DNA from: Bacteroidota bacterium
Lineage (GTDB): Bacteria; Bacteroidota; Bacteroidia; Bacteroidales; WCHB1-69
Length of the DNA: 64,000 bases
Reading direction: 5' to 3'
Assembly (NCBI GenBank): GCA_009786185.1
Contig: WQTS01000139.1
Location: forward strand, 6,802-70,801
Shown: piece by piece, positions 1 to 64,000 of the stretch
How positions within the stretch are numbered: the stretch's first letter is position 1
Layout: each line of letters begins with the position of its first letter
Notes under the pieces: generated by a model
Told to the model about the DNA's origin: nothing
Databases searched by the model: none
What the model saw: only the letters and a program-made list of their open reading frames with translations
Made by a program: the position numbers and the translations under genes

Positions 1-928
1 ATGTATCAACATCTTTCAATGTTTCTAACGCATAAATCGTAGCCTCCGGCACCGTTGCGATTGAGTCATTGTAAAAACGAATACCGTGTTTTTCTCCCAC
101 AAACTCTTGCCTATGTTCTAAAGGCACAAATGAGGTTAACGCTATTTCAATATCCTTATCGGAAATACCTAATAATTTGCACGTTGTAATGGCAGCGTTA
201 TTTTTATCATGATTCGAAAAAGGATAAAATTCCCGAACAAAATTATGCTGAATGATTTGTTTTGAAATCTGAGCATCATCTTCATTATATATCAAAATAT
301 CATTTTCAGTTTGATACTTGGTAATATTCATCTTAGCATGCACATAACTTGAAAATGAGTTAAAATAGTCTAAATGTTCTTGATATAAATTGAGCATTAT
401 TGCAATATGAGGCGAATAATGCACAAATTCCAACTGATGCGCCGAAAGTTCCGCTACAACAAACGTTTGTTCATCAATTTCATCAATAATATCAAAAAAA
501 GGCGTACCGATATTTCCTGCCAATACTGCTTTTTTATGATTTTGTTTCAGCATATGATAAATTAATGAACTTGTAGTGCTTTTCCCTTTAGTTCCCGTAA
601 TTCCAATGGTTTGTTTGGCATAATATTGCAAAAACAGCGCCGTTTGCGAACTTATTTTTTCCGGCTCAATATAATAGTTTAGGTGCGCAAAACTGATTCC
701 GGGTGTTTTCAAAATAAGGTTGTAATCGTTCAGGTTTTGCAGATAATTTTCTCCAGAAATGATTGTTGTATTAGTGTCATTAAGGTCAATAAAGTTCTTA
801 TCATGAATTGCCAAATGTTTGTCAGGCAAATAGTTTCTAATAAAATTAAAAGAAGATTTTCCTTCCCTTCCAAAGCCAAGGATGGCGATTTTTTTGTCTT
901 TTAAGAAGTCTATAATTTTCATTTTCAT
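1..928 (-). CDS. Mur ligase family protein, MurD-like (UDP-N-acetylmuramoylalanine--D-glutamate ligase-like); C-terminus runs off the window
   Basis: Own translation of the minus strand from ATG at 928; it is absent from the ORF track because there is no stop in the window. Reads MKMKIIDFLKDKKIAILGFGREGKSS..., then the Mur-ligase P-loop AKQTIGITGTKGKSTTSSLI (about nt 560-620). Confidence 0.6.
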   Translation of the reverse strand, partial: MKMKIIDFLKDKKIAILGFGREGKSSFNFIRNYLPDKHLAIHDKNFIDLNDTNTTIISGENYLQNLNDYNLILKTPGISFAHLNYYIEPEKISSQTALFLQYYAKQTIGITGTKGKSTTSSLIYHMLKQNHKKAVLAGNIGTPFFDIIDEIDEQTFVVAELSAHQLEFVHYSPHIAIMLNLYQEHLDYFNSFSSYVHAKMNITKYQTENDILIYNEDDAQISKQIIQHNFVREFYPFSNHDKNNAAITTCKLLGISDKDIEIALTSFVPLEHRQEFVGEKHGIRFYNDSIATVPEATIYALETLKDVDT

Positions 929-1007
929 TTGAGGTTACAAAAGAAGGAAAAAAATAAATAGAAGACATTTTTTTTACTTTTGCCAAAACATTCAAAATGC
1001 CAACATC

Positions 1008-2012
1008 ATGAATTCTTTCGGCACATCATTCATCCTCAGCGATTACGGCGGCACCCACGATCCCCACATCGGCGGCACAATTACCGGCTGCCCTGCCGAC
1101 ATTGAAATTGATTTTGAATTTATACAGAGCGAACTAGCTCGCCGTGCACCTTCTCAACATCCAAATTCCACTCAACGCCGCGAACCGGATCACGTAGAGT
1201 TTTTATCCGGCATAGAAAACGGAAAAACCACAGGCGCTCCTATCGAATTTCGCATTCAAAACGAAGATGTGCAACCCAATAAAGCGATGTTGCACGTCAT
1301 AAAACCCTCACACGCTTCTTATACCTACAAGATAAAATACGGAATTACAGACAATTCAGGTACCGGAAGAGCCTCCGCGCGACAAACCGCGTGCAGAGTC
1401 GTGGGCGGCGCCATCGCCAAATTGTATTTAAAAAAATTTGGGATTGAAATTCATGCTTGGGAAAAGGGAAAAGGAAGAAGGGAGAAGGGAGAAAAATTCC
1501 TTCTCCTCTCTGAGGAGAAGGTGGCAGACGGCGACTTGTCGGCGTCTGACGGAAGAGGTGATGACGGCGATACCTTCGGCGCCTTAGTACATTGCACCAT
1601 CAAAAACCTCCCCGCCGGCTTAGGCGAGCCTGTGTACGATAAATTCGATGCACGTTTGGCATACGCCATGCTTTCCATTAATGCCTGCAAAGGTTTTGAA
1701 ATAGGCAAAGGTTTTGAAGCCGCCAATATGAAAGGCTCTGAATATAACGACATTCAAAATCCGGATTTTTCTTTTCAAAGTAATAACGATGGCGGTGTGC
1801 AAGCCGGAATTACTAATGGACAAGAAGTTTATTTTTCTGTGGCATTCAAACCTGTACCAACGTTGCAGATGAAGCAAAGTACAATTGATTTTGACGGAAA
1901 ATCCACCACTTATATTGGAAATAATCGTAATGATCGATGTGTGGCGCCAAGAGTTTTACCGGTGGTAGAAGCTATGGCAGCGTTAGTGGTGGCGGATTTT
2001 ATGTTGTCTTGA
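1008..2012 (+). CDS. aroC: Chorismate synthase (divergent, carries a repeat-derived internal segment)
   Basis: Motifs TGRASARQTACRVVGGAIA, LPAGLGEPVYDKFDARLAYAMLSINACKGFEIG and RNDRCVAPRVLPVVEAM match chorismate synthase signatures. The N-terminal GESHG-type motif is degenerate (GGTHDPH). Confidence 0.8.
   Translation: MNSFGTSFILSDYGGTHDPHIGGTITGCPADIEIDFEFIQSELARRAPSQHPNSTQRREPDHVEFLSGIENGKTTGAPIEFRIQNEDVQPNKAMLHVIKPSHASYTYKIKYGITDNSGTGRASARQTACRVVGGAIAKLYLKKFGIEIHAWEKGKGRREKGEKFLLLSEEKVADGDLSASDGRGDDGDTFGALVHCTIKNLPAGLGEPVYDKFDARLAYAMLSINACKGFEIGKGFEAANMKGSEYNDIQNPDFSFQSNNDGGVQAGITNGQEVYFSVAFKPVPTLQMKQSTIDFDGKSTTYIGNNRNDRCVAPRVLPVVEAMAALVVADFMLS
1459..1566. repeat. GA-rich tract plus 74-nt double-hairpin module, in frame inside aroC
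   Basis: nt 1491-1564 matches 48295-48368 at about 69/74 positions by eye. It contains the hairpins ccttctcc/ggagaagg and cagacg..cgtctg and is translated as EKFLLLSEEKVADGDLSASDGRGDD. Confidence 0.85.
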
Positions 2013-2055
2013 ACCGAGATTTTAATAAGATTTACAGGATTTACAAGATTTTTTA
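2011..2055. repeat. Short repeat related to the 53476-53569 inverted-repeat element
   Basis: gaaccgagattttaataagatttacaggatttacaagattt resembles the reverse complement of 53521-53569 (ttgaaccatgattttattaagatttacaagattt). It starts at the aroC stop codon. Confidence 0.6.
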
Positions 2056-2089
2056 ATAAAAAGCGTTATCTATATTAAAAATATAATTT

Positions 2090-4582
2090 ATGGTAAAAAA
2101 TCTTCCCAAAACTGCAATCGTTTATCGAGATGTAAAATATTCATATACGCAACTTTTACAATACGCAGAAAAATATTGCCAAACATTTTTATTAAACGGA
2201 AAAACACCTGAAAAGGTGATGATTTTTGCGGATAACGCTCCCGAATACTTTTTTGCAACCTACGGAGCGCTTAAATGCGATGCAAGCGTTGTGCCGGTAG
2301 ATGTGCAGTCAACAGCAAAAGAGATTTCATATATCATGGAGGAGTGTCGTCCGGAAATTATCTTTGTTTCAGAATATTATAAAGAAAAAATTGCTGATAT
2401 TGCCAATGTCATTCCCGATTATTCATACACCATTTTTTCGCCTTCCGACATTGATATTTCAAATATTGAAGAGATGCCCATCAATGAGATTTCGATGAGA
2501 CAAGATGATCACGTGGCGGCAATTATTTACACTTCAGGAACAACCGGATCGCCTAAAGGCGTAATGCTTTCTTATAAGAATTTTTGGTACAATCTTGATG
2601 CGGTTGCTAATCAAATTCCTATCTTTAATTCCAACACTAATATAATGGTTTTGTTGCCGTTGCACCACTCATTTCCTTTTGCCGGCACGATGCTGGCGCC
2701 ACTTTATGCAGGAGGAACCTGCTGGATTACCGATGGTATGAAACCGGAATCTATTTTGCAAACTTTAAGCGATGGAAAAATAACGCTAATCATTGGAGTT
2801 CCAAGATTATATGAAACGTTAGCCAAAAGCATCATGTCGAAAATTAATGCAAGTTTTGCTGCAAAAACGCTTTACAAATTAGCATCGTTGTTAAAATCGC
2901 GCGCTTTTTCAAAAACCATTTTTAAAGCGGTGCATCAAAAGTTTGGCGGACATATTCAACATTTGGTTTCCGGCGGCGCAGCGCTACCGACAGATATTGC
3001 GAAAATATACAGAACCTTAGGATTTTATATTTTAGAAGGGTATGGCATGACCGAATGCGCCCCTATGATTACCTTTACGCGCCCCGGCGAATGGCGCTAC
3101 GGCTATGCCGGTCGTTTGTTGCCCGGCTGTGAAATGAAAATTGCAGAAAACGACGAAATTTTGGTAAGAGGAAACAACGTAATGCAAGGCTATTATAAAA
3201 AGCCTGAAGAAACGGCAGCTATTATTCGCGATGGTTGGTTGCACACGGGAGACACCGGAACCATTGATGAAATAGGCGTTAAAATTACAGGCAGAATTAA
3301 GGAAATAATTGTAACTTCTAACGGAAAAAACATCAATCCTGTAGAAATTGAATTTGAGTTGATGAAAAAAAGCGTTTTTATGAAAGAAATCGCCGCTTTT
3401 CTTCACAACGACCAACTACATTTACTCATTTATCCCGAAATGAGCGCCATACGCCTGCATTCCGATGGCGATTTTGATGAATTGTTGAAAAACGAAATTG
3501 CCGAATACAACAAAAATGCAATGCACTACAAGCGTATTCAGCAGTTTCATGTTGTTTCGGAAGAATTGCCCAAAACCAGATTGGGTAAAATTCAACGTTT
3601 TAAATTGGAAGAATTTATTCAAAAGAAAGAACAAAGACCTGATGAGGAGATAGGACATTTTTCATCTACATATAAAATCTTAAAACAGTTTATTGACAAA
3701 GAATTGAATGTAAAAGCGCATTCCGGAGATCATTTTGAAATAGATTTGGCAATGGATTCATTAAACAAACTTGCGTTGCTCGCTTTTATAGAAAATGCTT
3801 TCTCTATATCAATGAAAGCGCAAGAGTTAGATGAGTTGTGTTGCTTGGAAAAATTGAGTCAATCTATTGAAAAACAGGCACCGGAGTACAATGAAAATGA
3901 AATGTCGTGGAAAGATATTTTGCAAACGGAAAAACCCACGTTAAAATTGCCGCGTTCCGGTTTTATTCATTGGTTTACTGCTAATTTTATTAAGCTCACT
4001 TTTCATTTATATTTTTGTTTAAGAGGAAAAGGGAAAGAAAATATTCCCAACCAACCGGTGATTTTTGTGGCAAACCACCGGAGTGGATTAGATGGCGTTT
4101 TTGTAACGGCGCGTTTGCCGTGGAAAAGGGTAAAAAACACTTTCTTTTTTGCAAAAGACAAGCATTTTCAGTCGGTTTTTGCACGTTTTATGGCACCTCG
4201 AAACAATATTATTCTGATGAATATTAACACTAATCTTCGTGAATCCATTGTGCAGATGAGTGAAGTATTACGACAAGGAAAAAATGTGATCATTTTTCCG
4301 GAAGGAACGCGCGCTAAAGACAAGAAAATGAAAGATTTTAAGGATATGTTTGCTATTTTAAGCCAAGAATTGAATATCCCTATTGTTCCGGTTGCCATTT
4401 CAGGTTCCGAGCGCGCCGCATTTCGTTTTAAACGCATTCCGAGACCTTTTGTGCGCATATTTGTGGAATTTTTACCTCCAGTTTATCCCAATGCTAATGA
4501 AAATGTGCAAGAGTTGAAGGAAAAAGTGCAATTAATAATTGAAAGTGTATTAACACAAGATTCCTCGCTACGCTCGGAATAA
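2090..4582 (+). CDS. Tri-domain enzyme: AMP-dependent acyl ligase, carrier-protein-like domain and PlsC-type acyltransferase (Aas-like, reversed domain order)
   Basis: AMP-binding motifs YTSGTTGSPKGV and GWLHTGD. Phosphopantetheine-site-like DLAMDSLNKLALLAFIE. Acyltransferase motifs NHRSGLDG (HX4D) and FPEGTR. Confidence 0.75.
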   Translation: MVKNLPKTAIVYRDVKYSYTQLLQYAEKYCQTFLLNGKTPEKVMIFADNAPEYFFATYGALKCDASVVPVDVQSTAKEISYIMEECRPEIIFVSEYYKEKIADIANVIPDYSYTIFSPSDIDISNIEEMPINEISMRQDDHVAAIIYTSGTTGSPKGVMLSYKNFWYNLDAVANQIPIFNSNTNIMVLLPLHHSFPFAGTMLAPLYAGGTCWITDGMKPESILQTLSDGKITLIIGVPRLYETLAKSIMSKINASFAAKTLYKLASLLKSRAFSKTIFKAVHQKFGGHIQHLVSGGAALPTDIAKIYRTLGFYILEGYGMTECAPMITFTRPGEWRYGYAGRLLPGCEMKIAENDEILVRGNNVMQGYYKKPEETAAIIRDGWLHTGDTGTIDEIGVKITGRIKEIIVTSNGKNINPVEIEFELMKKSVFMKEIAAFLHNDQLHLLIYPEMSAIRLHSDGDFDELLKNEIAEYNKNAMHYKRIQQFHVVSEELPKTRLGKIQRFKLEEFIQKKEQRPDEEIGHFSSTYKILKQFIDKELNVKAHSGDHFEIDLAMDSLNKLALLAFIENAFSISMKAQELDELCCLEKLSQSIEKQAPEYNENEMSWKDILQTEKPTLKLPRSGFIHWFTANFIKLTFHLYFCLRGKGKENIPNQPVIFVANHRSGLDGVFVTARLPWKRVKNTFFFAKDKHFQSVFARFMAPRNNIILMNINTNLRESIVQMSEVLRQGKNVIIFPEGTRAKDKKMKDFKDMFAILSQELNIPIVPVAISGSERAAFRFKRIPRPFVRIFVEFLPPVYPNANENVQELKEKVQLIIESVLTQDSSLRSE

Positions 4583-4589
4583 CAAAAAA

Positions 4590-4640
4590 CCCCTTCAGAA
4601 TTTGAAGGGGTAGACGACAAAGCCGGACGGAATAGTTTAA
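4590..4640 (-). terminator. Hairpin ccccttcagaatttgaagggg followed by a T-run on the minus strand; also a copy of the CCCCTTCAAAATTTGAAGGGG repeat family
   Basis: 8-bp GC-rich stem at 4590-4597/4603-4610. The minus strand reads hairpin then TTTTTTG, directly downstream of the minus-strand gene ending at 4637. The tail gacggaatagttta matches the family consensus gacggggtagttta. Confidence 0.6.
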
Positions 4641-6148
4641 AACCTAACCCCCATTGTAAGCATAACACGGTGCGTGATAAATTTATTATTTACCGCATTT
4701 ACAAATGCAGGTTCATACAGCCAATATTTTTCTTTAGAAGTAGTAAGTGCATAAGCAAAATCGCTATAAAACACTCTTGTTCTAAAGCCTAAACCAGCTG
4801 ATGCATAATGTTTTGAACCGTCATTAATATTATCTTTGTACGGAGATGAAATATAGTTATATCCGGCTCTGATAGAAAATACTTGAGTTACACTAAATTC
4901 TGCGCCAATACGTGCGATGTGGCTAAGACCATACAAATTTTGGATGTTTTTATTTTCTGTATTGAAATTATAACGAGTCGAATACATCGTTGCCATGCTA
5001 TAATCGGTAATTTCATATTCAGCGCTGATAAAAGCACGTTGTTGAATGAAAAAAGCTACGTTTGCCATGGCGCGCAAAGGTGTAGTAAGCGAATAGTTAA
5101 ATCTATTTGCGTAACTGTCTTCTACACCGTAGTAATCTCTTACCCAGGATCCTGAAACCAAAACATCTTCCCAGGCGTGTGCTTCCATTCGTCTTTCAAA
5201 AAACTCTCTTACATTTCCATAATAAGTAGGAGTATGAAATGCCACACCTACACGTAAAAAATCAAAAGGTTGATAAATAGCACCCAATTTTAAATTAATA
5301 CCGGTAGCGCGAACGCTAAGCCTATCTGTAATGCTTATATTTTGAAAGTTGAAGGATTCAGCATTCTTATCATTTACTTCTTTATATGTCCTATTTTCCG
5401 TAAAATCAATGAATGGTACACCAAGAGTTGCGCCTATAAATACCATATCATCATAATTGGATCCGAATGAAAAGATCATTTCATCATTTCCTCCTGTTCG
5501 TATAACAGTAGAAGATTGGAACATATTAACACCTTCCATTGTAGGTCTATATGTAGTTGGAGTTATGTTGTCAATGAGAAAAGAGTTCCATCCAATCCAA
5601 GCCTCAGCTCCTCCCGGACCTTCAGGCCATCTACGCACATCGTCAGAGTTAAGACCAAGGTTAGTAGCTGTTATAGCAACCTCAGAACCTATAGTACTAC
5701 CTGCATTTCTTCCTTCAATAGAAAAAACGTTATTATAGTTTTTAACACGATTAAAGCCAAAGCCTATTTGAAATTTTTTCCATAATGTGCTTGAAACACC
5801 CGGCAATGCCCATACCATACCGGCGCTTCCTACATTATATTTCACCCCTTGTGCTAATGTGTTGGTTCCGTTGTAGTCGGAGGCATTTTTAAAAATAGAG
5901 AGTGTCATGGGGGTAAAAGTTACTTCATTTCTTTTGTACAACCCAATGGAGGCGGGGTTCGTGTTGAGCGCTGAAAACTCGGCGCCCACAGCGCCAAAGG
6001 CTCTTCCTGCACCCATAAAACGGGCAGTTCCTTGCCAGTCTAATTCTGAAAAGCGAAGCGCATCTATTTCATTTTGAGCGCCAACGTTGATTTGCATTAG
6101 TGAAATTAAACCAATGCAAAGGGCGAATTTTTTTAAAGTTTTTTTCAT
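4637..6148 (-). CDS. Outer-membrane beta-barrel protein, FadL/OmpP1-like (hydrophobic-compound channel family)
   Basis: Signal peptide. N-terminal DALRFSE..GTARFMGAGRAFGAVGAEFSALNTNPASIG motif typical of the FadL-like family. Alternating beta-strand pattern with C-terminal ...MGVRF. Confidence 0.55.
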   Translation of the reverse strand: MKKTLKKFALCIGLISLMQINVGAQNEIDALRFSELDWQGTARFMGAGRAFGAVGAEFSALNTNPASIGLYKRNEVTFTPMTLSIFKNASDYNGTNTLAQGVKYNVGSAGMVWALPGVSSTLWKKFQIGFGFNRVKNYNNVFSIEGRNAGSTIGSEVAITATNLGLNSDDVRRWPEGPGGAEAWIGWNSFLIDNITPTTYRPTMEGVNMFQSSTVIRTGGNDEMIFSFGSNYDDMVFIGATLGVPFIDFTENRTYKEVNDKNAESFNFQNISITDRLSVRATGINLKLGAIYQPFDFLRVGVAFHTPTYYGNVREFFERRMEAHAWEDVLVSGSWVRDYYGVEDSYANRFNYSLTTPLRAMANVAFFIQQRAFISAEYEITDYSMATMYSTRYNFNTENKNIQNLYGLSHIARIGAEFSVTQVFSIRAGYNYISSPYKDNINDGSKHYASAGLGFRTRVFYSDFAYALTTSKEKYWLYEPAFVNAVNNKFITHRVMLTMGVRF

Positions 6149-6164
6149 AATTATTAATTTTGGT

Positions 6165-7679
6165 TTATGATTTTTGATTTCTTTCGTTTATTTCTTCAAT
6201 AAGTTTTCTATCGTTTTGCAAGCGTGGCACTTTATATTGTCCTCCCAATTTATTTTTTCGCGCTAACCATGCTATAAAAGTTTCTTCAGGAACAATGGTA
6301 ATTTCGGGGGCAATCAGCATGAGATCGCCGGTACGTTTTGCCTCATAATCGGAGTTAAGCGATTTTAATGTTTGGTCTAACACTGTTTTAAACTTCTCAA
6401 TATCATCAGGTAGTGTAGAAAACTCAATAAGCCATTGGTGCCCTCCTTTAGTTTTGGTTGCTTCCAAAAAAACGGGTGCTGCGGTATAGTGGGCTAAAAT
6501 AGCGCCGGTTTGCCGGCACGCTTCCGCTAAAGCTTTGTCGGCGTTATCTACCATTAACTCTTCGCCAAAAGCGTTGATATAGTGAGTGGTTCTTCCTGTA
6601 ATTTTAAAGCGATAAGGATGCAATGAAGTGAACATAATGGTATCTCCTATTTCGTAACGCCACAAACCGGCAGGCGTCGTGATTAGCAAGGCGTAATTTT
6701 TGTTTAATTGCACTTCTTGCAAAGGAATAGCTTGTTGCTTTGTACTGCCCATTTCATCTATCTCTAAAAACTCATAGAAAATACCGTTATCGGCGAGTAA
6801 CAACAGGTCATCGCAAAAACGTTGATCTTGAAACCCAAAAAAGCCCTCTGAAGCATTGTACATATTCATGAAGAAAACATCGGGAAGCAGTTTGCTATAT
6901 TCTTCTCTGTAAGGGGCAAATGCTACACCGCCGTGCATAAACAGTTCCAAATTGGGCCATACTTCTTTCAATCTGTTTTTTCCGGAAACTTTTAGTACCT
7001 CTCTCAATACCAACAACATCCATGAAGGAACACCGGAAATAGAAGTGATATTTTCATTAGCAGTATGTTTCGCAATAAGATGGAGTTTTTTATTCCAATC
7101 ATCATTTAGTAAGACTTCCTTATTGGGTGCTTTTAAATACTCTCCAATGGCAGGCATGTTTGCCATAAGCACTGCCGAAATATCTCCGCATTTTACTGTG
7201 GCTTCCGTATCCATTTTTTGCACACTTCCGCCCAAAGTAATTCCTTTTCCGGCAAACATCTCAGTGTCAGGGAATAATGCAATGTAAAATGTTAAGGTGT
7301 CTTTCGCCGACAAGTAATTGTTTAACTTCAACGAATCGTTTGTTACCGGAATGTACTTACTTTTGGCTTGCGTAGTTCCCGATGATTTTGCCACCCATTC
7401 TACTTTCGTGTTCCAAAGCACATTGTCTTCACCTCTAATAATACGTTCAATATAAGGATAAAGCGCATTATAACTTTGAATGGGCACATTGCGCTGATAG
7501 ACTTCGTAGCTCATATCAGATGTAAACCCAAAATCGCCTCCAAACTTGGTTTTCAATCCATTGCGAACCAAGTAGGCAAACCATTTCTCCTGCGTTTCCA
7601 ACGCATGTTCATACAGCGAAATGATTCTTTCGTCGCGATATGAGAAATAGGCGCGAATGGGCACATTCAATAGTTGCAT
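6165..7679 (-). CDS. GH3 (auxin-responsive promoter) family acyl-adenylate-forming protein
   Basis: Motif VAKSSGTTQAKSKYIPVT and the overall bacterial GH3 pattern (YQRNVPIQSYNALYPYIERIIRGEDNVLW). Confidence 0.75.
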   Translation of the reverse strand: MQLLNVPIRAYFSYRDERIISLYEHALETQEKWFAYLVRNGLKTKFGGDFGFTSDMSYEVYQRNVPIQSYNALYPYIERIIRGEDNVLWNTKVEWVAKSSGTTQAKSKYIPVTNDSLKLNNYLSAKDTLTFYIALFPDTEMFAGKGITLGGSVQKMDTEATVKCGDISAVLMANMPAIGEYLKAPNKEVLLNDDWNKKLHLIAKHTANENITSISGVPSWMLLVLREVLKVSGKNRLKEVWPNLELFMHGGVAFAPYREEYSKLLPDVFFMNMYNASEGFFGFQDQRFCDDLLLLADNGIFYEFLEIDEMGSTKQQAIPLQEVQLNKNYALLITTPAGLWRYEIGDTIMFTSLHPYRFKITGRTTHYINAFGEELMVDNADKALAEACRQTGAILAHYTAAPVFLEATKTKGGHQWLIEFSTLPDDIEKFKTVLDQTLKSLNSDYEAKRTGDLMLIAPEITIVPEETFIAWLARKNKLGGQYKVPRLQNDRKLIEEINERNQKS

Positions 7680-7685
7680 CTATCT

Positions 7686-9149
7686 TTATTTTACCGGAAT
7701 ATTTTTCACAGTTTCTACAAGAAAATCCCAGAATTTTCCTACGCTTTCAATATTTACGCGCTCGTCGGGAGAGTGAGGACTTCTAATGGTAGGTCCGCAA
7801 GAAATCATATCCCAATTTGGGTAAGCCAAACTGAAAAGCCCGCATTCCAAGCCTGCGTGAATCGCTTTAATTTCAGGCGTTTTACCATACATGTTTTCAT
7901 ATACTTTCATCATCGTTTTCAAAATAGGAGACTGTAAATTGGGTTTCCAACCCGGATAACCTCCTCTTAGTTCGATTCTTGCGCCGGCTAATTCGGCAAT
8001 AGCACGCATGTCGTCGGCTAAGGCTTCTTTTGCCGATTCCACGCTGCTACGCATTAAATTGGCAACAGAGAGTACGCCGTTTTCGGTTTTTACGATAGCC
8101 AAGTTGGTAGAAGTTTCCACCAAACCTGGCATAGAATCGCTCATGCGCACAACTCCGTTAGGAGTTGCCAACACCAAATTCACCACTTTTTCCTGACATT
8201 TTTTACACATTACTTGCTTGGGCGTTTCTATCGGTTTTAGCTCAACTTTAAAATCGGGCTCCGTACCTGAAAATTCTTTGGCAATATCGGCAATTAAACC
8301 ATTCATTAACTTCTCAAAGTCAGCCGTTTTATTTGCGGGAGCAGCTAATGTAACAAATGCTTCTCTCGGAATGGCGTTGCGCAAACTTCCGCCGTTAATA
8401 TTAGCAATATGAATATCAAAATTTTCTAATCCTTTTTTTAACAAGCGCATAGCTACTTTATTAGCGTTGGCGCGTCCCAAGATAATATCCATGCCGCTGT
8501 GTCCGCCTTTCAAGCCTGTAACGGCAATTTCGTAGCCTTTCATATCTGCCGGGGTGGCTTGCAGATTGTAATCTAATTCAAAATTGGCATCCAATCCGCC
8601 GGCGCAACCCACATAAAGTTCGCCCTCATCTTCCGAATCCAAATTGATTAAAATATTTCCTTTAATAAAGCCGGGTTTCAACCCAAAAGCACCGGTCATT
8701 CCGGTTTCTTCATCTACCGTAACTAAAACTTCAATAGGTCCGTGTTCTATATTTTTATCAATAAGAATTGCCATAGCGGCGGCGCAGCCCATTCCATTGT
8801 CGGCGCCTAAAGTGGTACCGGTGGCACGCACCCAACCGTCATCGCAAATACGCGGTAAAATCGGGTCGGTAACGAAATTGTGCTTAGAATCGCTGTTGGC
8901 TTGCGGCACCATGTCAATGTGCCCTTGAAAAATTATGGGTACGCGATTTTCGTATCCCGGAGTGGCAGGCTTGCGCAAAACCATGTTGCCGGTTTCATCT
9001 TGATCATACGCTATATTATGCTCTTTTGCCCAATCTTTGAGCCATGCCAATATTTTTTCTTCGTGTTTGGAAGGATGCGGAATTGCACAGATGTTTGCAA
9101 ATATTTCCCACATTTTGTGAGGATACAATTTCGATAATTCGTTGTTCAT
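7686..9149 (-). CDS. pepD: Aminoacyl-histidine dipeptidase (M20 family, PepD)
   Basis: N-terminal LSKLYPHKMWEIFANICAIPHPSKHEEKI and metal-binding HIDMVPQ ... DEETGMTGA are typical of PepD. Confidence 0.85.
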   Translation of the reverse strand: MNNELSKLYPHKMWEIFANICAIPHPSKHEEKILAWLKDWAKEHNIAYDQDETGNMVLRKPATPGYENRVPIIFQGHIDMVPQANSDSKHNFVTDPILPRICDDGWVRATGTTLGADNGMGCAAAMAILIDKNIEHGPIEVLVTVDEETGMTGAFGLKPGFIKGNILINLDSEDEGELYVGCAGGLDANFELDYNLQATPADMKGYEIAVTGLKGGHSGMDIILGRANANKVAMRLLKKGLENFDIHIANINGGSLRNAIPREAFVTLAAPANKTADFEKLMNGLIADIAKEFSGTEPDFKVELKPIETPKQVMCKKCQEKVVNLVLATPNGVVRMSDSMPGLVETSTNLAIVKTENGVLSVANLMRSSVESAKEALADDMRAIAELAGARIELRGGYPGWKPNLQSPILKTMMKVYENMYGKTPEIKAIHAGLECGLFSLAYPNWDMISCGPTIRSPHSPDERVNIESVGKFWDFLVETVKNIPVK

Positions 9150-9313
9150 AATGTTTTGTTTTATAGATTAATTATTGCTTGAAACAGACTACTGCTAAAT
9201 GAAGTTGCAAATATTCAATTTTTTTTTGGATTATTGCATATTTGAGGTTTATATATAAAATATATTTTTGCCACTTACTTTTTCAGCATTAATAATGCAC
9301 TAAAATCATCCCT

Positions 9314-10336
9314 ATGAACCCTAAAGTAGAAAAGATAAAACAACAATTAGACCAATTTCGTGTGGAGATTGGGGAGCATTTAGAAGAGTTTCGTTTACAG
9401 TTTTTGAGTAAAAAAAGCGAATTGCAACAGTTGCTTGGCGAGATTAAAAATGTAGAGCCTGATTTACGTAAAGAATTTGGACAAATAGTAAACAATTTGA
9501 AGCAATATGCGCAAGAATTGTTCGATGCGCACAAAGATAGAATAGAAAGCGCCACGCCGGTTCATGCTTCGGAAATTGACGTAACGCGCCCTGCAACGCT
9601 TTATACCGTAGGCGCTTTGCATCCTGTTTCCATTGTAATGAATCAAGTATGTGAAATATTTGAAAAAATAGGATTTGCCTCGGTTTCCGGTCCTGATATT
9701 GAGGATGACTGGCATGTTTTCTCAGCGTTAAATTTCCCGCAAGAACATCCGGCACGCGACATGCAGGATACTTTTTTTGTGAATGTAAATCCTGAGTTCT
9801 TGTTGCGTACGCACACCTCATCGTTGCAGGTGCGCACGATGGAAACTTGCCCGCCGCCCATTCGCGTAATATGCCCGGGCAGGGTATACCGCAATGAAAC
9901 CATCACCGCACGCTCTCATTGTATTTTTCACCAGGTTGAGGGACTGTATATTGCTAAAGAAGTCTCCTTTGCTGAAATGAAACAAGTACTTTTGTTTTTT
10001 GCCAAAGAGATGTTTGGAGAAGAAACCAAGATTCGCCTTCGCCCCTCCTATTTTCCTTTTACGGAACCTTCTGCAGAAATGGACATTGAGTGTAAAATTT
10101 GCGGTGGAAAAGGCTGTAACGTATGTAAATATTCCGGTTGGGTGGAGATTCTCGGCTGTGGAATGATAGATCCTAATGTGCTTGATAACTGCGGCATCAA
10201 CTCGAAAGAATATAGTGGCTATGCTTTCGGTTTGGGCATTGAGCGCATGGCGATGCTCAAATTTAAAATCAACGACATTCGTCTCTATTTTGAAAACGAT
10301 GTGCGGTTTTTATCGCAATTTGCTTATACGCAATAA
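9314..10336 (+). CDS. pheS: Phenylalanine--tRNA ligase alpha subunit
   Basis: Class II aaRS motifs HPARDMQDTFF, RTHTSSLQVR, FPFTEPSAEMDI and GWVEILGCGMIDP. Confidence 0.95.
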   Translation: MNPKVEKIKQQLDQFRVEIGEHLEEFRLQFLSKKSELQQLLGEIKNVEPDLRKEFGQIVNNLKQYAQELFDAHKDRIESATPVHASEIDVTRPATLYTVGALHPVSIVMNQVCEIFEKIGFASVSGPDIEDDWHVFSALNFPQEHPARDMQDTFFVNVNPEFLLRTHTSSLQVRTMETCPPPIRVICPGRVYRNETITARSHCIFHQVEGLYIAKEVSFAEMKQVLLFFAKEMFGEETKIRLRPSYFPFTEPSAEMDIECKICGGKGCNVCKYSGWVEILGCGMIDPNVLDNCGINSKEYSGYAFGLGIERMAMLKFKINDIRLYFENDVRFLSQFAYTQ

Positions 10337-10451
10337 TAATGGTTGAGCATAACCATTAAAATTTTTCTTTTTTAATGCGTAACGAAAAAAATCATTTTTT
10401 GCTTTCCGAATTAGTTTTATTATATTTTCGCGATATCAAAATGATATCAAA

Positions 10452-11333
10452 ATGAAAAAAGAAAAATTTATCTCAGGTCTGAATGGATTCGGTATGTTTA
10501 CCGTTCTGTTTCTTATTATTATTGCCGGCATTTTAACGCCGATACTGATGGAGGTTTATACGCCTCATATTTCCGGTGCCAAATGGTTTATGATAATTAT
10601 TGCTATTGTAGCAGCCATTCTGATGCGAGGCTTTTCAATCATTAAGCCGAACGAGGCTTTGGTGATCACTTTTTTTGGAAAATATCAGGGAACTTGTATT
10701 AACAACGGGTTTTTCTGGTTCAATCCTTTTACCCTTCGTGAGCGTATCTCTGTGCGTGCGCGTAATGTGAATGGCGATCCGATTAAAGTAAACGACAAAA
10801 TGGGAAATCCTATTCTCATTGGCATTGTGTTGGTGTGGAAAGTGGAAGACACCTTTAAAGCTTCTTTCGATGTGGACAATTATGTTATGTTTGTAGATGT
10901 ACAGAGCGAAGCTGCCGTTCGTAACTTGGCAGGTTCTTATCCTTATGATAATCTCGAAGATGAGCATGCTGAAATTACGTTGCGCGGAGGCGGTACAGAA
11001 GTAAATAATATGCTTGAAGCTGCTTTGACGGAGCGTCTTGCTATTGCCGGGATCAAAGTTATAGAAGCGCGTATCAGCAACTTGGCGTATGCTCCGGAGA
11101 TTGCCGGCGCCATGTTGCAACGACAACAAGCTACCGCAATTGTAGCAGCTCGCTATAAAATTGTGGAAGGCGCGGTAAGTATGGTAGAATTGGCGCTAAA
11201 CCAAATGTCGGAAAAGAAAATTATAGAATTAGACGATGAAAAGAAAGCTGCCATGGCGAGTAACTTATTGGTAGTATTGACTTCCGATCGAGCGACAACC
11301 CCAATAGTGAATGCCGGCACACTTTACAATTAA
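10452..11333 (+). CDS. SPFH/band-7 domain membrane protein
   Basis: Two N-terminal transmembrane helices, then an SPFH-like core (IIKPNEALVITFFGKY ... IKVIEARISNLAYAPEIAGAMLQRQQA). Confidence 0.75.
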   Translation: MKKEKFISGLNGFGMFTVLFLIIIAGILTPILMEVYTPHISGAKWFMIIIAIVAAILMRGFSIIKPNEALVITFFGKYQGTCINNGFFWFNPFTLRERISVRARNVNGDPIKVNDKMGNPILIGIVLVWKVEDTFKASFDVDNYVMFVDVQSEAAVRNLAGSYPYDNLEDEHAEITLRGGGTEVNNMLEAALTERLAIAGIKVIEARISNLAYAPEIAGAMLQRQQATAIVAARYKIVEGAVSMVELALNQMSEKKIIELDDEKKAAMASNLLVVLTSDRATTPIVNAGTLYN

Positions 11334-11334
11334 T

Positions 11335-11520
11335 ATGGCAAGCGAAAAAAAATCGTTTATTATAAGAGTTGACGCGGAAACATTAGCTGCTATTGAAAAA
11401 TGGGCTACCGATGAGTTTCGTAGCACAAACGGACAAATTGAGTGGATTCTGTCAGAGGCGCTTAAAAAAGCCAAACGAAGCCCACGTCAACGCCCTGAAA
11501 ATAAAACTCCGGCTCATTAA
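11335..11520 (+). CDS. Small Arc/ribbon-helix-helix-like protein
   Basis: MASEKKSFIIRVDAETLAAIEKWATDEFRSTNGQIEWILSEAL is a typical RHH beta-strand plus two helices. The ATG at 11335 immediately follows the SPFH stop; the TTG/ATG-extended track start at 11311 overlaps that gene. Confidence 0.55.
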   Translation: MASEKKSFIIRVDAETLAAIEKWATDEFRSTNGQIEWILSEALKKAKRSPRQRPENKTPAH

Positions 11521-11552
11521 TCACTAATCATTAACCACTAATCACTAAACTA

Positions 11553-11560
11553 TATCTTTG
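11553..11560 (+). promoter_or_regulatory. Bacteroidota -7 box TAtcTTTG upstream of ruvC
   Basis: Matches TAnnTTTG and ends 4 nt before the ruvC ATG, implying a near-leaderless transcript. Confidence 0.5.
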
Positions 11561-11564
11561 CCAC

Positions 11565-12110
11565 ATGAAAATAATCCTCGGAATTGACCCCGGAACCACC
11601 ATTTTGGGTTTTGCGCTTTTAGATGCCACTTCTTCGCAAGGGGCATTGTTGGATATTGGTACGCTCAGATTAAGCAAAATAAAAGAACATGCCGATAAAT
11701 TGAAATCTATTTTTGAAAGAACGTTGCAAATTATTGAAGATCATCGTCCTCACATATTAGCAATAGAAGCGCCTTTTTATGGAAAGAACCCGCAATCGAT
11801 GCTAAAATTGGGGCGCGCGCAAGGTGTGGTTATTGCCGCCGCTATGTATAAAGGGCTTGAAGTATATGAATATTCTCCCCGCAAAATAAAACAATCCATC
11901 ACAGGAAACGGCAATGCTTCCAAAGAGCAGGTTGCCGCGATGTTAATACATATGAAACTTATCCGGGAAAACGAACATCCGTTTGATGCTACGGATGCGC
12001 TTGCGGTGGCGATTTGTCATCACTTGCAGAATAGAATTACTGCGGTTGGGCAAAAGTTCTCCGGATGGGAGACTTTTTTGACGAAAAATCAAGATAGGAT
12101 AATACATTAA
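11565..12110 (+). CDS. ruvC: Crossover junction endodeoxyribonuclease RuvC
   Basis: ILGIDPGTTILGFAL, ...LAIEAPFYGKNPQSMLKLGRAQGV..., DATDALAVAICH. Confidence 0.9.
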   Translation: MKIILGIDPGTTILGFALLDATSSQGALLDIGTLRLSKIKEHADKLKSIFERTLQIIEDHRPHILAIEAPFYGKNPQSMLKLGRAQGVVIAAAMYKGLEVYEYSPRKIKQSITGNGNASKEQVAAMLIHMKLIRENEHPFDATDALAVAICHHLQNRITAVGQKFSGWETFLTKNQDRIIH

Positions 12111-12135
12111 TGTTAGGTGGCTCAAAAGCATACAG

Positions 12136-12275
12136 ATGACACAGACTGACACAAATTTTCTCTGTGGTTCTCTGTGTCTCCTCTGTGCAACTCTGTGTAT
12201 TTTTGAGGTTTTGTGCGTTTTTTTTATTTCACAGAGAACCACAGAGAAAGCACAGAGAGTTACAGAGGAAGTTTC
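12136..12275. repeat. CTCTGTG-word palindromic element
   Basis: Left arm ctctgtggttctctgtgtctcctctgtgcaactctgtg (about 12160-12200) is an imperfect reverse complement of the right arm cacagagaaccacagagaaagcacagagagttacagagg (about 12229-12270). A related copy lies at 29247-29336. Confidence 0.8.
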
Positions 12276-12624
12276 TGATTTAAAGAAAATTCTATTTCAT
12301 TATTATAGAATTCTATTTTAGTTGAGAATTATGAGGGTTTGACTAAAATGATATTTTTGCGTATATTTATGAGTTGGGCGCAATAGCAAGACGTGTAATT
12401 CATTGGAAAACTCCCACCGGTGGGACAATTTTTTTGAGCGCCTTTTGAAAAATTTTACCGTTTTGACTCTTGAAAAGAGTATTTGCGGAAAAATTACTCT
12501 TGAAGGGTGCGAAATAGGAAAAACCATTGAATTTCACACAAAAAACGCCACAAATGATAAGTAATAATGGATATTGAACATCGTTATTACACACTGTAAA
12601 ATATAAACTTAAATTACTTACATT

Positions 12625-12984
12625 ATGAAAAAAACATTAATTGCAGCAATTATTTTAATTGCTATCTCACTTATGGTGAGCTGTCAAAAAGAAGACAATG
12701 AATCTAAACAGACAGTAACTTTAAAAAACACTGAAAGTTACACTATGAATTTTCTTGCATGGGATTGGGAAGAACAAAGATTGAATATTAAGGTTCAAGC
12801 TGAGTTCTATGAAATAAGTGAAGTTGTACAAAAAGAAAGCGATGGTAGTGAATGGGAATATAATTTCAAACCAGAAGCTGGCTTTGTTGGCAAAGAGAAT
12901 GTCGTTATTGAGATGTATCGAAAATCACCAGATGGAGTTGTGAAAGTTGTTACATATAGAATGGTATTTAAAATCAAAAACTAA
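12625..12984 (+). CDS. Small lipoprotein, function unknown
   Basis: Signal peptide with lipobox (LMVSC). No recognisable catalytic motif. Confidence 0.5.
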   Translation: MKKTLIAAIILIAISLMVSCQKEDNESKQTVTLKNTESYTMNFLAWDWEEQRLNIKVQAEFYEISEVVQKESDGSEWEYNFKPEAGFVGKENVVIEMYRKSPDGVVKVVTYRMVFKIKN

Positions 12985-13040
12985 TCCCCGCACAGAATAG
13001 AGTTTAAGGTAAAAAAATATTTTAAATTCCTATATCTAAA

Positions 13041-13075
13041 ACAGCGTTGAGCAAAATTCAACGCTGTTTTTTTTA
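13041..13075 (+). terminator. Rho-independent terminator
   Basis: Perfect 10-bp stem acagcgttga/tcaacgctgt followed by a run of about 8 T. Confidence 0.8.
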
Positions 13076-13174
13076 TCTGCACGGATATTGCAGATAATTT
13101 TCCAATCAATTGATAATGCTCTAACGTATTGTGAAAACTTTTTCTACATTTGCACCGTCGAAAACTATATCTGT

Positions 13175-13362
13175 TTAAACAAAAACTATAACGACTTAGA
13201 TAATAATTACAGAGACTTAAATAAAGCTATCATAGTTTACACAATAACTACAAAAATTTAGATAATAGCTAAATTAACTTAGACAAAAACTAAAACATTT
13301 TAGATAAAAACTAAAATAATTTAGATAAAAACTACAACAATTTAAACATTAACTAAAATACT
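13175..13362. repeat. Tandem array, about 9 units of 21 bp (consensus TTAGATAAAAACTAAAACAAT)
   Basis: Successive units start at 13175, 13196, 13217, 13237, 13258, 13279, 13300, 13321 and 13342. The three central units are near-identical. Confidence 0.85.
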
Positions 13363-13439
13363 ATACTTAATTATATCAACAAGCAACATTAAAGACCGTA
13401 ATCAATAAAAAATATCTATAAATCCGAAAGTATTTAATT

Positions 13440-14093
13440 ATGGCAACTTCAAAAAAAAATGAAACACAAGACAAAAAGAAAGAAAAACTGATTATTTCAG
13501 AAACCGAATTGAAAAAATTACACGATGAAGTGTATAATTTAACGCAACAGTTTCCTCAGATTTCGCAAGATATTGCCCTGTCGGATGCTGAACGTAAACA
13601 GATGCGCGGCTCCGGTATTCGCCGGTACGGATTCATTGATAAAGTGAGCGATTTGGCTATGGAAAACCCAAAGTTTGTGCCACCATATATGGACGTAAAT
13701 GAATTAAAGAATCTGATACGTCAGATTGAAGTGTTGCGTAATACTGCGGCAAATCTTCAGCAAATGCTCCGAATGGTAAACGATGAATTGCTCACAGACG
13801 GCAATGAAGCATACCGCCTTGCACTCATTTACTACAACTCTGTGAGTAGCGCTTCACGTAGTCGGGTGCCCGGCGCTGAAGCTCTGTTTAATACGTTGAG
13901 ACCGTTCTTTAAATCATCTTCGTCCAAAAGCACGGGCGAGCTTACCGAAAAGAAAGTAATGCACGATGCAAAGAAACTTATCAAGGGTAAGGCTGACGGA
14001 AAAATTATCATCAAAAACGAAAAACCTGCCACTTCCGGAGGCATTCACGAAGTAATTGACGAAGTGCACAGCGGACACACAGCTTTTGAGTAG
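13440..14093 (+). CDS. Hypothetical protein (Lys/Glu-rich, predicted helical)
   Basis: Long ORF with a coding-like composition. I recognise no motif. Confidence 0.5.
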   Translation: MATSKKNETQDKKKEKLIISETELKKLHDEVYNLTQQFPQISQDIALSDAERKQMRGSGIRRYGFIDKVSDLAMENPKFVPPYMDVNELKNLIRQIEVLRNTAANLQQMLRMVNDELLTDGNEAYRLALIYYNSVSSASRSRVPGAEALFNTLRPFFKSSSSKSTGELTEKKVMHDAKKLIKGKADGKIIIKNEKPATSGGIHEVIDEVHSGHTAFE

Positions 14094-14785
14094 CGGGAAA
14101 GCAATTAGTAACTTTTACGCACCTCGAGAAGGTGTTGAAAGTGCAGTGGCGGTCGCTCAGCCAAGTTTGTTTTATCATACTCACAAGTTCGCATCATAAA
14201 ACAAACCGCACACAAGAAAATGTCGGCAAATTTTCCCACCGCACACGCATATTGTACAAGAAAATATACAATATGCCCCGCGCTAAAATTTGCCGTCATT
14301 TACTTGTCTTGCCCACGCAATCGCTCCAGCAACTGTTCCCGCACTTGACAGAGACCGTATAGACAAGTATACTGGGGCATGTTTGGATTTATCTTGCTTC
14401 TATTGACAAATCAGCGGTATTTGACAGGCAAATAAGGTTTTCTTGTTTCATAGGCAAGGTTCGTGGGAAGGCTGCTACTGCGACCCAACGGGCGGTTTGG
14501 CAAGATTGCGGCATTACCACCCGTTGACAATCTTGTGTACTTTTGCACGCTGGTAGCTCGCGTGGAAAGTGTGTTGTGAAGCCGCAACCTCGCCAAGCCG
14601 CGTGGCGTTAAGCGCAAGTTTTTTTCAGCAAATACAGGCAAGATTTATAGAAGTAAATTGGAAAATGCACCTCGAAAATTGATAGATTTTTGTAAATCCC
14701 ATTCGGAAAAATTTGTAGTGATTTTTCAAAAATAGTGTGAGATTGAAAATTATGCTTTCTTTTGCAGCATCTTTTAAAGTTGTTT

Positions 14786-16717
14786 ATGAAAACAATAAAA
14801 TACTTTCTACTAACCGCAACACTGTTTGTTCTAAGCATTTTCTCCCTGCAGGCGCAAAGCACAGAAGGAAAAGAGTTTTGGCTGACGTTCGGACAATTCT
14901 TTACTCAGATACAACCTGCTTCTAATACCAATATAGAAATTCGTATAGTAGGCAGTGACCAACCAACTTCGGGAAGAATATATTTTACCAATTTAGGAAC
15001 TTTTGAAAATTTTTCAATCAATGCAAATGAGGTGTTTACTCATTCCCTAGACTTGGCACAAAAAATTGCCGTCTATAATTCCACAGTAGGAGTATCTAAT
15101 CGTAGTGTTTATATCATTTCTTACAATGCACCAGTAACGGTTTATGCTTTTATACAACACCCGAATGTTGTTGATGAAGTAACATACGTATTGCCTGTAA
15201 CTGCATTAGGAGCAGAATATTATCATATCTCAAATTATACTTTGCCAACGAATTATAAGGATGCCTACGCCATAGTAGCTACCCAAAACAATACGCATCT
15301 GTATCACAACAAAGAGTATATCGCAACTCTTAATGCCGGGCAAGTTTATTATAATACCTCCTCAACCGATATGACCGGCGCTCAAATTACTTCTACTAAT
15401 CCTGTCGCTTATTTTACAGTGCATCAATATTCCCCCGTTCCTTATTTTGGTTTTTCGCATGGGTGTATTTTAGTTGAACAAATGGCTCCTGTAAATACAT
15501 GGGGGAAAAGATTTTTTGTGCCGGTTACCCTATTTGAGAAAGATATTGTGCGTATTGTTGTATCTCAAAACAATACCAATATTGAAATTGAGGGTGGTAC
15601 TTTAAGAAATGATGTACCCGGAGCGCAAACAACCCTTAACAATCTGAAACCGGGAGACTTTGTTGAATTAGATTTTACTAATGATTATAATGGTTGTTAC
15701 ATTCAAGCAAATAATCCTGTTGGAGTTTGTGTATATATTGCAAATACACAATATACAGGATTACACTCATTGCCGGCTATGAGTTGGGTTCCGGGAATAG
15801 AACAATCAATCAGTAAAGCGTTGATTGCGCCCTTTATCCCCGGAACATATACCTATTTGACCCACCATTATGCTTTGGTTACCACGCCCACCGCCACAAG
15901 AGATAAAACAATGGTTTCTATCGGAGGAGCGCTTCCTGTAAGTTTGAATGGAGAAACATGGAAAGAGCATAGTGCCTCGGGTATGTCGTTTTGTAGTGTG
16001 CAACTTACCCAAGGCAACGCATCTTATGTTTTTACAAATCCGAGCGGTGTTATTATTATGGGATACGGAACAGGTCCAAACAATTATCAGTTAGCATCAT
16101 ATTTCTACCTTGCCTATTCCGCCATGCGCGATTTGGATGTAGCGTTCTATGGCAACGAAATCCACTTTCAGGATTTTAAAGAGAATCCTTTCTGCGAAAG
16201 TTTGGTTGAATTTCGTGCAGAAATTGACGGCAAAGGTATTGAGACAGACACTATTAAATGGTTTATTAATGAAACTGAAGAAGTTGCAGAACGTAATAAA
16301 TTGGAATGGGAGAAAACTTTTTCTCTCGGCGAGTATGAGATAAAAATGTGGGTACATTTTGAAAACGGAGACACTCTGGCTAAAACAGGCACACTCGCTA
16401 TAATAAACTGTAATCAAGAGTCGGCGTTTTATGCAAACAATGTGCACCATGAGGCTTTGAAGGATACCACTTTCTGCAACAAAAACGTGAACTTTCTCGC
16501 CGAAATTGAGGGGCTGCATCCCACAGACCCGGAACCAATAAAGTGGTATATTGATGACGTTTTTGAAACTTCGCAAGCAACGTGGAATAAGCCGTTTGAA
16601 AACGGAACTTATGAGATTAAGTTGGTGGTGCACTACGATAACGATACCTATGCAACACTTATCGGCACATTAAAGGTTCAGGCACTGTGGATTAAGATAA
16701 GGAATGTGCGGTATTGA
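14786..16717 (+). CDS. Secreted adhesin-like protein: IgGFc-binding-protein-N-terminal-like domain plus two copies of a C-terminal module ending WIKIRNVRY
   Basis: Signal peptide from ATG 14786; the track start at 14762 is TTG. TEGKEFWLTFGQ is the hallmark start of the IgGFc-binding N-terminal-like fold seen in Bacteroidota surface proteins. The C-terminal modules are homologous to the end of the 18752..21355 product. Confidence 0.65.
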   Translation: MKTIKYFLLTATLFVLSIFSLQAQSTEGKEFWLTFGQFFTQIQPASNTNIEIRIVGSDQPTSGRIYFTNLGTFENFSINANEVFTHSLDLAQKIAVYNSTVGVSNRSVYIISYNAPVTVYAFIQHPNVVDEVTYVLPVTALGAEYYHISNYTLPTNYKDAYAIVATQNNTHLYHNKEYIATLNAGQVYYNTSSTDMTGAQITSTNPVAYFTVHQYSPVPYFGFSHGCILVEQMAPVNTWGKRFFVPVTLFEKDIVRIVVSQNNTNIEIEGGTLRNDVPGAQTTLNNLKPGDFVELDFTNDYNGCYIQANNPVGVCVYIANTQYTGLHSLPAMSWVPGIEQSISKALIAPFIPGTYTYLTHHYALVTTPTATRDKTMVSIGGALPVSLNGETWKEHSASGMSFCSVQLTQGNASYVFTNPSGVIIMGYGTGPNNYQLASYFYLAYSAMRDLDVAFYGNEIHFQDFKENPFCESLVEFRAEIDGKGIETDTIKWFINETEEVAERNKLEWEKTFSLGEYEIKMWVHFENGDTLAKTGTLAIINCNQESAFYANNVHHEALKDTTFCNKNVNFLAEIEGLHPTDPEPIKWYIDDVFETSQATWNKPFENGTYEIKLVVHYDNDTYATLIGTLKVQALWIKIRNVRY

Positions 16718-16926
16718 ATTGGGTGGCGCTTTTCCGAGTTTGGCAGACGCAAGCGCCGGAAAGTCAGTCGGACTTGCACGGAAGGAAGGCTCAATTTGTA
16801 CCGGAAACAAGCCACAAAAATGTCTGTCGTCATTTTTTGCCCACCCACCCCCCTGAAAAGAAACGAAAAATAGAGTGAAAATGAAAATGTTAAGAGTAAA
16901 AATGACAGACTATTACAAACTTGAAA

Positions 16927-17457
16927 ATGAGACCGACCGTAAAAAAACCAGCGCTTAACGAGCATATTGCCAAAATTGCTGCCTTACCACGCGGGATAAA
17001 TATTTTGCTATTTTCGCGGACTGGATCGCGTTTATAAAGTGTTGAGAAGCGGTAACTTCGGCAATATGCCACTACGTATTCTATGGGCACTCTCATTAAT
17101 ATGAAATATTTAATTGAACACCAAGAGAATATAGATTTTTGTATCGCTGATTGACATATTTACTCACCGAATATTATTGCAGAAAGATTAAGCAAAATCT
17201 ACAATGAAGTTATTCCTCTTCCTGAAGCAGACTCTCAATTTTTTAACTGGAAAAATTTTTATGAAAACCTCCAAATACCCGTAATGCTTTTTCATGGTTC
17301 TGAAGATATTGTTTGTACAGAAGAAGATATCAGCAAACTAAAAGAAGAAGTGAAATACCTTACAATTATCCCTTACACTGGAAGACATTTGATGGGCTAT
17401 AATGTTCTACGTGAAGATTATATTCGCAATATTGAAACCTTTCTGAAAAAAGAATAA
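16927..17457 (+). pseudogene. Alpha/beta-hydrolase remnant (several frameshifts or stops)
   Basis: Fragments in different frames: ...GINILLFSRTGS..., VFYGHSH / YSMGTLINMKYL (nucleophile-elbow-like G-H-S-x-G), and a C-terminal piece IPVMLFHGSEDIVCTEEDISKLKEEVKYLTIIPYTGRHLM...FLKKE ending at 17457. There is no intact ORF. Confidence 0.45.
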
Positions 17458-17635
17458 GCATATGCCACTTGTTACCATTCTAAAAAGATTAATCGAACAA
17501 TTTTACCGATGGTATGCACCTTCAGCCATCGATCATATTGCCATAACGTTAAATGCAATGGCGAAAAATGCATCGTGTTCGAAAAATTCCAAAACTAATA
17601 ATTAAAACAGAATTATTAATCAAAAAAAGAAAGAA

Positions 17636-18664
17636 ATGAAAAAAAATACACTATTAAGCCTCGTGCTGATGTTTGCAGGATTTATAGCCACAGCACAAAA
17701 CAATAGAATGATGCCTCATCATTTTTCCTCACAACACCCACAACTGGAATACTCGGATTTTGACTATTCTGATATGAAAAATCCCTATCTTCTATTGCAC
17801 AAAGCCAAATCAGGCAAAGATTGGTGGCAACCAGATACGGTATATGTGTATCCTCCCAATTCTGAACAGCCATCCCATCGAGAAATATTTTCTTATAATG
17901 CACAGGAATTGCTAACAGAATATTTACAGCAAAGCTGGCAAAATAACAATTGGGTGAACGACCGGAAAGATTTCTATACCTACGATACGCAGAATAAGCC
18001 TCTAACACGATTATCCCAAAGCTGGTATGGCACTAACTGGGTAAATAACTTTAGAAATATTTATACTTATGATGCACAGAATAACTTGATAACAGATTTA
18101 TTCCAAGGATGGTATGGCAATTGGGTGAATAGCTGGAGAGATACTTATACCTACGATGCGCAGAATAACTTACTAACAGAATTAGGCGAAACATGGCAAA
18201 CTGACAATTGGATGAATAGCGACAAAGGTATGTGGACTTATGATGAAAATAATAATAGTACCACAGTAGAATATTGGGTTTGGCAAGATGAGGATTGGCA
18301 GCAAGGTACAGTCCCTCTAACCTTATTCTACAACAATATGCAAAGTTATATCCGGGCATACAGTTCAGGGCATAAACGCACCGCCACCTACTTCAAATTA
18401 ATGACAAACATTGCCGAAAACGCCGCCGTCAATATTACGGTTTATCCAAACCCAACGAACGGACAATTACAAGTGAAGAGTTATGAGTTACAAGTTACAA
18501 GTATTTCCTTTTTCGATATTTACGGTAGAAGTATACAGACGCCGTCTATGTCGTTATCGTCTCCCGAAACTGTAATAGACCTTTCACATTTGCTGAGCGG
18601 TCTTTACTTTGTGAGAATATCCACCACTGTAGGAGAAATAGTTAAAAAGATATTGAAAGAGTAG
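17636..18664 (+). CDS. T9SS cargo protein with YD-like repeats
   Basis: Signal peptide. Repeated NWVN..YTYDAQNNLIT units. Type-A T9SS CTD (VYPNPTNGQLQV...FFDIYGRS...LSGLYFVRI...KKILKE). Confidence 0.75.
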   Translation: MKKNTLLSLVLMFAGFIATAQNNRMMPHHFSSQHPQLEYSDFDYSDMKNPYLLLHKAKSGKDWWQPDTVYVYPPNSEQPSHREIFSYNAQELLTEYLQQSWQNNNWVNDRKDFYTYDTQNKPLTRLSQSWYGTNWVNNFRNIYTYDAQNNLITDLFQGWYGNWVNSWRDTYTYDAQNNLLTELGETWQTDNWMNSDKGMWTYDENNNSTTVEYWVWQDEDWQQGTVPLTLFYNNMQSYIRAYSSGHKRTATYFKLMTNIAENAAVNITVYPNPTNGQLQVKSYELQVTSISFFDIYGRSIQTPSMSLSSPETVIDLSHLLSGLYFVRISTTVGEIVKKILKE

Positions 18665-18751
18665 TGGAGGGCGCTTAGCTGCATGAGCAAGGTCGTGTTG
18701 CCAACACGTTGTGTGCAATTGCCGGACAAACAATCTCTAAATTATAACCCC

Positions 18752-21355
18752 ATGATAAAAATAAAAATTTGTGTTAGTGTTTTCTTACTACTGTGTTTCA
18801 TTTTTGAAACAACAAATGCGCAACCAACCGGCAACACAGAACAGGCAACCGTAACCTACAACCTCACAGCAACACAGAACATTGCCGAACATGATATTCT
18901 ACAAATAATTACTTGTTACCCAAGTGCAATTCTTGATGTTTTTGCTAATGATGTGGTGATACCCTGCACCCGCATCGAAATAGAATTGACCATAACAAGC
19001 GGTTCCAAAATAGGCGCAACGACTTCAGTTGATAGCGATAAAAATATTGTCTATACATATCCCGCCGGTTTTACCGGTCGTGATACATTGGAATACGCGA
19101 TAGTATGCAAAAATGTGGTTTATACGGCGAATGTGTTTATTACGGTGGTTGAATGTCCGGATAATATTGATGAGGTAGATTGTTACGGAGATCCGCAACA
19201 AACAACTTGGGGAGTTCGACTTATTCCTCACAGTTTACCAACAAATTACTCTACCACCCACAATGTTTTGGTTGGCGACGTTTATAATGATGGAAAACCG
19301 GCAATAGTAGCGCTTCGTGGAGCAAACGGCAATAACTCTCCAACTACTATATCTATTATAGACGGACAAACGCTTACGGAGAGAACAAGTTTTTCTGCTG
19401 CTAATTCGTTTTCGGGAGACATCCCGTTGGCAGCTATCGGAAGAATAAAATATTCTGCAACTGTTGATACTACGCTGATATTCTTTAAAACGGGTACCAC
19501 TTTATATGCTTATAATGCCTACGGGAATACGGTATATACTGCTTCGGGTTTTATAAACAATGGCACTTCGTTTCAATTAATTGATTTAGACGGGGATGGA
19601 TATTCGGAAATAGTCATAGGAAATCGGGTATATGCAGCAGAAAACGGAGCATTATTGTGTTCTGCAGGGACAAACCAAGGCATTATACGCGGATGGGATG
19701 CCAGAGCTGATTTAGTTCAAACCAGTGCAGGCGATCTTCTGGGTAATGGCAAAAAACAGGTAGCTGTTGGAAACACGATTTACGACGTAACAATCAATAA
19801 CCGTAATGCAGGCGGCGGAACAATGACGATAGCCCGAACTTTTACGCCGCAACTTTGGAACGGGACTATTATTTCAAGCACCGATGGCGCCACGCAATTG
19901 GTAGATATGGATTTAGACGGACATTTAGATGTTGTTGTAAGTGTAAATGTGGGTACAACCTGTTATTTCTATGTTTATTCGCCTTTTAAAAATCAAATCA
20001 TAGCTTCTATCCAGATGCCTCAAGCTGTAGCCAAACGGAGCATGCCATTCATTAGTAATATAGCCGGAAATGAGAGTCCTGAAATTATTTTTATTCATGG
20101 AGCTACTGCCGGCGAAGGTACTACAGGCTTGTTTATTACAGCTTTACAGTATAATCCTAACTCAATAACCGGGCAGTTAGAGATTTTGTGGCAAATACCA
20201 CACGACGATGCCTCAGGATGCACAGGCATTACAGCTTTCGATTTTAATCAAGACGGACTTTCCGAGTTGGTTTATCGTGACGAAAAAAATCTTCGAATTA
20301 TTAACGGCAGCGGTAAAAGCCATATTACAGGTAATGACACTATACCTTTTTATAATTTGTTCATATACGCCTCAACATCTACCACCGGGCGAGAATATCC
20401 GGTAATTGCCGATATAGACGGCGATGGCGAAGCTGAAATAATTATCGCAGGAGGAGATGTGGGTAGACCGACAATGGGACCTTTACAAATATTTAAGTCA
20501 AATAGCTCTCTTTGGGCGCCTGCCCGAAAAGTTTGGAATCAATATGCTTATCAGGCAGTAGGTGTAAACGAAGATTTAACAATTCCCCGCTATCAAATGA
20601 ATCCGGCAACGCAATTCCCAAATGGAAAACAGCCTTTTAATAACTTTTTGCAACAGCAAACACAGTTAAATACAATTGGTAACCTTTATTGGCCCCTGGC
20701 AAATATCGTATTTGCAGAGACTCCCGAAGCCACATCAACGTGCGACTCGATAGTTTTTACCGGCTGTATTACCAACGTGGGCGATGCTGCTTTACAGCAA
20801 CCTATTTATGTAACCTTCTACAAAAACGATACCATTGCAACCCATATCATCGCCATGGATTCTATCCAAAATATTTTGAGAGTTGACAGTACATTATGCT
20901 TCGAACTCACAATTAATAATATAAGCGACCATGCCCCCTTTACGAGTATTTGGATCAGTATCAATGACCGCAACGGCAACTATCCTTATCAAGCGCAATG
21001 TGAGGTTGATGGTAGGCGCGAAATTGCTGTAAAGGCATGTGACTTAACTGCTGAGTTTTACGCAAACGATGTACATCACTTAGTTTTGCAAGATACAACT
21101 TTCTGTGCAAGTTATGTGGGTTTCCGCGCTGAAACAGGGATGCTGCACGAAGAACCGGGCAGATTGATGTGGTATATTGAGGGTACAGAGGAATTTTCAG
21201 CACGAGATCAAACAGAATGGGGTAGGAATTTTCCCAACGGAAATTATCAAGTTAAGATGTGGGTACGTTTTAAGAACGGGGAAACAGAAACTATCATAAG
21301 TACCTTAAAGGTTCATGCCGGTTGGATTAAGATTAGGAATATTCGGCAGGAATGA
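18752..21355 (+). CDS. Secreted FG-GAP/VCBS-repeat protein with C-terminal WIKIRNIRQE module
   Basis: Signal peptide from the internal ATG (MIKIKICVSVFLLLCFIFETTNAQ). Ca-binding FG-GAP-like motifs DLDGDGYSEIVIGN, DMDLDGHLDVVV, DFNQDGLSELVYRD and DIDGDGEAEIIIAG. The last roughly 100 aa are homologous to the end of 14786..16717. Confidence 0.7.
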   Translation: MIKIKICVSVFLLLCFIFETTNAQPTGNTEQATVTYNLTATQNIAEHDILQIITCYPSAILDVFANDVVIPCTRIEIELTITSGSKIGATTSVDSDKNIVYTYPAGFTGRDTLEYAIVCKNVVYTANVFITVVECPDNIDEVDCYGDPQQTTWGVRLIPHSLPTNYSTTHNVLVGDVYNDGKPAIVALRGANGNNSPTTISIIDGQTLTERTSFSAANSFSGDIPLAAIGRIKYSATVDTTLIFFKTGTTLYAYNAYGNTVYTASGFINNGTSFQLIDLDGDGYSEIVIGNRVYAAENGALLCSAGTNQGIIRGWDARADLVQTSAGDLLGNGKKQVAVGNTIYDVTINNRNAGGGTMTIARTFTPQLWNGTIISSTDGATQLVDMDLDGHLDVVVSVNVGTTCYFYVYSPFKNQIIASIQMPQAVAKRSMPFISNIAGNESPEIIFIHGATAGEGTTGLFITALQYNPNSITGQLEILWQIPHDDASGCTGITAFDFNQDGLSELVYRDEKNLRIINGSGKSHITGNDTIPFYNLFIYASTSTTGREYPVIADIDGDGEAEIIIAGGDVGRPTMGPLQIFKSNSSLWAPARKVWNQYAYQAVGVNEDLTIPRYQMNPATQFPNGKQPFNNFLQQQTQLNTIGNLYWPLANIVFAETPEATSTCDSIVFTGCITNVGDAALQQPIYVTFYKNDTIATHIIAMDSIQNILRVDSTLCFELTINNISDHAPFTSIWISINDRNGNYPYQAQCEVDGRREIAVKACDLTAEFYANDVHHLVLQDTTFCASYVGFRAETGMLHEEPGRLMWYIEGTEEFSARDQTEWGRNFPNGNYQVKMWVRFKNGETETIISTLKVHAGWIKIRNIRQE

Positions 21356-21420
21356 AAGAGTAGTGTGAGGGCACAAAACGAACACTTAAATTATTTTTAA
21401 TGTTTATGATTTTCACCTCC

Positions 21421-21460
21421 AATTTAAACCTTAAATTTTAAATCTTTAAATTTTTAAATT
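21421..21460. repeat. AT-rich TAAATCTTTAAATTTTTAAAT-family repeat abutting a start codon
   Basis: nt 21439-21459 are identical to 58191-58211 (21 nt). It ends 1 nt before the ATG at 21461. Confidence 0.8.
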
Positions 21461-21934
21461 ATGAATATCCGTTTCGCCACAAAAGAAGACGTTCCCGCAA
21501 TACTCCACCTCATTAAAGCAATTGCAGATTACGAGAAACTATTACACGAAGTAACTGCCACAGAGGAAATTTTATATGATTCGCTGTTTGTGAAAAAGGC
21601 AGCGGAAGTATTATTGGGGGAATATGACGGAAAGATTATCGGATTTGCGCTTTTTTTCCACAACTTCTCTACATTTACCGGCAAACGCGGACTTTATTTG
21701 GAAGACCTGTTCGTTTTGCCCGAATACAGACATCAAGGATTTGGAAAACAATTCTTCTTCGAACTTATGCAGCTTGCCCAACAACGCGAATGCGGAAGAA
21801 TGGAGTGGATCTGCTTGGACTGGAATGCGCCGGCTATCCGGTTTTATACGGATTATCTCGGTGCAATTCCAATGGATGAATGGACAGTGTACCGGTTATC
21901 GGAGAAAAAAATCGCTGATTTCTTTCTCCGATAA
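21461..21934 (+). CDS. GNAT family N-acetyltransferase (diamine/spermidine acetyltransferase-like)
   Basis: GNAT motif A region LFVLPEYRHQGFGKQFF and the overall SSAT-like pattern. Confidence 0.8.
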   Translation: MNIRFATKEDVPAILHLIKAIADYEKLLHEVTATEEILYDSLFVKKAAEVLLGEYDGKIIGFALFFHNFSTFTGKRGLYLEDLFVLPEYRHQGFGKQFFFELMQLAQQRECGRMEWICLDWNAPAIRFYTDYLGAIPMDEWTVYRLSEKKIADFFLR

Positions 21935-21939
21935 CGGGG

Positions 21940-22329
21940 CTATTTCTCCGGACTTATGAACCTCAATGCTTCATCTAATTGCGCCGTTTCGAAATACTTT
22001 TCTTCAAAAGCTGCGTTTGCCAGATGAAGTGCTTTGTTCTCTAATTTTACAGCATCCTTGATAATGTCGGATTGAGCCACTACGGCGCATCGCCCTATCT
22101 TACTAAAATGCTTAAATCCCCACACTTCACCTTCCATTAAAGCTTTAAACTCCGTATGCTTAAGAATGGACAAATCTTTAACTTTGAGCAAAAGATTGAC
22201 ATGCTCATTGCCTTCGTTCAGCTTTTCTTCAAAAAGTTGCATCATCAATTGCGCATCTGCTTTTGTGAACGTATCGGTGAGTTCTACAGCAAGCGCGTTT
22301 CCTTTAAATGTTTTAATTTGAGTTAACAT
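21940..22329 (-). CDS. STAS/SpoIIAA-like domain protein
   Basis: Size and pattern (..VNLLLKVKDLSILKHTEFKALMEGEVWGFKHFSKIGRCAVV..) are typical of SpoIIAA-like/DUF3478 proteins. Confidence 0.55.
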   Translation of the reverse strand: MLTQIKTFKGNALAVELTDTFTKADAQLMMQLFEEKLNEGNEHVNLLLKVKDLSILKHTEFKALMEGEVWGFKHFSKIGRCAVVAQSDIIKDAVKLENKALHLANAAFEEKYFETAQLDEALRFISPEK

Positions 22330-22469
22330 AATGATAAAATTTAGGTAACTATATATAATTTTATAGAAAGTTTTGCAAAAGTAATATTCTATGTGAAGTT
22401 AGTATGTAGTTCCTTAAATTAATTATTTGAAAAAAACGACCCTATCTCCTGCTAATCCACAAAAATTAC

Positions 22470-22477
22470 TATTTTTG
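22470..22477 (+). promoter_or_regulatory. -7 box TAttTTTG upstream of tRNA-Arg
   Basis: Matches TAnnTTTG and lies 13 nt upstream of the tRNA 5-prime end. Confidence 0.5.
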
Positions 22478-22490
22478 CCGCCTCAAATGC

Positions 22491-22564
22491 GGTTCCGTAG
22501 CTCAACTGAATAGAGTATCTGACTACGGATCAGAAGGTTTCAGGTTTGAATCCTGACGGAATCA
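22491..22564 (+). tRNA. tRNA-Arg (anticodon ACG)
   Basis: Manual cloverleaf fold. Acceptor ggttccg/cggaatc, D stem gctc/gagt, anticodon stem tctga/tcaga with loop CT-ACG-GA, T stem tcagg/cctga with loop tttgaat. No encoded CCA. Confidence 0.9.
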
Positions 22565-22571
22565 CGGAGTT

Positions 22572-22608
22572 GAGGCTGCCTTAAAAACAAAAGCAGCCTC
22601 TTTTTTTT
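22572..22608 (+). terminator. Rho-independent terminator (hairpin gaggctgc/gcagcctc plus T8)
   Basis: 8-bp GC-rich stem followed by TTTTTTTT. It sits between the tRNA and the convergent permease gene. Confidence 0.8.
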
Positions 22609-22611
22609 GAG

Positions 22612-23832
22612 CTATACATCAAATCGTATCGCATCAATGGGCGAGATTCGTTTTGAAATATAATAAGCCGGTATGAGTAATGTAAGTAAACAAGCCGTAA
22701 AAACAAGCAAATTAACCCATAACAGTGTAAACAGATTGATTACTATGGGAATATAAGACACGTAATAGGTAGCAGGATCTAAAGGAATAATATGAAACGT
22801 CATTTGTAAAATGCCTATTCCAAGACCAATAATATTTCCCCAAAGTAAACCGCGCAAGATAAGCTGAGAAGCAATAATCAAAAATAGTTTAACCACCTGT
22901 TTATGATTCAATCCCATCGTTTTTAAAATGCCGATATTTTTTGTTTGCTCCAAAACGATAATAAAAAATGTGGAAATCATAGTAATGATGCAAACAAAAA
23001 TAGTGATGATGAGCAAAACGAGCACATTGGTATCGAAAAGCGCTAACCAATCAAAAATATTGGGATAAAGCTGCTTAATGGTTTCTGCTTTGAGTGAATA
23101 TGGAATGTTATTATGCACTTGTTGCCCTATGGCATCTAATTGATTGTAATCATTAATCAATATTTCGATGCCGCTTACTTGCGAAGGCTCCCAGTCGTTG
23201 AGCCTTTGCACGTGCCGCAAGTCGGTTAAAACAAAGCGTGCATCCATTTCGGGAAGTCCGGTTTCATAAATGCCTTCAACAATAAAACTACGTTGTCGCG
23301 GCGGTTCCTGCACAAAATAAGCACCCACTTTATCGCCTACCTGCAATTGTAATTTCGAAGCCAACGTTTTAGATACAAGGATGTTATTGCTAATAGAGTC
23401 GGATTGATAAACTAACGGATTTCCGGCGATAATATGTGTTTGAAACAGCTCCCACGAAAAAGTGGAATCAATTCCTTTTAATACAATGCCTTCTACTTGG
23501 TCTTGTGCTTTTAAAATCCCCACTTTGGTAGCATAAAACTGCATGTTTTTAATACGCGGATTTTTTGCTAACTCATCTATAAATGATTGGTTTCTATCGA
23601 ACGGCATTAAATCGAAGGAGTAATTTTGCTCTACGCTCGAAATGCGAATGTGTGCGCCGAGACTTACCATTTTGTCGCGTATCACTTTTTTATAACCGGC
23701 GGTGATAAAAAGCGCTAAAAGCATGAGCGTTACTCCTAAAGCTACTCCTGCAATGGTAATTTTCACAATAGGTTTGGAGTAATTGCTTTGCTCTGATTTT
23801 AGGAGTGTTTTAGAAAGAACAAATAGATTCAT
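22612..23832 (-). CDS. ABC transporter permease, LolC/LolE (FtsX-like) family
   Basis: N-terminal transmembrane helix, large periplasmic loop, and three C-terminal transmembrane helices with the FtsX-like pattern (NIGILKTMGLNHKQV...). Confidence 0.8.
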   Translation of the reverse strand: MNLFVLSKTLLKSEQSNYSKPIVKITIAGVALGVTLMLLALFITAGYKKVIRDKMVSLGAHIRISSVEQNYSFDLMPFDRNQSFIDELAKNPRIKNMQFYATKVGILKAQDQVEGIVLKGIDSTFSWELFQTHIIAGNPLVYQSDSISNNILVSKTLASKLQLQVGDKVGAYFVQEPPRQRSFIVEGIYETGLPEMDARFVLTDLRHVQRLNDWEPSQVSGIEILINDYNQLDAIGQQVHNNIPYSLKAETIKQLYPNIFDWLALFDTNVLVLLIITIFVCIITMISTFFIIVLEQTKNIGILKTMGLNHKQVVKLFLIIASQLILRGLLWGNIIGLGIGILQMTFHIIPLDPATYYVSYIPIVINLFTLLWVNLLVFTACLLTLLIPAYYISKRISPIDAIRFDV

Positions 23833-23866
23833 CGGCTTTTTTGCTGCAAATTAAGGATAATTTTTT

Positions 23867-26554
23867 CTAGTTTTTTAAGCTTTTCAACAACAACTCCCCT
23901 GTCCCAATCCGATAGCCCTCTGATTTGAATACAAGTTTTCCTTCTTTATTCACAATAAACACCAACGGATATTCTTCTCTAAATTCCTGATTGGTGGTAT
24001 TTAATACATAATTCATAAACATTGATTCCTTATCAATTTCGAAAATAGAGTTTACAGGTAAATTCCAACGTTTCGGGTTGAAATCGGCGGTATTTTTTTC
24101 GCCGGGAATCATAAATAAAATATTGCCTCCCCATTTATCAAAATCATTTTTTAATGCTGCCATATCGTTGAATAAGTGACGAGTAGGTTCGCGCGCGGGA
24201 TCAATAAAGCAAAGTATCAATTCTTTTTCCTGCATTAAGTCAATGAGCGCTAATGTGTGTTCCTTGCCGGAATACGGTGAGTTCACCTCAATTTCACCGT
24301 AAGTTTTATTTTGAGGAATTAGTTTGCGTAACGTAACGGTTTTGCTCACTGTTTTTCCGGGTTCAATATTGAAAAACTCTAATTGTGAAAGTGTTTCGCC
24401 GTCGCTATAACGATTTCCGGTAGAAAGCATGTAATAACCGGGTTCCAATTCTAATGTGGCAGGGAAAGCTGCTACCCGTGGATCATCTTGGTAATTAAAG
24501 GTTACAAAATCGCCGTCTGCGAATTTTGCGATGGTGTAGTGGGTCCAGTATTCGGGGGTTTTGGCGTTTTTGGGGAGGGTTAGGGTTAAATTTCCATATA
24601 AACTACCCCGTGACACCCCTTCAAAATTTGAAGGGGATTTAGTGCCTGCTACTTTCTCCTTTCTCCCTTCTTCCTCTAAATCCACCACATTCCATTTTTT
24701 ATTTTGCCATACGAATATTTGATTAGTAGCAGCGTCTAAATATGCCGGAATATCTAAGGCTCGGCAGGCTGCCACGAAGAAGATGTTTCGCGAATGTTCG
24801 TCTGTGAGTCTTAAATCGTAAACACCTTTGGGTGAGATGGAGGCACGAAAATAATTGTCGTCGGAGCGCAAACGAATATTTGCATCCATCCAATCCAGAA
24901 GTTGTTGAGAAGTTGCATTCTCTCCTAATTCTGCTTCCAAGTTATCGAGTAAATAATGACGCCACATGCGCAATCCTTCATTAGAAATCCGTGCAGGAAT
25001 TATTCCTTTTACATAAACATCGAAAGGATATTTTTTTGAATCAAATAAAGTAGTATGTTCCTGCAAAATATCAGCAGGTGCATCGCGCAGGTCTTTGTCG
25101 GAAAGTGCGTTTAAAAATTCATACACATATAATCCGGCTCTTTTTTTGCCGTTTTGTTCCACAAACTTTTTAATTTCCGCATAATTTCCTTCGCTTTTTT
25201 GAATGAAATACCATACTTGTTCCGGCGTAAGATTTTCTGTTTTAATGATTTTTGCGTCCTCTTCATTCATAAAAGTAGTCAGATAGGCATTACGCACAGA
25301 ATCATTATATTGTAAACGTCTATTATTGATGTCGTTTTGTTCTTTCGTTGCCACTTTCTTTTTGGTTCCGGCATCGGGCGGGAAAATGTCCAACCACTCC
25401 ACGTATTCTTTACCCTGCTCATTTTCAAGCCTTATGGTTAATTCATCATTTTTACGCACATCGAACTTTTGGTAGCCGTATTTTCTGTTTTTTGTTACCC
25501 ACACGAGCAAATCGCCATAACCGGTACTAAGAGTAGCAACACCGTCTTTATCAGTATTAGTGGAAGCAAGGGAATAATATTCAGCAAAATTATAGAGTTT
25601 GAATTTTACGATGGCATCTTGCACGGGCATATTATTTTTATCTACCACAATGACCTTTATCTTTTTAGTATTCGTATAATTAGAAGTTAGATTTACCACA
25701 GAATATAATTCGGTTTCCAAAGTACGTTCTCCAAAATCTCCGCTTTTCCCAAACACGTTGGTGTGCACCATCATAGCGCGAGTAACGGGAAGGGCAAACC
25801 AACCCATATCTAATTCAGGATCAGGCTCACAAGCACCCAGAAAGTGCCAATTGCCGTTCACCCAAACTTCTACCCAAGCGTGATTGCTATTGGTGTGCGC
25901 CCAACGCGGTGTGTAAATCTGACGTGCCGGAATCCCCATGGCGCGCATGGCAGTAACCGTTAAGGTAGATTCTTCGCCACAACGCCCAAAGCCGGTACGA
26001 ATGGTAGCCAACGGCGACGAAGTTCTCCTATCCGAAGGACGATACGTTACTTTTTCGTGACACCAGTGGTTAATTTCCAATGCAGCATCGTACATGCTCA
26101 TGTCTCTAATTCTGTCTTTTAACTCATTGAAAATCACCATCCGTGCCGTATCCAAATCTTCATTATTTACACGATATACCAGCACAAAATGGCGAAATAT
26201 ATCTTCGGGAATAGCTGCGCCCCAAGGCATTTCATCTTGTGCTTTGAATGCGTAACGTACTTGATCCAAAAAGAATTTGCCGTCATAATCAGCTAAATCG
26301 CTCAACGGCATATACGCATACAAAAATTGCAATGCTTCTTTCTCTTTGTGTGTCAGAGTTTTGTCATTAAAAACAAAAAACAACTCCGTAGTGCGATCTC
26401 CCGCCAGCACTTTTCGTGCCTCAAAATCGGCTTGCACCATTAAGCGATAAGATTTGTCGGTTAGAAAATGAGGATCTTTACCACAAGAAGAAAAAAGAAA
26501 AACGGCGATTGTTATAAAAAGCAACCGGCTCAATATTAGATTGTTTTGCTTCAT
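23867..26554 (-). CDS. Transglutaminase-like domain lipoprotein with thioredoxin-like C-terminal region; carries an in-frame repeat copy
   Basis: Lipobox (FSSC). Transglutaminase core GFGRCGEESTLTVTAMRAMGIPARQIYTPRW...NHAWVEVWVNGNWHFLGACEP (Cys/His/Asp). Confidence 0.75.
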   Translation of the reverse strand: MKQNNLILSRLLFITIAVFLFSSCGKDPHFLTDKSYRLMVQADFEARKVLAGDRTTELFFVFNDKTLTHKEKEALQFLYAYMPLSDLADYDGKFFLDQVRYAFKAQDEMPWGAAIPEDIFRHFVLVYRVNNEDLDTARMVIFNELKDRIRDMSMYDAALEINHWCHEKVTYRPSDRRTSSPLATIRTGFGRCGEESTLTVTAMRAMGIPARQIYTPRWAHTNSNHAWVEVWVNGNWHFLGACEPDPELDMGWFALPVTRAMMVHTNVFGKSGDFGERTLETELYSVVNLTSNYTNTKKIKVIVVDKNNMPVQDAIVKFKLYNFAEYYSLASTNTDKDGVATLSTGYGDLLVWVTKNRKYGYQKFDVRKNDELTIRLENEQGKEYVEWLDIFPPDAGTKKKVATKEQNDINNRRLQYNDSVRNAYLTTFMNEEDAKIIKTENLTPEQVWYFIQKSEGNYAEIKKFVEQNGKKRAGLYVYEFLNALSDKDLRDAPADILQEHTTLFDSKKYPFDVYVKGIIPARISNEGLRMWRHYLLDNLEAELGENATSQQLLDWMDANIRLRSDDNYFRASISPKGVYDLRLTDEHSRNIFFVAACRALDIPAYLDAATNQIFVWQNKKWNVVDLEEEGRKEKVAGTKSPSNFEGVSRGSLYGNLTLTLPKNAKTPEYWTHYTIAKFADGDFVTFNYQDDPRVAAFPATLELEPGYYMLSTGNRYSDGETLSQLEFFNIEPGKTVSKTVTLRKLIPQNKTYGEIEVNSPYSGKEHTLALIDLMQEKELILCFIDPAREPTRHLFNDMAALKNDFDKWGGNILFMIPGEKNTADFNPKRWNLPVNSIFEIDKESMFMNYVLNTTNQEFREEYPLVFIVNKEGKLVFKSEGYRIGTGELLLKSLKN
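24596..24677 (-). repeat. Composite repeat (GA-rich tract, CCCCTTCAAAATTTGAAGGGG hairpin, GGGGTAGTTTATAT) translated inside the transglutaminase-like CDS
   Basis: Its reverse complement aligns with 39536-39640: shared aatccccttcaaattttgaaggggtg ... ggggtagtttatat. Read in frame as ...EEEGRKEKVAGTKSPSNFEGVSRGSLYG... Confidence 0.85.
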
Positions 26555-27417
26555 TATAAGATATTTGACAACTGTTCCTTTATTTTTTCAGCTTCATCTT
26601 TCATCAAAACCACAATTTGCTGGATATTAAAATCATTAGCTTTTGAGCCAATCGTGTTAACTTCTCTACCCATCTCTTGAACGATGAAACTCAGTTTTTT
26701 ACCTGCATTATTTTCTTTCATCGTATCCATAAAATAGTCGCAATGTTTGCGCAAACGCACTTTTTCTTCGGTAATATCCAGTTTTTCAATATAAAAAAAC
26801 AATTCTTGTTCCAAACGATTGGGGTCATATTTAACCGGTAAATTTTCCAAATTTTCAATTAACTTTCTCTTCAATTCTACGATGCGGTTGCTCTCAAAAG
26901 GCGTAATTTTATCTATCATATCAGAAATCAAGCGTGTACGATAAATAAAATCTTCCGACAGAGATGCGCCTTCCTCTTTTCTAAAACGATTTACCGCATG
27001 GCAAGCAGTTTTTATTCCTTCAAAAATGGCATTCCATAAATTTTCGGAAACCTCTTCTTTGGGTGTAGAAACGACATCCGGCATACGCAACATTTGAGAA
27101 AAAATATCAGAATCTTTAGGGTTACTCACACTTTTTGACAACTCCGTCAATTTCTCAAAATAGGCTTTTGCCAAATTTTCATCAATACTAACCACGGGTT
27201 TATCCATTTTTTCAATATAGATATTCACATCTATTTTTCCTCGCTCCAACTCTTTGGTTACCAATGTCCTCATTTCATTCTCTTTTTCCCTTAGCAACGC
27301 CGAAATCCGCGTATTCAAATCTAATTGTTTGCCGTTTAACGATCGTATTTCAATCGCAATTGTTTTCCCTTCGCAGTTTACTGTGGCTTTTCCAAAGCCG
27401 GTCATTGATTTCATCAT
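26554..27417 (-). CDS. yicC: YicC/YloC family stress-induced protein
   Basis: SMTGFGKA start, and C-terminal GKKLSFIVQEMGREVNTIGSKAND typical of the YicC family. Confidence 0.9.
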   Translation of the reverse strand: MMKSMTGFGKATVNCEGKTIAIEIRSLNGKQLDLNTRISALLREKENEMRTLVTKELERGKIDVNIYIEKMDKPVVSIDENLAKAYFEKLTELSKSVSNPKDSDIFSQMLRMPDVVSTPKEEVSENLWNAIFEGIKTACHAVNRFRKEEGASLSEDFIYRTRLISDMIDKITPFESNRIVELKRKLIENLENLPVKYDPNRLEQELFFYIEKLDITEEKVRLRKHCDYFMDTMKENNAGKKLSFIVQEMGREVNTIGSKANDFNIQQIVVLMKDEAEKIKEQLSNIL

Positions 27418-27419
27418 AA

Positions 27420-28025
27420 TTACAAATCTACACCCACGCCAATTCTAAAAAACGGATAATAATTATGAGTGTAATTATTGATGGTGGGTTGGGTTATCGG
27501 AATATTAAAAAGTACTAAAGCTTGAAAAAAGACGCGCGGAGCGATATATTGTTTGTAGCCGCCGCCTACGACAGCAAAATGAAAATTGTAAGCTTGTGAA
27601 GGCGAGCCATCTAACCACCTAAAATGGTTTTGTTCAAATTCATAGCCTGCATGCACTACAATTCTCTTAATAATACATGGTTGCAGCGCCACGCCAAGCC
27701 CCCAAATATGCGAATCATAAAAATTTCTTTGCCACATGTAGGTGTATTGTCCATTTGCTATCACGAGCAACCAAGGCTTAATATAAACGCCCGCTTGCGG
27801 TGATATGCTCACTGCGCTACCAAAGTTTCCGAATTGCACGCCAAAGCCACCGCCAACAACAATTTTCGGTCTGCCTTTTTTTGCCGGTATCTCTTTTTGC
27901 AGGCTTTGCGGGGGCGGAGGGGTGTTTTGAGCGAAACAAGGCACAAAGGAGAAGGGAGAAAGGAGAAAGGAGAAAAAGAGAATTTTGAATTTTGAATTTT
28001 GAATTTTAAATTTTGGATTATTCAT
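27420..28025 (-). CDS. Small beta-barrel-like hypothetical protein; signal peptide encoded by repeat DNA
   Basis: N-terminus MNNPKFKIQNSKFKILFFSFLLSPFSFVPCFAQ, then an alternating aromatic/Gly-rich sequence ending ...FFRIGVGVDL. Confidence 0.5.
   Translation of the reverse strand: MNNPKFKIQNSKFKILFFSFLLSPFSFVPCFAQNTPPPPQSLQKEIPAKKGRPKIVVGGGFGVQFGNFGSAVSISPQAGVYIKPWLLVIANGQYTYMWQRNFYDSHIWGLGVALQPCIIKRIVVHAGYEFEQNHFRWLDGSPSQAYNFHFAVVGGGYKQYIAPRVFFQALVLFNIPITQPTINNYTHNYYPFFRIGVGVDL
27930..28016. repeat. GA-rich GGAGAA(A/G)G tract plus 7-bp tandem GAATTTT x about 5
   Basis: aaggagaagggagaaaggagaaaggagaaaaagag followed by aattttgaattttgaattttgaattttaaattttgg. It overlaps the first roughly 30 codons of the minus-strand ORF. 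Confidence 0.85.
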
Positions 28026-28040
28026 TTTGCAATATTATTT

Positions 28041-28155
28041 TTAAATATAAACTACCTAGTCCAGCTTTGCCGTTCATCCTTTCAAAATTTGAAGAGGATT
28101 TTTTCGTCATTCCGAGTAAAGCAAGGAATCTCCTCCTTTCTCCCTTCTCCTTTCT
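28041..28155 (-). repeat. Degenerate copy of the composite GA-rich / CTTCAAAATTTGAAG / TAGTTTATAT element
   Basis: The reverse complement reads agaaaggagaagggagaaaggagga ... aatcctcttcaaattttgaaaggat gaacggcaaagctggac taggtagtttatattt. Compare 4590-4640 and 39536-39640. Confidence 0.75.
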
Positions 28156-28157
28156 AC

Positions 28158-29156
28158 CTATTTACACGCTTGGCAAGCCGTAATCGCTACCAAACTCACA
28201 ATATCTTCTACAGAGCAGCCGCGCGACAAGTCGTTAATGGGAGCAGCCATCCCTTGCATAATCGGTCCAATTGCTTCTGCACCGGCAATACGTTGTACTA
28301 ATTTGTAAGCAATATTTCCTACTTCTAAGGTTGGGAATATCAATACGTTGGCTCTTCCGGCAATTTCGCTGTCAGGGGCTTTCGATTTTCCTACGCTGGG
28401 CACAATAGCAGCATCGGCTTGCAATTCGCCGTCAATTTTGAATTGGGGCGCCATCTCTTGTGCTATTTTGGTAGCGTTTCGCACTTTATCCACCATTTCG
28501 TGTTTAGCAGAACCTTTCGTGGAGAAGCTCAACAATGCCACACGCGGATCTAACTGTGCGATAGATTTTGCGGTTTGTGCCGTAACTACTGCAATTTCAG
28601 CTAATTCACGTTCGTTCGGATTCGGATGTGCTGCACAATCCGCCCACACCATCACGCCATTGTCGCCCCACTGCGGATCTTTAAACACCATAATGAAAGC
28701 ACCGGAAACCACGGAAACACCGGGTAATGTTTTCACCACTTGAAACGCCGGACGAAGCACGTCGCCGGTAGCGTTTAATGCGCCGGCAACTTCGCCATCC
28801 ACTTCTTTGTTTTTAATCAACAGCGTTGCCAAATACAACGGATCTTCTACCAAACGCAAGGCTTCTTCCGGTTGCATACCTTTGCTTTTGCGAATTTCGC
28901 AAAGCATTTCAGCATAAAATTCTTTCTTCGGATTATTTTTCGGGTCAATAATTTGTGCTTCTTTAACGTGAGTTAGGCCCCACTCTTTTGCTTGCGTTTC
29001 AATTTTCTCTTTGTTGCCCAACAGTACAATCTTTGCAAAGTCTTCTTTTATGATAATATCGGCGGCTTTCAACGTTCTTTCTTCTTCACCCTCAGGAAGT
29101 ACAATGGTTTTGTTTGCCGATTTGGCGGTTGCTTTAATTTGATCGATTAAATTCAT
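28158..29156 (-). CDS. pta: Phosphate acetyltransferase
   Basis: KTIVLPEGEEERTLKAA..., C-terminal ...PINDLSRGCSVEDIV..., about 330 aa, class I Pta pattern. Confidence 0.9.
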   Translation of the reverse strand: MNLIDQIKATAKSANKTIVLPEGEEERTLKAADIIIKEDFAKIVLLGNKEKIETQAKEWGLTHVKEAQIIDPKNNPKKEFYAEMLCEIRKSKGMQPEEALRLVEDPLYLATLLIKNKEVDGEVAGALNATGDVLRPAFQVVKTLPGVSVVSGAFIMVFKDPQWGDNGVMVWADCAAHPNPNERELAEIAVVTAQTAKSIAQLDPRVALLSFSTKGSAKHEMVDKVRNATKIAQEMAPQFKIDGELQADAAIVPSVGKSKAPDSEIAGRANVLIFPTLEVGNIAYKLVQRIAGAEAIGPIMQGMAAPINDLSRGCSVEDIVSLVAITACQACK

Positions 29157-29246
29157 AGTATGTTTTTTTATTGTTTTAAAAAATGTTTGGCAAAAATAAT
29201 TTTTTTAGTGATACGCGGCAAGTGACAGGTAAGCGTATTATTTTTT

Positions 29247-29336
29247 TACACAGAGAGCCACAGAGAAGGCACAGAGAATCACGGAGGGTTTTCATCTCTG
29301 TGGTTCTCTGCGTCTTCTTCGTGTAACTCCGTGAAA
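29247..29336. repeat. CTCTGTG-word palindromic element (second copy, arms in opposite order)
   Basis: cacagagagccacagagaaggcacagagaatcacggagg ... ctctgtggttctctgcgtcttcttcgtgtaactccgtg. It lies in the divergent intergenic region between pta and the TPR gene. Confidence 0.8.
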
Positions 29337-29409
29337 TAATTATCACGACTATCCATCACTAAAATAATCTCTCCCCTTGCCACGTTATCTAAAATCGAAA
29401 CTTAAATTA

Positions 29410-31284
29410 ATGAACCGACTATTTCTTTTTCTAATCATCACATTTCACGTTTTTTTTGCTGTTGCGCAACGCTCACAAGAAGAGCAATTAGCTGTTCAAC
29501 ACTATCAAAAAGGAGAATACGACAAAGTCAAAGCGATTTTGAAGCCTATTTTCGATAGAAAACCGGATGTTTACATTTATTCTTATTACTATCCAACTTT
29601 GTTACAATTAGAAGATTATAAAGAATTGGAGAAAGTAGTGAAAGCGCAACAAAAAGCATTTCCTACTGTGCGAAGGTATGACATTGATTTGGGGTATGTG
29701 TATGAACGTCAGGGAGATTTGAACAAGGCTTTGAAAGAATACGATGCCGCTATTAAAAATTTGCCGGCGCAAGAAAACGCATACCGAGAGTTGCATTATG
29801 CTTTTTTAAGCAGAGGCAAAAGAGATTATGCCATTGATGTTTTGTTGAAAGGAAGAAAAGCGCTGCAAAACCCCAAATTGCACTCCAAAGAATTGGTACA
29901 AGTTTATACTTCATTAAAAAACACGGATAAAATTATTGAAGAAGCGTTTAATTTGGTAAAAGACGGCAATGAGGCGCAACGTGCAGAAGCACAGGCTATT
30001 CTCCAAAACTTAATTGTGGAAGACGAAGAGCAAATCAACTATTTATTGCTGAAAACCGCTTTGCAAAAAGAGATTCAAAAAGATCCGAATAATTTAGAAC
30101 TTGTACATTTGTTATTTTGGGCGTATCAGCTAAATAAAGATTTTTCAGACGCCTTGTTAATTGCAAAATCGTTGGACAGAAGAACTAAAGGCGACGGCGA
30201 AATTATCATGAATTTGGCAAACAATGCTACGCTAAACAGAGATTACGAAACCGCAAAAGAAGCCTTGGAGTTTATCATTGCCAAAGGAGAAACTACGCCT
30301 CATTTTACCACAGCCAAATTTCAATTATTGAATGTAAAATATCTTCAACTAACCTCTGTTTCTCCGGTAAAAATATTAGAAGCAAAGATGTTAGAACAAG
30401 AGTTTAAAAAATTGATAGAAGAGTACGGTATACACAATAGCACTTCCGAGTGGATTCGAAAATATGCGCATTTATTAGCCTTTTATGTAAACAAACCTAC
30501 CGAAGCGGTTGAAGTTTTGAATACGGCAATTGCCGGTGTCAACATCCGTGATCCTAAGCAACAAGCGTTGTATAAAGTTGACTTGGCGGATATTTTATTG
30601 TATTCGGGAAATGTTTGGGACGCCACGCTTTTGTATTCACAAGTGGATAAGGACTTTCCCAACGATACCATCGGGCAAAATGCAAAATTTAAAAATGCCA
30701 AGCTTTCTTTCTATATAGGAGAGTTTACGTGGGCTAAAAGTCAGTTGGATATTTTGCGCGCCGCCACTTCAAAACTTATTGCCAACGATGCCATGCAGTT
30801 TTCGCTTCTAATTTCCGATAACGAAGACGATGAAGACGATGAGGATGAAAATGAGGATACGGAATTTTTTGGTTTGTTTGGCAACGACTTGGAAAAAAAC
30901 AAAGCGCTCCGCTATTTTGCCAAAGCCGATTTCATGTTGTTTCAAAACAACGATGAACAGGCACTTAAATATTTAGATTCCATTGCAATAGTGGCGCCGC
31001 TCTCGAAAATAGCGCCTCACGTGCTTTTCACAAAAGCGAAAATTTTCACTCGCCAAAAAAATTATTTGGAAGCCGAAAAATTATACCAACGTATATGTAA
31101 TATTTACTCAGATGGCTTGCTGGGCGATGATGCTCTTTACTATCTGGGCGAACTTTATGAATACCATTTGAAAGATATACCCCGCGCCATGGAGTGCTAT
31201 CAAAAACTGATGAGAGAGTATCCGGGCAGCCTTTTTGTGGTGGATGCGCGGAAGAGGTTTAGAACCTTACGGGGGGATTTTTGA
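29410..31284 (+). CDS. Tetratricopeptide-repeat protein (secreted or periplasmic)
   Basis: Signal peptide from ATG 29410; the track start at 29377 is TTG. Multiple TPR-like helical repeats and an acidic DNEDDEDDEDENED stretch. Confidence 0.65.
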   Translation: MNRLFLFLIITFHVFFAVAQRSQEEQLAVQHYQKGEYDKVKAILKPIFDRKPDVYIYSYYYPTLLQLEDYKELEKVVKAQQKAFPTVRRYDIDLGYVYERQGDLNKALKEYDAAIKNLPAQENAYRELHYAFLSRGKRDYAIDVLLKGRKALQNPKLHSKELVQVYTSLKNTDKIIEEAFNLVKDGNEAQRAEAQAILQNLIVEDEEQINYLLLKTALQKEIQKDPNNLELVHLLFWAYQLNKDFSDALLIAKSLDRRTKGDGEIIMNLANNATLNRDYETAKEALEFIIAKGETTPHFTTAKFQLLNVKYLQLTSVSPVKILEAKMLEQEFKKLIEEYGIHNSTSEWIRKYAHLLAFYVNKPTEAVEVLNTAIAGVNIRDPKQQALYKVDLADILLYSGNVWDATLLYSQVDKDFPNDTIGQNAKFKNAKLSFYIGEFTWAKSQLDILRAATSKLIANDAMQFSLLISDNEDDEDDEDENEDTEFFGLFGNDLEKNKALRYFAKADFMLFQNNDEQALKYLDSIAIVAPLSKIAPHVLFTKAKIFTRQKNYLEAEKLYQRICNIYSDGLLGDDALYYLGELYEYHLKDIPRAMECYQKLMREYPGSLFVVDARKRFRTLRGDF

Positions 31285-31312
31285 ATTTAAAAATTTAAGA
31301 TTTAAGGTTAGA
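31285..31312. repeat. AT-rich TAAATCTTAAATTTTTAAAT-family copy directly after a stop codon
   Basis: The reverse complement taaatcttaaatttttaaatt matches the family at 21439-21459 and 58191-58211 with one indel. Confidence 0.6.
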
Positions 31313-31319
31313 GATCATT

Positions 31320-32189
31320 CTAAAATCTCCATCCCAAACGAATCATCGGATTACATTTGAAACCAAGATGTCCGCCGGTTATTTTATCGTTAAATTTTTT
31401 ATCTATCTCTTCAGTATCAATGGATGTTGAATAGGAAGATGTTGCATGAGTAAAAATTTCACCTTTTACAGTACCTTTCAAAGCAAATGAATAATTATAT
31501 CCCAAACCTAATTCTGCACCTACATAAAGACCTTTGTAAATATAAAAATCGAAGCCTGCAAATGCTTTAAGTCCAAAAAACATATTTCCATTTTGCCTGT
31601 AAGTGTAATCGCATCCCCATGGATCACAAATATATGCACTTGTACAGTTCTTGGTTGTTAAACGAGAGTTGGTGGTCACGGTACTTATCAAGTCCCAACT
31701 TCCGTATTGGCGAGTCGTTACTGTTTGGTCAATATCAATTGTGCCGTTAGTCATGTAAAATCCAACAGGTATTTCGCCGCCGACATAAATTGACAAGCGC
31801 TCCCATTTGCCAAAATGGTATTCAGCTCCGGGGGCAATGGAAAATTTGATATAGTTATTTTTTTCAATTCTCTCTCCCGTTGTAATCACTCTACCCCAAT
31901 AATTTTCAGTTTCATTATCAAGATTTTTTTTGATTTTATTATGACCAAAATCTATTCCTAAATTGACACGCAAAGCCCATTTATTACTCAATCCAACACG
32001 TAAACGAAGTTCGGGCATAGTAAAGGGACCTGTTGAGTTGAAAAAAGAAAAATTTAATTCTGTAGCCACACTGCCTTTATAAAATTTGTAAGGAGGCGTG
32101 GTAACTTCTTCTGTTGCAGAAGAATTTTGTTGGGCATTAGCTCCAAAAGTACATGCTATGGCAAGCATTAGGATAAAAAGTTTTTTCAT
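31320..32189 (-). CDS. Outer-membrane beta-barrel (porin-like) protein
   Basis: Signal peptide from MKKLFILMLAIACTFGANAQ, alternating beta-strand pattern, C-terminal ...IRLGWRF. Confidence 0.6.
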   Translation of the reverse strand: MKKLFILMLAIACTFGANAQQNSSATEEVTTPPYKFYKGSVATELNFSFFNSTGPFTMPELRLRVGLSNKWALRVNLGIDFGHNKIKKNLDNETENYWGRVITTGERIEKNNYIKFSIAPGAEYHFGKWERLSIYVGGEIPVGFYMTNGTIDIDQTVTTRQYGSWDLISTVTTNSRLTTKNCTSAYICDPWGCDYTYRQNGNMFFGLKAFAGFDFYIYKGLYVGAELGLGYNYSFALKGTVKGEIFTHATSSYSTSIDTEEIDKKFNDKITGGHLGFKCNPMIRLGWRF

Positions 32190-32256
32190 GTTATAAAATT
32201 TTAGGTTAAACATTCTTAAATCGGGTGCAAATATCAAAAAAAGATTGAATTAAAGC

Positions 32257-33681
32257 TTACTGTTTAATCATCTTAACACTCACCGGAGCCTTATTCTCCC
32301 GTAATACTTTCACAATATAACATCCCGCTTGCAAATGAGAAACATTTATTCTCCCATCAATGGGTAAAACACGTTTTGCTCCTACATTTCTGCCATAAAT
32401 GTCATAAACTTCAATCGTACAATCATTTAAAAGTTCATTCTTTGCCGATTTTATAGTAATGTAATCGCTTGCCGGATTGGGATAAATGGAAAAAATCATC
32501 TCTTTTTCGTACTCTACAACCGGTAAATTGAATGGGGTGCCTACTTCTGTATCTCCTTTTTTGTAATAAACCAGCTCGTAGCAATATTTAGAACCCCACA
32601 TATCACAACATTCATAATATGGTCCACCTAAACCGGGATAATAGTCAGCTGCTGAAAAACAACCGTCAGCAGTAAGAAACTCTAAACACGGTTCATCGGA
32701 ATATATAATAACAAGACTTTCATTCAAATAATCATGAATATACATTTTCGGCAGTGGGCTATTCTTAATCATTACTTTAGCAATAGCTCCATCAAAATAA
32801 TTTTCATCCACATAAGGTTCATTGGGTTCAGTAGTAAAGAAAACACCTTTGGTAATGACTTGCTTCACCGTATCTTTTGGGGTTGCGGTATTGATTTTTC
32901 GTTCATAATAATATTCAATTCTGTCTTCGTAATCTGTGCGAGAAAGATAACGATGAATTGTTTTATATTCATAAAGAGGATATGGAATTCCTAACTTGAA
33001 AGCATAGTAGATATGAAACTCATCTCCAGCTTGAAAATCAAAGTAATCTTCTTTTAAGTTAATGGGCTTGAAACCGAGTTGCGGCTCGTTAATGCCTATC
33101 AAGTCAAATTCTTCTGTCCAATATTGGTACTCAAAATTGTAAAAGCTAACTGTTTTTATTAAACCAAAATGTTTACTGATTTCAAGAGAACGTTGGTTTA
33201 GAATATGATTTATTGGCGCAGCATTCATGTCGAAAACAGAAAACTTAACGGTCTTCACCAAATCTTCTACACCCAAAATTGATTTCGAAGCAATAGAAGT
33301 GATCTCACCTATAACTTTTATATCATCGTTTGCAAACACTTCCCAAATTTCATGTAGAGCAGCTTGGCTCTTAATAAAAATAAGTTGATTTTTACCATTG
33401 ACAAAAAAAGTATTCCCCTCATCATCAATAACAATATATTTCGACAACCACGAACCGGAAGTAACAGAATAACAATCCCAATCAATTTGATGCAGATCGG
33501 AAAATGGATAAAGAATAGTGTTGTCATTAAAAGTAGAATCAATTCGAATACAATAAACCAAATTGTTTCTGTCTTCAAAATAAACTTTTTTATCGGAGTA
33601 AACACATAGCCAATCTTCTTGGGCTTTCCCTTGAAAAATGAAGATGGCAATTAAGCATGTAAATAGTAATGTTTTTTTCAT
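32257..33681 (-). CDS. T9SS cargo protein, function unknown
   Basis: Signal peptide and type-A CTD (IYPNPASDYITI...EVYDIYGRNV...LQAGCYIVKV). Confidence 0.7.
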   Translation of the reverse strand: MKKTLLFTCLIAIFIFQGKAQEDWLCVYSDKKVYFEDRNNLVYCIRIDSTFNDNTILYPFSDLHQIDWDCYSVTSGSWLSKYIVIDDEGNTFFVNGKNQLIFIKSQAALHEIWEVFANDDIKVIGEITSIASKSILGVEDLVKTVKFSVFDMNAAPINHILNQRSLEISKHFGLIKTVSFYNFEYQYWTEEFDLIGINEPQLGFKPINLKEDYFDFQAGDEFHIYYAFKLGIPYPLYEYKTIHRYLSRTDYEDRIEYYYERKINTATPKDTVKQVITKGVFFTTEPNEPYVDENYFDGAIAKVMIKNSPLPKMYIHDYLNESLVIIYSDEPCLEFLTADGCFSAADYYPGLGGPYYECCDMWGSKYCYELVYYKKGDTEVGTPFNLPVVEYEKEMIFSIYPNPASDYITIKSAKNELLNDCTIEVYDIYGRNVGAKRVLPIDGRINVSHLQAGCYIVKVLRENKAPVSVKMIKQ

Positions 33682-33696
33682 GGTTTTTATTTTTAG

Positions 33697-33921
33697 TTAA
33701 ACAAATTTTGCTTTTCTCATAAAACCTCTATAACTCAAATCTTCGTCTAAATCTTTCCAATGAATTCCAATATTATCATATTCAAAATTAGCGAGTTGCG
33801 AAGGAGATGCAGCGCGCAAGCGAGGGTAATCTGCAAATAATTCGTTATATATATCTCCCTTGATCGTTTGGATATATACAGCCTCGCTGTCTATCCATAC
33901 TTTGACAATTGTAGTTTTCAT
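33697..33921 (-). CDS. DUF2442 domain protein
   Basis: Size and pattern (...VWIDSEAVYIQTIKGDIY...NIGIHWKDLDEDLS) are typical of DUF2442. It overlaps the upstream DUF4160 gene by 4 nt. Confidence 0.65.
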   Translation of the reverse strand: MKTTIVKVWIDSEAVYIQTIKGDIYNELFADYPRLRAASPSQLANFEYDNIGIHWKDLDEDLSYRGFMRKAKFV

Positions 33922-34178
33922 GATTTTATAATATTACTAAAGAAACGATTCCAATTTTCTATAATAATTTCTTTGTTTTCTTCAATAACCATTTCTGCCA
34001 TTTTCAACTCATTCGATTTCAAACCTTTATTTTCCAAAAGAATAATATCCGGAACTACCTGATAAATAGCATATTCTTTTATTTTTCCTTTACCTTTAAT
34101 AACATGAATATGGACAGGTTCATGATCATTACTGAAAAACATAAATCTCAAGCCGAAAAATACAAATACTGTTGGCAT
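33918..34178 (-). CDS. DUF4160 domain protein
   Basis: FFGLRFMFFSNDHEPVHIHV is the DUF4160 hallmark. Start taken at the internal ATG (MPTVFVFF...). Confidence 0.65.
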   Translation of the reverse strand: MPTVFVFFGLRFMFFSNDHEPVHIHVIKGKGKIKEYAIYQVVPDIILLENKGLKSNELKMAEMVIEENKEIIIENWNRFFSNIIKS

Positions 34179-34313
34179 ACCATATTTTTTTGAATTTACA
34201 AAGCAAATTAACATATTTTTTTTTGAATTGCGCATTGGATGAACAAAAAATTCATGCACTTTTGCAAAAAATTATAATGAACAACAATTTGTTGTAATAA
34301 AACTAAAGTCCCG

Positions 34314-37217
34314 ATGTTCACCCTCTATAAAGCCTCCGCCGGCTCCGGCAAAACCTCACGTTTAGTAGTAGAATATTTGGCGTTGTGCCTGCCACAGCCC
34401 GAAAAATTCAAACACGTACTTGCCATCACATTTACCAATAACGCTACCGCCGAAATGAAATCACGTATCGTGGATACGCTTTCTGAATTTGCTTTTGAAC
34501 CTGAAATTACTTCCAAGTTTCCCATTTATCATACATATAATCAAGTTATCGCAAAGATCGCATTGCATCTGCCTGAAAATGAGAAATTTCCTTACATAAA
34601 AAAACAATCGAAATTACTATTAGAGAAGATTTTATATGAATACGACCGCTTTTCCATCAGCACGATAGATAGTTTTTTTCAACGCATTTTGCGCGCTTTT
34701 GCTTTGGAGTTTGGGCTTTCTTCACAATTTAATTTAGAAATAGAATTGGACGATTTTTTCCGGGAAACGACCGCCGTTTTATTGCATCGCATTTCTAAAA
34801 ACAACGAACATCTTACCCAACGCGTGTTAGATTTAGTTGAAAATATGATGTTGGAAAAAGGGAAATGGAAAATTGAAAAAGAAATTCTCAAATTGTTGAA
34901 AATTAGTTTGGAAGAGGAGGTTTATCTTCCATTAAAAGAACTACAAGAATCTGAAAATACAGATTTTGAACAAGCGAAGAAAAAAATTAACCAAGAGATT
35001 TATCGTTTGAGAAATCAATTGAAAAACTTTACAACGAAAGAAGAGAAGAAGTCAGAGGCTTGCCTAATGCTCAAAGAACAATTGTTAGAGTATGAATTTT
35101 TTGGCAAAAATCTGTTTCAATTAGCATTGTTATTTGATTTAAAGATGATTATGGATGAAATTAAAATGCAAGACAATCTCTTTTATCTTTCGGAAACCAA
35201 TACCAAAATAAAGGAAAAATTGGGCAACGATGACGTTCCTTTTATCTACGAAAAAATTGGGAATCAATACTCTTATTTTTTTATTGATGAGTTTCAGGAC
35301 ACATCTAAGTTACAGTGGCAAAACATGATACCGCTACTAAGAGAAGCATTGGCAGGTACAAACAGATTTTACGAGCAGGGAAAAGTTTTTCTTTTCGGCG
35401 ATGTGAAACAGGCGATTTACCGTTTTCGCAACGGCGATGCAGATATTTTACAACAACTTTCTAACATTGAAGGTTACAAATCTGCCGTTTTGCCCTATTC
35501 AAAGCCGGAAGAAGATTATCGCGTGGAGTTATTGGATACTAATTTTCGCTCTTCAAAAAAAGTAATAGAATTTAATAATGCATTTTTTGATTTTTTAACT
35601 GCTGAAAACGGACCTTTTCACGAAGCGAAAGACTTTTACGAAGATGTGAAGCAAAAAACAAAACCCACCGCCGAAGAAGGCTTGGTAACGGTGCGTTTTC
35701 AAGAAGAGGAAGATAACCGCAAGTTTCAGGAATTTATGCCGGAACATGTCTTGGAAACTGTTTTAGACGCACTTCAACGCGGATACGCCTACAAAAATAT
35801 TGCCGTATTAGTGAGCAACAATGATTCGGCGAGCGCCATAGGCACATTTTTAATTGCCAACAACATCCCGATTATTTCTGCCGAATCGTTGCAACTGTCC
35901 GCATCCTCCGAAATTAATCTGTTGATCGCCACTTTGCAATATTTGGTTTCTGAAGAAGACAAATTGGCAAAATTGACAATGATTCATTATTTGGCGCAAC
36001 AAAATAACCTCCTATTAGAAAATTACATGCCTTGCATGCAAAATGAGCATGCCTTCCAACAGTTTTTAACAAATATTAATATCAACATTAGCAGAAAAAA
36101 ATTAAATTCACTTCCTTTATTCACCTTAATAGTCGAACTAAGTCGAATTATGTCGCTCTCCGTATGCAACCCATTTCTAATAAGATTATTAGACGAAACC
36201 GAAAAATTCGCCACAAAACGCAACGGTTCTACTCCCTTATTTTTAGAGTGGTGGGAAGAAAAAGGGCAAACCCTGGCGCTTTCTACTCCTCCGGGCATTG
36301 ATGCCGTAACAATTTCTACCATTCACAAATCCAAAGGATTAGAATATCCTGTTGTAATTTTTCCATTTAGCCGCTACAGCAATTTTAAAACCAAACCCGA
36401 TATATTTGTGAAAGATGAAAATCGCGTTACCGGTTTAGAATACGATTGGGTAACTTTATCCGATAAAAAAACGCCCGCGCGCTACCGGCACAAATACGCC
36501 GAAGAATCAAAGAAAACGCTGATTGATCAGTTAAACAAGTTGTATGTTGCCCACACCCGCGCGAGAACCGAGTTGCACATCATTACCGAAAAACCAAATG
36601 CGAGGGCGGGGAATTATAGTAAGTTTTTGGCAGCGTTCGGTGCGAGATATGAGGTTGGAGGTATGCGGTACGAGGTGTGCGGTGAGCGGTATGCGGTGGA
36701 CGGTGAATGGGAAATAAAAGGCAGAAAACAGAAAACAAAAAGCAATACACCACTTTGCGAACCATCTCTTCTGCCCTCTGCTCATCACCTCGCACCTCAC
36801 ACCTCATACCGCATACCGCATACCACCCAGCAACTCCGCGGCATCTTCATCCACAATTTCTTATCTTCTTTAACAACGTTTCCTCAAAACGAAAAAGAGA
36901 TAGACTGGGTGGTACAAAACGTAGAGGAAGCGTACAAAAAAGATCTTGCAAATATTTTTTATAAAATTCTGAATGACAAATCACTATCTCCATACTTTGT
37001 TTCGGAAGTAAAGGTGTTGAATGAAACTTCCATTTTGTTCCCAAACGGCAATTTATTGCGCCCCGACCGTGTAGTTTTTTTAGAAGACCGAACAGCGGTC
37101 ATTGACTATAAAACAGGCGAACCCAATGCTTCGCACAAAGAGCAGTTAGAACAATATTGTGAGGCTATTCGTGCGATGGGGTATGGAAATGTAGAGGGGC
37201 ATATTTTGTATGTATAA
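34314..37217 (+). CDS. UvrD-type helicase with C-terminal PD-(D/E)XK nuclease (AddA/RecB-like); carries an in-frame palindromic insertion
   Basis: Walker A ASAGSGKT, FIDEFQDTS, helicase motif VI-like LYVAHTRART, C-terminal nuclease motif RPDRVVF...IDYKTGE. Confidence 0.75.
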   Translation: MFTLYKASAGSGKTSRLVVEYLALCLPQPEKFKHVLAITFTNNATAEMKSRIVDTLSEFAFEPEITSKFPIYHTYNQVIAKIALHLPENEKFPYIKKQSKLLLEKILYEYDRFSISTIDSFFQRILRAFALEFGLSSQFNLEIELDDFFRETTAVLLHRISKNNEHLTQRVLDLVENMMLEKGKWKIEKEILKLLKISLEEEVYLPLKELQESENTDFEQAKKKINQEIYRLRNQLKNFTTKEEKKSEACLMLKEQLLEYEFFGKNLFQLALLFDLKMIMDEIKMQDNLFYLSETNTKIKEKLGNDDVPFIYEKIGNQYSYFFIDEFQDTSKLQWQNMIPLLREALAGTNRFYEQGKVFLFGDVKQAIYRFRNGDADILQQLSNIEGYKSAVLPYSKPEEDYRVELLDTNFRSSKKVIEFNNAFFDFLTAENGPFHEAKDFYEDVKQKTKPTAEEGLVTVRFQEEEDNRKFQEFMPEHVLETVLDALQRGYAYKNIAVLVSNNDSASAIGTFLIANNIPIISAESLQLSASSEINLLIATLQYLVSEEDKLAKLTMIHYLAQQNNLLLENYMPCMQNEHAFQQFLTNININISRKKLNSLPLFTLIVELSRIMSLSVCNPFLIRLLDETEKFATKRNGSTPLFLEWWEEKGQTLALSTPPGIDAVTISTIHKSKGLEYPVVIFPFSRYSNFKTKPDIFVKDENRVTGLEYDWVTLSDKKTPARYRHKYAEESKKTLIDQLNKLYVAHTRARTELHIITEKPNARAGNYSKFLAAFGARYEVGGMRYEVCGERYAVDGEWEIKGRKQKTKSNTPLCEPSLLPSAHHLAPHTSYRIPHTTQQLRGIFIHNFLSSLTTFPQNEKEIDWVVQNVEEAYKKDLANIFYKILNDKSLSPYFVSEVKVLNETSILFPNGNLLRPDRVVFLEDRTAVIDYKTGEPNASHKEQLEQYCEAIRAMGYGNVEGHILYV
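36636..36832. repeat. Palindromic element with GGTATGCGGT/GAGGTGTG-word arms, inside the helicase-nuclease CDS
   Basis: Left arm gaggtatgcggtacgaggtgtgcggtgagcggtatgcggtgg is an imperfect reverse complement of the right arm cacctcgcacctcacacctcataccgcataccgcataccaccc. They flank an A-rich core and are translated as ...GARYEVGGMRYEVCGERYAVDGEWEIKGRKQKTK...HLAPHTSYRIPHTT... Confidence 0.85.
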
Positions 37218-37228
37218 CAACATTTCCC

Positions 37229-37540
37229 TCATTCCTTTATCATTTTTGAAGGAGTAATTTTTATCACCTTTACAAATTCATCCTCTACATAGAAAATAAC
37301 CGTCCATTTTCCATTTTTAGTAATTATTCTCTTGGCTTGTGGGTGTAATTCAAGTATATTTACATAAGAAGTGGTAGGAATAAATTCCGCTAAATAAGAT
37401 AACATCTCAATCTCTTCTAAAATACGTTTTACATAAGCTTGAGCTGTTTTTTTAGTGTGAATATTTGAAACAAAGTCGGAAATATTTTTAAAATCCTCAT
37501 CAAATACTCTTTGGGCAATGAGAATCCGGTAGTTTTTCAT
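37229..37540 (-). CDS. ParE/RelE-family type II toxin (putative)
   Basis: About 100 aa. The pattern YRILIAQRVFDEDFKNISDFV...AQAYVKRILEEIEML...WTVIFYVEDEFVKVIKI resembles ParE-like toxins. Confidence 0.55.
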   Translation of the reverse strand: MKNYRILIAQRVFDEDFKNISDFVSNIHTKKTAQAYVKRILEEIEMLSYLAEFIPTTSYVNILELHPQAKRIITKNGKWTVIFYVEDEFVKVIKITPSKMIKE

Positions 37541-37679
37541 AGTGAGCAGCAATTTTATCATCTAACATCTTTGAGAAATCTTCGAGTACCATAAAACCTT
37601 GAGGAATAGGCTTATTGGAATTTGCGAAAAAATTTTTTTTATTTTGTTGCTTTCGTAAAGGTATAATGGGGACTTTCAT
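37500..37679 (-). CDS. Possible cognate antitoxin (small ORF overlapping the toxin start)
   Basis: MKVPIIPLRKQQ...FMVLEDFSKMLDDKIAAHYEKL..., about 60 aa, immediately upstream. The 41-nt overlap with the toxin ORF is longer than usual. Confidence 0.3.
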   Translation of the reverse strand: MKVPIIPLRKQQNKKNFFANSNKPIPQGFMVLEDFSKMLDDKIAAHYEKLPDSHCPKSI

Positions 37680-37803
37680 CTGTGAAAATTTTTGGCAAAT
37701 ATACATAATTGGATAAATAATTGCATTGATAAAAATTTTCTCCTTTGCTCCTTTACTAACCCCATAAGACAAAAAACATACTTTTGCCGCAAATTAACAA
37801 AAA

Positions 37804-38880
37804 GTGTCGCGCTACATTTTAAAACGCTTAGGTTACGGGTTGTTGGTAATGTTTGGAGTTATCACGCTGGTGTTCTTTTTGTTCACGGTGTTGCCTTCCG
37901 ATCCGGCGCGCATGATGCTGGGGCAGCGCACCGACCTGGCAACCGAAAATGCCATTCGCAAAGAGTTGGGGCTTGAACTGCCGGTCGGCATTCAATATTT
38001 AGGATATTTGAACGACTTATCACCGCTTTCGTGGTATAAAACCAAAGACACGGAATCGTTTTTCTATTTGAATCCGAATAATTATCAATTCGTAAAAATT
38101 GCTTCTTTTTCAAATTCGGCATTGGTGCTTAAAAAACCATATCTGCGCCGGTCGTTTCAGAGCAAACGGTTAGTAAGTGAAATGATTGGGGAGGCATTTC
38201 CCAAAACTGTATTGTTAGCATTTGTAGCCATTTTCATTGCAATGATTATTGGAATTTTTATCGGGGTGCTGTGCGCGGTTTACAAAGACACATGGTTCGA
38301 CAAAACTGCGCTCTTTTTCTCCGTGCTGGGCATGTCGCTGCCCTCTTTCTTTGCCGCTATTCTGTTTGCTTGGCTATTTGCCTTTGTGCTTGCAGATTAC
38401 ACCGGTTTAAACATGATCGGAAGCCTATATGCCGTTGATGATTACGGCACCGGCGTACATCTAGAATTGAAAAATTTAATTCTCCCTGCAATAACATTAG
38501 GAATCAGACCCTTAGCAGTGGTAGTAGAGCTTACAAAAAACTCTGTTTTAGAGGTGCTCTCGCAAGATTATATTCGAACTGCCAAAGCCAAAGGTCTCCC
38601 CTATCGCACAATTTTAATAAAACACGTCTTGAAAAACGCACTCAATCCGGTAGTTACCGCCATCTCCGGATGGTTAGCCGCACTATTGGCAGGCGCCGTA
38701 TTTGTAGAGTACATTTTCGATTGGAAAGGCATCGGCGTTTTAATGGTAGATGGTTTGGAAAAATACGACTTCCCCGTTGTTATGGGAACGCTACTGTATA
38801 TCTCTATCATTTTAGTGGTTATTAATATTTTATGTGATATTATTTATGGGTGGTTAGATCCGCGGATAAAACTTTCGTAA
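37804..38880 (+). CDS. ABC transporter permease, DppB/OppB (peptide/nickel) family
   Basis: N-terminus YILKRLGYGLLVMFGVITLVFFLF and the EAA-loop region DYIRTAKAKGLPYRTILIKHVLKNAL. GTG start. Confidence 0.85.
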   Translation: MSRYILKRLGYGLLVMFGVITLVFFLFTVLPSDPARMMLGQRTDLATENAIRKELGLELPVGIQYLGYLNDLSPLSWYKTKDTESFFYLNPNNYQFVKIASFSNSALVLKKPYLRRSFQSKRLVSEMIGEAFPKTVLLAFVAIFIAMIIGIFIGVLCAVYKDTWFDKTALFFSVLGMSLPSFFAAILFAWLFAFVLADYTGLNMIGSLYAVDDYGTGVHLELKNLILPAITLGIRPLAVVVELTKNSVLEVLSQDYIRTAKAKGLPYRTILIKHVLKNALNPVVTAISGWLAALLAGAVFVEYIFDWKGIGVLMVDGLEKYDFPVVMGTLLYISIILVVINILCDIIYGWLDPRIKLS

Positions 38881-38937
38881 AGATTGCTAAAAGGCAAATA
38901 TTAAGCAGATATGAGAAATTTTAATGCGTTTTTTCTA

Positions 38938-38979
38938 CTTTTTTATACAAATGTTGTCATTAATGTTATTTTTGGCAAC
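38938..38979 (+). promoter_or_regulatory. Conserved promoter-proximal block containing a TAttTTTG -7 box (copy 1, upstream of grpE)
   Basis: cttttttatacaaatgttgtcattaatgttatttttggcaac matches 46767-46809 at about 37 of 42 positions by eye. Confidence 0.55.
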
Positions 38980-39042
38980 ATTTTTGCTAATAAAAAGCGC
39001 GAAAAAATATGAAGATAAAATTATTCAAAAAGAAAAAAAAGA

Positions 39043-39537
39043 ATGTTTATGAGTAAAAAAAAGAACAACAAAGAGATCGAGCTTAATGAGCAAGTTGAAA
39101 TTCTAAATGCAGAAAAAGCAGAATTAAATGATCGCTTTTTGCGCCTTTATTCAGAATTTGAAAATTATAAAAAACGAACCAACAAGGAAAAATTAGACCT
39201 TATAGCCACCGCTTCAGAAAGAGTTATCTTAGGACTGCTCCCTATTGTGGATGATTACGAAAGAGCCATTAAACACAACCAAAACACAGAAGATATTGCC
39301 ACTTTAAAAGAAGGATTTACGCTTATTTACAGCAAATTATTAACATTATTAAAACGTTTTGAAGTAGAAGAAATCATCGCTTTAGGCGAAATCTTTGATA
39401 CCGATTTGCACGAAGCAGTTACGCATCTTCCCGCACAATGCGAAGAAGATAAAGGAAAAATAATGGACGTTACCGAAAAAGGATACAAGCTGAAAGACAA
39501 GGTGATACGGTTCTCGAAAGTGGTAGTGGCAAATTAG
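39043..39537 (+). CDS. grpE: Nucleotide exchange factor GrpE
   Basis: RLYSEFENYKKRTNKE ... GLLPIVDDYERA ... pattern, directly upstream of dnaJ. Confidence 0.9.
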   Translation: MFMSKKKNNKEIELNEQVEILNAEKAELNDRFLRLYSEFENYKKRTNKEKLDLIATASERVILGLLPIVDDYERAIKHNQNTEDIATLKEGFTLIYSKLLTLLKRFEVEEIIALGEIFDTDLHEAVTHLPAQCEEDKGKIMDVTEKGYKLKDKVIRFSKVVVAN

Positions 39538-39640
39538 GAGAAAGGGAGAAGGGAGAAAATGGGAGAAAGAAGGGAAACGGAAGAATAATCCCCTTCAAAT
39601 TTTGAAGGGGTGGCTCGCGAAGCGAGACGGGGTAGTTTAT
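39536..39640 (+). repeat. Composite repeat (GA-rich tract, CCCCTTCAAATTTTGAAGGGG hairpin, ctcgcgaagcgag hairpin, GGGGTAGTTTATAT) filling the grpE-dnaJ spacer
   Basis: Best-preserved copy of the family also seen at 4590-4640, 24596-24677 and 28041-28155. It ends 16 nt before the dnaJ ATG. Confidence 0.85.
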
Positions 39641-39655
39641 ATTAAAAAAAGTTAA

Positions 39656-40837
39656 ATGAAAAAAGATTATTACGAAATTCTTGGTGTAGAAAAAACTGCA
39701 TCGGCAGATGAACTGAAGAAAGCCTACCGGAAAAAAGCGATGGATTTTCATCCGGATAGAAATCCGGGGAACAAGGAGGCGGAAGAAAAGTTTAAAGAAG
39801 CTGCCGAGGCTTACGATGTGTTAAGCACGCCGGAGAAACGCGCACGCTATGACCAATTTGGGCATGCAGGCATGAGTGGAGCTGCAGGCGGTGGCGGTGG
39901 TGCAGGCTATAATGTTGATTTCGATATGGAAACCATTTTTGAACGTTTTGGCGACCTATTCGGCGGACACTTCGGCGGCGGATTCAGCGGATTTTCGGGC
40001 GGTTTCGGCGGAGGTGGCGGCAGAAGGCAGCAACGCCCTCGCGTGAGAAAAGGTTCTAATCTACGTGTTACCGTAAAATTAACACTGGAAGAGATTGCTA
40101 CCAATACGGAAAAAAAACTGAAAATAAAGAAACAGGTGCCCTGTTCGCAATGCAATGGGCAAGGCACTAAAAATAAAGCCGATGTGGTTACTTGCCCAAA
40201 ATGTAACGGCTCGGGTCATGTAATTCATCAACAACAAAGCATGTTCGGCATCATGCAACAAGCTGTGATGTGTGACCAATGCCACGGAGAAGGAACCATC
40301 ATCAAAAATCCATGTTCAACTTGTCATGGAACAGGAACCGTAAAAGGCGAAGAGGTGGTTGCGATTCAGATTCCGGCAGGTGTGCAAGACGGCATGCAGC
40401 TGTCCATGCGCGAAAAAGGGAATGCAGCACCCAGAGGCGGCATCAACGGCGATTTGGTTGTAGCAATAGAAGAGATTCCGCACGAAACATTTGAGCGCGA
40501 CGGAAATAACTTGTACCTAAATTATTACATCTCATTTCCGCAAGCAGCGTTGGGTGGTAGTGTAGACATTCCTACTTTAGACGGAAAAGCGCGTGTAAAA
40601 TTGGCTGCCGGAACCCAAGGCGGACAAGTGCTCCGCTTACAAGGGAAAGGATTACCCGAGTTGCATTCTAACCGAAAAGGTGATTTAATTGTAAATGTGA
40701 ATGTTTGGACACCCAAAAATCTTTCAAAAGAAGAACGTGAAGCTATCGAAAAGTTCTTAAAATCAGATAACTTTACTCCAAAACCCGGAAAAAACGAAAA
40801 ATCGTTTTTCAATAGGGTGCGGCAATTTTTTACGTAA
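39656..40837 (+). CDS. dnaJ: Molecular chaperone DnaJ
   Basis: J domain (DYYEILGV...HPDRNPGN), G/F-rich region, four CxxCxGxG zinc-finger repeats. Confidence 0.95.
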
Positions 40838-40956
40838 ATTGTTGTATGGTTCAAATGTTGGCTGCAATGGCGTAAAGTCCATATTTAATTCTTTCAAATA
40901 ATTTTCTATTTGTTTTTTTATACTTTCGCACGTGGTTCCTAAACATAAAAACCTTA

Positions 40957-42498
40957 ATGAGAAAAATATTACTTTTCTTTACCATTTTAATAACTACAAC
41001 TACCATCTCGCTTGCCCAAGAGCGCTTAGTAACCCGTGGCGCAAACTCCGGCGAATTATATTTAACCACTGATTGGTACGGAATATATCAACCTATGGGA
41101 CCTCCATTTTATGACACCCTGTATAGATCCGTTTTCCGGTTGACCGAAAATGGTAAGAAATTAACCATACCATATTCCTTAAATCTTATAGGTAGCTATC
41201 CCATACATGAAGTAATGTATCCCAGTATTATCCTTGCAGATGCCACACCCGGAGTAGTATATAACAAGTATTCCTATATAAGTGGTAGTAACCGTACGCA
41301 ACTTTGGGTAAGTTTCGATTATGGGAAAAATTGGTTGCTTAGAGAAGACAGTATAGGAAGAAGAAGATTTCATGTAGCAAATGTTGAAGGTTTTATATAT
41401 AGAGCAGGAAGTGATGGAACATACAAAAGCGAAAATTATGGTGATTTTTTCTCTAAAATAGATATTGTGTCCGCAGGGTCTGAACCTGGCTTGCTTAGTG
41501 GGGAAGCTTTTAGTATAGGTACTTACAACTCTTACCAAGGTAGATTTTTACATACATATAATTTTTATGAAACTTATACAGAAGTTCCTTTAGACAGCCA
41601 ATTTGTCTTTGGCAACGTGATGGGTATATTCCCTGATGTTTACCGGGGAGGTAAAGAAGGCGAGGTGTATGTGAGCTCTGCATTTCCGGACGGAACATAC
41701 AGAGTATCTTTTAGCGCAGATATCGGGCAAACTTTTCGTCATGTGCATATTTGTTATGGTTTTGATTGTTTTCTCATAACAGGTAACGGGGTTGAAATAG
41801 CAACCACTTTTATGTCAGACCGCGAGCCGGGCGTTTTTTATATCATCAAAACCTATTGGGTAGAAGATCTAAATCCTTGGGGTTTCCACAAAAAAATTTG
41901 TATTATGTATTACCGGGACTACGGAGAAACATTGGAAGCTACTTTTTGCCACAATATTACTAAAAACTATGAATATAAGGAAGTAAATTGTGATTATGCT
42001 ACCTTGTTAGAATCAAATGTTAATCAAAATTCAATTCAATTACAATGGAACTGTTCGGCAAATAATTCGTACATTCGTGGTTATCATATTTACAGAAACA
42101 ACATGCGCATAACCACCCAATTACTAATGGAATCTACCTACTTAGATGAAAACTTACCTAATGGTAATTATGAGTATTATGTGAGAACGTATTATGTTGA
42201 AGGCTGTGTATCAGACAGTTCAAATCATGTAAGAGAAACTATTGAACTTGGAGTTAAGGAAATTAAGGAATTAGAAGGAGTTATTTTATTACCAAATCCA
42301 ACCACAGGTAAGTTACAAGTTCAAAGTTCAAAGTTTAAAGTGACAAGTGTAGAGGTTTTTGATGTATATGGAAGAAAGCAGAAGGCAGAAAGCAGAAAGC
42401 AGAATGAAATAGATATTTCAGAATTGCAAACAGGTATCTATTTTGTAAGACTTCAAACTGAAAAAGGAATTACAACAAAAAAAATAGTAAAACATTAA
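40957..42498 (+). CDS. T9SS cargo protein with Fn3-like domain
   Basis: Signal peptide, IQLQWNCSANNSYIRGYHIYRNN (Fn3-like), type-A CTD (LLPNPTTGKLQV...VFDVYGRK...TGIYFVRL). Confidence 0.7.
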   Translation: MRKILLFFTILITTTTISLAQERLVTRGANSGELYLTTDWYGIYQPMGPPFYDTLYRSVFRLTENGKKLTIPYSLNLIGSYPIHEVMYPSIILADATPGVVYNKYSYISGSNRTQLWVSFDYGKNWLLREDSIGRRRFHVANVEGFIYRAGSDGTYKSENYGDFFSKIDIVSAGSEPGLLSGEAFSIGTYNSYQGRFLHTYNFYETYTEVPLDSQFVFGNVMGIFPDVYRGGKEGEVYVSSAFPDGTYRVSFSADIGQTFRHVHICYGFDCFLITGNGVEIATTFMSDREPGVFYIIKTYWVEDLNPWGFHKKICIMYYRDYGETLEATFCHNITKNYEYKEVNCDYATLLESNVNQNSIQLQWNCSANNSYIRGYHIYRNNMRITTQLLMESTYLDENLPNGNYEYYVRTYYVEGCVSDSSNHVRETIELGVKEIKELEGVILLPNPTTGKLQVQSSKFKVTSVEVFDVYGRKQKAESRKQNEIDISELQTGIYFVRLQTEKGITTKKIVKH

Positions 42499-42503
42499 CC
42501 ATT

Positions 42504-42911
42504 ATGAAAAAATTATTTATCATTTTAGTATTAATAGGGTTGTTTGTGTCTTTATCTAAAGCACAGCAATGGGTAGGTTTTGCCTCTTCTACTCCAGGAG
42601 TTCCCGAAGTAAATATTCTCAGTTCTAATGCTCAAGGCGTAAGTCTTGAATTATCCATCTCGGGTATTTACACTGTGGATACCATAGTAAACGGAACCGC
42701 TTTTACCCGCTTGGTTTTACCCGGGGGAAACGTTATTAATCCCGCAGGATATCCGGAGTTGCCCGTGTTGAAATATAAAATAGCTATACCAGCGTGTTCC
42801 GGAACAGAAATAGTATATAATGTAGTGTCGCGCACTGCCATGAACTCTTGTTGGGTGATGCCGGTACCCAAAATTATTCCCACTATAATTCAGAGGGTAT
42901 GGAGTATGTGA
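42504..42911 (+). pseudogene. N-terminal fragment (signal peptide plus first half of the C25 propeptide domain) of a frameshifted C25-like gene
   Basis: MKKLFIILVLIGLFVSLSKAQ ... GVSLELSISGIYTVDT..NGTAFTRLVLPGG..GYPELPVLKYKIAIP is the propeptide_C25 pattern. The domain continues in another frame in 42848..46759. Confidence 0.6.
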
Positions 42912-45900
42912 AAGAGTTTGCATTCGACTCTACCGCCTACAATCAGTTCCGTTTGGTTGAGCCGGTTGCCTCGGTTAGATCAAGTGGCTTTTTTCGTTCA
43001 CAGGGCTACATTGAGATCGTGGTAAAACCGATCGAATTTTGTCCTGTTAGCCGACAATTGTCTGTTATTGACAAAGTTGAAATAAACATTAGCTTCACAA
43101 ACCCGCAGGGTGAAATAAGGCAAAATGTTGGTATTTTTAACGGCGTGGCATCTAATACTTTCATTAACTATGAAGACGATGGATTGCGCGCCGGTGCAAA
43201 CGATAAAGCTTTTCTCCAAAAAAACGCTACTCCCGGTAAGGTAAAATGGATTAATCTTTCGGCTCCCGAGCAGGCTGATACTATTGTTGCAGACTACTTG
43301 ATTATTTGCGCCGAGCCATTCTACAATTCTTCCGATACTTCACAAGTAAGTCGTTTGGCAAGACACAGAGCATATTACAATGGATTCGACGTAGCTGTCC
43401 TCAACGTCGAAAATATTATGTCCGACTTATTGGGTTTTGAGTATGAAGGAAATCCAAATGATCCTGATCCTAATAATTGGGATATTTACAAGAAAGAACA
43501 GCGTATCCGCACGTGTATTCGCCGGATTTACGAGGGGCAAAATGCACAGAACATGGGAGATGGTTATTTGGGTTATGTAGTGTTAATTGGCGATGTTCTT
43601 GAAAACAACACTCTTATGCCCACATCGTATGATCATGATTTTCCGCCTTTTGATGGACATATATATAGACCATCAGACTACTATTTTACGTGCATTACTA
43701 AAGATTCTAATGATCAGTACGACAATATGGGTGATTTATTTATTGGTAGAATAAGTGTTGAGAATCATACTCATTTATTTAACATGATTGAAAAGACAAT
43801 ATATTATGAATCCGAGTTTGACCCAAGAAATTGGCGTAAGGCGGCAGGGTTTTCTAATCGTTATGCGGGTTATCCATCCACTCATGAGCTTTTTAACAGC
43901 TATGTGAGAGATATATTAGACGAAATTGGATGGGATTATTATTTTGTAAATAGTTGGGAACAGCCGGGAGGGTTAATTAGGGATTCAACGATTCATTACT
44001 TTAACAAAGGAGTAGCATTTGTTCAATACACGGGCGTAGCGTCACATAGCATAAATTGGGCGGATTTACTTCATTTAGATTTTGAGATGCGGCTAAATAA
44101 TGATTACCAAACTCCCTTTGTTAATACCTACGCCCCCAATACCGGTTCGTTTACCAATTCATATTGGACAACGTTAGGATGCCTAGCTGAGTTTTTAACG
44201 CGCTATTCTCCAACAAAAGGGGCTGTTGGTTATATTGGAGCTTTTGGCGGCTGGGCAGATAGTTTTTTTGAAATCATTGATACTACGGATCTGTATTACA
44301 AAGATATTTATCCATATTTTCTTTGGAAAAAGAAACTTCCCATTGCCGGAGAACTTCTATTAGCTGCAAAAACTCAATGTAAATCTATGCCCAGGTGGTT
44401 TACTTTTGAGGGCAATATACTAGAAGAATCAGGTCCACATATTTTCAATCTTTTCGGTGACCCTGCTCTTAACATCTTAGCTGAGGGATATGAAATAACA
44501 CGCAATGCAACCGCTGACTGTCAAACCACATTATTCGGCACCGTACATATACGTAACGGCGCAACTTTGACAGTTTTATGCGATTTTTATTGTGCCGAAA
44601 ATGCCAATATCGTAGTTCATCCCGGCGGCAAATTAATAGTAAATGGAGGAACTTTAACAAATATACCTAATGGCGACATGTGGCAAGGCATTACCGTCTT
44701 AGGCGACGGCACTTCCAACGTGGCAACACAAGGTTTAGTACAAATAATAAACGGCGGCAAAATCGAAAACACCATCACCGGCATTCACGCCATAGGTGGC
44801 GGAAAGATAGATGCAAACGAGGCACAATTTGTAAACAATAGCATCGCCGTGCAAATAGACCCTGTGGCAGCCACCCTATTGAGAACCTCGGCAAGTTTTA
44901 CAAAGACGCAATTTCTCCTCAACGATAATTATTTAGGAAATTTTTTAGATTTTGAAACCCATTTAAAGCTATCCGACTGCAAACAGGTTACGCTTACAGC
45001 ATGTACACTCTCCAATGAAGCCACCATAAAAAGTTATGCTACAGGAAAAAACACAGGAATTTGGGCGTTCAACGCTCCTTTAACCGTACGGGAAAATTGT
45101 CCATGGTGGTCTCCAATACATTACCCAAGCGGCGAGTGTATGTATCCGGAACGATCTACATTCTCAGGGTTTAACGTTGCCATCTTTGCAACCAATTCGG
45201 GCAAAACGCCATTTGTATCTATCCTGTATAGTGAATTTTCAAACAATCTATACAGTGTAAGACTGAATACCGTAGATTATACAAGATTAATTAAAAATGA
45301 TTTTCAACTCACTCAACACAACTCCTACGGGAGTTATGTAATCAATTCTACAGGGTATGCGATAGAAGAAAACCATTTTAGAGATATTCTGCCTGCCCCA
45401 GGCAAAGTAACCGTAGGATTAACGGTTTCCAATAGTGGCAGCGCTGAAAACGAGGTGTATAAAAATACATTTAGTAATTTGTATGTTGGTCAACAGTTCT
45501 TATGTCAAAACGCTGCACTGATTGGTTTCGATGGTTTAACGTTTCCCGGACTACAAACCTTATGCAATACTTTTAACAATAGCCAATACAGAGATATACT
45601 TGTGGGGGATTTTGGTTTTGGTTCCATATCATCCTGTAGGGATAATACCATTAGGTCATCCCAAGGGAGTTTGCAAAGACCTGCGGGCAATTCATTTAGC
45701 CAAACATTTGCTACTCACTTTGAAAGTCAATCCTCGTATTCCATTACGTATTATTATGGCATAGGTTCAAATGAAAATCCCAATATTTCAGGACTTATTA
45801 CTACATCCTCAACAGGTAGGCAAAGCTCGTGTCCTTCACGTATCGGAGCGCCTCACAGAGGAGAAGGCTTGGAGCATGCTTTAGCCCAATACAATGAATG

Positions 45901-46759
45901 GAATGCCGAATATGAATATTGGCTTGCTAAACTCCTTGCATTTGTAGGCGATAATGAAGAAGGGTATCATGAGGTTTTGCAAATGGTTTCTTATTACAGC
46001 GCATTGAAAGATAATTACTTTAATTCAATTATTGTGGCGGTGATAAATGAGAAGAAAGGAGAAAAGGAGGAAGGAGAAGGAAATTTATATGAAAAATTAA
46101 GATTTCTTTTCGGCTATCGCGGGCATTACACTGATTATCTTTCTATTACAGAAACTTTCTTAGCTGAAAATAATTTTGATGAAACATTAGCAACATTAGC
46201 GAAAATGTATAAACAATTTGAAGTTTCAAAAGAACAAATTTTTGAATTAAAGGGTTTGGAATCTTACGCTCTATGGTTACAACAATTAGAAAAAGAACAA
46301 AAGAGTATCTATAAGTTGTTTGAAAAAGAATTGAATTATTTGATAAATTATGTTGAAACCAACACCGGACGAGGCACAGTATTTGCAAAAAATATTTTGT
46401 GCGAATTATACAATATTTGTATTGAAAATGGAGAAGGCGCGAAAGCGGAAAGCGGTGATGATGAAATGATTGATCTGTGTAAATCTGTTACATCTGTGCC
46501 ATCTGTGTGCGAAAAAAACGCCCTCGAAAATATCACCATTCATCCCAATCCCACTACAGGAGAATTAACAATTTCGAGTACCGGACATCAGATATCGGAT
46601 ATCGAAATTTTTGATGTTTACGGAAGAAAAATATCATCTCACCATCTCTCCTCATCATCTCATCAAAAAATTGACATCTCGCATCTCAATTCCGGCATTT
46701 ATTTTATTAAAGTAATTACAAAACAAGGAAATATAGTTAAGAAAGTGGTGAAACAGTAA
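42848..46759 (+). CDS. C25 (gingipain)-like T9SS protein body with beta-helix-like region and type-A CTD
   Basis: Rest of the propeptide domain (FAFDSTAYNQ...IEIVVKPIEFCPVSRQLSV). C25-like core (ADYLIICAEPFY, VVLIGDV, GAVGYIGAFGG). CTD IHPNPTTGELTI..IFDVYGRK..SGIYFIKV. Only a TTG start, consistent with being the downstream part of a frameshifted gene. Confidence 0.65.
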   Translation: MLGDAGTQNYSHYNSEGMEYVKEFAFDSTAYNQFRLVEPVASVRSSGFFRSQGYIEIVVKPIEFCPVSRQLSVIDKVEINISFTNPQGEIRQNVGIFNGVASNTFINYEDDGLRAGANDKAFLQKNATPGKVKWINLSAPEQADTIVADYLIICAEPFYNSSDTSQVSRLARHRAYYNGFDVAVLNVENIMSDLLGFEYEGNPNDPDPNNWDIYKKEQRIRTCIRRIYEGQNAQNMGDGYLGYVVLIGDVLENNTLMPTSYDHDFPPFDGHIYRPSDYYFTCITKDSNDQYDNMGDLFIGRISVENHTHLFNMIEKTIYYESEFDPRNWRKAAGFSNRYAGYPSTHELFNSYVRDILDEIGWDYYFVNSWEQPGGLIRDSTIHYFNKGVAFVQYTGVASHSINWADLLHLDFEMRLNNDYQTPFVNTYAPNTGSFTNSYWTTLGCLAEFLTRYSPTKGAVGYIGAFGGWADSFFEIIDTTDLYYKDIYPYFLWKKKLPIAGELLLAAKTQCKSMPRWFTFEGNILEESGPHIFNLFGDPALNILAEGYEITRNATADCQTTLFGTVHIRNGATLTVLCDFYCAENANIVVHPGGKLIVNGGTLTNIPNGDMWQGITVLGDGTSNVATQGLVQIINGGKIENTITGIHAIGGGKIDANEAQFVNNSIAVQIDPVAATLLRTSASFTKTQFLLNDNYLGNFLDFETHLKLSDCKQVTLTACTLSNEATIKSYATGKNTGIWAFNAPLTVRENCPWWSPIHYPSGECMYPERSTFSGFNVAIFATNSGKTPFVSILYSEFSNNLYSVRLNTVDYTRLIKNDFQLTQHNSYGSYVINSTGYAIEENHFRDILPAPGKVTVGLTVSNSGSAENEVYKNTFSNLYVGQQFLCQNAALIGFDGLTFPGLQTLCNTFNNSQYRDILVGDFGFGSISSCRDNTIRSSQGSLQRPAGNSFSQTFATHFESQSSYSITYYYGIGSNENPNISGLITTSSTGRQSSCPSRIGAPHRGEGLEHALAQYNEWNAEYEYWLAKLLAFVGDNEEGYHEVLQMVSYYSALKDNYFNSIIVAVINEKKGEKEEGEGNLYEKLRFLFGYRGHYTDYLSITETFLAENNFDETLATLAKMYKQFEVSKEQIFELKGLESYALWLQQLEKEQKSIYKLFEKELNYLINYVETNTGRGTVFAKNILCELYNICIENGEGAKAESGDDEMIDLCKSVTSVPSVCEKNALENITIHPNPTTGELTISSTGHQISDIEIFDVYGRKISSHHLSSSSHQKIDISHLNSGIYFIKVITKQGNIVKKVVKQ
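46474..46511. repeat. TCTGTG-word repeat translated inside the C25-like CDS
   Basis: tctgtgtaaatctgttacatctgtgccatctgtgtgcg is related to 12133-12160. It is read as DLCKSVTSVPSVCEK. A GA-rich tract (gagaagaaaggagaaaaggaggaaggagaagg, about 46050-46082) lies about 400 nt upstream in the same ORF. Confidence 0.6.
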
Positions 46760-46766
46760 AAATTTT

Positions 46767-46809
46767 CACTTTTTTATACAAGTATTGCCATTAATGCTAT
46801 TTTTGCAAC
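46767..46809 (+). promoter_or_regulatory. Conserved promoter-proximal block with TAttTTTG -7 box (copy 2, upstream of dnaX)
   Basis: cacttttttatacaagtattgccattaatgctatttttgcaac; see 38938-38979. Confidence 0.55.
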
Positions 46810-46868
46810 CCACTGTAGGGATGTTGCGCGAAATGTCTCTACAGTAGTGATTATTAAATTGTTACCCC

Positions 46869-48002
46869 ATGGATAATTTCATTGTTTCCGCCCGTAAATA
46901 CCGCCCATCCACATTTAACACAGTGGTAGGGCAAGATTCTATCGTTTCTACTCTCAAAAACGCAATCAAAACACAACAAGTAGCACAAGCATTTCTGTTT
47001 TGCGGTCCGCGGGGAGTGGGCAAAACCACCTGCGCCCGTATATTTGCAAAAGCACTTAACTGCCACCATCTTACTCCGGATTTTGAACCTTGCAACGAGT
47101 GTGAATCCTGCAAATCGTTCAACGCATCGGCATCTTTCAATGTGTATGAATTGGATGCCGCTTCCAATAATTCCGTAGAAGATATTCGTTCGTTAGTAGA
47201 ACAGGTGCGTATCAGTCCGCAGGGAGCCAAATTTAAAGTGTATATCATTGATGAGGTTCACATGCTTTCTAATCAAGCATTTAATGCTTTTTTAAAAACG
47301 CTGGAAGAACCTCCTGCGTATGCTAAATTTATCTTGGCAACTACGGAAAAACATAAAATTATTCCCACTATTTTATCACGTTGTCAAGTATATGATTTTA
47401 AGCGCATTGGAGATAACGACATTATGAAGCATTTGGCTTACGTAGCAAGCAATGAAGCCGTGCAAGCCGAAGAAGAAGCATTGCGCGTGGTAGCCTCAAA
47501 AGCCGACGGCGCGCTAAGGGATGCACTCTCCATTTTCGACCAGTTGGTAAGCTTCTCCGGAAAAAATATTACCTACCAAACCACCATTCAACATCTGAAT
47601 GTGTTAGATGTAGATAACTATTTTAAAATGACCGACTTTTTATTTAGCGAAGATAGCTCCGATGCACTTTTACTTTTTGATGAAATTTTAAACCGCGGTT
47701 TCGACGGACAACACTTTATTTCCGGATTGGCCGCACATTTTCGCCAGTTGTTAATGGCGCAAAACCCTGCTACCATCAAATTAATGGAGGTCTCCGATAC
47801 CGTAAAACAACGTTTTTTCGAACAAGCCAAAAAAGCCGATAAACAGTTGTTACTCCGTGGATTAGAATTAGCCAACCAGTGCGATTTTAATTACAAACTA
47901 TCTCAAAACAAACGTCTTAGCGTAGAAATCTGTTTGATGCAAATCAATGGAAATTACGTATATAAGCTAAACGCAGGCGTCAGGCAATCACGGGAGAAAT
48001 AG
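46869..48002 (+). CDS. dnaX: DNA polymerase III subunit gamma/tau, N-terminal (domains I-III, gamma-like) ORF
   Basis: AAA+ clamp-loader motifs FLFCGPRGVGKTT, Zn module CHHLTPDFEPCNECESC, YIIDEVHML, SRC motif (ILSRCQVYDF). Confidence 0.9.
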   Translation: MDNFIVSARKYRPSTFNTVVGQDSIVSTLKNAIKTQQVAQAFLFCGPRGVGKTTCARIFAKALNCHHLTPDFEPCNECESCKSFNASASFNVYELDAASNNSVEDIRSLVEQVRISPQGAKFKVYIIDEVHMLSNQAFNAFLKTLEEPPAYAKFILATTEKHKIIPTILSRCQVYDFKRIGDNDIMKHLAYVASNEAVQAEEEALRVVASKADGALRDALSIFDQLVSFSGKNITYQTTIQHLNVLDVDNYFKMTDFLFSEDSSDALLLFDEILNRGFDGQHFISGLAAHFRQLLMAQNPATIKLMEVSDTVKQRFFEQAKKADKQLLLRGLELANQCDFNYKLSQNKRLSVEICLMQINGNYVYKLNAGVRQSREK

Positions 48003-48033
48003 TGTAGAGCCCTCGCCCACCGGAGTAGGCAAT

Positions 48034-48825
48034 TTGGTGCCCTCCACCAGCCCACAGCAATCCACACGCGGATTCGTGGCGCCATCCTCCATGCCCGTAA
48101 AGAAAACACCGGATATTACCGATATTATCGGAGAGAAAGAGGTGAGCGGTAAGAGGTATAAGGTGAGCGGTGAAGAAGTAGAAAGCGAACCGATTGTAGG
48201 GGCGCAAAATCTTGCGCCCAGTGCCAAAGAAAAAGAAGGAGAGAGAAAAGATGAGAGAGAAAAGGAGAAAGAGGAAGCAAGAAGAGAAACGGAAGAAAAA
48301 TTCCTTCTCCTTTCTGAGGAGAAGGTGGCAGACGACGGCTTGCCGGCGGCTGACGGAAGAGGTGATGAAGAACAAAGTGATAAATCAACTGAAACACAAC
48401 CTCAATCGAAAGAAGAACCATTACATACCACGAACCTCGCACCGCATACCGCAACCCACACACCGCAACCCGCACCCGATTTCCCCACCCACTGGCGCAC
48501 CATGTTCAACCACGTCTTCGCATCCGTGCCCACCATCTATTTCTCATTAAAAGAAACATTACCCGAAATAGAAAACAACATCATCAAAGTCGTCGTCAAA
48601 AATGATATTCAAAAAGAACATTTTGAAGCTAAAATAAGAGACGTTTTAGAATTTTTACGCACGAATTTCAATGAACAAGTAGAAGAGATAATTGTAGAGG
48701 CTAACGAACAATTGGAAACCAAGAAAATTATTTACGATGTAAAAGACAAATTGCAAAATTTCAAAGAGCAAAACTCTGAATTTGACGATTTTATACAAAT
48801 ATTAGAACTAAAAATAAAAGACTAA
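48034..48825 (+). CDS. DnaX C-terminal (tau-specific-like) region as a separate ORF in the +1 frame
   Basis: The C-terminal roughly 110 aa (WRTMFNHVF..IYFSLKETLPEIENNIIKVVVKNDIQKEHFEAKIRDVLEFLRTNF...) resemble the conserved C-terminus of full-length Bacteroidota DnaX. The N-terminal two-thirds is repeat-derived low complexity. This frame is open from 47971. Confidence 0.6.
   Translation: MVPSTSPQQSTRGFVAPSSMPVKKTPDITDIIGEKEVSGKRYKVSGEEVESEPIVGAQNLAPSAKEKEGERKDEREKEKEEARRETEEKFLLLSEEKVADDGLPAADGRGDEEQSDKSTETQPQSKEEPLHTTNLAPHTATHTPQPAPDFPTHWRTMFNHVFASVPTIYFSLKETLPEIENNIIKVVVKNDIQKEHFEAKIRDVLEFLRTNFNEQVEEIIVEANEQLETKKIIYDVKDKLQNFKEQNSEFDDFIQILELKIKD
48128..48480. repeat. Nested composite repeat block in the dnaX linker
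   Basis: Outer GGTGAGCGGT/GGTATGCGGT-word arms (48135-48178 and 48421-48478) enclose the hairpin ggggcgcaaaatcttgcgccc, a GA-rich tract (48225-48295) and the 74-nt double-hairpin module (48295-48368). Confidence 0.8.
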
Positions 48826-51072
48826 ATGGAGATTTATTTACCTAATCCGATTTTAGAAAGGAAGACCATTTTAAGGAAATACAGAGAGTTGTGCCGTTTG
48901 CTTCCGCCGCATGCCACCAAGCAACAACGCAAACTGTTCCACAAAGCGTTTGCCTTAGCAGTTGATGCACACAAAGATATGCGCCGAAAAGGAGGAGAGC
49001 CTTACATTTATCATCCCATCGCCGTAACACAAATTGTGGCAAAGGAAATCAATTTGGGGGTTACTTCCATGATTGCTGCACTGCTTCATGATGTGGTGGA
49101 AGATACTGATTATAAGTTGAAAGACGTAGAAGCCATGTTCGGAGAAACCGTAGCTAAACTCGTAGACGGATTGACCAAAATTGAGGATATTGTCGTGGAT
49201 GTGGATCAATCAGTGCAAGCGGAAAATTTTAAGAAGATTTTGCTTTCTACTGTAGAAGATGTACGCGTTATTTTGATTAAGTTGGCAGACAGATTACATA
49301 ACATGCGAACATTGAGTGCATTACCACAAGAAAAACAATGGAAAATTTCTTCCGAAACTTCGTTCTTTTTTGTGCCCATTGCCCATCGTCTGGGACTTTA
49401 TTCCATTAAAAGTGAGCTGGAAGATTTGTCGATGAAATATAACGATCCGACAGAGTATAACAAGATTCAATACGCCCTTGAATCAACGGCTGAAGAAAGA
49501 AATACTTTGATTGAGGATTTTACCAAGCCTATTATTGAGAAGCTAAAAGAAGCGGGCATTGATGCCAATGTTACCAGCAGAACCAAATCTGTTTATTCCA
49601 TTCATCAAAAAATGATTCGGCAAAAAATCAATTTTGAAGATATTTACGACATTTTTGCGGTGCGCTTTGTATTTGATTCACCTCCTGAAGAAGAAAAAAA
49701 TATTTGTTGGCGCATTCATACTGTAGTTACAGAACTTTACAAAACCAATCAATCGCGGGAAAGGAATTTTCTTACGAATCCCAAACCAAACGGGTATCAA
49801 TCATTGCATATTACTGCCATGAGTAAAACCGGAAAATGGGTGGAAGTACAAATTCGCTCGCAACGTATGGATGAAATTGCGGAAAAAGGACTTGCGGCAC
49901 ACTTCAAATACAAAGAAGAAAATAAAAGCCCGCAAGAATACGAAAACCGTGTGGAAGAGTGGCTTACAAAAATTCGAAGCATGTTAAAAAGTGAAGACAC
50001 CACCGCTTTGGAATTTTTAAACGAAGTAAAGTTGAATCTCAATCTGAAAGAAGTGATCGTATTTACGCCCACAGGAGAAAGAAAAGTATTGCCTGCCGGG
50101 GCAACCGTGCTCGATTTTGCTTACGATCTGCACACCAATCTCGGGAACCATTGCATTGGCGCAAAAGTAAATTATAACATTGTGCCCATTGACTATGTGC
50201 TTCGCAATGGCGACCAGCTTCAAATTATTACATCAAAAAAACAAATCCCTAAACCGGAATGGATTACTTATGTAAAAACGGTGCATGCCCGTGAAAAAAT
50301 TAAGGAAGCTTTTCGCGAAGAGCATAAAAAGAAAGAGGTGAAAGGAAAAAAAATATTAGCCGAAATTTTTGCTTCATTAAACATTGAAAATAATGCTTCT
50401 AATATAGGGCGCGTGCAAGCCGATGCCAGAATTTTATCGCCTTACGAATTTTGGAATTGCATCGCAGAAGGAACCATTACCAAAGATCGTATCCGCAAAA
50501 TTTTTAGAAAAAAATCTTCCAATACAAGCGCCATTGACGATTTCAGAAAGAAAATCACCAATCATTTGCAAGACAAAAAGATTGACACACTTATAGAAGA
50601 ACAGTTGGAGAAAAAACCGGAAGTTTTTTTGTTAGATGAAACCTCCGATGTGATTCGTTACGTGCTTGCCGAATGCTGCAGCCCCATTCCGGGCGACCAA
50701 GTGATGGGCTTTCAAATTACAAACGATACGATAGAAGTGCACCAAACCAAATGTCCGCATGCAATTGAGCAAATGTCAAAATTTGGAAACCGTATCATTA
50801 AAGCAAAGTGGCGCGAGGGATTAAACTTGGCATTCTTATCCGGTATCCGGGTTTCCGGCTTCGATAGAAAAGGAATGCTCAAAGAGATTATCGATGTTGT
50901 ATATTCTCAAATGGATTTGAACATCAGATCGTTCGACTTTTGGTCGAAGAGTAATACTTTTACGGGAAAATTAATGCTGTATATTCAAAACGTGAAGGCA
51001 TTGAATGAGTTAATTGAAAATTTATCCAAAATAGATCAAGTAGAAAAAGTAGAGCGCATTGCGCCTGAATAA
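48826..51072 (+). CDS. spoT: Bifunctional (p)ppGpp synthetase/hydrolase, RelA/SpoT family
   Basis: HD hydrolase motif (LLHDVVEDT), synthetase domain (..[16 protein letters not shown]), TGS and ACT-like C-terminus. Confidence 0.9.
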
Positions 51073-51082
51073 AGAAAAGAAT

Positions 51083-52162
51083 ATGAACATATTAGAAAAA
51101 TTAGAAGCCATTTACCAACGCTGGTTGTCTATCGGCGAAGAAATTACACAACCCGATGTGATGTCGGATATGAAGCGGTACATTAAATTGAATAAAGATT
51201 ATAAAGATTTAACCTCCGTTGTGGAAGCCTACAAAGAGTATAAAAATGTGCTCGAAAATATTGATAATACGAAAGATGTCATCGCTAACGAGAAAGATGA
51301 AGAGTTTCGTGAAATGGCAAAATTGGAGCTTGATGCCTTTTTAACGCGCCGCGACGAGTTGGAAGAAGAGATCCGGCTATTGCTGCTTCCGTCTGACCCG
51401 CAAGACAGCAAAAGTGCGCAAGTAGAAATCCGTGCGGGAACCGGCGGCGACGAAGCCAGCATTTTTGCCGGAGATTTGTTCCGCATGTACCAACATTATT
51501 GCGATAAAAAAGGTTGGAAATTAGAAGTAATCTCCATGACCGAAGGTACCGTAGGCGGCTTTAAAGAGGTTGTATTTGAAGTGCTTGGAGAAGGGGTTTA
51601 CGGATTAATGAAGTACGAATCGGGCGTGCACCGCGTGCAGCGTGTACCTCAAACCGAATCGCAAGGACGCGTGCATACCTCTGCCGCTTCTGTGGTTGTA
51701 CTTCCCGAAGCCGACGAGTTTGATGTGGAATTGAAGCAGAGCGACATCCGGAAAGATACGTATTGTTCTTCCGGTCCGGGAGGACAATCTGTAAATACTA
51801 CCTATTCCGCGGTGCGCCTCACCCACGTTCCTACCGGCATTGTAGTAGCTATTCAAGACGAAAAATCGCAATTGAAAAACTTGGAAAAAGCGATGCGTGT
51901 ACTGCGTAACCGACTGTTTGAACGTGAATACCAAAAGTGGCTGGATGAGGTGGCATCAAAACGCAAAACGATGGTCTCTACCGGCGACCGTTCTGCAAAA
52001 ATCAGAACTTACAATTATCCGCAAAACCGTCTTACCGATCACCGCATAAATCTAACAATGTACAATTTAGCAGGTTTTATGGATGGTGACATTCAAGATA
52101 CCATTGAGGCGTTGCAAGTGGCGGAAAATGCGGAACGGCTAAAGGAGGCGGTAGAGGTTTAA
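51083..52162 (+). CDS. prfA: Peptide chain release factor 1
   Basis: GGQ motif ([11 protein letters not shown]), PxT-type motif ([14 protein letters not shown]). ATG at 51083; the track start at 51059 is a TTG overlapping the upstream gene. Confidence 0.9.
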
Positions 52163-53272
52163 TATTGTATCCGTCATTTTTTCCCAATCGTATTTTTCTT
52201 TCTCTATTTTGCAATTTTCAATGAATGAGGATTCATTGTTTTGGTCGTAAAAATCAACTAAAGCATCAGCAATTTCCTTTTCATCGGGATTAACAACGTA
52301 GCCTACTTTTCCGTGAGGCACGATTTCTGCCAAGCCGCCCACATCGGTTACTAACATCGGTTTTTCAAAATGATAAGCAATTTGCGTCACGCCGCTTTGC
52401 GTAGCGGTTTTGTAAGGTTGCGCTACCAAATCGCAGGCGCTGAAATACAGATTTACTTTGCTGTCGGGAATGAAGTCATTGAATAACAAAATTTTATCTT
52501 CCAGACTATTATCATTGATAATTTCTAAATATGTTTTTTCATCTTCATAAAATTCGCCGGCTATTAAAAGTTTTAGAGGAAGTTTTTTTACTCTTTCATC
52601 TGAAAAAGCTTTCAATAACAAATCCAATCCTTTGTAAGCGCGAATAAATCCGAAGAAAAGTACATAATGCATTTGTGCATCTAAATTTAAAATCTGTTTG
52701 GCTTCATTTTTAGGCAGTAATGTTCCGTAATGATCGTAAATGGGATGTGGCGAAAAGGCTTTCGGTTTGTTTTTTTTATCAAATTTATCAATATCTTTTA
52801 AAACAGACTCAGATAGAGAAACAAAGGCGTCTGTATTTTTTACATAACATCCGGGAAAAATTTTGTCTAACAGAGAAGGCTCATGAGGTACCATATTGTG
52901 CACCAACCCAACTATTTTCGTTTTTTTATTTTTTCTTATTAACGATGCAATAGTACCTAAACATGGCGCCATGAACGACATCCAATAAGGAATAATTACT
53001 AGTTCGGGCGCTTTTCTACGGATCTCCCTTCCTATTTTCAGCCAATTTAACGGATTGATGGAGTTTATCTTTTGAAAAATTTTAAGTCCTTCGGACGCAG
53101 GATCGTTAGAGTATTGTGTTCTTCCCGGAAACAAAAACGATGGGTATTGTAACGTAAACGTATAAATCTCAACTTCGTGTCCCTCTTTAATAAATTGTTG
53201 TGCCAAACGTTCATTAAACGCGGCAATACCACCGCGATAAGGATATGCCGTACCGATAATGATGATTTTCAC
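52139..53272 (-). CDS. Glycosyltransferase family 4 (GT-B fold)
   Basis: N-terminal [17 protein letters not shown] and C-terminal E-x7-E-like region (..[34 protein letters not shown]..). Confidence 0.8.
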
Positions 53273-53475
53273 TTTGTAAAAGTTTTGGGCAAAAGTAATG
53301 AAAATATTAAATAAGATATTCCCATTTTTCTTCGAAATTCTTCAAAATTCATTTGTCTCAAAATTTGTATTTTTTCAAAAACTGCATTTTTGGGCAACTT
53401 TTCTGCTTCAAAATCGGTTTTTTGTACAATTTCAAAGTTCTGAATGTAAGGAAATTAATATTACATTTGCCCACA

Positions 53476-53569
53476 TTGAACCATGATTTTAACAAGATGA
53501 TTAAAATGCGCAAGATTATGAGTTCTTAATCATGGAAATCTTGTAAATCTTAATAAAATCATGGTTCAA
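53476..53569. mobile_element. 94-bp MITE-like element with perfect 16-bp terminal inverted repeats
   Basis: ttgaaccatgatttta (53476-53491) is the exact reverse complement of taaaatcatggttcaa (53554-53569). There is an inner imperfect palindrome acaagatgattaa/ttaatcat..atcttgt. A relative lies at 2011-2055. Confidence 0.6.
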
Positions 53570-53599
53570 ACTTAATTACTAACCTTAAATCAAAGAAAC

Positions 53600-54223
53600 A
53601 TGAACGAAAATGAAAAACTCACATGGGACGACATTAAAGCAATGTTCGCCGAAACAGCCAAACGGTCTAAAGAAACTGACAAACAACTTGACAAAGTCAA
53701 AAAATTAGTTAGCGAGACCACTCGACAGATGAAAGAAACAGACAAAAAAATAGTGAAAATGAACGAAGATTCAAAGCAAAAAATTGACGAACTTAATCGT
53801 CAATTGGGAGGAATATCAAAAAGTAACGGTGATATGGCAGAAGATTTTTTCTTCAATGCCTTTAGAAAAGATAAAATTTTTATGGGCGAAAAGTATGATC
53901 GAATTCACAAAGGGTATTTTAGTTCTGTTGACCCTTATCGAAATGAATATGATATTGTTTTTTTTAATGGGAAAAACATTGCCATAATTGAAGTAAAATA
54001 TAAAGCCAAACCAAGTAACATTGATGTTGAACATCTTAAGTCGAGGATTGAACATTTTAAAAAATACGCTAAGGAGTACAAAAATCATAACATTATTTTG
54101 GGGGTTGCTGCCATGTCGTTTAAAAGCGGATTTGCGACAAAGTTGCATGAAGAGGGTATCGTTACGATACATCCCGTGGGTAAGAAAATGGTGATATATG
54201 ATAAGGAGGCGAAGAGGTTTTAA
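53600..54223 (+). CDS. Coiled-coil protein with C-terminal PD-(D/E)XK-nuclease-like motif
   Basis: The N-terminal roughly 70 aa are Lys/Glu-rich heptad-like. C-terminal YDIVFFNGKNIAIIEVKYKAK fits D..(E/Q)xK of the restriction-endonuclease fold. Confidence 0.45.
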   Translation: MNENEKLTWDDIKAMFAETAKRSKETDKQLDKVKKLVSETTRQMKETDKKIVKMNEDSKQKIDELNRQLGGISKSNGDMAEDFFFNAFRKDKIFMGEKYDRIHKGYFSSVDPYRNEYDIVFFNGKNIAIIEVKYKAKPSNIDVEHLKSRIEHFKKYAKEYKNHNIILGVAAMSFKSGFATKLHEEGIVTIHPVGKKMVIYDKEAKRF

Positions 54224-54273
54224 TTTTGTAATACGAAAAAAACTATTTTTACAAATTCAAAACAAGATAAAAA

Positions 54274-54708
54274 ATGAAACCCTGTAACATTGTAAACCAA
54301 TCGAATAACCCACTGCCTTTTTACAGTACCGAACATTCTGCCGGAATGGATTTGCGCGCCTTTTTACCGGAACCGGTAGTTTTGCAGCCCATGGCACGCG
54401 CCTTAATTCCTACCGGATTGTTTATTGAAGTGCCCGAAGGTTACGAAGCGCAAGTGCGTCCCAGAAGTGGGTTGGCTATAAAAAACGGCATTACCGTTCT
54501 AAATTCTCCCGGAACTATTGATGCCGACTACCGCGGCGAAGTAAAAGTAGTCCTCATTAATTTTTCTAATGAGCCATTTACCATACAAAACGGCGATCGT
54601 ATTGCACAAATGGTGATTGCCAAATATGAAGAAATTGTATGGTATCAGGTAGAACAACTATCAGAAACGGAACGCGGAGCCGGAGGTTTTGGTAGTAGCG
54701 GTATCTAA
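54274..54708 (+). CDS. dut: dUTP diphosphatase
   Basis: Motifs [25 protein letters not shown] and [11 protein letters not shown]. Confidence 0.95.
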
Positions 54709-55629
54709 TATCAACATCATCTCTTTTGCTGCCAAGCCACACCAAACACCCAAGCATTTTTCACCGGTACTGCTTGTAATATTGGAAATGATTGGAGTAG
54801 GTGACATGAACGGATTTTGTCCAAAAGTAAGCTCCCCGTTGGCGCTGTGCCAAAAGCGATATGCACCGTGATCCAAGCGTGCATACTTCAAGTACACTGT
54901 ATCGCCCATCCGGTAGTTGCCTCTTAAATAGCGACGTAGTTCCCGTTCGGTCATTTCCGGCATGAAAATAGTAGAAGGTGCGCCTCTAACAATTTCATAA
55001 TTAAAAGTTTGCCCTCTAAAAGGCGAGTTGTCAAAGACGGCGGGAAGTGTAGTAATCCACAACCGGTCTTGGAATTGTTCGCAATGGATTTTTACTTTAA
55101 ATTGGTAATAGTTATCGCTTTGCCCATCATCAGTCATCTGAATGCGCAAATTAGCAACCGAATCAATTTCCGTGCGTCCAAAACGCGGCACAAAACCCAC
55201 ACTGTCCAAATCAAAAGTCTCTAATATAGAGGTTTCCGAAGTGTAAATTTTTTCGCCCCATTCAATTCTCAATGTGTATGAAGTATTTAATTCGCCTCTA
55301 AAAGACCCGCTCATAAATCGATTTGTCGTATAGGCAAAAAACAAAGGCGCTTCAGGAGAAGATATGAAATAAAGTTCCTGCGTTTGCCCTTTACTTGAAG
55401 TAACAAAAACCTTAGCATCTCTAATAACTACGTGATCAAGCAAATAATCCAACGACATAGTAGAAAAATAAGGAACACTTCTATACAAAGAAACCATAGG
55501 ATATTGGTCATTTTCAATATAGCCTTCCACCACAAGTTTATTGTAATAGGTAGGAATATTTACCTCTATCTCCGTTTGGCATGAAAAGAATAAGATAATC
55601 GTAAGTAATAGAAAACAAATCCTTTTCAT
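54661..55629 (-). CDS. DUF4249 family lipoprotein
   Basis: Lipobox FFSCQ, ...[20 protein letters not shown]..., C-terminal ...[10 protein letters not shown] pattern of DUF4249. Confidence 0.65.
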
Positions 55630-55630
55630 A

Positions 55631-56824
55631 TTATAATTTTATCAATTTTTCGGTGTGAATAATTTGATTGCCGCTGGTTAAACGTACAAAATAGATGCCT
55701 GCAGGTAGATGGAAAATATTGATGGTATTTTGTAGAGACAAAAGATTTTTCGCTCCTACATTTTTGCCGTAAACATCAAATATCTCTACATTTTCAATCT
55801 GTAATCCGCAATTTTTAATTCGTAATTCTCCCGTGGTGGGATTCGGATAAATCAAAATCTCATCCTTTTCATAATTCTTAACCTCCACGCCGAAACTGAA
55901 AGGCGTATAAGAATAATTTGCCGATTCCACAAAACGAATATCTCCTCCGCAATCAGAAATCCAATATTCATCCCGAACTAATTTCTCATTGGGCTGAAAC
56001 CAATTAAAATTAAGTCTGTCGAATTGGTAGACATTTGGAAATAATATAGTTTCGCTCTCTTTTGTAACTTCAAGATGATACAAATATTTATCTACGGGGA
56101 TTGAATTCCATTCATAATATCCGAGATAGTAAGCACGCTCTGTTAATTCTTGACTATCATTGTAAGTAAAAACGTAGCGCCAATCTTTCATAAAATCTTC
56201 GCCATGTAATTTTTCATTTGAATAGGTCAAAAGATTACCAAAATCATCATATTCAAATTCAAAAGTTTCTGAGTGTAACCACGAACTACTACCTACTATC
56301 CAAGCATGTTGTTTAATTTGGAAAAGCTGATGTTCTTTATCATAAAAGAAATCTTGTTTGATATTATTAAATTCCTGTCCACCACTGGAAATGAGCTGTA
56401 CGAGAATGGTTTCTAAAAACGTATCTTGATAAGTATAAAATAATTGCTCAACAGGCCTAAACCCCGCACCATAATCTTCATAAGTTTTCTTTACAATTAT
56501 TTGGTTATTATCGTTATACTCATTTTCTTCATAGTATGAAAAATTCCAAACACTAAGATTTTTACTATACTTTTTAAGCAAAGTAAGGTTGTCGCTCTCA
56601 TCATATTCGTATTCAAATTTATAACTCAAATAGTCATTACTAGGGACCACTTTCGTTTCGGAGATTACATATCCGTATTCATTGTACTCAAAATGAATTA
56701 CAAAAGAGGGAGTTTCTATTTGGGTTAATGCCAAAACATCTTCTGAAACAATTTTACTTTGCGAAATAGCACCGAGATGGTTAATAAACAAAAAAACAGA
56801 CAATAGAAAAATTCTATAATTCAT
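55631..56824 (-). CDS. T9SS cargo protein with YD-like repeats (paralog-like of 17636..18664)
   Basis: Repeats YEYDESDNLTLL and FEYDDFGNLLTY. Type-A CTD IYPNPTTGELRI..IFDVYGKN..AGIYFVRL. Confidence 0.7.
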   Translation of the reverse strand: MNYRIFLLSVFLFINHLGAISQSKIVSEDVLALTQIETPSFVIHFEYNEYGYVISETKVVPSNDYLSYKFEYEYDESDNLTLLKKYSKNLSVWNFSYYEENEYNDNNQIIVKKTYEDYGAGFRPVEQLFYTYQDTFLETILVQLISSGGQEFNNIKQDFFYDKEHQLFQIKQHAWIVGSSSWLHSETFEFEYDDFGNLLTYSNEKLHGEDFMKDWRYVFTYNDSQELTERAYYLGYYEWNSIPVDKYLYHLEVTKESETILFPNVYQFDRLNFNWFQPNEKLVRDEYWISDCGGDIRFVESANYSYTPFSFGVEVKNYEKDEILIYPNPTTGELRIKNCGLQIENVEIFDVYGKNVGAKNLLSLQNTINIFHLPAGIYFVRLTSGNQIIHTEKLIKL

Positions 56825-56916
56825 ACAGAGCAGGTTTAAATATTAAAAAATTGACGCGAAAATAAACAACATTCTTTAACATCAAAAGAATTATCTATTT
56901 TTTCTATTTTTGTGCC

Positions 56917-57285
56917 ATGAACAAAACGCGTTTTTTTAAATGGATTTTCTTGTTTTTAATAGGATGTTGCGCTTGCAGCAATCTTACAAAAAACAAGGCT
57001 TCAAACATACTTCCCATGGATTCGGTAGCGGTTATGATTGCCGAATGCTTTTTATTAGAAAGTGAAATTTATGTTTATCAATGGACATATAATGTAACAG
57101 ACTATTCATTAGCAAAATATGATTCATTTTTTAAAAAACACGAAATTACGCCGGAGATATTTATGCAAAATGTTAGATATTATCTTACCAGTAACAAATA
57201 CGCCGATAAAATGATGGGTAAAGTGGAAGAAATTGTTGATCAACAGGCTGTTGCTATGAGAGATTCTTTAAATATAGAACTATAA
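56917..57285 (+). CDS. DUF4296 family lipoprotein
   Basis: Lipobox (LIGCCAC). MDSVAVMIAECFLLESEI... pattern of DUF4296. Confidence 0.6.
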   Translation: MNKTRFFKWIFLFLIGCCACSNLTKNKASNILPMDSVAVMIAECFLLESEIYVYQWTYNVTDYSLAKYDSFFKKHEITPEIFMQNVRYYLTSNKYADKMMGKVEEIVDQQAVAMRDSLNIEL

Positions 57286-58154
57286 TGGCGCTACGCTTTG
57301 TGTTTTTCTTGCTCCTTCTTCTGTCTTATTTGCCTTTAAGTGTGTTATATATCATCTTTTACCCATTTTACTTGTTTATTGCCTATATCATCAAATATCG
57401 AAAAAAAATTACGTTAGAAAACCTGACACTTTCCTTTCCGGAAAAATCACAAACAGAGATTTTTTTGCTTTACAAGCTGTATCAAAGGCATTTAGCCGAC
57501 TTGGGCGCAGAAATGATAAAAATGTTATCTATTTCAAAAAGACATGTAGCCAAACGATATATGTGCACAAATCCTGAGGTCGTGAACCAATTTTATCATC
57601 AAGGAAAAAGCGTGATTTTAATGTCGAGCCATTACAACAATTGGGAATGGATGGTGCTACGGTTAAACGACATGTTTCTGCCTCATGGTATTGGAGTTGG
57701 GAAAGCCAATACCAGTAAGGTTTTTGAAAAGTGGATTAATAAAAGGCGAACGCGCTTTGGCACGGAAGTAGTTTTTGCCGATGCAATTAGAGATACATTT
57801 GAGCAAAATTTCCGGCAAAACAAACTTTGCACTTACATGATGTTGAGCGATCAATCGCCGGGCAACCTTAAGAAAAGCTATGTTACCACTTTTTTAAATC
57901 AAGAATCTTGCATGATTTACGGATCGGAATATTTCGCCAAAAAATATGATTTTCCGGTGGTTTATTACGAAGTTATAAAAGTAAAACGTGGTTTTTATAA
58001 AATTGGATTAGAATTAATTACAGAAAAACCTAACGAAACTGCAACCGGAGAAATTATTGAAAAATATGTACAATTATTAGAAAAAACGATAAAAAAAGCT
58101 CCGCAGTATTGGTTGTGGAGTCATAAACGCTGGAAGAACAGATTTAGGGTTTAA
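57285..58154 (+). CDS. Lysophospholipid/lipid A late acyltransferase (LpxL/HtrB family)
   Basis: N-terminal transmembrane helix, HX4E-type motif SSHYNNWEW, C-terminal PQYWLWSHKRWK typical of the LpxL family. Confidence 0.75.
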   Translation: MALRFVFFLLLLLSYLPLSVLYIIFYPFYLFIAYIIKYRKKITLENLTLSFPEKSQTEIFLLYKLYQRHLADLGAEMIKMLSISKRHVAKRYMCTNPEVVNQFYHQGKSVILMSSHYNNWEWMVLRLNDMFLPHGIGVGKANTSKVFEKWINKRRTRFGTEVVFADAIRDTFEQNFRQNKLCTYMMLSDQSPGNLKKSYVTTFLNQESCMIYGSEYFAKKYDFPVVYYEVIKVKRGFYKIGLELITEKPNETATGEIIEKYVQLLEKTIKKAPQYWLWSHKRWKNRFRV

Positions 58155-58219
58155 AGATTTAAAAATTTAAAACTTAACCTGAGTAGCCATTAAATCTTTA
58201 AATTTTTAAATCTTAAATA
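58147..58219. repeat. AT-rich inverted-repeat element (TAAATCTTTAAATTTTTAAAT family) filling the intergenic gap
   Basis: Perfect 18-nt inverted repeat aagatttaaaaatttaaa (58154-58171) / tttaaatttttaaatctt (58197-58214). It contains the stop codon of the upstream gene and ends at the rsmI ATG. Confidence 0.8.
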
Positions 58220-58891
58220 ATGAAACTCTATATTGTCCCCACGCCCATCGGCAACCTCGAAGACATCACCCTTCGAGCATTGCGTATTTTAAAAGAGGTG
58301 GATGTTATTTTTTGTGAAGACACCCGAACGACGAAAAATCTATTGAAGCATTATGAAATAGATAAAAAATGTTATGCTTATCATATTAATAATGAGCATC
58401 AACAGGTAAAAAGTTACGTACAGTGGATACAAAACGGACAAACGGCGGCGTTGGTTTCCGATGCCGGCACTCCGGGCATTTCCGATCCTGGGTATCTTTT
58501 TATACGAGAATGTTTGGCGGCAGATATTAAAATTGAATGTTTACCCGGAGCCACTGCATTAATTCCGGCGCTTATTTCTTCGGGGTTTCCCTGCGACAAA
58601 TTTTATTTTCACGGTTTTTTACCACATAAAAAAGGAAAAGAAACCGCATTGAAAATGCTCAGCGAGAGAAAAGAAACGGTGGTTTTCTACGAGTCGCCAC
58701 ACCGTCTTGTAAAAACATTAACGATGATGCAAAATTATTTTGCTCCGGAAAGGAAAATCTGCGTTTCGCGAGAAATTAGCAAGGTTTTTGAGGAGCATTT
58801 TAGAGGGAGCGTACAAGAAGCCTTAGTGCATTTTTCTGCAAAAGAGGTGAAGGGGGAGATTGTGGTAACGGTGGCAGGGTATGGCGATTGA
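58220..58891 (+). CDS. rsmI: 16S rRNA (cytidine1402-2'-O)-methyltransferase
   Basis: LYIVPTPIGNLEDITLRALRILKEVD..., SDAGTPGISDPG, VFYESPHRL. Confidence 0.9.
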   Translation: MKLYIVPTPIGNLEDITLRALRILKEVDVIFCEDTRTTKNLLKHYEIDKKCYAYHINNEHQQVKSYVQWIQNGQTAALVSDAGTPGISDPGYLFIRECLAADIKIECLPGATALIPALISSGFPCDKFYFHGFLPHKKGKETALKMLSERKETVVFYESPHRLVKTLTMMQNYFAPERKICVSREISKVFEEHFRGSVQEALVHFSAKEVKGEIVVTVAGYGD

Positions 58892-58962
58892 AGTAAGGGG
58901 CACGATGTTTTGGGATATAAGCCGAATAAGATAGAGTTGACTATTAACCTATTTAAAATTAT

Positions 58963-60090
58963 ATGCAGATGAAAAAAATATTTTTTATTATTATTTTCTT
59001 TACAGCACATTTTGTACATGCACAAGATTCTCTTAATTTTATTATTAGCAACCGAGTAGTATGGAAAGATGACGCTGATAAAAAAGAGGTATTTGAACTC
59101 TATAAAAACTACCTCTATTCTCGACCTGATTCCATTTATGACAATCCGTTTTGGAATGACGCAGAAAAAAAACAATATTATTTGTTCGATTTTAGTAAAT
59201 CGTCAATTTTCAATGGTATCAATGATGATATTTTGAGGGAGTATATGGATCTTTATATTTTAAGTATTGAAAAATATGATACCGATAAATTTACTATACG
59301 TGTATTAATGCAATGGAAGGGTGGTTTACAAAACGGATCCAGTGTATGGTGTATTCATGTCGTTTCTGCAATTAAAGAAGATAACAACTGGCGTTTACAA
59401 AACAATTTTGTCAAAGAAACAGCAAATTGGAGAAAATACAATTATGGCGCCATTACGTATCATGCTTCACCAGACTATAGTATTAACGAAACCAATGCCA
59501 AACAAGCTAACGATTTTATTAATGAAATAATACTATTATTTGATTTAGATAAGGGAGTACATATAGATTATTATTTACCTAAAGACGTGGATGAGTTGGG
59601 ACGATTACAAGGATTCGACTATTATTTTACAGGAATTGCTACAGGTAGAAGGATGAATGATTACATTTTTTCTACTACAGGAGAGTTTCATGCGCATGAA
59701 TTGATTCATATACTTTTAGATTCAGATTACAAAAGAAATTTTATAATTGAAGAGGGGTTAGCTGAATTTTTAGGTACGAAAAAACAGCTTCCTGAGCGGT
59801 ATTTTAATTATATAAAAAGCTTGATTGCTGATATTTTTTCTTATCCTGAAGATTATTCAATAGAAAATTTGTTGAAACATAAAGCAACTTGGAGAGGCTA
59901 TCCTTACAGATACCCATTTGGCGCCTTAATCTGCGAAATTATTTATGAAACAAAAGGAATTGATGGAATTAAAGTGCTTGCCTTTTCAAACACTGAAGAG
60001 AACCTTATTGAAGTGGTATCAAACATTTTAGAAATAAATCAAGATAAATTTGAAAAGTTCTTTTGGGATTATCTTAAAGAAAAATGGTAA
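58963..60090 (+). CDS. Secreted hypothetical protein with HExxH motif (possible zinc metallopeptidase)
   Basis: Signal peptide. FHAHELIHILLD contains HExxH. No other motif recognised. Confidence 0.4.
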   Translation: MQMKKIFFIIIFFTAHFVHAQDSLNFIISNRVVWKDDADKKEVFELYKNYLYSRPDSIYDNPFWNDAEKKQYYLFDFSKSSIFNGINDDILREYMDLYILSIEKYDTDKFTIRVLMQWKGGLQNGSSVWCIHVVSAIKEDNNWRLQNNFVKETANWRKYNYGAITYHASPDYSINETNAKQANDFINEIILLFDLDKGVHIDYYLPKDVDELGRLQGFDYYFTGIATGRRMNDYIFSTTGEFHAHELIHILLDSDYKRNFIIEEGLAEFLGTKKQLPERYFNYIKSLIADIFSYPEDYSIENLLKHKATWRGYPYRYPFGALICEIIYETKGIDGIKVLAFSNTEENLIEVVSNILEINQDKFEKFFWDYLKEKW

Positions 60091-60200
60091 TTTGGTCATG
60101 CCAATTTGCAAAAAAACATGACGTGTTTAAACATTACTCTTGTTGTAGGAAGACAGACAATCGAATAAAACGGAATAAACAGAGTTCTACGTTTTGTAGA

Positions 60201-61739
60201 TTAATGTCTAAAGTGCCTCTTCCCCGTAAATACCATACTAATTCCCAGCTCATTACAAGCCTTTATAGAATCTTCGTCGCGCATGGAACCTCCGGGCTGA
60301 ATAATGGCAGTTACCCCATATTGATGCGCCATTTTTACCACATCGTCGAATGGGAAAAACGCATCGCTGGCAAGTGCAATACCTTTGGTGAAACCGGCAG
60401 CTTTTGCTTGCTCCAACGCAATACGTGCAGCGCCTACTCGATTCATTTGTCCGGCGCCTACGCCTACGGTACGCATTGCCGCAACTAAAGTTATTGCATT
60501 CGATTTTACGTGTTTGCACACTTTCATGGCAAACAATAAATCATTCATCTCTGCATCGGTTGGCATTTTTTCGGTAACTACATCGTATTCGTAATCTTGC
60601 ACGGTAATATGGTCGGCTTCTTGTATCAGCAATCCACCGTTTACGCTGAGGAATACGTTTTCATCTTCGTTTGTACGAGATACTTCGAAAGTCATTAAGC
60701 GAATATTTTTCTTGGCGGTTAAAATTTCCAATGCTTTTTCGGTAAATTTCGGCGCTAAAATAATCTCCAAGAAAACGTTTTTCATGGATTCTGCGGTAAC
60801 TTCATCAATAACTTGATTGGTTGCTACAATTCCTCCGAAAATAGAAACCGGATCGGCATCGTAGCAACGTAGCCATGCTTCTTCTACATTTTGTCCCATT
60901 CCTACACCGCACGGATTTTTGTGCTTAACTGCCACCATAACAGGCTCATCCATAAACTCTTTTACAATATTTAATGCGGCATCGCCATCTTGTATATTGT
61001 TGTATGACAGTTCTTTGCCATGCAACTGTTTCGCATAAGCCATAGAAAATCCTTGCGGTTTTCCGGCATAAAAACAAGCTTTTTGGTGTGGATTTTCACC
61101 ATAGCGCAATGATTGTTTTTTTGTAAAAGTCAGCGTTAAATTCTCCGGCTCGGTTTCGCCCAATTTGCCGGTTAAATAGCCGGCAATGGTCGCATCGTAA
61201 GCCGCTGTATGCCGGAATACCTTTGCCGCCAATTGTTGGCGTGTTTCAAAAGTAGTATCACCGTGGGTTTTAATCTCTTCAATTACTTTTGAATAATCGT
61301 TTGCATCACAAACCACTGTTACAAAAAGATGGTTTTTTGCGGCGCTGCGCAACATGCTCGGACCACCAATATCAATATTTTCAATCGCCTCTGCTAAGGA
61401 AACATTTTCTTTTGCAATTGTTTCTTTAAAAGGGTAGAGATTTACTACCACTAAATCAATCATATCAATTTGATTTTCTTTGGCTTGGGCAATGTGGTGT
61501 TCGTTATCTCGCAAGCATAATAAACCGCCGTGCACTTTAGGATGTAAGGTTTTTACACGCCCATCCATAATTTCCGGAAATCCGGTTACCTCATCAATCA
61601 TTTTCACGGAAAATCCGTTTTCATGTAAAAGTTTATAAGTACCTCCGGTAGAGATGATTTCATAGCCAAAAATGGTAAGTTGTTTTACAAAATCCAACAA
61701 ACCTGTTTTATTACTAACGCTAATCAGGGCTTTTTTCAT
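60201..61739 (-). CDS. purH: Bifunctional AICAR transformylase / IMP cyclohydrolase
   Basis: MKKALISVSNKTGL..., GGTYKLL, VKTLHPKVHGG, C-terminal ...QPGGSMRDEDSI...VFTGKRHFRH. Confidence 0.95.
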   Translation of the reverse strand: MKKALISVSNKTGLLDFVKQLTIFGYEIISTGGTYKLLHENGFSVKMIDEVTGFPEIMDGRVKTLHPKVHGGLLCLRDNEHHIAQAKENQIDMIDLVVVNLYPFKETIAKENVSLAEAIENIDIGGPSMLRSAAKNHLFVTVVCDANDYSKVIEEIKTHGDTTFETRQQLAAKVFRHTAAYDATIAGYLTGKLGETEPENLTLTFTKKQSLRYGENPHQKACFYAGKPQGFSMAYAKQLHGKELSYNNIQDGDAALNIVKEFMDEPVMVAVKHKNPCGVGMGQNVEEAWLRCYDADPVSIFGGIVATNQVIDEVTAESMKNVFLEIILAPKFTEKALEILTAKKNIRLMTFEVSRTNEDENVFLSVNGGLLIQEADHITVQDYEYDVVTEKMPTDAEMNDLLFAMKVCKHVKSNAITLVAAMRTVGVGAGQMNRVGAARIALEQAKAAGFTKGIALASDAFFPFDDVVKMAHQYGVTAIIQPGGSMRDEDSIKACNELGISMVFTGKRHFRH

Positions 61740-61742
61740 AAT

Positions 61743-63863
61743 CTATTTTTCAAATCCGCTTCTAATCATTAAAGCATCTACTTTAGGTTCTCTGCCTCGG
61801 AAACCTACAAAAAGTTCCATCGGTTTTTTTGAACCGCCTTTTGAAAGAATGTTTTCTACAAACGAATCGGCAATCTCTTTGTTAAAAACGCCTTTTTCTC
61901 TGAATAGCGAGAATGCATCGGCTTCTAAAACTTCCGCCCATTTATAACTGTAGTAACCTGCTGCATAACCTCCGGAAAAAATATGGCTGAACGATGTGCT
62001 GAAGCAAGTTCCGGGCGCTTCAGGAAGCAAATTAACATGTTGTACAGCTTTGCTTTCCAACGTGGCAATATCATCCACCTTTGCCGGATCTATGGTATGC
62101 CACATCATATCGGAAAAACCAAACATTAGTTGACGAGAAAAGGAGTAACCTGCCAAAAAGTTTTCCGAATCTTTCAATTTTTGAATCAAGTCTTGTGGAA
62201 TTAATTCTCCGGTTTCATAGTGATAGGCAAACATTTTCAAAAAACCGGGTTCGGTTGCCCAGTTTTCCATAATATGCGAAGGCACTTCTACGAAATCGCG
62301 CGGCACGCTGGTTCCGGAGAGTGAACCATAATTAACATCGGAAAGCAAGCCGTGCAATGCGTGACCAAATTCGTGTAAAAAAGTGGTTACTTCGTAAAAG
62401 GTTAATAAAGAAGGATTGGTTTCCGTAGATGGCGTAAAGTTCATGTTTAGCGTAACAATCGGACGAATATCACGATCGCCGTCTCTGCGTTGCTGGCGGT
62501 AAGAGTTCATCCATGCGCCGGCGCGTTTCGACTCGCGTGGGTGAAAATCCAAATACAAAACGCCCATAAATCTGTTACCTCTAAACACTTCGTAAACAGT
62601 AACATCAGGGTGATACACCTGAATTTCATCGCTTTTTTTGTAAGTTAAGCCAAATAAATCTTCCGTTAATTGGAATACGCCGTCAATTACTTTTTCCAAT
62701 TTGAAATAAGGCTTTAACAATTCATCATTTAAACTGTATTTATTATCTTTCAATTTTTCGGCATAGTAGCTGAAATCCCAGCGTTGAATAGGTTCGTTAA
62801 AGCCTAATGTTGCAGCAAAATCTTGAATTTCTCGTACTTCTGCTTTCCCTGCCGGTATAGCAACTGCTGCCAAGTTATTCAATAAATTATACACATTATC
62901 AGGATTTTCTGCCATTCTGGTTTCCAATGCGTAATATGCAAAATTCTCATAGCCTAAAAGTTGCGACATATCATATCGAGTTCGCAAAATCTCTTTAATG
63001 ACCTCCGTATTGTTATGTTCTCCTCCGAAAGCACGTGCATTATATGCCATAAAAATCTCTTTTCTTAAATCCCTGTCGTCTGCATACGTCATAATGGCTT
63101 GGTAGCTGGGTTGGCTCAAATCGAACAAGTAACCCTCCAATCCTTTATTTTTTGCTTTGCTTTTTGCAATTTCCAAAGCGGTTTGCGGCAACCCTTTTAA
63201 GCGGGCGTCATCTTCTAGAAGTAAGGAGAAAGCATTGGTGTGGTTCAACACATTTTCGCTAAATTGGAGTGAAAGTTTTGACGCTTTCATTGAAAGTTCG
63301 CGGTACCTTTCTTTCTGTTCTTCGTTTAATTTTGCGCCACTGCGGATAAAGTTTTGATATACTTTCTCCAGCAACATCAAATCCTCTTCGTTAGCGAGTC
63401 TATTTTTTTCAGAGTAAACACGTTGTATCTTCGCAAACAAATCTTTATTAAGAGAAATTTTGTTTGAATATTCTGTCATTATCGGACTAATTTCTCTTGC
63501 CAGCGCTTGCAATTCGGGTGAAGTATTTGAGGAAAGCAAGTTGTAAAACACGCCTGCCACGCGCGACAATAATTCTCCCGAGTTTTCTAACGGAATAATT
63601 ACGCTTTCGAAAGTAGGTTGAATTCGAGCGTTCACAATAGCATCTACTTCTTTTTCAGCTATTTCGATAGCAAATTTGAAAGCCGGCATAAAATCTTCCG
63701 TTTTAATATCATTGAACGGCGGCGTTTGATGCGGTGTTTCCCAATTTTTGATAAGTGGGTTGTTTTTAAGGTCGTCCGGAATATTCATCATATTTAAGCG
63801 GGGTTGCGCATTAAGGCTTAAAGCAAAACATAATGCAAAGGTAAAGAACGTAACTTTTTTCAT
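61743..63863 (-). CDS. dcp: M3 family peptidyl-dipeptidase (Dcp-like)
   Basis: Signal peptide. Zinc site FLHEFGHALHGLL. About 700 aa with the M3 pattern. Confidence 0.85.
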   Translation of the reverse strand: MKKVTFFTFALCFALSLNAQPRLNMMNIPDDLKNNPLIKNWETPHQTPPFNDIKTEDFMPAFKFAIEIAEKEVDAIVNARIQPTFESVIIPLENSGELLSRVAGVFYNLLSSNTSPELQALAREISPIMTEYSNKISLNKDLFAKIQRVYSEKNRLANEEDLMLLEKVYQNFIRSGAKLNEEQKERYRELSMKASKLSLQFSENVLNHTNAFSLLLEDDARLKGLPQTALEIAKSKAKNKGLEGYLFDLSQPSYQAIMTYADDRDLRKEIFMAYNARAFGGEHNNTEVIKEILRTRYDMSQLLGYENFAYYALETRMAENPDNVYNLLNNLAAVAIPAGKAEVREIQDFAATLGFNEPIQRWDFSYYAEKLKDNKYSLNDELLKPYFKLEKVIDGVFQLTEDLFGLTYKKSDEIQVYHPDVTVYEVFRGNRFMGVLYLDFHPRESKRAGAWMNSYRQQRRDGDRDIRPIVTLNMNFTPSTETNPSLLTFYEVTTFLHEFGHALHGLLSDVNYGSLSGTSVPRDFVEVPSHIMENWATEPGFLKMFAYHYETGELIPQDLIQKLKDSENFLAGYSFSRQLMFGFSDMMWHTIDPAKVDDIATLESKAVQHVNLLPEAPGTCFSTSFSHIFSGGYAAGYYSYKWAEVLEADAFSLFREKGVFNKEIADSFVENILSKGGSKKPMELFVGFRGREPKVDALMIRSGFEK

Positions 63864-63870
63864 AAGCTTA

Positions 63871-63900
63871 TTGATTTAAAGATTTAATAATTTAAAGATT
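63871..63900. repeat. AT-rich TTTAAAGATTTAA-family copy overlapping the ispF stop
   Basis: ttgatttaaagatttaataatttaaagatt encodes the last five codons (KSLNY) and the stop of the minus-strand ispF. Confidence 0.6.
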
Positions 63901-64000
63901 TAACAACCAACACCACCGCTTGCACCGCAATCGCTTCCCCCCTACCAATGGCATCTAATTGCTCATTGGTTTTAGCTTTAATAGATATTTTCGTTTTATC
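63884..64000 (-). CDS. ispF: 2-C-methyl-D-erythritol 2,4-cyclodiphosphate synthase, C-terminal end (N-terminus off window)
   Basis: Own translation of the minus strand gives DKTKISIKAKTNEQLDAIGRGEAIAVQAVVLVVKSLNY*, which matches the IspF C-terminal pattern (..KAtT.E.LG..GRGEGIA..AV.L.). Confidence 0.6.
   Translation of the reverse strand, partial: DKTKISIKAKTNEQLDAIGRGEAIAVQAVVLVVKSLNY

What the first reader, a model, noticed from the sequence alone, without database searches (positions are those of the whole stretch)
47968..48100. dnaX is split into a gamma-like ORF and a +1-frame tau-C-terminal ORF at the domain III / linker boundary
ORF 46869..48002 ends at TAG just after the clamp-loader domains. 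The conserved DnaX C-terminal region continues in the +1 frame, which is open from 47971. That leaves a 30-nt window (47971-47999) in which a +1 shift would fuse the two ORFs. E. coli makes gamma by -1 frameshifting at the equivalent position. The stop context here is acGGGAGaaaTAGt: a purine-rich GGGAG four nucleotides before AAA-TAG, superficially like the prfB +1 site architecture. Alternatives are a true split gene (gamma plus a separately initiated fragment, with ATG at 48091), a frameshift mutation caused by the adjacent repeat insertions, or a sequencing error.
Basis: partly seen in the sequence, partly recalled or inferred. Interest (0 to 1): 0.65.

Follow-up and report, generated by a model that had tools for sequence, protein, structure and literature searches.

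The report
Conserved +1 frameshift site in dnaX
In this uncultured Bacteroidales bacterium and many relatives, the replication gene dnaX lies in two reading frames joined at a strictly conserved short motif (YY-AGG-CAA-KCR), so the full-length tau protein most likely needs a programmed +1 ribosomal frameshift, which I did not find described for this gene.

Summary
dnaX ORF1 (46869-48002, 377 aa, clamp-loader domains I-III) stops at TAG. The tau C-terminal part continues in the +1 frame, open from 47971 to 48825.

It is not an error, a pseudogene or a by-product of the nearby repeats. All 120 closest protein clusters stop at the same place. All 16 lineages whose DNA I read have the C-terminal part in the +1 frame.

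Ten lineages of the window's group share an invariant 15-mer, AGGCAATCACGGGAG (47982-47996), although only 2.7% of their third codon positions are invariant. Three more distant groups keep only YY-AGG-CAA-KCR.

Frame openness across lineages confines the shift to GUC-AGG-CAA-UCR. AGG is among the rarest codons in all groups. No conserved start codon, RNA structure, A-run or fixed stop accompanies the site.

The best explanation is a programmed +1 ribosomal frameshift that makes tau (651 aa), while normal termination makes a gamma-like 377-aa protein. The exact shift codon is inferred, and nothing has been tested experimentally.

I rate it a new variant of a known kind: dnaX recoding is known only as -1 or poly-A types.

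The parts
46869..48002 (+). dnaX zero-frame ORF (377 aa). It is a gamma-like product with clamp-loader domains I-III and ends at TAG 48000-48002.
   Evidence: Pfam DNA_pol3_delta2, DNAX_ATPase_lid and DNA_pol3_gamma3; NCBIfam PRK14971 positions 1-360 of 614; TIGR02397 over its full length.
47980..47990 (+). Core recoding motif TC-AGG-CAA-TCA (general form YY-AGG-CAA-KCR), shared by all four groups of +1-split dnaX. This is the inferred site of the +1 shift.
   Evidence: The motif occurs once in the 64-kb window on either strand.
47982..47996 (+). 15-nt block AGGCAATCACGGGAG, invariant in the 10 lineages of the window's group (group A). Its 3' half, ACGGGAG, is specific to this group.
   Evidence: the next longest invariant run in the 2-kb alignment is 6 nt, and 2.7% of third codon positions are invariant; all 120 protein hits carry RQSRE.
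47971..47999 (+). Stretch of the window in which both the zero frame and the +1 frame are open.
47983..48825 (+). The +1-frame continuation (280 codons from GGC, plus the stop TAA at 48823-48825). It encodes the tau linker and C-terminal domain. A fused product would be 651 aa.
48052..48126 (+). Conserved linker box PQQSTRGFVAPSSMPVKKTPDITDI in the +1 frame. In several relatives it lies upstream of any ATG, GTG or TTG.
48433..48816 (+). Tau C-terminal domain, corresponding to the region of Bacteroidales DnaX that carries Pfam DUF8439 (PF28557) in the precomputed annotations of relatives.
   Evidence: PRK14971 positions 486-613. (colinear alignment with unsplit DnaX). (PF28557 on ORF2 products and on the unsplit relatives; the tables do not give its position); the fold model is moderate and its matches are not significant.

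Best explanation
dnaX in this organism is decoded in two ways. Ribosomes that stay in frame terminate at TAG 48000 and release a 377-aa gamma-like clamp-loader subunit (domains I-III). A fraction of ribosomes shift +1 within GUC-AGG-CAA-UCA (47979-47990) and continue to 48825. This gives a 651-aa tau that carries the linker and the C-terminal domain, which by homology tethers the polymerase to the clamp loader.

Shown: the two-frame layout, its conservation, the invariant nucleotide motif, the narrow stretch in which the shift must occur, and protein-level selection on the +1 frame directly after the motif.

Inferred: the shift is ribosomal, and it happens when the rare Arg codon AGG is slowly decoded in the A site. 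The abundant +1-frame codon GGC is then read instead. This resembles Ty1/Ty3 in yeast and CCC-AGG-C in E. coli. The preceding NYY codon (GUC, UCU, GCU or GCC) would sit in the P site, and the conserved CAA-KCR would act as 3' context. I put about 0.45 on this exact site. The main alternative is slippage of P-site tRNA-Arg(CCU) from AGG to GGC.

The role of the group-specific ACGGGAG is unexplained. The efficiency of the shift is unknown.
For: (1) Split conserved. All 120 best protein clusters (80-98% identity, many assemblies) are 375-381 aa, apart from P0065 at 425 aa, and all carry RQSRE followed by 1-5 residues at the C-terminus. P0065's extra length is at the N-terminus: in L090 the part from the homologous start is 377 aa and ends ...GAG-AAA-TAA like the others. 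No fused variant appears among the close hits.

(2) DNA of 10 group-A lineages with different flanking genes, plus 6 lineages of groups B-D (67-73% identity), always has the tau part in the +1 frame.

(3) A 15-nt invariant block, against 2.7% invariant third positions and a longest other invariant run of 6 nt. The core YY-AGG-CAA-KCR is kept in all groups.

(4) Limits of the shift stretch. In L090 the +1 frame opens at the UCA of gUCAGGC. In groups B and C the zero-frame UGA follows AGG-CAA-KCG (UCG; GCG in L178) directly.

(5) AGG ranks among the 1st to 7th rarest codons in the window and in the flanks of all groups.

(6) After the motif, substitutions fall on +1-frame third positions: 130/112/213 at positions 1/2/3 over 366 codons. 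The conserved linker box precedes every possible start codon in L084, L092, L182 and L184.

(7) The +1 ORF aligns colinearly with the C-terminal domain of unsplit Bacteroidales DnaX.

(8) No conserved RNA structure, no A-run, no Rfam hit.

(9) Precedent: a +1 shift at a rare AGG followed by C, on CCC-AGG-C, runs at 5% in E. coli (PMC7022156).
Against: There is no experimental evidence: no protein, ribosome-profiling or RNA data.

None of the candidate P-site codons re-pairs well in the +1 frame (GUC to UCA; AGG to GGC gives 2 of 3; CAA to AAU; UCA to CAC), so the classical slippage rule is not met.

In-frame AGG-CAA occurs in three other ORFs of the window. AGG-C alone therefore cannot be the whole signal, and I cannot say how the 3' nucleotides would act.

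The strict invariance of ACGGGAG within group A is not explained by the model.

Bacteroidia ribosomes frameshift at only about 7% on prfB (PMC10798248), so how enough tau would be made is an open question.

A single-gene NJ tree places groups A+D and B+C apart, with unsplit lineages between them. The evolutionary history is therefore unclear.
Confidence: 0.8

Rival explanations
1. True split gene. The gamma-like ORF and the C-terminal ORF are translated separately, either by internal initiation (for example TTG 48034 or ATG 48091) or by termination-reinitiation, and they act as two polypeptides.
For: Gene callers annotate a separate downstream ORF in every relative. The window has TTG, GTG and ATG codons 51-108 nt after the motif.
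Against: No start codon is conserved in position. L084 has none for 165 nt, L182 none for 132 nt, and L184 and L178 none for 114 nt. In L084, L182 and L184 the whole conserved linker box lies upstream of these starts, and in L092 part of it does. Third-position bias of substitutions begins right after the motif. The +1 frame is open back through the motif in all 16 lineages. A 15-nt block invariant in both frames has no role in this model. A tau C-terminal domain that is not tethered to the clamp loader would lose the known function of tau (established knowledge of E. coli tau).
Confidence: 0.07
2. [quoted passage not shown] This is the first reader's model.
For: GGGAG(G) can pair with CCUCC of 16S rRNA (from general knowledge). 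In 7 of 10 group-A lineages the stop is exactly one codon after GGGAG. Groups B and C have UGA right after the core.
Against: The last sense codon varies: AAA, UGC, GGA, CGC, AGA. The stop lies 3, 6 or 15 nt after the motif. Spacing between GGGAG and the P-site codon would be 0 nt, against 3 nt in prfB. In groups B-D the zero-frame stop or unrelated sequence takes the place of GGGAG, so a common mechanism cannot use it as a 5' stimulator. Bacteroidia ribosomes sequester the anti-SD (PMC10798248).
Confidence: 0.06
3. Correction at the RNA level. Transcriptional slippage or editing removes one nucleotide or adds two, and standard translation of the altered mRNA gives tau.
For: Transcriptional slippage is the accepted route for poly-A dnaX genes (PMC3711429). 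Such poly-A genes are common in other Bacteroidota.
Against: There is no homopolymer longer than GGG in group A and none in groups B-D. No fused protein of about 650 aa appears among the 120 closest database clusters, which include assemblies of many public sequencing runs. Single-nucleotide RNA editing of this kind is not known in bacteria.
Confidence: 0.04
4. Artefact or decay: a sequencing or assembly error, or a pseudogene created by the nearby repeat insertions.
For: The window's linker carries inserted repeats. One relative, L083 (coverage 2.4x), has an extra frameshift in ORF2.
Against: The same frame change occurs at the same motif in at least 16 diverged lineages from ENA, JGI, NCBI and Logan assemblies. 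Both halves are under purifying selection. dnaX is an essential gene. The relatives lack the window's repeat insertions.
Confidence: 0.01

Closest known systems
Two-ORF dnaX in which tau needs recoding (Antonov et al. 2013, PMC3711429; also noted in Atkins et al. 2016, PMC5009743)
   Same: The zero-frame ORF ends just after domain III and gives the short product. The long tau product needs a frame change at that point. The genes are not annotated as recoded.
   Different: The described cases are -1 at the DNA level and most have runs of 7-10 A, attributed to transcriptional slippage. Here the change is +1, at a heteropolymeric motif YY-AGG-CAA-KCR, with no A-run.
E. coli dnaX -1 programmed frameshift (A_AAA_AAG, upstream SD, downstream stem-loop)
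   Same: Same gene and same position (domain III / linker), with the same outcome of two products that share their N-terminal part.
   Different: The direction is opposite, and the roles are reversed because the shift makes tau rather than gamma. There is no slippery heptamer, no conserved stem-loop and no upstream SD.
Rare-AGG-driven +1 shifts: yeast Ty1 CUU-AGG-C, Ty3 GCG-AGU-U with a 3' context, and E. coli rpoB suppressor site CCC-AGG-C (PMC7022156)
   Same: A zero-frame AGG that is one of the rarest codons, followed by C so that the +1 codon is GGC. No RNA structure is needed. As in Ty3, the conserved sequence extends 3' of the shift codon and the P-site tRNA cannot re-pair well.
   Different: The P-site codon is GUC, UCU, GCU or GCC rather than a slippery CUU or CCC. 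The 3' extension CAA-KCR is strictly conserved. The shift serves an essential chromosomal replication gene in bacteria. Whether AGG is really the pause codon is untested.
prfB (RF2) +1 programmed frameshift CUU_UGA_C with an SD 3 nt upstream
   Same: A chromosomal bacterial +1 shift. In groups B and C a UGA stop follows the core directly.
   Different: There is no CUU and no upstream SD. The stop is not at a fixed distance in groups A and D. No autoregulatory logic involving release factor is evident.

Membership tests
DnaX (clamp-loader gamma/tau) of Bacteroidota, NCBIfam PRK14971 | N-terminal AAA+ module, lid and domain III | tested here: met
   PRK14971 positions 1-360 (680.6 bits); TIGR02397 positions 3-354 of 355.
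DnaX (clamp-loader gamma/tau) of Bacteroidota, NCBIfam PRK14971 | C-terminal domain colinear with that of full-length family members | tested here: met
   the +1 ORF matches positions 486-613 (E 3e-6); alignment with unsplit relatives. The fold search itself was inconclusive (best E 0.024; E. coli tau chain 5fku_E at rank 38).
E. coli-type dnaX -1 frameshift | Slippery heptamer A_AAA_AAG, or X_XXY_YYZ, at the junction | tested here: not met
   the junction is GTCAGGCAATCACGGGAG.
E. coli-type dnaX -1 frameshift | The shifted frame is -1 and yields the short gamma product | tested here: not met
   the continuation is in the +1 frame and yields the long product.
E. coli-type dnaX -1 frameshift | Downstream stem-loop stimulator | tested here: not met
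   0 conserved pairs in 10 lineages; z-score -0.03.
Two-ORF poly-A dnaX (Antonov 2013) | Two adjacent ORFs, with tau requiring recoding | tested here: met
Two-ORF poly-A dnaX (Antonov 2013) | Run of 7 or more A at the junction and -1 frame relation | tested here: not met
   Searches show no A-run; all 19 loci that carry the motif have the C-terminal part in +1.
prfB-type +1 frameshift | P-site codon whose tRNA re-pairs in +1 (CUU_U) with a stop codon in the A site | tested here: not met
   the codon before the stop varies. A stop is adjacent to the core only in groups B and C.
prfB-type +1 frameshift | SD-like sequence 3 nt 5' of the shift codon | tested here: not met
   Sequence 5' of AGG is variable. 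GGGAG lies 3' of the conserved core and is absent in groups B-D.
Rare-codon (AGG-C) +1 shift of Ty1 / Ty3 / E. coli CCC-AGG-C type | In-frame AGG followed by C, giving +1 codon GGC | tested here: met
   invariant in all 16 lineages.
Rare-codon (AGG-C) +1 shift of Ty1 / Ty3 / E. coli CCC-AGG-C type | AGG is a rare, slowly decoded codon in the host | tested here: met
   Rarity is shown: 2.6 per 1000 and joint rarest in the window; rank 3-7 in the flanks of groups A-D. Slow decoding and the tRNA-Arg(CCU) level are not testable here.
Rare-codon (AGG-C) +1 shift of Ty1 / Ty3 / E. coli CCC-AGG-C type | P-site tRNA able to re-pair in +1 (Ty1, CCC-AGG-C), or a special near-cognate peptidyl-tRNA (Ty3) | tested here: inconclusive
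   P-site codons are GUC, UCU, GCU and GCC. In +1 these become UCA, CUA, CUA and CCA, which re-pair at 1-2 of 3 positions at best. The tRNA gene sets of these genomes were not available.
Rare-codon (AGG-C) +1 shift of Ty1 / Ty3 / E. coli CCC-AGG-C type | Shift efficiency falls when the AGG-decoding tRNA is raised | not testable with these tools
   Needs a reporter assay.

The most novel reading that the evidence does not exclude
This is a new class of bacterial +1 frameshift signal: a short linear motif (YY-AGG-CAA-KCR) that works without P-site re-pairing, without a stop codon, without SD pairing and without RNA structure. That would be a Ty3-like 'no-slip' mechanism in bacteria whose ribosomes ignore SD sequences, and it would be needed to make an essential replisome subunit. 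Together with the poly-A type and an apparent UAG-readthrough type seen in other Bacteroidota, it would show that gamma/tau dual expression has been reinvented at the same codon position by at least three more routes than in E. coli.
Probability: 0.4. Interest if true: 0.85.

Novelty: new variant of a known kind. Interest (0 to 1): 0.72.

Why it matters
dnaX is the textbook case of -1 programmed frameshifting, and chromosomal +1 frameshifts in bacteria are very few (prfB is the main one). A conserved +1 site in dnaX, used to make the essential tau subunit, would add a new recoding signal and a natural test case for how +1 shifts are triggered without a slippery P-site codon. It arises in Bacteroidia, whose ribosomes do not use Shine-Dalgarno pairing.

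In practice, the second half of dnaX is called as a separate downstream ORF in all these genomes, and where its precomputed Pfam annotation has a hit it is DUF8439. The motif gives a simple rule for correcting the annotation.

The gamma:tau ratio would depend on decoding of a rare Arg codon. This suggests a testable link between tRNA supply or growth state and replisome composition.

Tried and rejected
Only L098 was useful.

(2) I looked for unsplit relatives that keep a VRQS or SGN remnant, which would have revealed the junction of the shifted product. There were none.

(3) A third protein search, with a group-C query, gave no new tail variants.

(4) Backward hop of tRNA-Ser from UCA to the UCA 8 nt upstream (-8, equivalent to +1). 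It fits the GUC lineages but fails for the UCU, GCU and GCC lineages, so I rejected it.

(5) A quadruplet-decoding tRNA for AGGC. This is unlikely because in-frame AGG-C occurs 13 times, and AGG-CAA 3 further times, in other ORFs of the window.

(6) A conserved downstream hairpin or pseudoknot. None was found.

(7) Rfam. No family matches at the site.

(8) Downstream SD-like tetramers (GGAG, GAGG, AGGU) occur 10-14 nt after AGG in most groups. They cannot act as 5' stimulators for a shift that must happen upstream of them, so I leave this unexplained.

(9) Possible pairing of CACGGG with 16S helix 18. I considered this from memory only. It is too short to be meaningful and could not be tested without the rRNA.

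(10) The local Pfam copy lacks PF28557. It gives only a sub-threshold hit of the C-terminal domain to DNA_pol3_a_NII.

(11) An AlphaFold model of the C-terminal domain (pLDDT 76.7) gave no significant PDB match. The best hits were DnaA domain I and DciA, at E 0.02-0.06.

(12) GTC is rare in the window but not in the relatives, so I dropped it as part of the argument.
Full report
OBSERVATION. ORF 46869..48002 (377 aa) ends at TAG 48000-48002. The +1 frame has a TAA at 47968-47970 and then stays open for 284 codons, to the TAA at 48823-48825. ORF1 carries the complete clamp-loader module: Pfam DNA_pol3_delta2, DNAX_ATPase_lid and gamma domain III, NCBIfam TIGR02397 over its full length, and PRK14971 positions 1-360 of 614. 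The +1 ORF matches PRK14971 positions 486-613. It also aligns colinearly with the C-terminal domain of unsplit Bacteroidales DnaX proteins. The two ORFs are therefore the two halves of one dnaX, joined at the domain III / linker boundary with a +1 frame change.

NOT AN ERROR OR A PSEUDOGENE. A search of 5.8 billion proteins with ORF1 returned 120 best clusters at 80-98% identity, from JGI, ENA, NCBI and Logan assemblies. All but one are 375-381 aa long, and all 120 carry RQSRE followed by 1-5 residues at the C-terminus. The exception, P0065 (425 aa), is longer only at its N-terminus: in L090 the stretch from the homologous start is 377 aa and ends like the others.

I fetched DNA for nine further lineages of this group (group A: L001, L081, L084, L087, L090, L092, L094, L095, L097). 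Their ORF1 is 79-85% identical to the window's, and several have different neighbouring genes. All have the tau part in the +1 frame.

The repeat insertions in the window's linker (48264-48368 and others) are absent from these relatives, so they did not cause the frame change.

A CONSERVED NUCLEOTIDE SIGNAL. In a 2-kb DNA alignment of the ten group-A lineages only 2.7% of 371 third-codon positions are invariant. The longest invariant run outside the junction is 6 nt. At the junction, 15 consecutive nucleotides, AGGCAATCACGGGAG (window 47982-47996), are identical in all ten. The sequence on either side is freely variable, including the last sense codon and the stop: AAA-TAG, TGC-TAA, GGA-TAA, GGG-CGC-TGA, and a stop 15 nt further on in L097.

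A metagenome locus (L098) and a second protein search uncovered three more distant groups of short DnaX proteins.
- Group B: 18 clusters ending VRQS*.
- Group C: 4 clusters ending VRQS* or VRQA*.
- Group D: 7 clusters ending ARQSQ(V/E)RK*.

Their DNA reads GTC-AGG-CAA-TCG-TGA (L098, L184, L182/L183), GTC-AGG-CAA-GCG-TGA (L178) and GCC-AGG-CAA-TCG-CAG-GTG-CGA-AAA-TAA (L181). In every case the tau part is again in the +1 frame. The part common to all 16 lineages is YY-AGG-CAA-KCR. This full motif occurs once in the 64-kb window, on either strand.

WHERE THE SHIFT MUST BE. In L090 the +1 frame is closed by TAG immediately before the UCA of gUCAGGC, and in L184 by TGA one codon earlier. In groups B and C the zero frame is closed by UGA directly after AGG-CAA-KCG. 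If one mechanism serves all groups, the frame change must happen while GUC, AGG, CAA or UCR is in the P site. That corresponds to window 47979-47990.

TRANSLATED THROUGH, NOT RE-STARTED. Potential start codons (ATG, GTG, TTG) in the +1 frame are not conserved in position. L084 has none for 165 nt after the motif, L182 none for 132 nt, and L178 and L184 none for 114 nt. A linker box conserved at the protein level lies wholly upstream of those starts in L084, L182 and L184 and partly upstream in L092. In group A it reads PQQSTRxFxxPxxxxxKKTPxIxDI (window 48052-48126); groups B and C have an analogous box. In seven pairwise comparisons of the 55 codons after the motif, differences fall 130/112/213 on +1-frame codon positions 1/2/3. 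This is the signature of a translated frame.

MECHANISM. No conserved RNA structure accompanies the site: RNAalifold finds 0 pairs in ten lineages, and the window fold has z = -0.03. There is no A-run and no Rfam match. The signal is therefore a short linear sequence.

AGG is joint rarest of all sense codons in 32 long ORFs of the window (2.6 per 1000). It ranks 3rd to 7th rarest in the flanking ORFs of all four groups. It is always followed by C, so the overlapping +1 codon is GGC, a common Gly codon.

This is the arrangement of Ty1 CUU-AGG-C, and of the CCC-AGG-C site that shifts +1 at 5% in E. coli when the ribosome waits for tRNA-Arg(CCU) (PMC7022156). My preferred reading is that the ribosome pauses with AGG in the A site and an NYY codon (GUC, UCU, GCU or GCC) in the P site, and that GGC is decoded instead.

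The weak points of this reading are as follows.
- The P-site tRNAs cannot re-pair well in +1, so the shift would have to be Ty3-like.
- In-frame AGG-CAA occurs in three other ORFs of the window, so the flanking YY and KCR must contribute in a way I cannot explain.
- The group-A-specific ACGGGAG is strictly conserved for no reason I can give.

Slippage of P-site tRNA-Arg(CCU) from AGG to GGC is the main alternative site. Both readings give a 651-aa tau, and they predict different junction peptides (see the next steps).

RIVALS. I considered four:
- separate initiation of the second ORF,
- a prfB-like shift at the stop,
- RNA-level correction,
- artefact or decay.

Each is contradicted by the comparative data above. 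Together I give them under 0.2.

COMPARISON WITH WHAT IS KNOWN. Four routes to gamma and tau are described:
- -1 ribosomal frameshifting in E. coli,
- transcriptional slippage on A9 in Thermus,
- proteolysis in Caulobacter,
- a two-ORF arrangement in which tau needs recoding, described in 2013 for 17 genes, all -1 at the DNA level and mostly with runs of 7-10 A (PMC3711429; PMC5009743).

Four full-text literature searches found no report of a +1 shift in dnaX, or of this motif. That library covers only open-access papers and preprints, so absence there is not proof.

The window's gene shares the two-ORF logic of the 2013 class but fails its defining features (A-run, -1). [quoted passage not shown] It meets two of the features of rare-AGG +1 sites. 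I therefore class it as a new variant of a known kind.

Work on Flavobacterium johnsoniae shows that Bacteroidia ribosomes sequester the anti-SD and shift on prfB at only about 7% (PMC10798248). A signal that does not depend on SD pairing fits these organisms. It leaves open how enough tau is produced.

DISTRIBUTION.
- 116 have a single dnaX ORF.
- 27 have an A-run with a short first ORF. The C-terminal part is in -1 in 24 and in +1 in 3.
- 19 carry the motif, always with the C-terminal part in +1.
- 3 have an in-frame TAG.

A rough NJ tree of the N-terminal 356 residues joins groups A with D and B with C, and puts unsplit lineages between the two pairs. The motif is therefore either old and repeatedly lost, or arose more than once. 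A single-protein tree cannot decide this.

LIMITS. Everything here is comparative sequence evidence. The ribosomal nature of the event, the exact codon, the efficiency and the role of the 3' nucleotides are inferences. The function of the C-terminal domain as the polymerase-binding part of tau rests on homology with DnaX of the same family. My structure model (pLDDT 76.7) gave only non-significant fold matches.

Noticed in passing
window 1460-1564 and 48264-48368 (related piece at 39531-39600): A repeat of about 105 nt (86% identical) lies inside two unrelated coding regions: ORF 1008..2012 (by my reading of its sequence a chorismate synthase; not checked with a tool) and the dnaX +1 ORF. It is read in the same frame in both and gives the same peptide, EKFLLLSEEKVAD..L.A.DGRGD. 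It contains an inverted repeat (CCTTCTCC...GGAGAAGG). It looks like a small mobile element that inserts in frame into genes, as Rickettsia palindromic elements do.
   Followed up: partly
L016 around 2788; L033 and L042 around 5100: Three Bacteroidales dnaX genes have a single in-frame TAG at the same domain III / linker position, followed by the conserved ATTGC(A/T)AGG, with the tau part in the same frame. Other genes in these loci end in TAG, so the code is not changed. This may be a programmed UAG-readthrough type of dnaX.
   Followed up: partly
L011, L017, L024, L025, L030, L032, L037, L038, L047, L048, L052, L060, L069-L074, L076, L106, L115, L120, L140, L147, L152, L163, L165, L167: About a sixth of the sampled Bacteroidota dnaX genes have a run of 8-13 A and a short first ORF. 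The tau part is usually in the -1 frame but is in +1 in three loci. This is the poly-A two-ORF type of Antonov 2013, and it seems far more common in this phylum than the 17 genes reported then.
   Followed up: partly
P0139 (607 aa) in the tree: An unsplit full-length DnaX sits inside the clade of +1-split groups B and C. It shows no remnant of the motif peptide. This points to loss or replacement of the frameshift site in that lineage.
   Followed up: no
L083 3663-4296: One relative, from an assembly at 2.4x coverage, has a further frame break inside the tau ORF. It is probably an assembly error. It shows that single low-coverage contigs cannot be trusted on frame.
   Followed up: no
window 46763-46805, 38932-38974 and 29165-29207: A 43-nt intergenic sequence just upstream of dnaX (TTTTCACTTTTTTATACAAGTATTGCCATTAATGCTATTTTTG) recurs upstream of other genes at 65-86% identity. 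It ends in TAnnTTTG, which resembles the Bacteroidetes -7 promoter element as I recall it.
   Followed up: no
window 48823-48828: The stop of the dnaX +1 ORF (TAA 48823-48825) abuts the ATG of the next ORF, 48826..51072. By my reading of its sequence that ORF is a RelA/SpoT-type (p)ppGpp synthetase/hydrolase; I did not check this with a tool. dnaX and this gene are probably co-transcribed.
   Followed up: no
window 4588-4614, 24614-24640, 28075-28101, 39588-39614: There are four copies of a palindrome, CCCCTTCAAAATTTGAAGGGG, often next to GGGAGAA-rich repeats (families D2, D6, D8). They may be terminators or part of the same repeat family that invaded the dnaX linker.
   Followed up: no

Follow-up and report, generated by a model that had tools for sequence, protein, structure and literature searches.

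The stretch of DNA analysed here (the window, 64,000 nt) carries a dnaX gene in two overlapping open reading frames. ORF1 encodes a gamma-sized product that matches the NCBIfam profile PRK14971 over positions 1-360 of 614 (E 2.5e-204) and contains the Pfam domains DNA_pol3_delta2 and DNAX_ATPase_lid. ORF2, in the +1 frame relative to ORF1 and open from 47968 to 48825, closes with a domain that matches positions 489-613 of the same profile (E 2.2e-6). As judged from the profile and from alignment to single-ORF homologues, the two together constitute a full-length DnaX. The linker that joins these parts in the tau form holds, at 48141-48477, a foldback with GGT- and ACC-type heptamer arms and about 340 nt of nested repeats, among them a hairpin tagged with GTAG, a tract of GA-rich heptamers and a double-hairpin module also found in aroC. 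In current annotation tau appears as two entries, "dnaX" and a DUF8439 protein. The features of the locus are:

46869-48002, plus strand: dnaX ORF1 (377 aa), gamma-sized, clamp-loader ATPase domains I-III; ends with TAG at 48000-48002
47979-47996, plus strand: junction block GTCAGGCAATCACGGGAG, candidate +1 recoding signal; invariant, precedes the ORF1 stop
47983-48132, plus strand: conserved first ~50 linker codons in the +1 frame, GNHGR...PQQSTRGFVAPSSMPVKKTPDITDII
48141-48175, plus strand: five GGTNNNN heptamers that form the left arm of the outer foldback; predicted folds pair it with the right arm
48196-48219, plus strand: module D, a GTAG-tagged perfect hairpin, GTAG GGGCGCAA aatc TTGCGCCC; REP-like
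48226-48298, plus strand: GA-rich degenerate heptamer tract (GGAGAAA type), translated as KEKEGERKDEREKEKEEARRETEE
48290-48368, plus strand: module A, a double hairpin with leader CGGAAGAAAAAT, H1, TGG, H2 and tail ACGGAAGAGGTGATGA
48369-48423, plus strand: spacer …DKSTETQPQSKEEP…, present also in the scaffold of relative L120 (~70% identity in pairwise alignment)
48424-48477, plus strand: ~7.5 NNNNACC heptamers that form the right arm of the outer foldback; peptide HTTNLAPHTATHTPQPAP
48478-48825, plus strand: tau C-terminal domain (DFPTHW...KIKD) and stop, PRK14971 match

An earlier note on this DNA had described a pile-up of five components (arm, hairpin, GA tract, aroC-shared module, arm) within the dnaX linker, and all five are present where it placed them. 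Frame analysis bears out that the segment stays open in one frame for about 115 aa. The note overlooked that the ATPase ORF stops at 48002 and that the linker, which is that of tau, belongs to the +1 ORF.

Translation of the tau linker

The end of ORF1 is a conserved feature: its best 120 homologues are 375-381 aa long (one has 425 aa) and all terminate in ...RQSRE plus 1-5 residues. The junction block just before this stop reads V R Q S R E in frame 0 and (S)GNHG(R) in frame +1. In 44 of 45 loci it contains the exact 15-mer AGGCAATCACGGGAG; flanking codons vary at synonymous sites. Of all sense codons used by the genes of the window, the three rarest are GTC, AGG and CGG, and all three occur in the block. 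There is no poly-A run at the block, unlike in other split dnaX genes of Bacteroidota. The adjacent prfB was considered as a +1 comparison and offers none, as it starts at ATG 51084 and has no frame break.

Downstream of the junction, the sequence behaves as coding DNA in the +1 frame. At every one of the 45 related loci the C-terminal domain lies +1 relative to ORF1, across linkers of 77-220 aa whose length differences are all multiples of 3. The tau frame contains no stop in 2,794 linker codons against ~164 expected, which argues for selection for an open frame; the other five frames contain 45-297. Variation at third codon positions begins at the junction, with entropies of 0.84/0.72/1.35 for the three positions in the 16 codons that follow it and 0.55/0.43/1.23 over the first ~50 linker codons, whose residues are conserved as a peptide in 37 distinct sequences. 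The C-terminal domain aligns to the extreme C-termini of single-ORF DnaX proteins from other Bacteroidota and is 42-87% identical in 49 metagenome loci; a PDB sequence search with it returned no match. On these comparative grounds the linker is translated, and the best explanation is that ribosomes would reach it only through a +1 frame change at the conserved block before the ORF1 stop. Such a dnaX recoding site may be new in itself.

Repeat families in the linker and in other genes

The arms of the foldback are arrays of heptamers. The left arm reads GGTGAGC GGTAAGA GGTATAA GGTGAGC GGTGAAG; the word GGTGAGCGGT occurs seven times in the window with at most one mismatch (1.2 expected), and its exact copies there are confined to the left arm at 48141-48175 and an element at 36681. 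The NNNNACC heptamers of the right arm belong to the same family as those at 36786-36824. Arrays of period 7 are generally in excess in the window (11 against 1.4 expected), with no enrichment of other short periods; at a stricter threshold there are six period-7 arrays against an expectation of 0, and none at any other period from 4 to 12. The outer arms correspond to terminal inverted repeats in the form of heptamer arrays, with no unique terminal inverted repeats. In predicted folds of both DNA and RNA these arms pair and the inner hairpins D, H1 and H2 form, with perfect stems of 8-9 bp in the hairpins of the mosaic and fold z-scores for 48141-48477 of -2.6 (DNA) and -2.9 (RNA).

Inside the arms, module D has a stem of eight perfect pairs (48200-48207/48212-48219) with GTAG directly 5' (48196-48199), and is translated as VGAQNLAP. 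It is identical in the 98% relative (L002/L120), and variants with other stems occur in relatives L102, L118 and L129. A GTAG abutting a short stem-loop is found at 48196-48219 and in further cases in L102, L118, L121 and L129. Related DNA amounting to 364 kb contains 98 perfect hairpins that are GC-rich, and 2-4 of them are GTAG-tagged. The earlier note counted at least four repeat families here; module A and the heptamer arrays are indeed dispersed, but hairpin D has no second copy in the 64-kb window, and it is the variants in relatives that suggest it represents a family. The GA-rich tract that follows is predicted to form a long E/K helix (pLDDT ~76, in a weak single-sequence AlphaFold model). 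Module A, translated as KFLLLSEEKVADDGLPAADGRGDE, comprises hairpins H1 (48303-48311/48317-48325) and H2 (48329-48352). Beyond it, a motif related to the spacer at 48369-48423, 'TEAQPQPNE', recurs in other linkers and in the UvrD-like linker of relative L002.

Sister copies of these modules elsewhere in the window include:

1459-1564, plus strand: GA heptamer array and module A within the hot-spot loop of aroC (1008-2012), in-frame
36638-36824, plus strand: heptamer foldback of the GGT/ACC type, in-frame within the linker region of a UvrD-like helicase gene (34314-37217)
39527-39642, plus strand: GA array and module B (sister of A), directly 3' of the grpE stop codon

Module A in tau is 86% identical over 105 nt to aroC 1460-1564, and a 34-nt core of it has two matches in the window against 0 expected. 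Copies in the same frame occur in nine other tau linkers and in many AroC proteins, and a further copy lies in relative L002 (L002:10689). Module B has four sites in the window and others in the tau, AroC and transglutaminase-like genes of relatives. The corresponding family peptides, KFLLLSEEKVADGG..DGRG for A and SPSNFEGV..GRGSLYE for B, appear in three host proteins. The six A and B copies of the window all run in the sense direction of the local gene, and every module keeps to one of the two frames that it has open. At the coding sites the domains of the host protein remain intact and the insertion occupies a loop or linker. The 65 AroC homologues (310-376 aa) differ only at the hot-spot loop, where the insertion falls between two blocks that align to solved structures; the UvrD-like insertion comes after the helicase core (its foldback has a fold z-score of -3.5), and the tau insertion falls between PRK14971 positions 360 and 489. 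The same modules, in the same frames, occupy permissive loops or linkers of other proteins.

Direct marks of transposition were sought as well. No direct repeats flank the arms or modules in the window and the relatives compared, and none of the relatives compared has an empty site. No parent element or autonomous insertion sequence was found for the mosaic, and no transposase linked to the modules, RAYT included, was seen within the 64-kb window. Viral contigs searched with the module B core gave no match. A 19-mer from the core of module A matched two phage contigs, in an ordinary ORF (…SDEEKVADAVK…) with no hairpin context, and was set aside as coincidence.

Turnover of the mosaic among relatives and its explanation

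As the earlier note had suggested, we compared the linker across related genomes. The 42 distinct orthologous linkers have their first ~50 aa in common and then continue as differing mosaics of the same modules and heptamer arrays, each module always in the same reading frame. The variable part spans 27-115 residues, and its content, order and length differ almost freely. Some relatives form a nesting series, from arms only (L107), through arms with the GTAG hairpin (L118), to linkers that also have the GA tract and either module A or module B (the window, L120 and L091); a module A copy at L002:10689 carries a further nested insertion in its H2 loop. The window and its 98% relative L120 have a common scaffold with module A in one and module B in the other at the same position. 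They also differ by +21 nt (three heptamers) and by +36 nt, the latter being the greater length of the GA-rich tract in the window. More distant relatives (L005/L127/L135 and L007) have ordinary linkers without these repeats, so the same linker was not seen in a genome that lacks the repeats, the finding that would have spoken against the earlier note. A scan of GTDB genomes gave one close relative (L007, 79%), and taxonomy by homology stays at Bacteroidales. One 80% AroC homologue is labelled Lentimicrobiaceae.

The repeats are dispersed and palindromic, and the mosaic differs between close relatives. That such relatives hold other combinations of repeats at this position supports the view of the linker as a tolerated dumping ground for them. 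We assign a probability of roughly 0.78 to the reading that palindromic elements resembling REPs and Rickettsia palindromic elements (RPEs), together with heptamer microsatellites, nest, swap and expand in permissive linkers under an open-frame filter. Elements would arrive by insertion into the centres or loops of existing palindromes, producing the nesting; copies with common leaders would be reshuffled by recombination or gene conversion, with A and B as interchangeable cassettes; and slippage would lengthen or shorten the heptamer arrays. Selection would then purge variants that break the frame, bear stops or encode unacceptable peptides, and the survivors would form a hydrophilic spacer rich in E, K, G, S and P and without specific function. 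The mobilising enzyme is putative; our best guess is a single-strand transposase of the HUH/RAYT type, given the GTAG tag, the GCGAAGC-type DNA mini-hairpins and the absent target duplications. Several results weigh against the preferred reading. Empty sites, target-site duplications and a linked transposase were not found in the DNA covered. In the covariation analysis of module B hairpins (13 copies), pairing reached 87%, no better than in shuffled controls, and covariation between left- and right-arm heptamer words at six orthologous loci was not significant (1209 of 5000 permutations reached the observed value).

Several expectations of the earlier note can be weighed against this reading. 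Its proposal that repeats accumulate because linkers tolerate them agrees with the hypervariable mosaics, the AroC loop and the UvrD-like linker. Its picture of elements inserted into elements fits the nesting series, from which we infer individual insertions and their order, but the A/B difference between the window and its 98% relative appears to be a cassette swap, a replacement and not an insertion, so that not every difference is an insertion. Disorder of the linker is supported by composition: the repeat-coded part, with a mean hydropathy of 0.335 and a share of charged residues of 42%, falls on the side of the charge-hydropathy plot where disordered proteins lie. AlphaFold on the single sequence without an alignment (pLDDT 47) is a weak model that says little about disorder or the C-terminal fold. 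The antisense ORFs that it singled out are compositional by-products, and most relatives have closed antisense frames.

A more specific view, which we advance only tentatively and think more probably wrong than right, holds that translated, mutually homing cassettes make hypervariable sites in tau, the UvrD-like helicase and AroC, and that tau depends on an undescribed, non-homopolymeric +1 programmed frameshift. Heptamer foldbacks and modules A-D would preferentially insert into and exchange with one another in a termite-gut-type Bacteroidales lineage, the cassettes would drive rapid evolution of protein linkers, and a +1 signal built from the three rarest codons would be required for tau.

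It is unlikely, in our judgement, that the repeat-coded peptides are functional and their variation adaptive, the modules acting as translated cassettes (an E/K-rich stiff helix or acidic spacers, for instance) and tuning the length or stiffness of the tether between clamp loader and polymerase, or diversifying, for example, against phage proteins that target replisome linkers. Of the two sense frames open to it, each module uses the same one whether the host is tau, AroC or the transglutaminase-like protein; this constancy, the sense orientation of coding copies and the helix predicted for the GA tract all point this way, as do the two DNA-metabolism proteins among the hot spots, which recall the bias of intragenic REPs (PMC3733652). 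A neutral process of insertion and filtering explains the bias in orientation and frame only partly, although selection against hydrophobic or Cys/Trp-rich alternative readings can yield such a bias. Against adaptation, the content, order and length of the mosaic are nearly free between close relatives and distant ones make do with ordinary linkers; the same cassettes also sit in an AroC enzyme loop and in intergenic DNA.

Still less probable is that the stacked hairpins act as nucleic acid at dnaX, by modulating the +1 change and with it the tau:gamma ratio, slowing ribosomes, stabilising the mRNA or terminating antisense transcription. The mosaic does fold significantly, H1 with AATTTTTCTT is predicted to be an intrinsic-terminator-like site on the minus strand, and three B copies lie directly 3' of stop codons in sense orientation; REPs of other genomes are also believed to work as RNA elements (PMC3733652). 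Frameshift stimulators, however, usually lie at a spacing of 5-9 nt, and the repeats start ~145 nt 3' of the junction block, far past that distance. The structures are also not conserved among relatives that keep an identical junction, and the sense strand has no predicted terminator-like site. Rfam at gathering threshold matched only a tRNA in the whole window, and an E-value scan of 47900-48600 gave chance-level matches only.

The idea that the repeats are an untranslated spacer between a gamma-only dnaX and a separate DUF8439 gene, or an assembly or sequencing artefact, is already contradicted and has very little left to recommend it: gene callers do annotate two genes (JGI starts ORF2 at ATG 48091), an ATG at 48503 lies inside the conserved HWRTMF motif and four of six frames are largely open in the window itself, but the +1 relation holds at 45/45 loci despite differing linker lengths, only the tau frame has zero stops, the codon-position signal runs from the junction onward, no start codon is conserved (ATG 48091 is absent in L003 and others), the ORF1 stop is kept in the 120 best homologues, and the arrangement at 48141-48477 is no assembly artefact, as the exact 244-aa ORF2 product is found in seven contigs, including independent assemblies of two other sequencing runs.

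If the preferred reading of insertion and filtering is true, selfish palindromic repeats can account for two thirds of the linker in a replisome subunit that is essential, and their turnover between near-identical strains amounts to a natural experiment on the sequence freedom of the tau tether. Selfish DNA inside genes, of the Rickettsia type, would then be known from Bacteroidota as well, where it has hot spots and behaves as cassettes in a way that has not been described for RPEs. Because tau would need a conserved change to the +1 frame, the annotation of these genomes would be affected, and the junction could represent a bacterial +1 frameshift site of a new type.

Comparison with known systems

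The closest counterparts of the modules are the RPEs, which Ogata et al. reportedly found inserted in-frame in genes in 2000. RPEs are MITE-like repeats that lie in-frame within protein-coding genes (PMC10969869). Like them, the window modules are short, palindromic, dispersed repeats placed in-frame in unrelated housekeeping genes, with a fixed frame per family that yields a conserved peptide and with sites tolerated by the host protein; neither has a known associated transposase. The window repeats differ in belonging to Bacteroidota (order Bacteroidales) and are probably unrelated in sequence, and we file them as the same kind as RPEs and not the same family because the phylum differs. Unlike RPEs, they include several families stacked or nested at one site (~113 aa), concentrate at a few sites that are hypervariable between close relatives, where RPEs show one stable insertion, and have heptamer-array arms.

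GTAG/CGTC-tagged REPs can also lie within genes, notably those for replication and repair, in clusters that encode 20-82 aa (PMC3733652). Module D resembles the GTAG REPs of Di Nocera et al. (2013; PMC3733652) in having GTAG directly followed by an 8-bp stem with a 4-nt loop, although that survey did not report GTAG REPs for Bacteroidetes. As with intragenic REPs, replication and repair genes are hosts, here DnaX tau and the UvrD-like helicase, and target duplications are absent. The window elements differ from REPs in their low copy number in the DNA sampled (one copy of D in 64 kb), from REP/RAYT systems in that no RAYT gene was seen within the 64-kb window, and from simple REPs in that modules A and B each combine two hairpins through single-stranded joints that are conserved. 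Relative to a MITE, the inverted terminal arms are present, whereas target-site duplications and a related autonomous insertion sequence were not found.

Heptanucleotide tandem repeats are known from cyanobacteria as STRR, and Mrazek et al. are said to have treated long simple sequence repeats in 2007. Another example is the TAACTGA repeat (PMC4679880). The window arrays resemble such repeats in their excess specific to period 7, their many words and their slippage-type changes in copy number. They differ in being arranged as inverted pairs, the foldback arms that enclose other modules, and in that many lie in coding regions, where only net 3n changes survive.

Split dnaX genes that yield tau by recoding have been described (Antonov et al. 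2013, PMC3711429; Atkins et al. 2016, PMC5009743). In those cases the shift is -1 at the DNA level, at runs of A7-A10, and is attributed to transcriptional slippage (PMC3711429, PMC5009743). The window shares with the Antonov type a gamma-sized frame-0 ORF that ends within an overlapping second ORF for the C-terminal part of tau, and an arrangement conserved across many genomes. A10-type split junctions were found in other Bacteroidota and none in the window clade, which, unlike the Antonov type, has a +1 relation, no homopolymer run and an invariant block, 18 nt long, composed of the three rarest codons.

Composition of the repeat mosaic

Every element that the earlier note had listed at 48128-48480 was found on reading the sequence. 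The mosaic comprises:

48141-48175: five GGTNNNN heptamers (left arm)
48196-48219: GTAG and a perfect 8-bp hairpin (module D)
48226-48298: GA-rich degenerate heptamer tract
48290-48368: two-hairpin module (module A) with leader and tail, 86% identical over 105 nt to aroC 1460-1564
Between the two-hairpin module and the NNNNACC heptamers: 55-nt spacer
48424-48477: about 7.5 NNNNACC heptamers (right arm)

These repeats exceed chance, since within the window the core of the two-hairpin module has two matches versus 0 expected, GGTGAGCGGT-like words occur seven times versus 1.2 expected, and period-7 arrays number 11 versus 1.4 expected, this being the only short period enriched. The predicted folds bring the outer arms together and contain the inner hairpins (z -2.6 as DNA, -2.9 as RNA); a sister foldback at 36638-36824 gives z -3.5. 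With 42% charged residues and low hydropathy, the 115 repeat-coded residues fall in the disordered region of a charge-hydropathy plot; a weak single-sequence AlphaFold model predicts a long helix for the E/K tract. Assembly artefact was ruled out by the identical product in seven contigs of independent assemblies. The window sequence derives from JGI metagenome 3300002127, whose projects we take to be higher-termite gut samples.

A frame break and candidate recoding site in dnaX

The mosaic had been described as staying open in one frame; it does, but that frame is +1 relative to the dnaX ATPase ORF. The latter (ORF1, 46869-48002, 377 aa) terminates at TAG 48000-48002, and the repeat-bearing ORF2 is open from 47968 to 48825. 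Because the Bacteroidota DnaX profile PRK14971 (NCBIfam, 614 positions) covers both, with positions 1-360 in ORF1 and 489-613 in the last 125 residues of ORF2, the two together constitute a full-length tau; alignment of ORF2 with the extreme C-termini of single-ORF DnaX from other Bacteroidota lends this weaker support. The repeats fall within the stretch that separates domain III of tau from its C-terminal domain. The ORF1 stop is not an error, since the best 120 homologues (80-98% identity) share its end point, an invariant RQSRE with 1-5 residues after it; all but one of them are 375-381 aa long.

We fetched 49 metagenome loci for the C-terminal domain; the 44 that extend far enough upstream were compared together with the window. 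In all 45, the tau C-terminal domain occupies the +1 frame, the linker (77-220 aa) is free of stops, and the 15-mer AGGCAATCACGGGAG is present, exactly so in all but one. An invariant 18-nt block, GTCAGGCAATCACGGGAG (window 47979-47996), sits at the end of the gamma-sized ORF1 beside codons that vary synonymously, and no sense codons are rarer in the window's genes than three that it holds in frame 0, GTC, AGG and CGG. Just past the block, codon-position entropy for the +1 frame is 0.84/0.72/1.35 over 16 codons, which places the start of +1-frame translation at this junction rather than at an initiation codon further downstream; the ORF2 start called by JGI, ATG 48091, is also not conserved among relatives.

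Split dnaX genes that require recoding to yield tau are already known; those described are -1, with poly-A runs that have been attributed to transcriptional slippage (PMC3711429, PMC5009743). The junction in the window's clade, in contrast, is +1 and has no homopolymer or poly-A run. We tentatively favour a +1 ribosomal shift that depends on rare codons. The GTCAGGCAATCACGGGAG block is a candidate +1 recoding site for tau of a type not described before, and the junction stands apart from the repeats as a possibly new variant of reversed dnaX recoding.

In many other Bacteroidota, an A10 run of the known transcriptional-slippage type marks the split-dnaX junction (L017, L023, L030, L031, L036, L038, L043, L044, L053, L054, L058, L066, L075, L076, L078, L079 and L082), with the second ORF mostly in -1 and in two cases in +1. 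In L022, L039 and L048, dnaX is short and no long ORF lies downstream of it.

Linker hypervariability among relatives

Across relatives, the 42 distinct tau linkers share about 50 residues (GNHGR…PQQSTRGFVAPSS.P.KKTPDITDII) and beyond these diverge completely. Their variable parts draw on a small vocabulary of modules, each fixed in one reading frame:

Module A, KFLLLSEEKVADGGLPPDDGRGD: window and nine other loci
Module B, KSPSNFEGVDGEAGRGSLYE: at least nine loci
Module C, I(L/A)(R/G)(F/Q)A(Q/R)NDK: several loci
D type, VGAQNLAP, VGATFTVAQ and similar: window, L120, L102, L118, L129
Two further modules, NTLNPDFQKAPLVA and INLRESVESASSAC: several loci
Heptamer arrays, 7-residue periodic peptides: many loci

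The tau frame contains no stops in 2,794 variable codons, where composition would predict about 164; each of the five remaining frames has 45-297, on which ground the window's antisense ORFs were dismissed. More distant relatives (L005, L127 and L135 at ~83%; L007 at 79%) have ordinary linkers lacking these repeats, so the window's linker was not encountered in genomes devoid of the repeat families. The open tau frame and the differing mosaics among relatives support the earlier note's reading of the repeats as translated, tolerated linker filler. A more distant group (L130-L134) has 196-220-aa linkers with a variable number of 12-nt repeats (GEIG/GEVS/REVD), so that similar linker variability is reached there by another route.

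A comparative series supports the proposal of elements inserted into elements, with insertion into the foldback centre: the arms abut alone in L107, accompany a GTAG hairpin in L118, and accompany hairpin, GA tract and module in the window, L120 and L091. Insertion alone does not account for all the changes. The window and its 98% relative (L002 = L120) have the entire scaffold in common, including the D hairpin (24/24 identical) and the leader ACGGAAGAAAAAT, yet at the same position the window has module A and the relative module B. Array lengths are also unequal, by +21 nt (three GGCAGAA heptamers) and by +36 nt, all differences being multiples of 3. A and B are built alike (GA arm, AAT, hairpin 1, TGG, hairpin 2, ACGG…), and the module A copy at L002:10689 carries an additional element within the loop of its second hairpin (H2). 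Neither target duplications nor empty sites were found in the window and the relatives compared, so the exact order of events is not reconstructable; covariation tests of the B hairpins and of left/right arm words were not significant.

Related repeats elsewhere and known systems

The same modules and arrays occur outside dnaX:

1459-1564: AroC hypervariable loop, in aroC 1008-2012, between GIEIHAW and GDTFGALVH
36638-36824: GGT/ACC heptamer foldback, in-frame in the post-core linker of UvrD-like helicase ORF 34314-37217
24596-24680 (-): GA array and module B in its usual frame (…EEEGRKEKVAGTKSPSNFEGVSRGSLYGNLTLTL…), transglutaminase-like ORF 23867-26554 (-)
4560-4640: module B directly past the stop of an AMP-binding/acyltransferase ORF
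28045-28160 (-): module B directly past the stop of pta
39527-39642: module B directly past the stop of grpE
18478-18502, 42310-42341, 42373-42404: AAGTTAC, AAGTTCA and AGAAAGC heptamer arrays, in coding sequence for T9SS C-terminal sorting domains

AroC aligns with solved chorismate synthases on either side of its repeat. Differences among 65 homologues (310-376 aa) are essentially confined to the repeat loop, which holds A, B, C, NLTVLQSYGLTV and CRDAMHCVST-type (REP-like) hairpin peptides in varied combinations and is a second hypervariable hot spot. An AroC with 80% identity carries the label Lentimicrobiaceae. In the UvrD-like linker, the 98% relative carries an unrelated repeat mosaic at the same point (L002:2230-2470). 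Each of the window's six A/B copies has the sense orientation of its local gene, and in two of the three intergenic B copies the usual module frame continues that of the upstream ORF beyond its stop.

Other repeats were also observed. A 43-nt sequence ending in TATTTTTG, 86% identical between its copies just upstream of grpE (38932-38974) and dnaX (46763-46805), may be a shared promoter or operator. An AT-rich tandem array (13161-13370; 21/42/62-nt periods, TTAGATAAAAACTAAAATAAT-like units) precedes ORF 13440-14093. Intergenic inverted arrays of 10-11-nt units (TCTCTGTGG / CACAGAGAA) at 12132-12258 and 29249-29333, 85% identical between sites, make up a further foldback family, whose period is not the heptamer one. 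At 27945-28014 and 28133-28159, a GGAGAAA array and its complement flank about 160 nt with modules C and B; an adjoining (GAATTTT)5 array overlaps the nominal start of ORF 27420-28025.

In module B, the H2 hairpins include GCGAAGC, a DNA mini-hairpin of unusual stability (PMC13037366), which at most hints at a single-stranded DNA intermediate. Neither a target duplication nor a parent IS, both expected of a MITE, was found for the mosaic. It comes closest to Rickettsia palindromic elements, which lie in-frame at tolerated sites with a fixed peptide frame (PMC10969869), and to intragenic GTAG/CGTC REPs, which have been reported to occur preferentially in genes for replication and repair and to code for as many as 82 aa (PMC3733652); module D fits the GTAG-plus-stem-loop definition of GTAG REPs. 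The phenomenon is of a known kind, but neither the population-level picture nor the recoding site was expected, and both lend themselves to direct tests. The mosaic differs from both kinds in its lineage, in stacking several families over about 113 aa, in having heptamer arrays as arms, and in its hot-spot hypervariability among close relatives.
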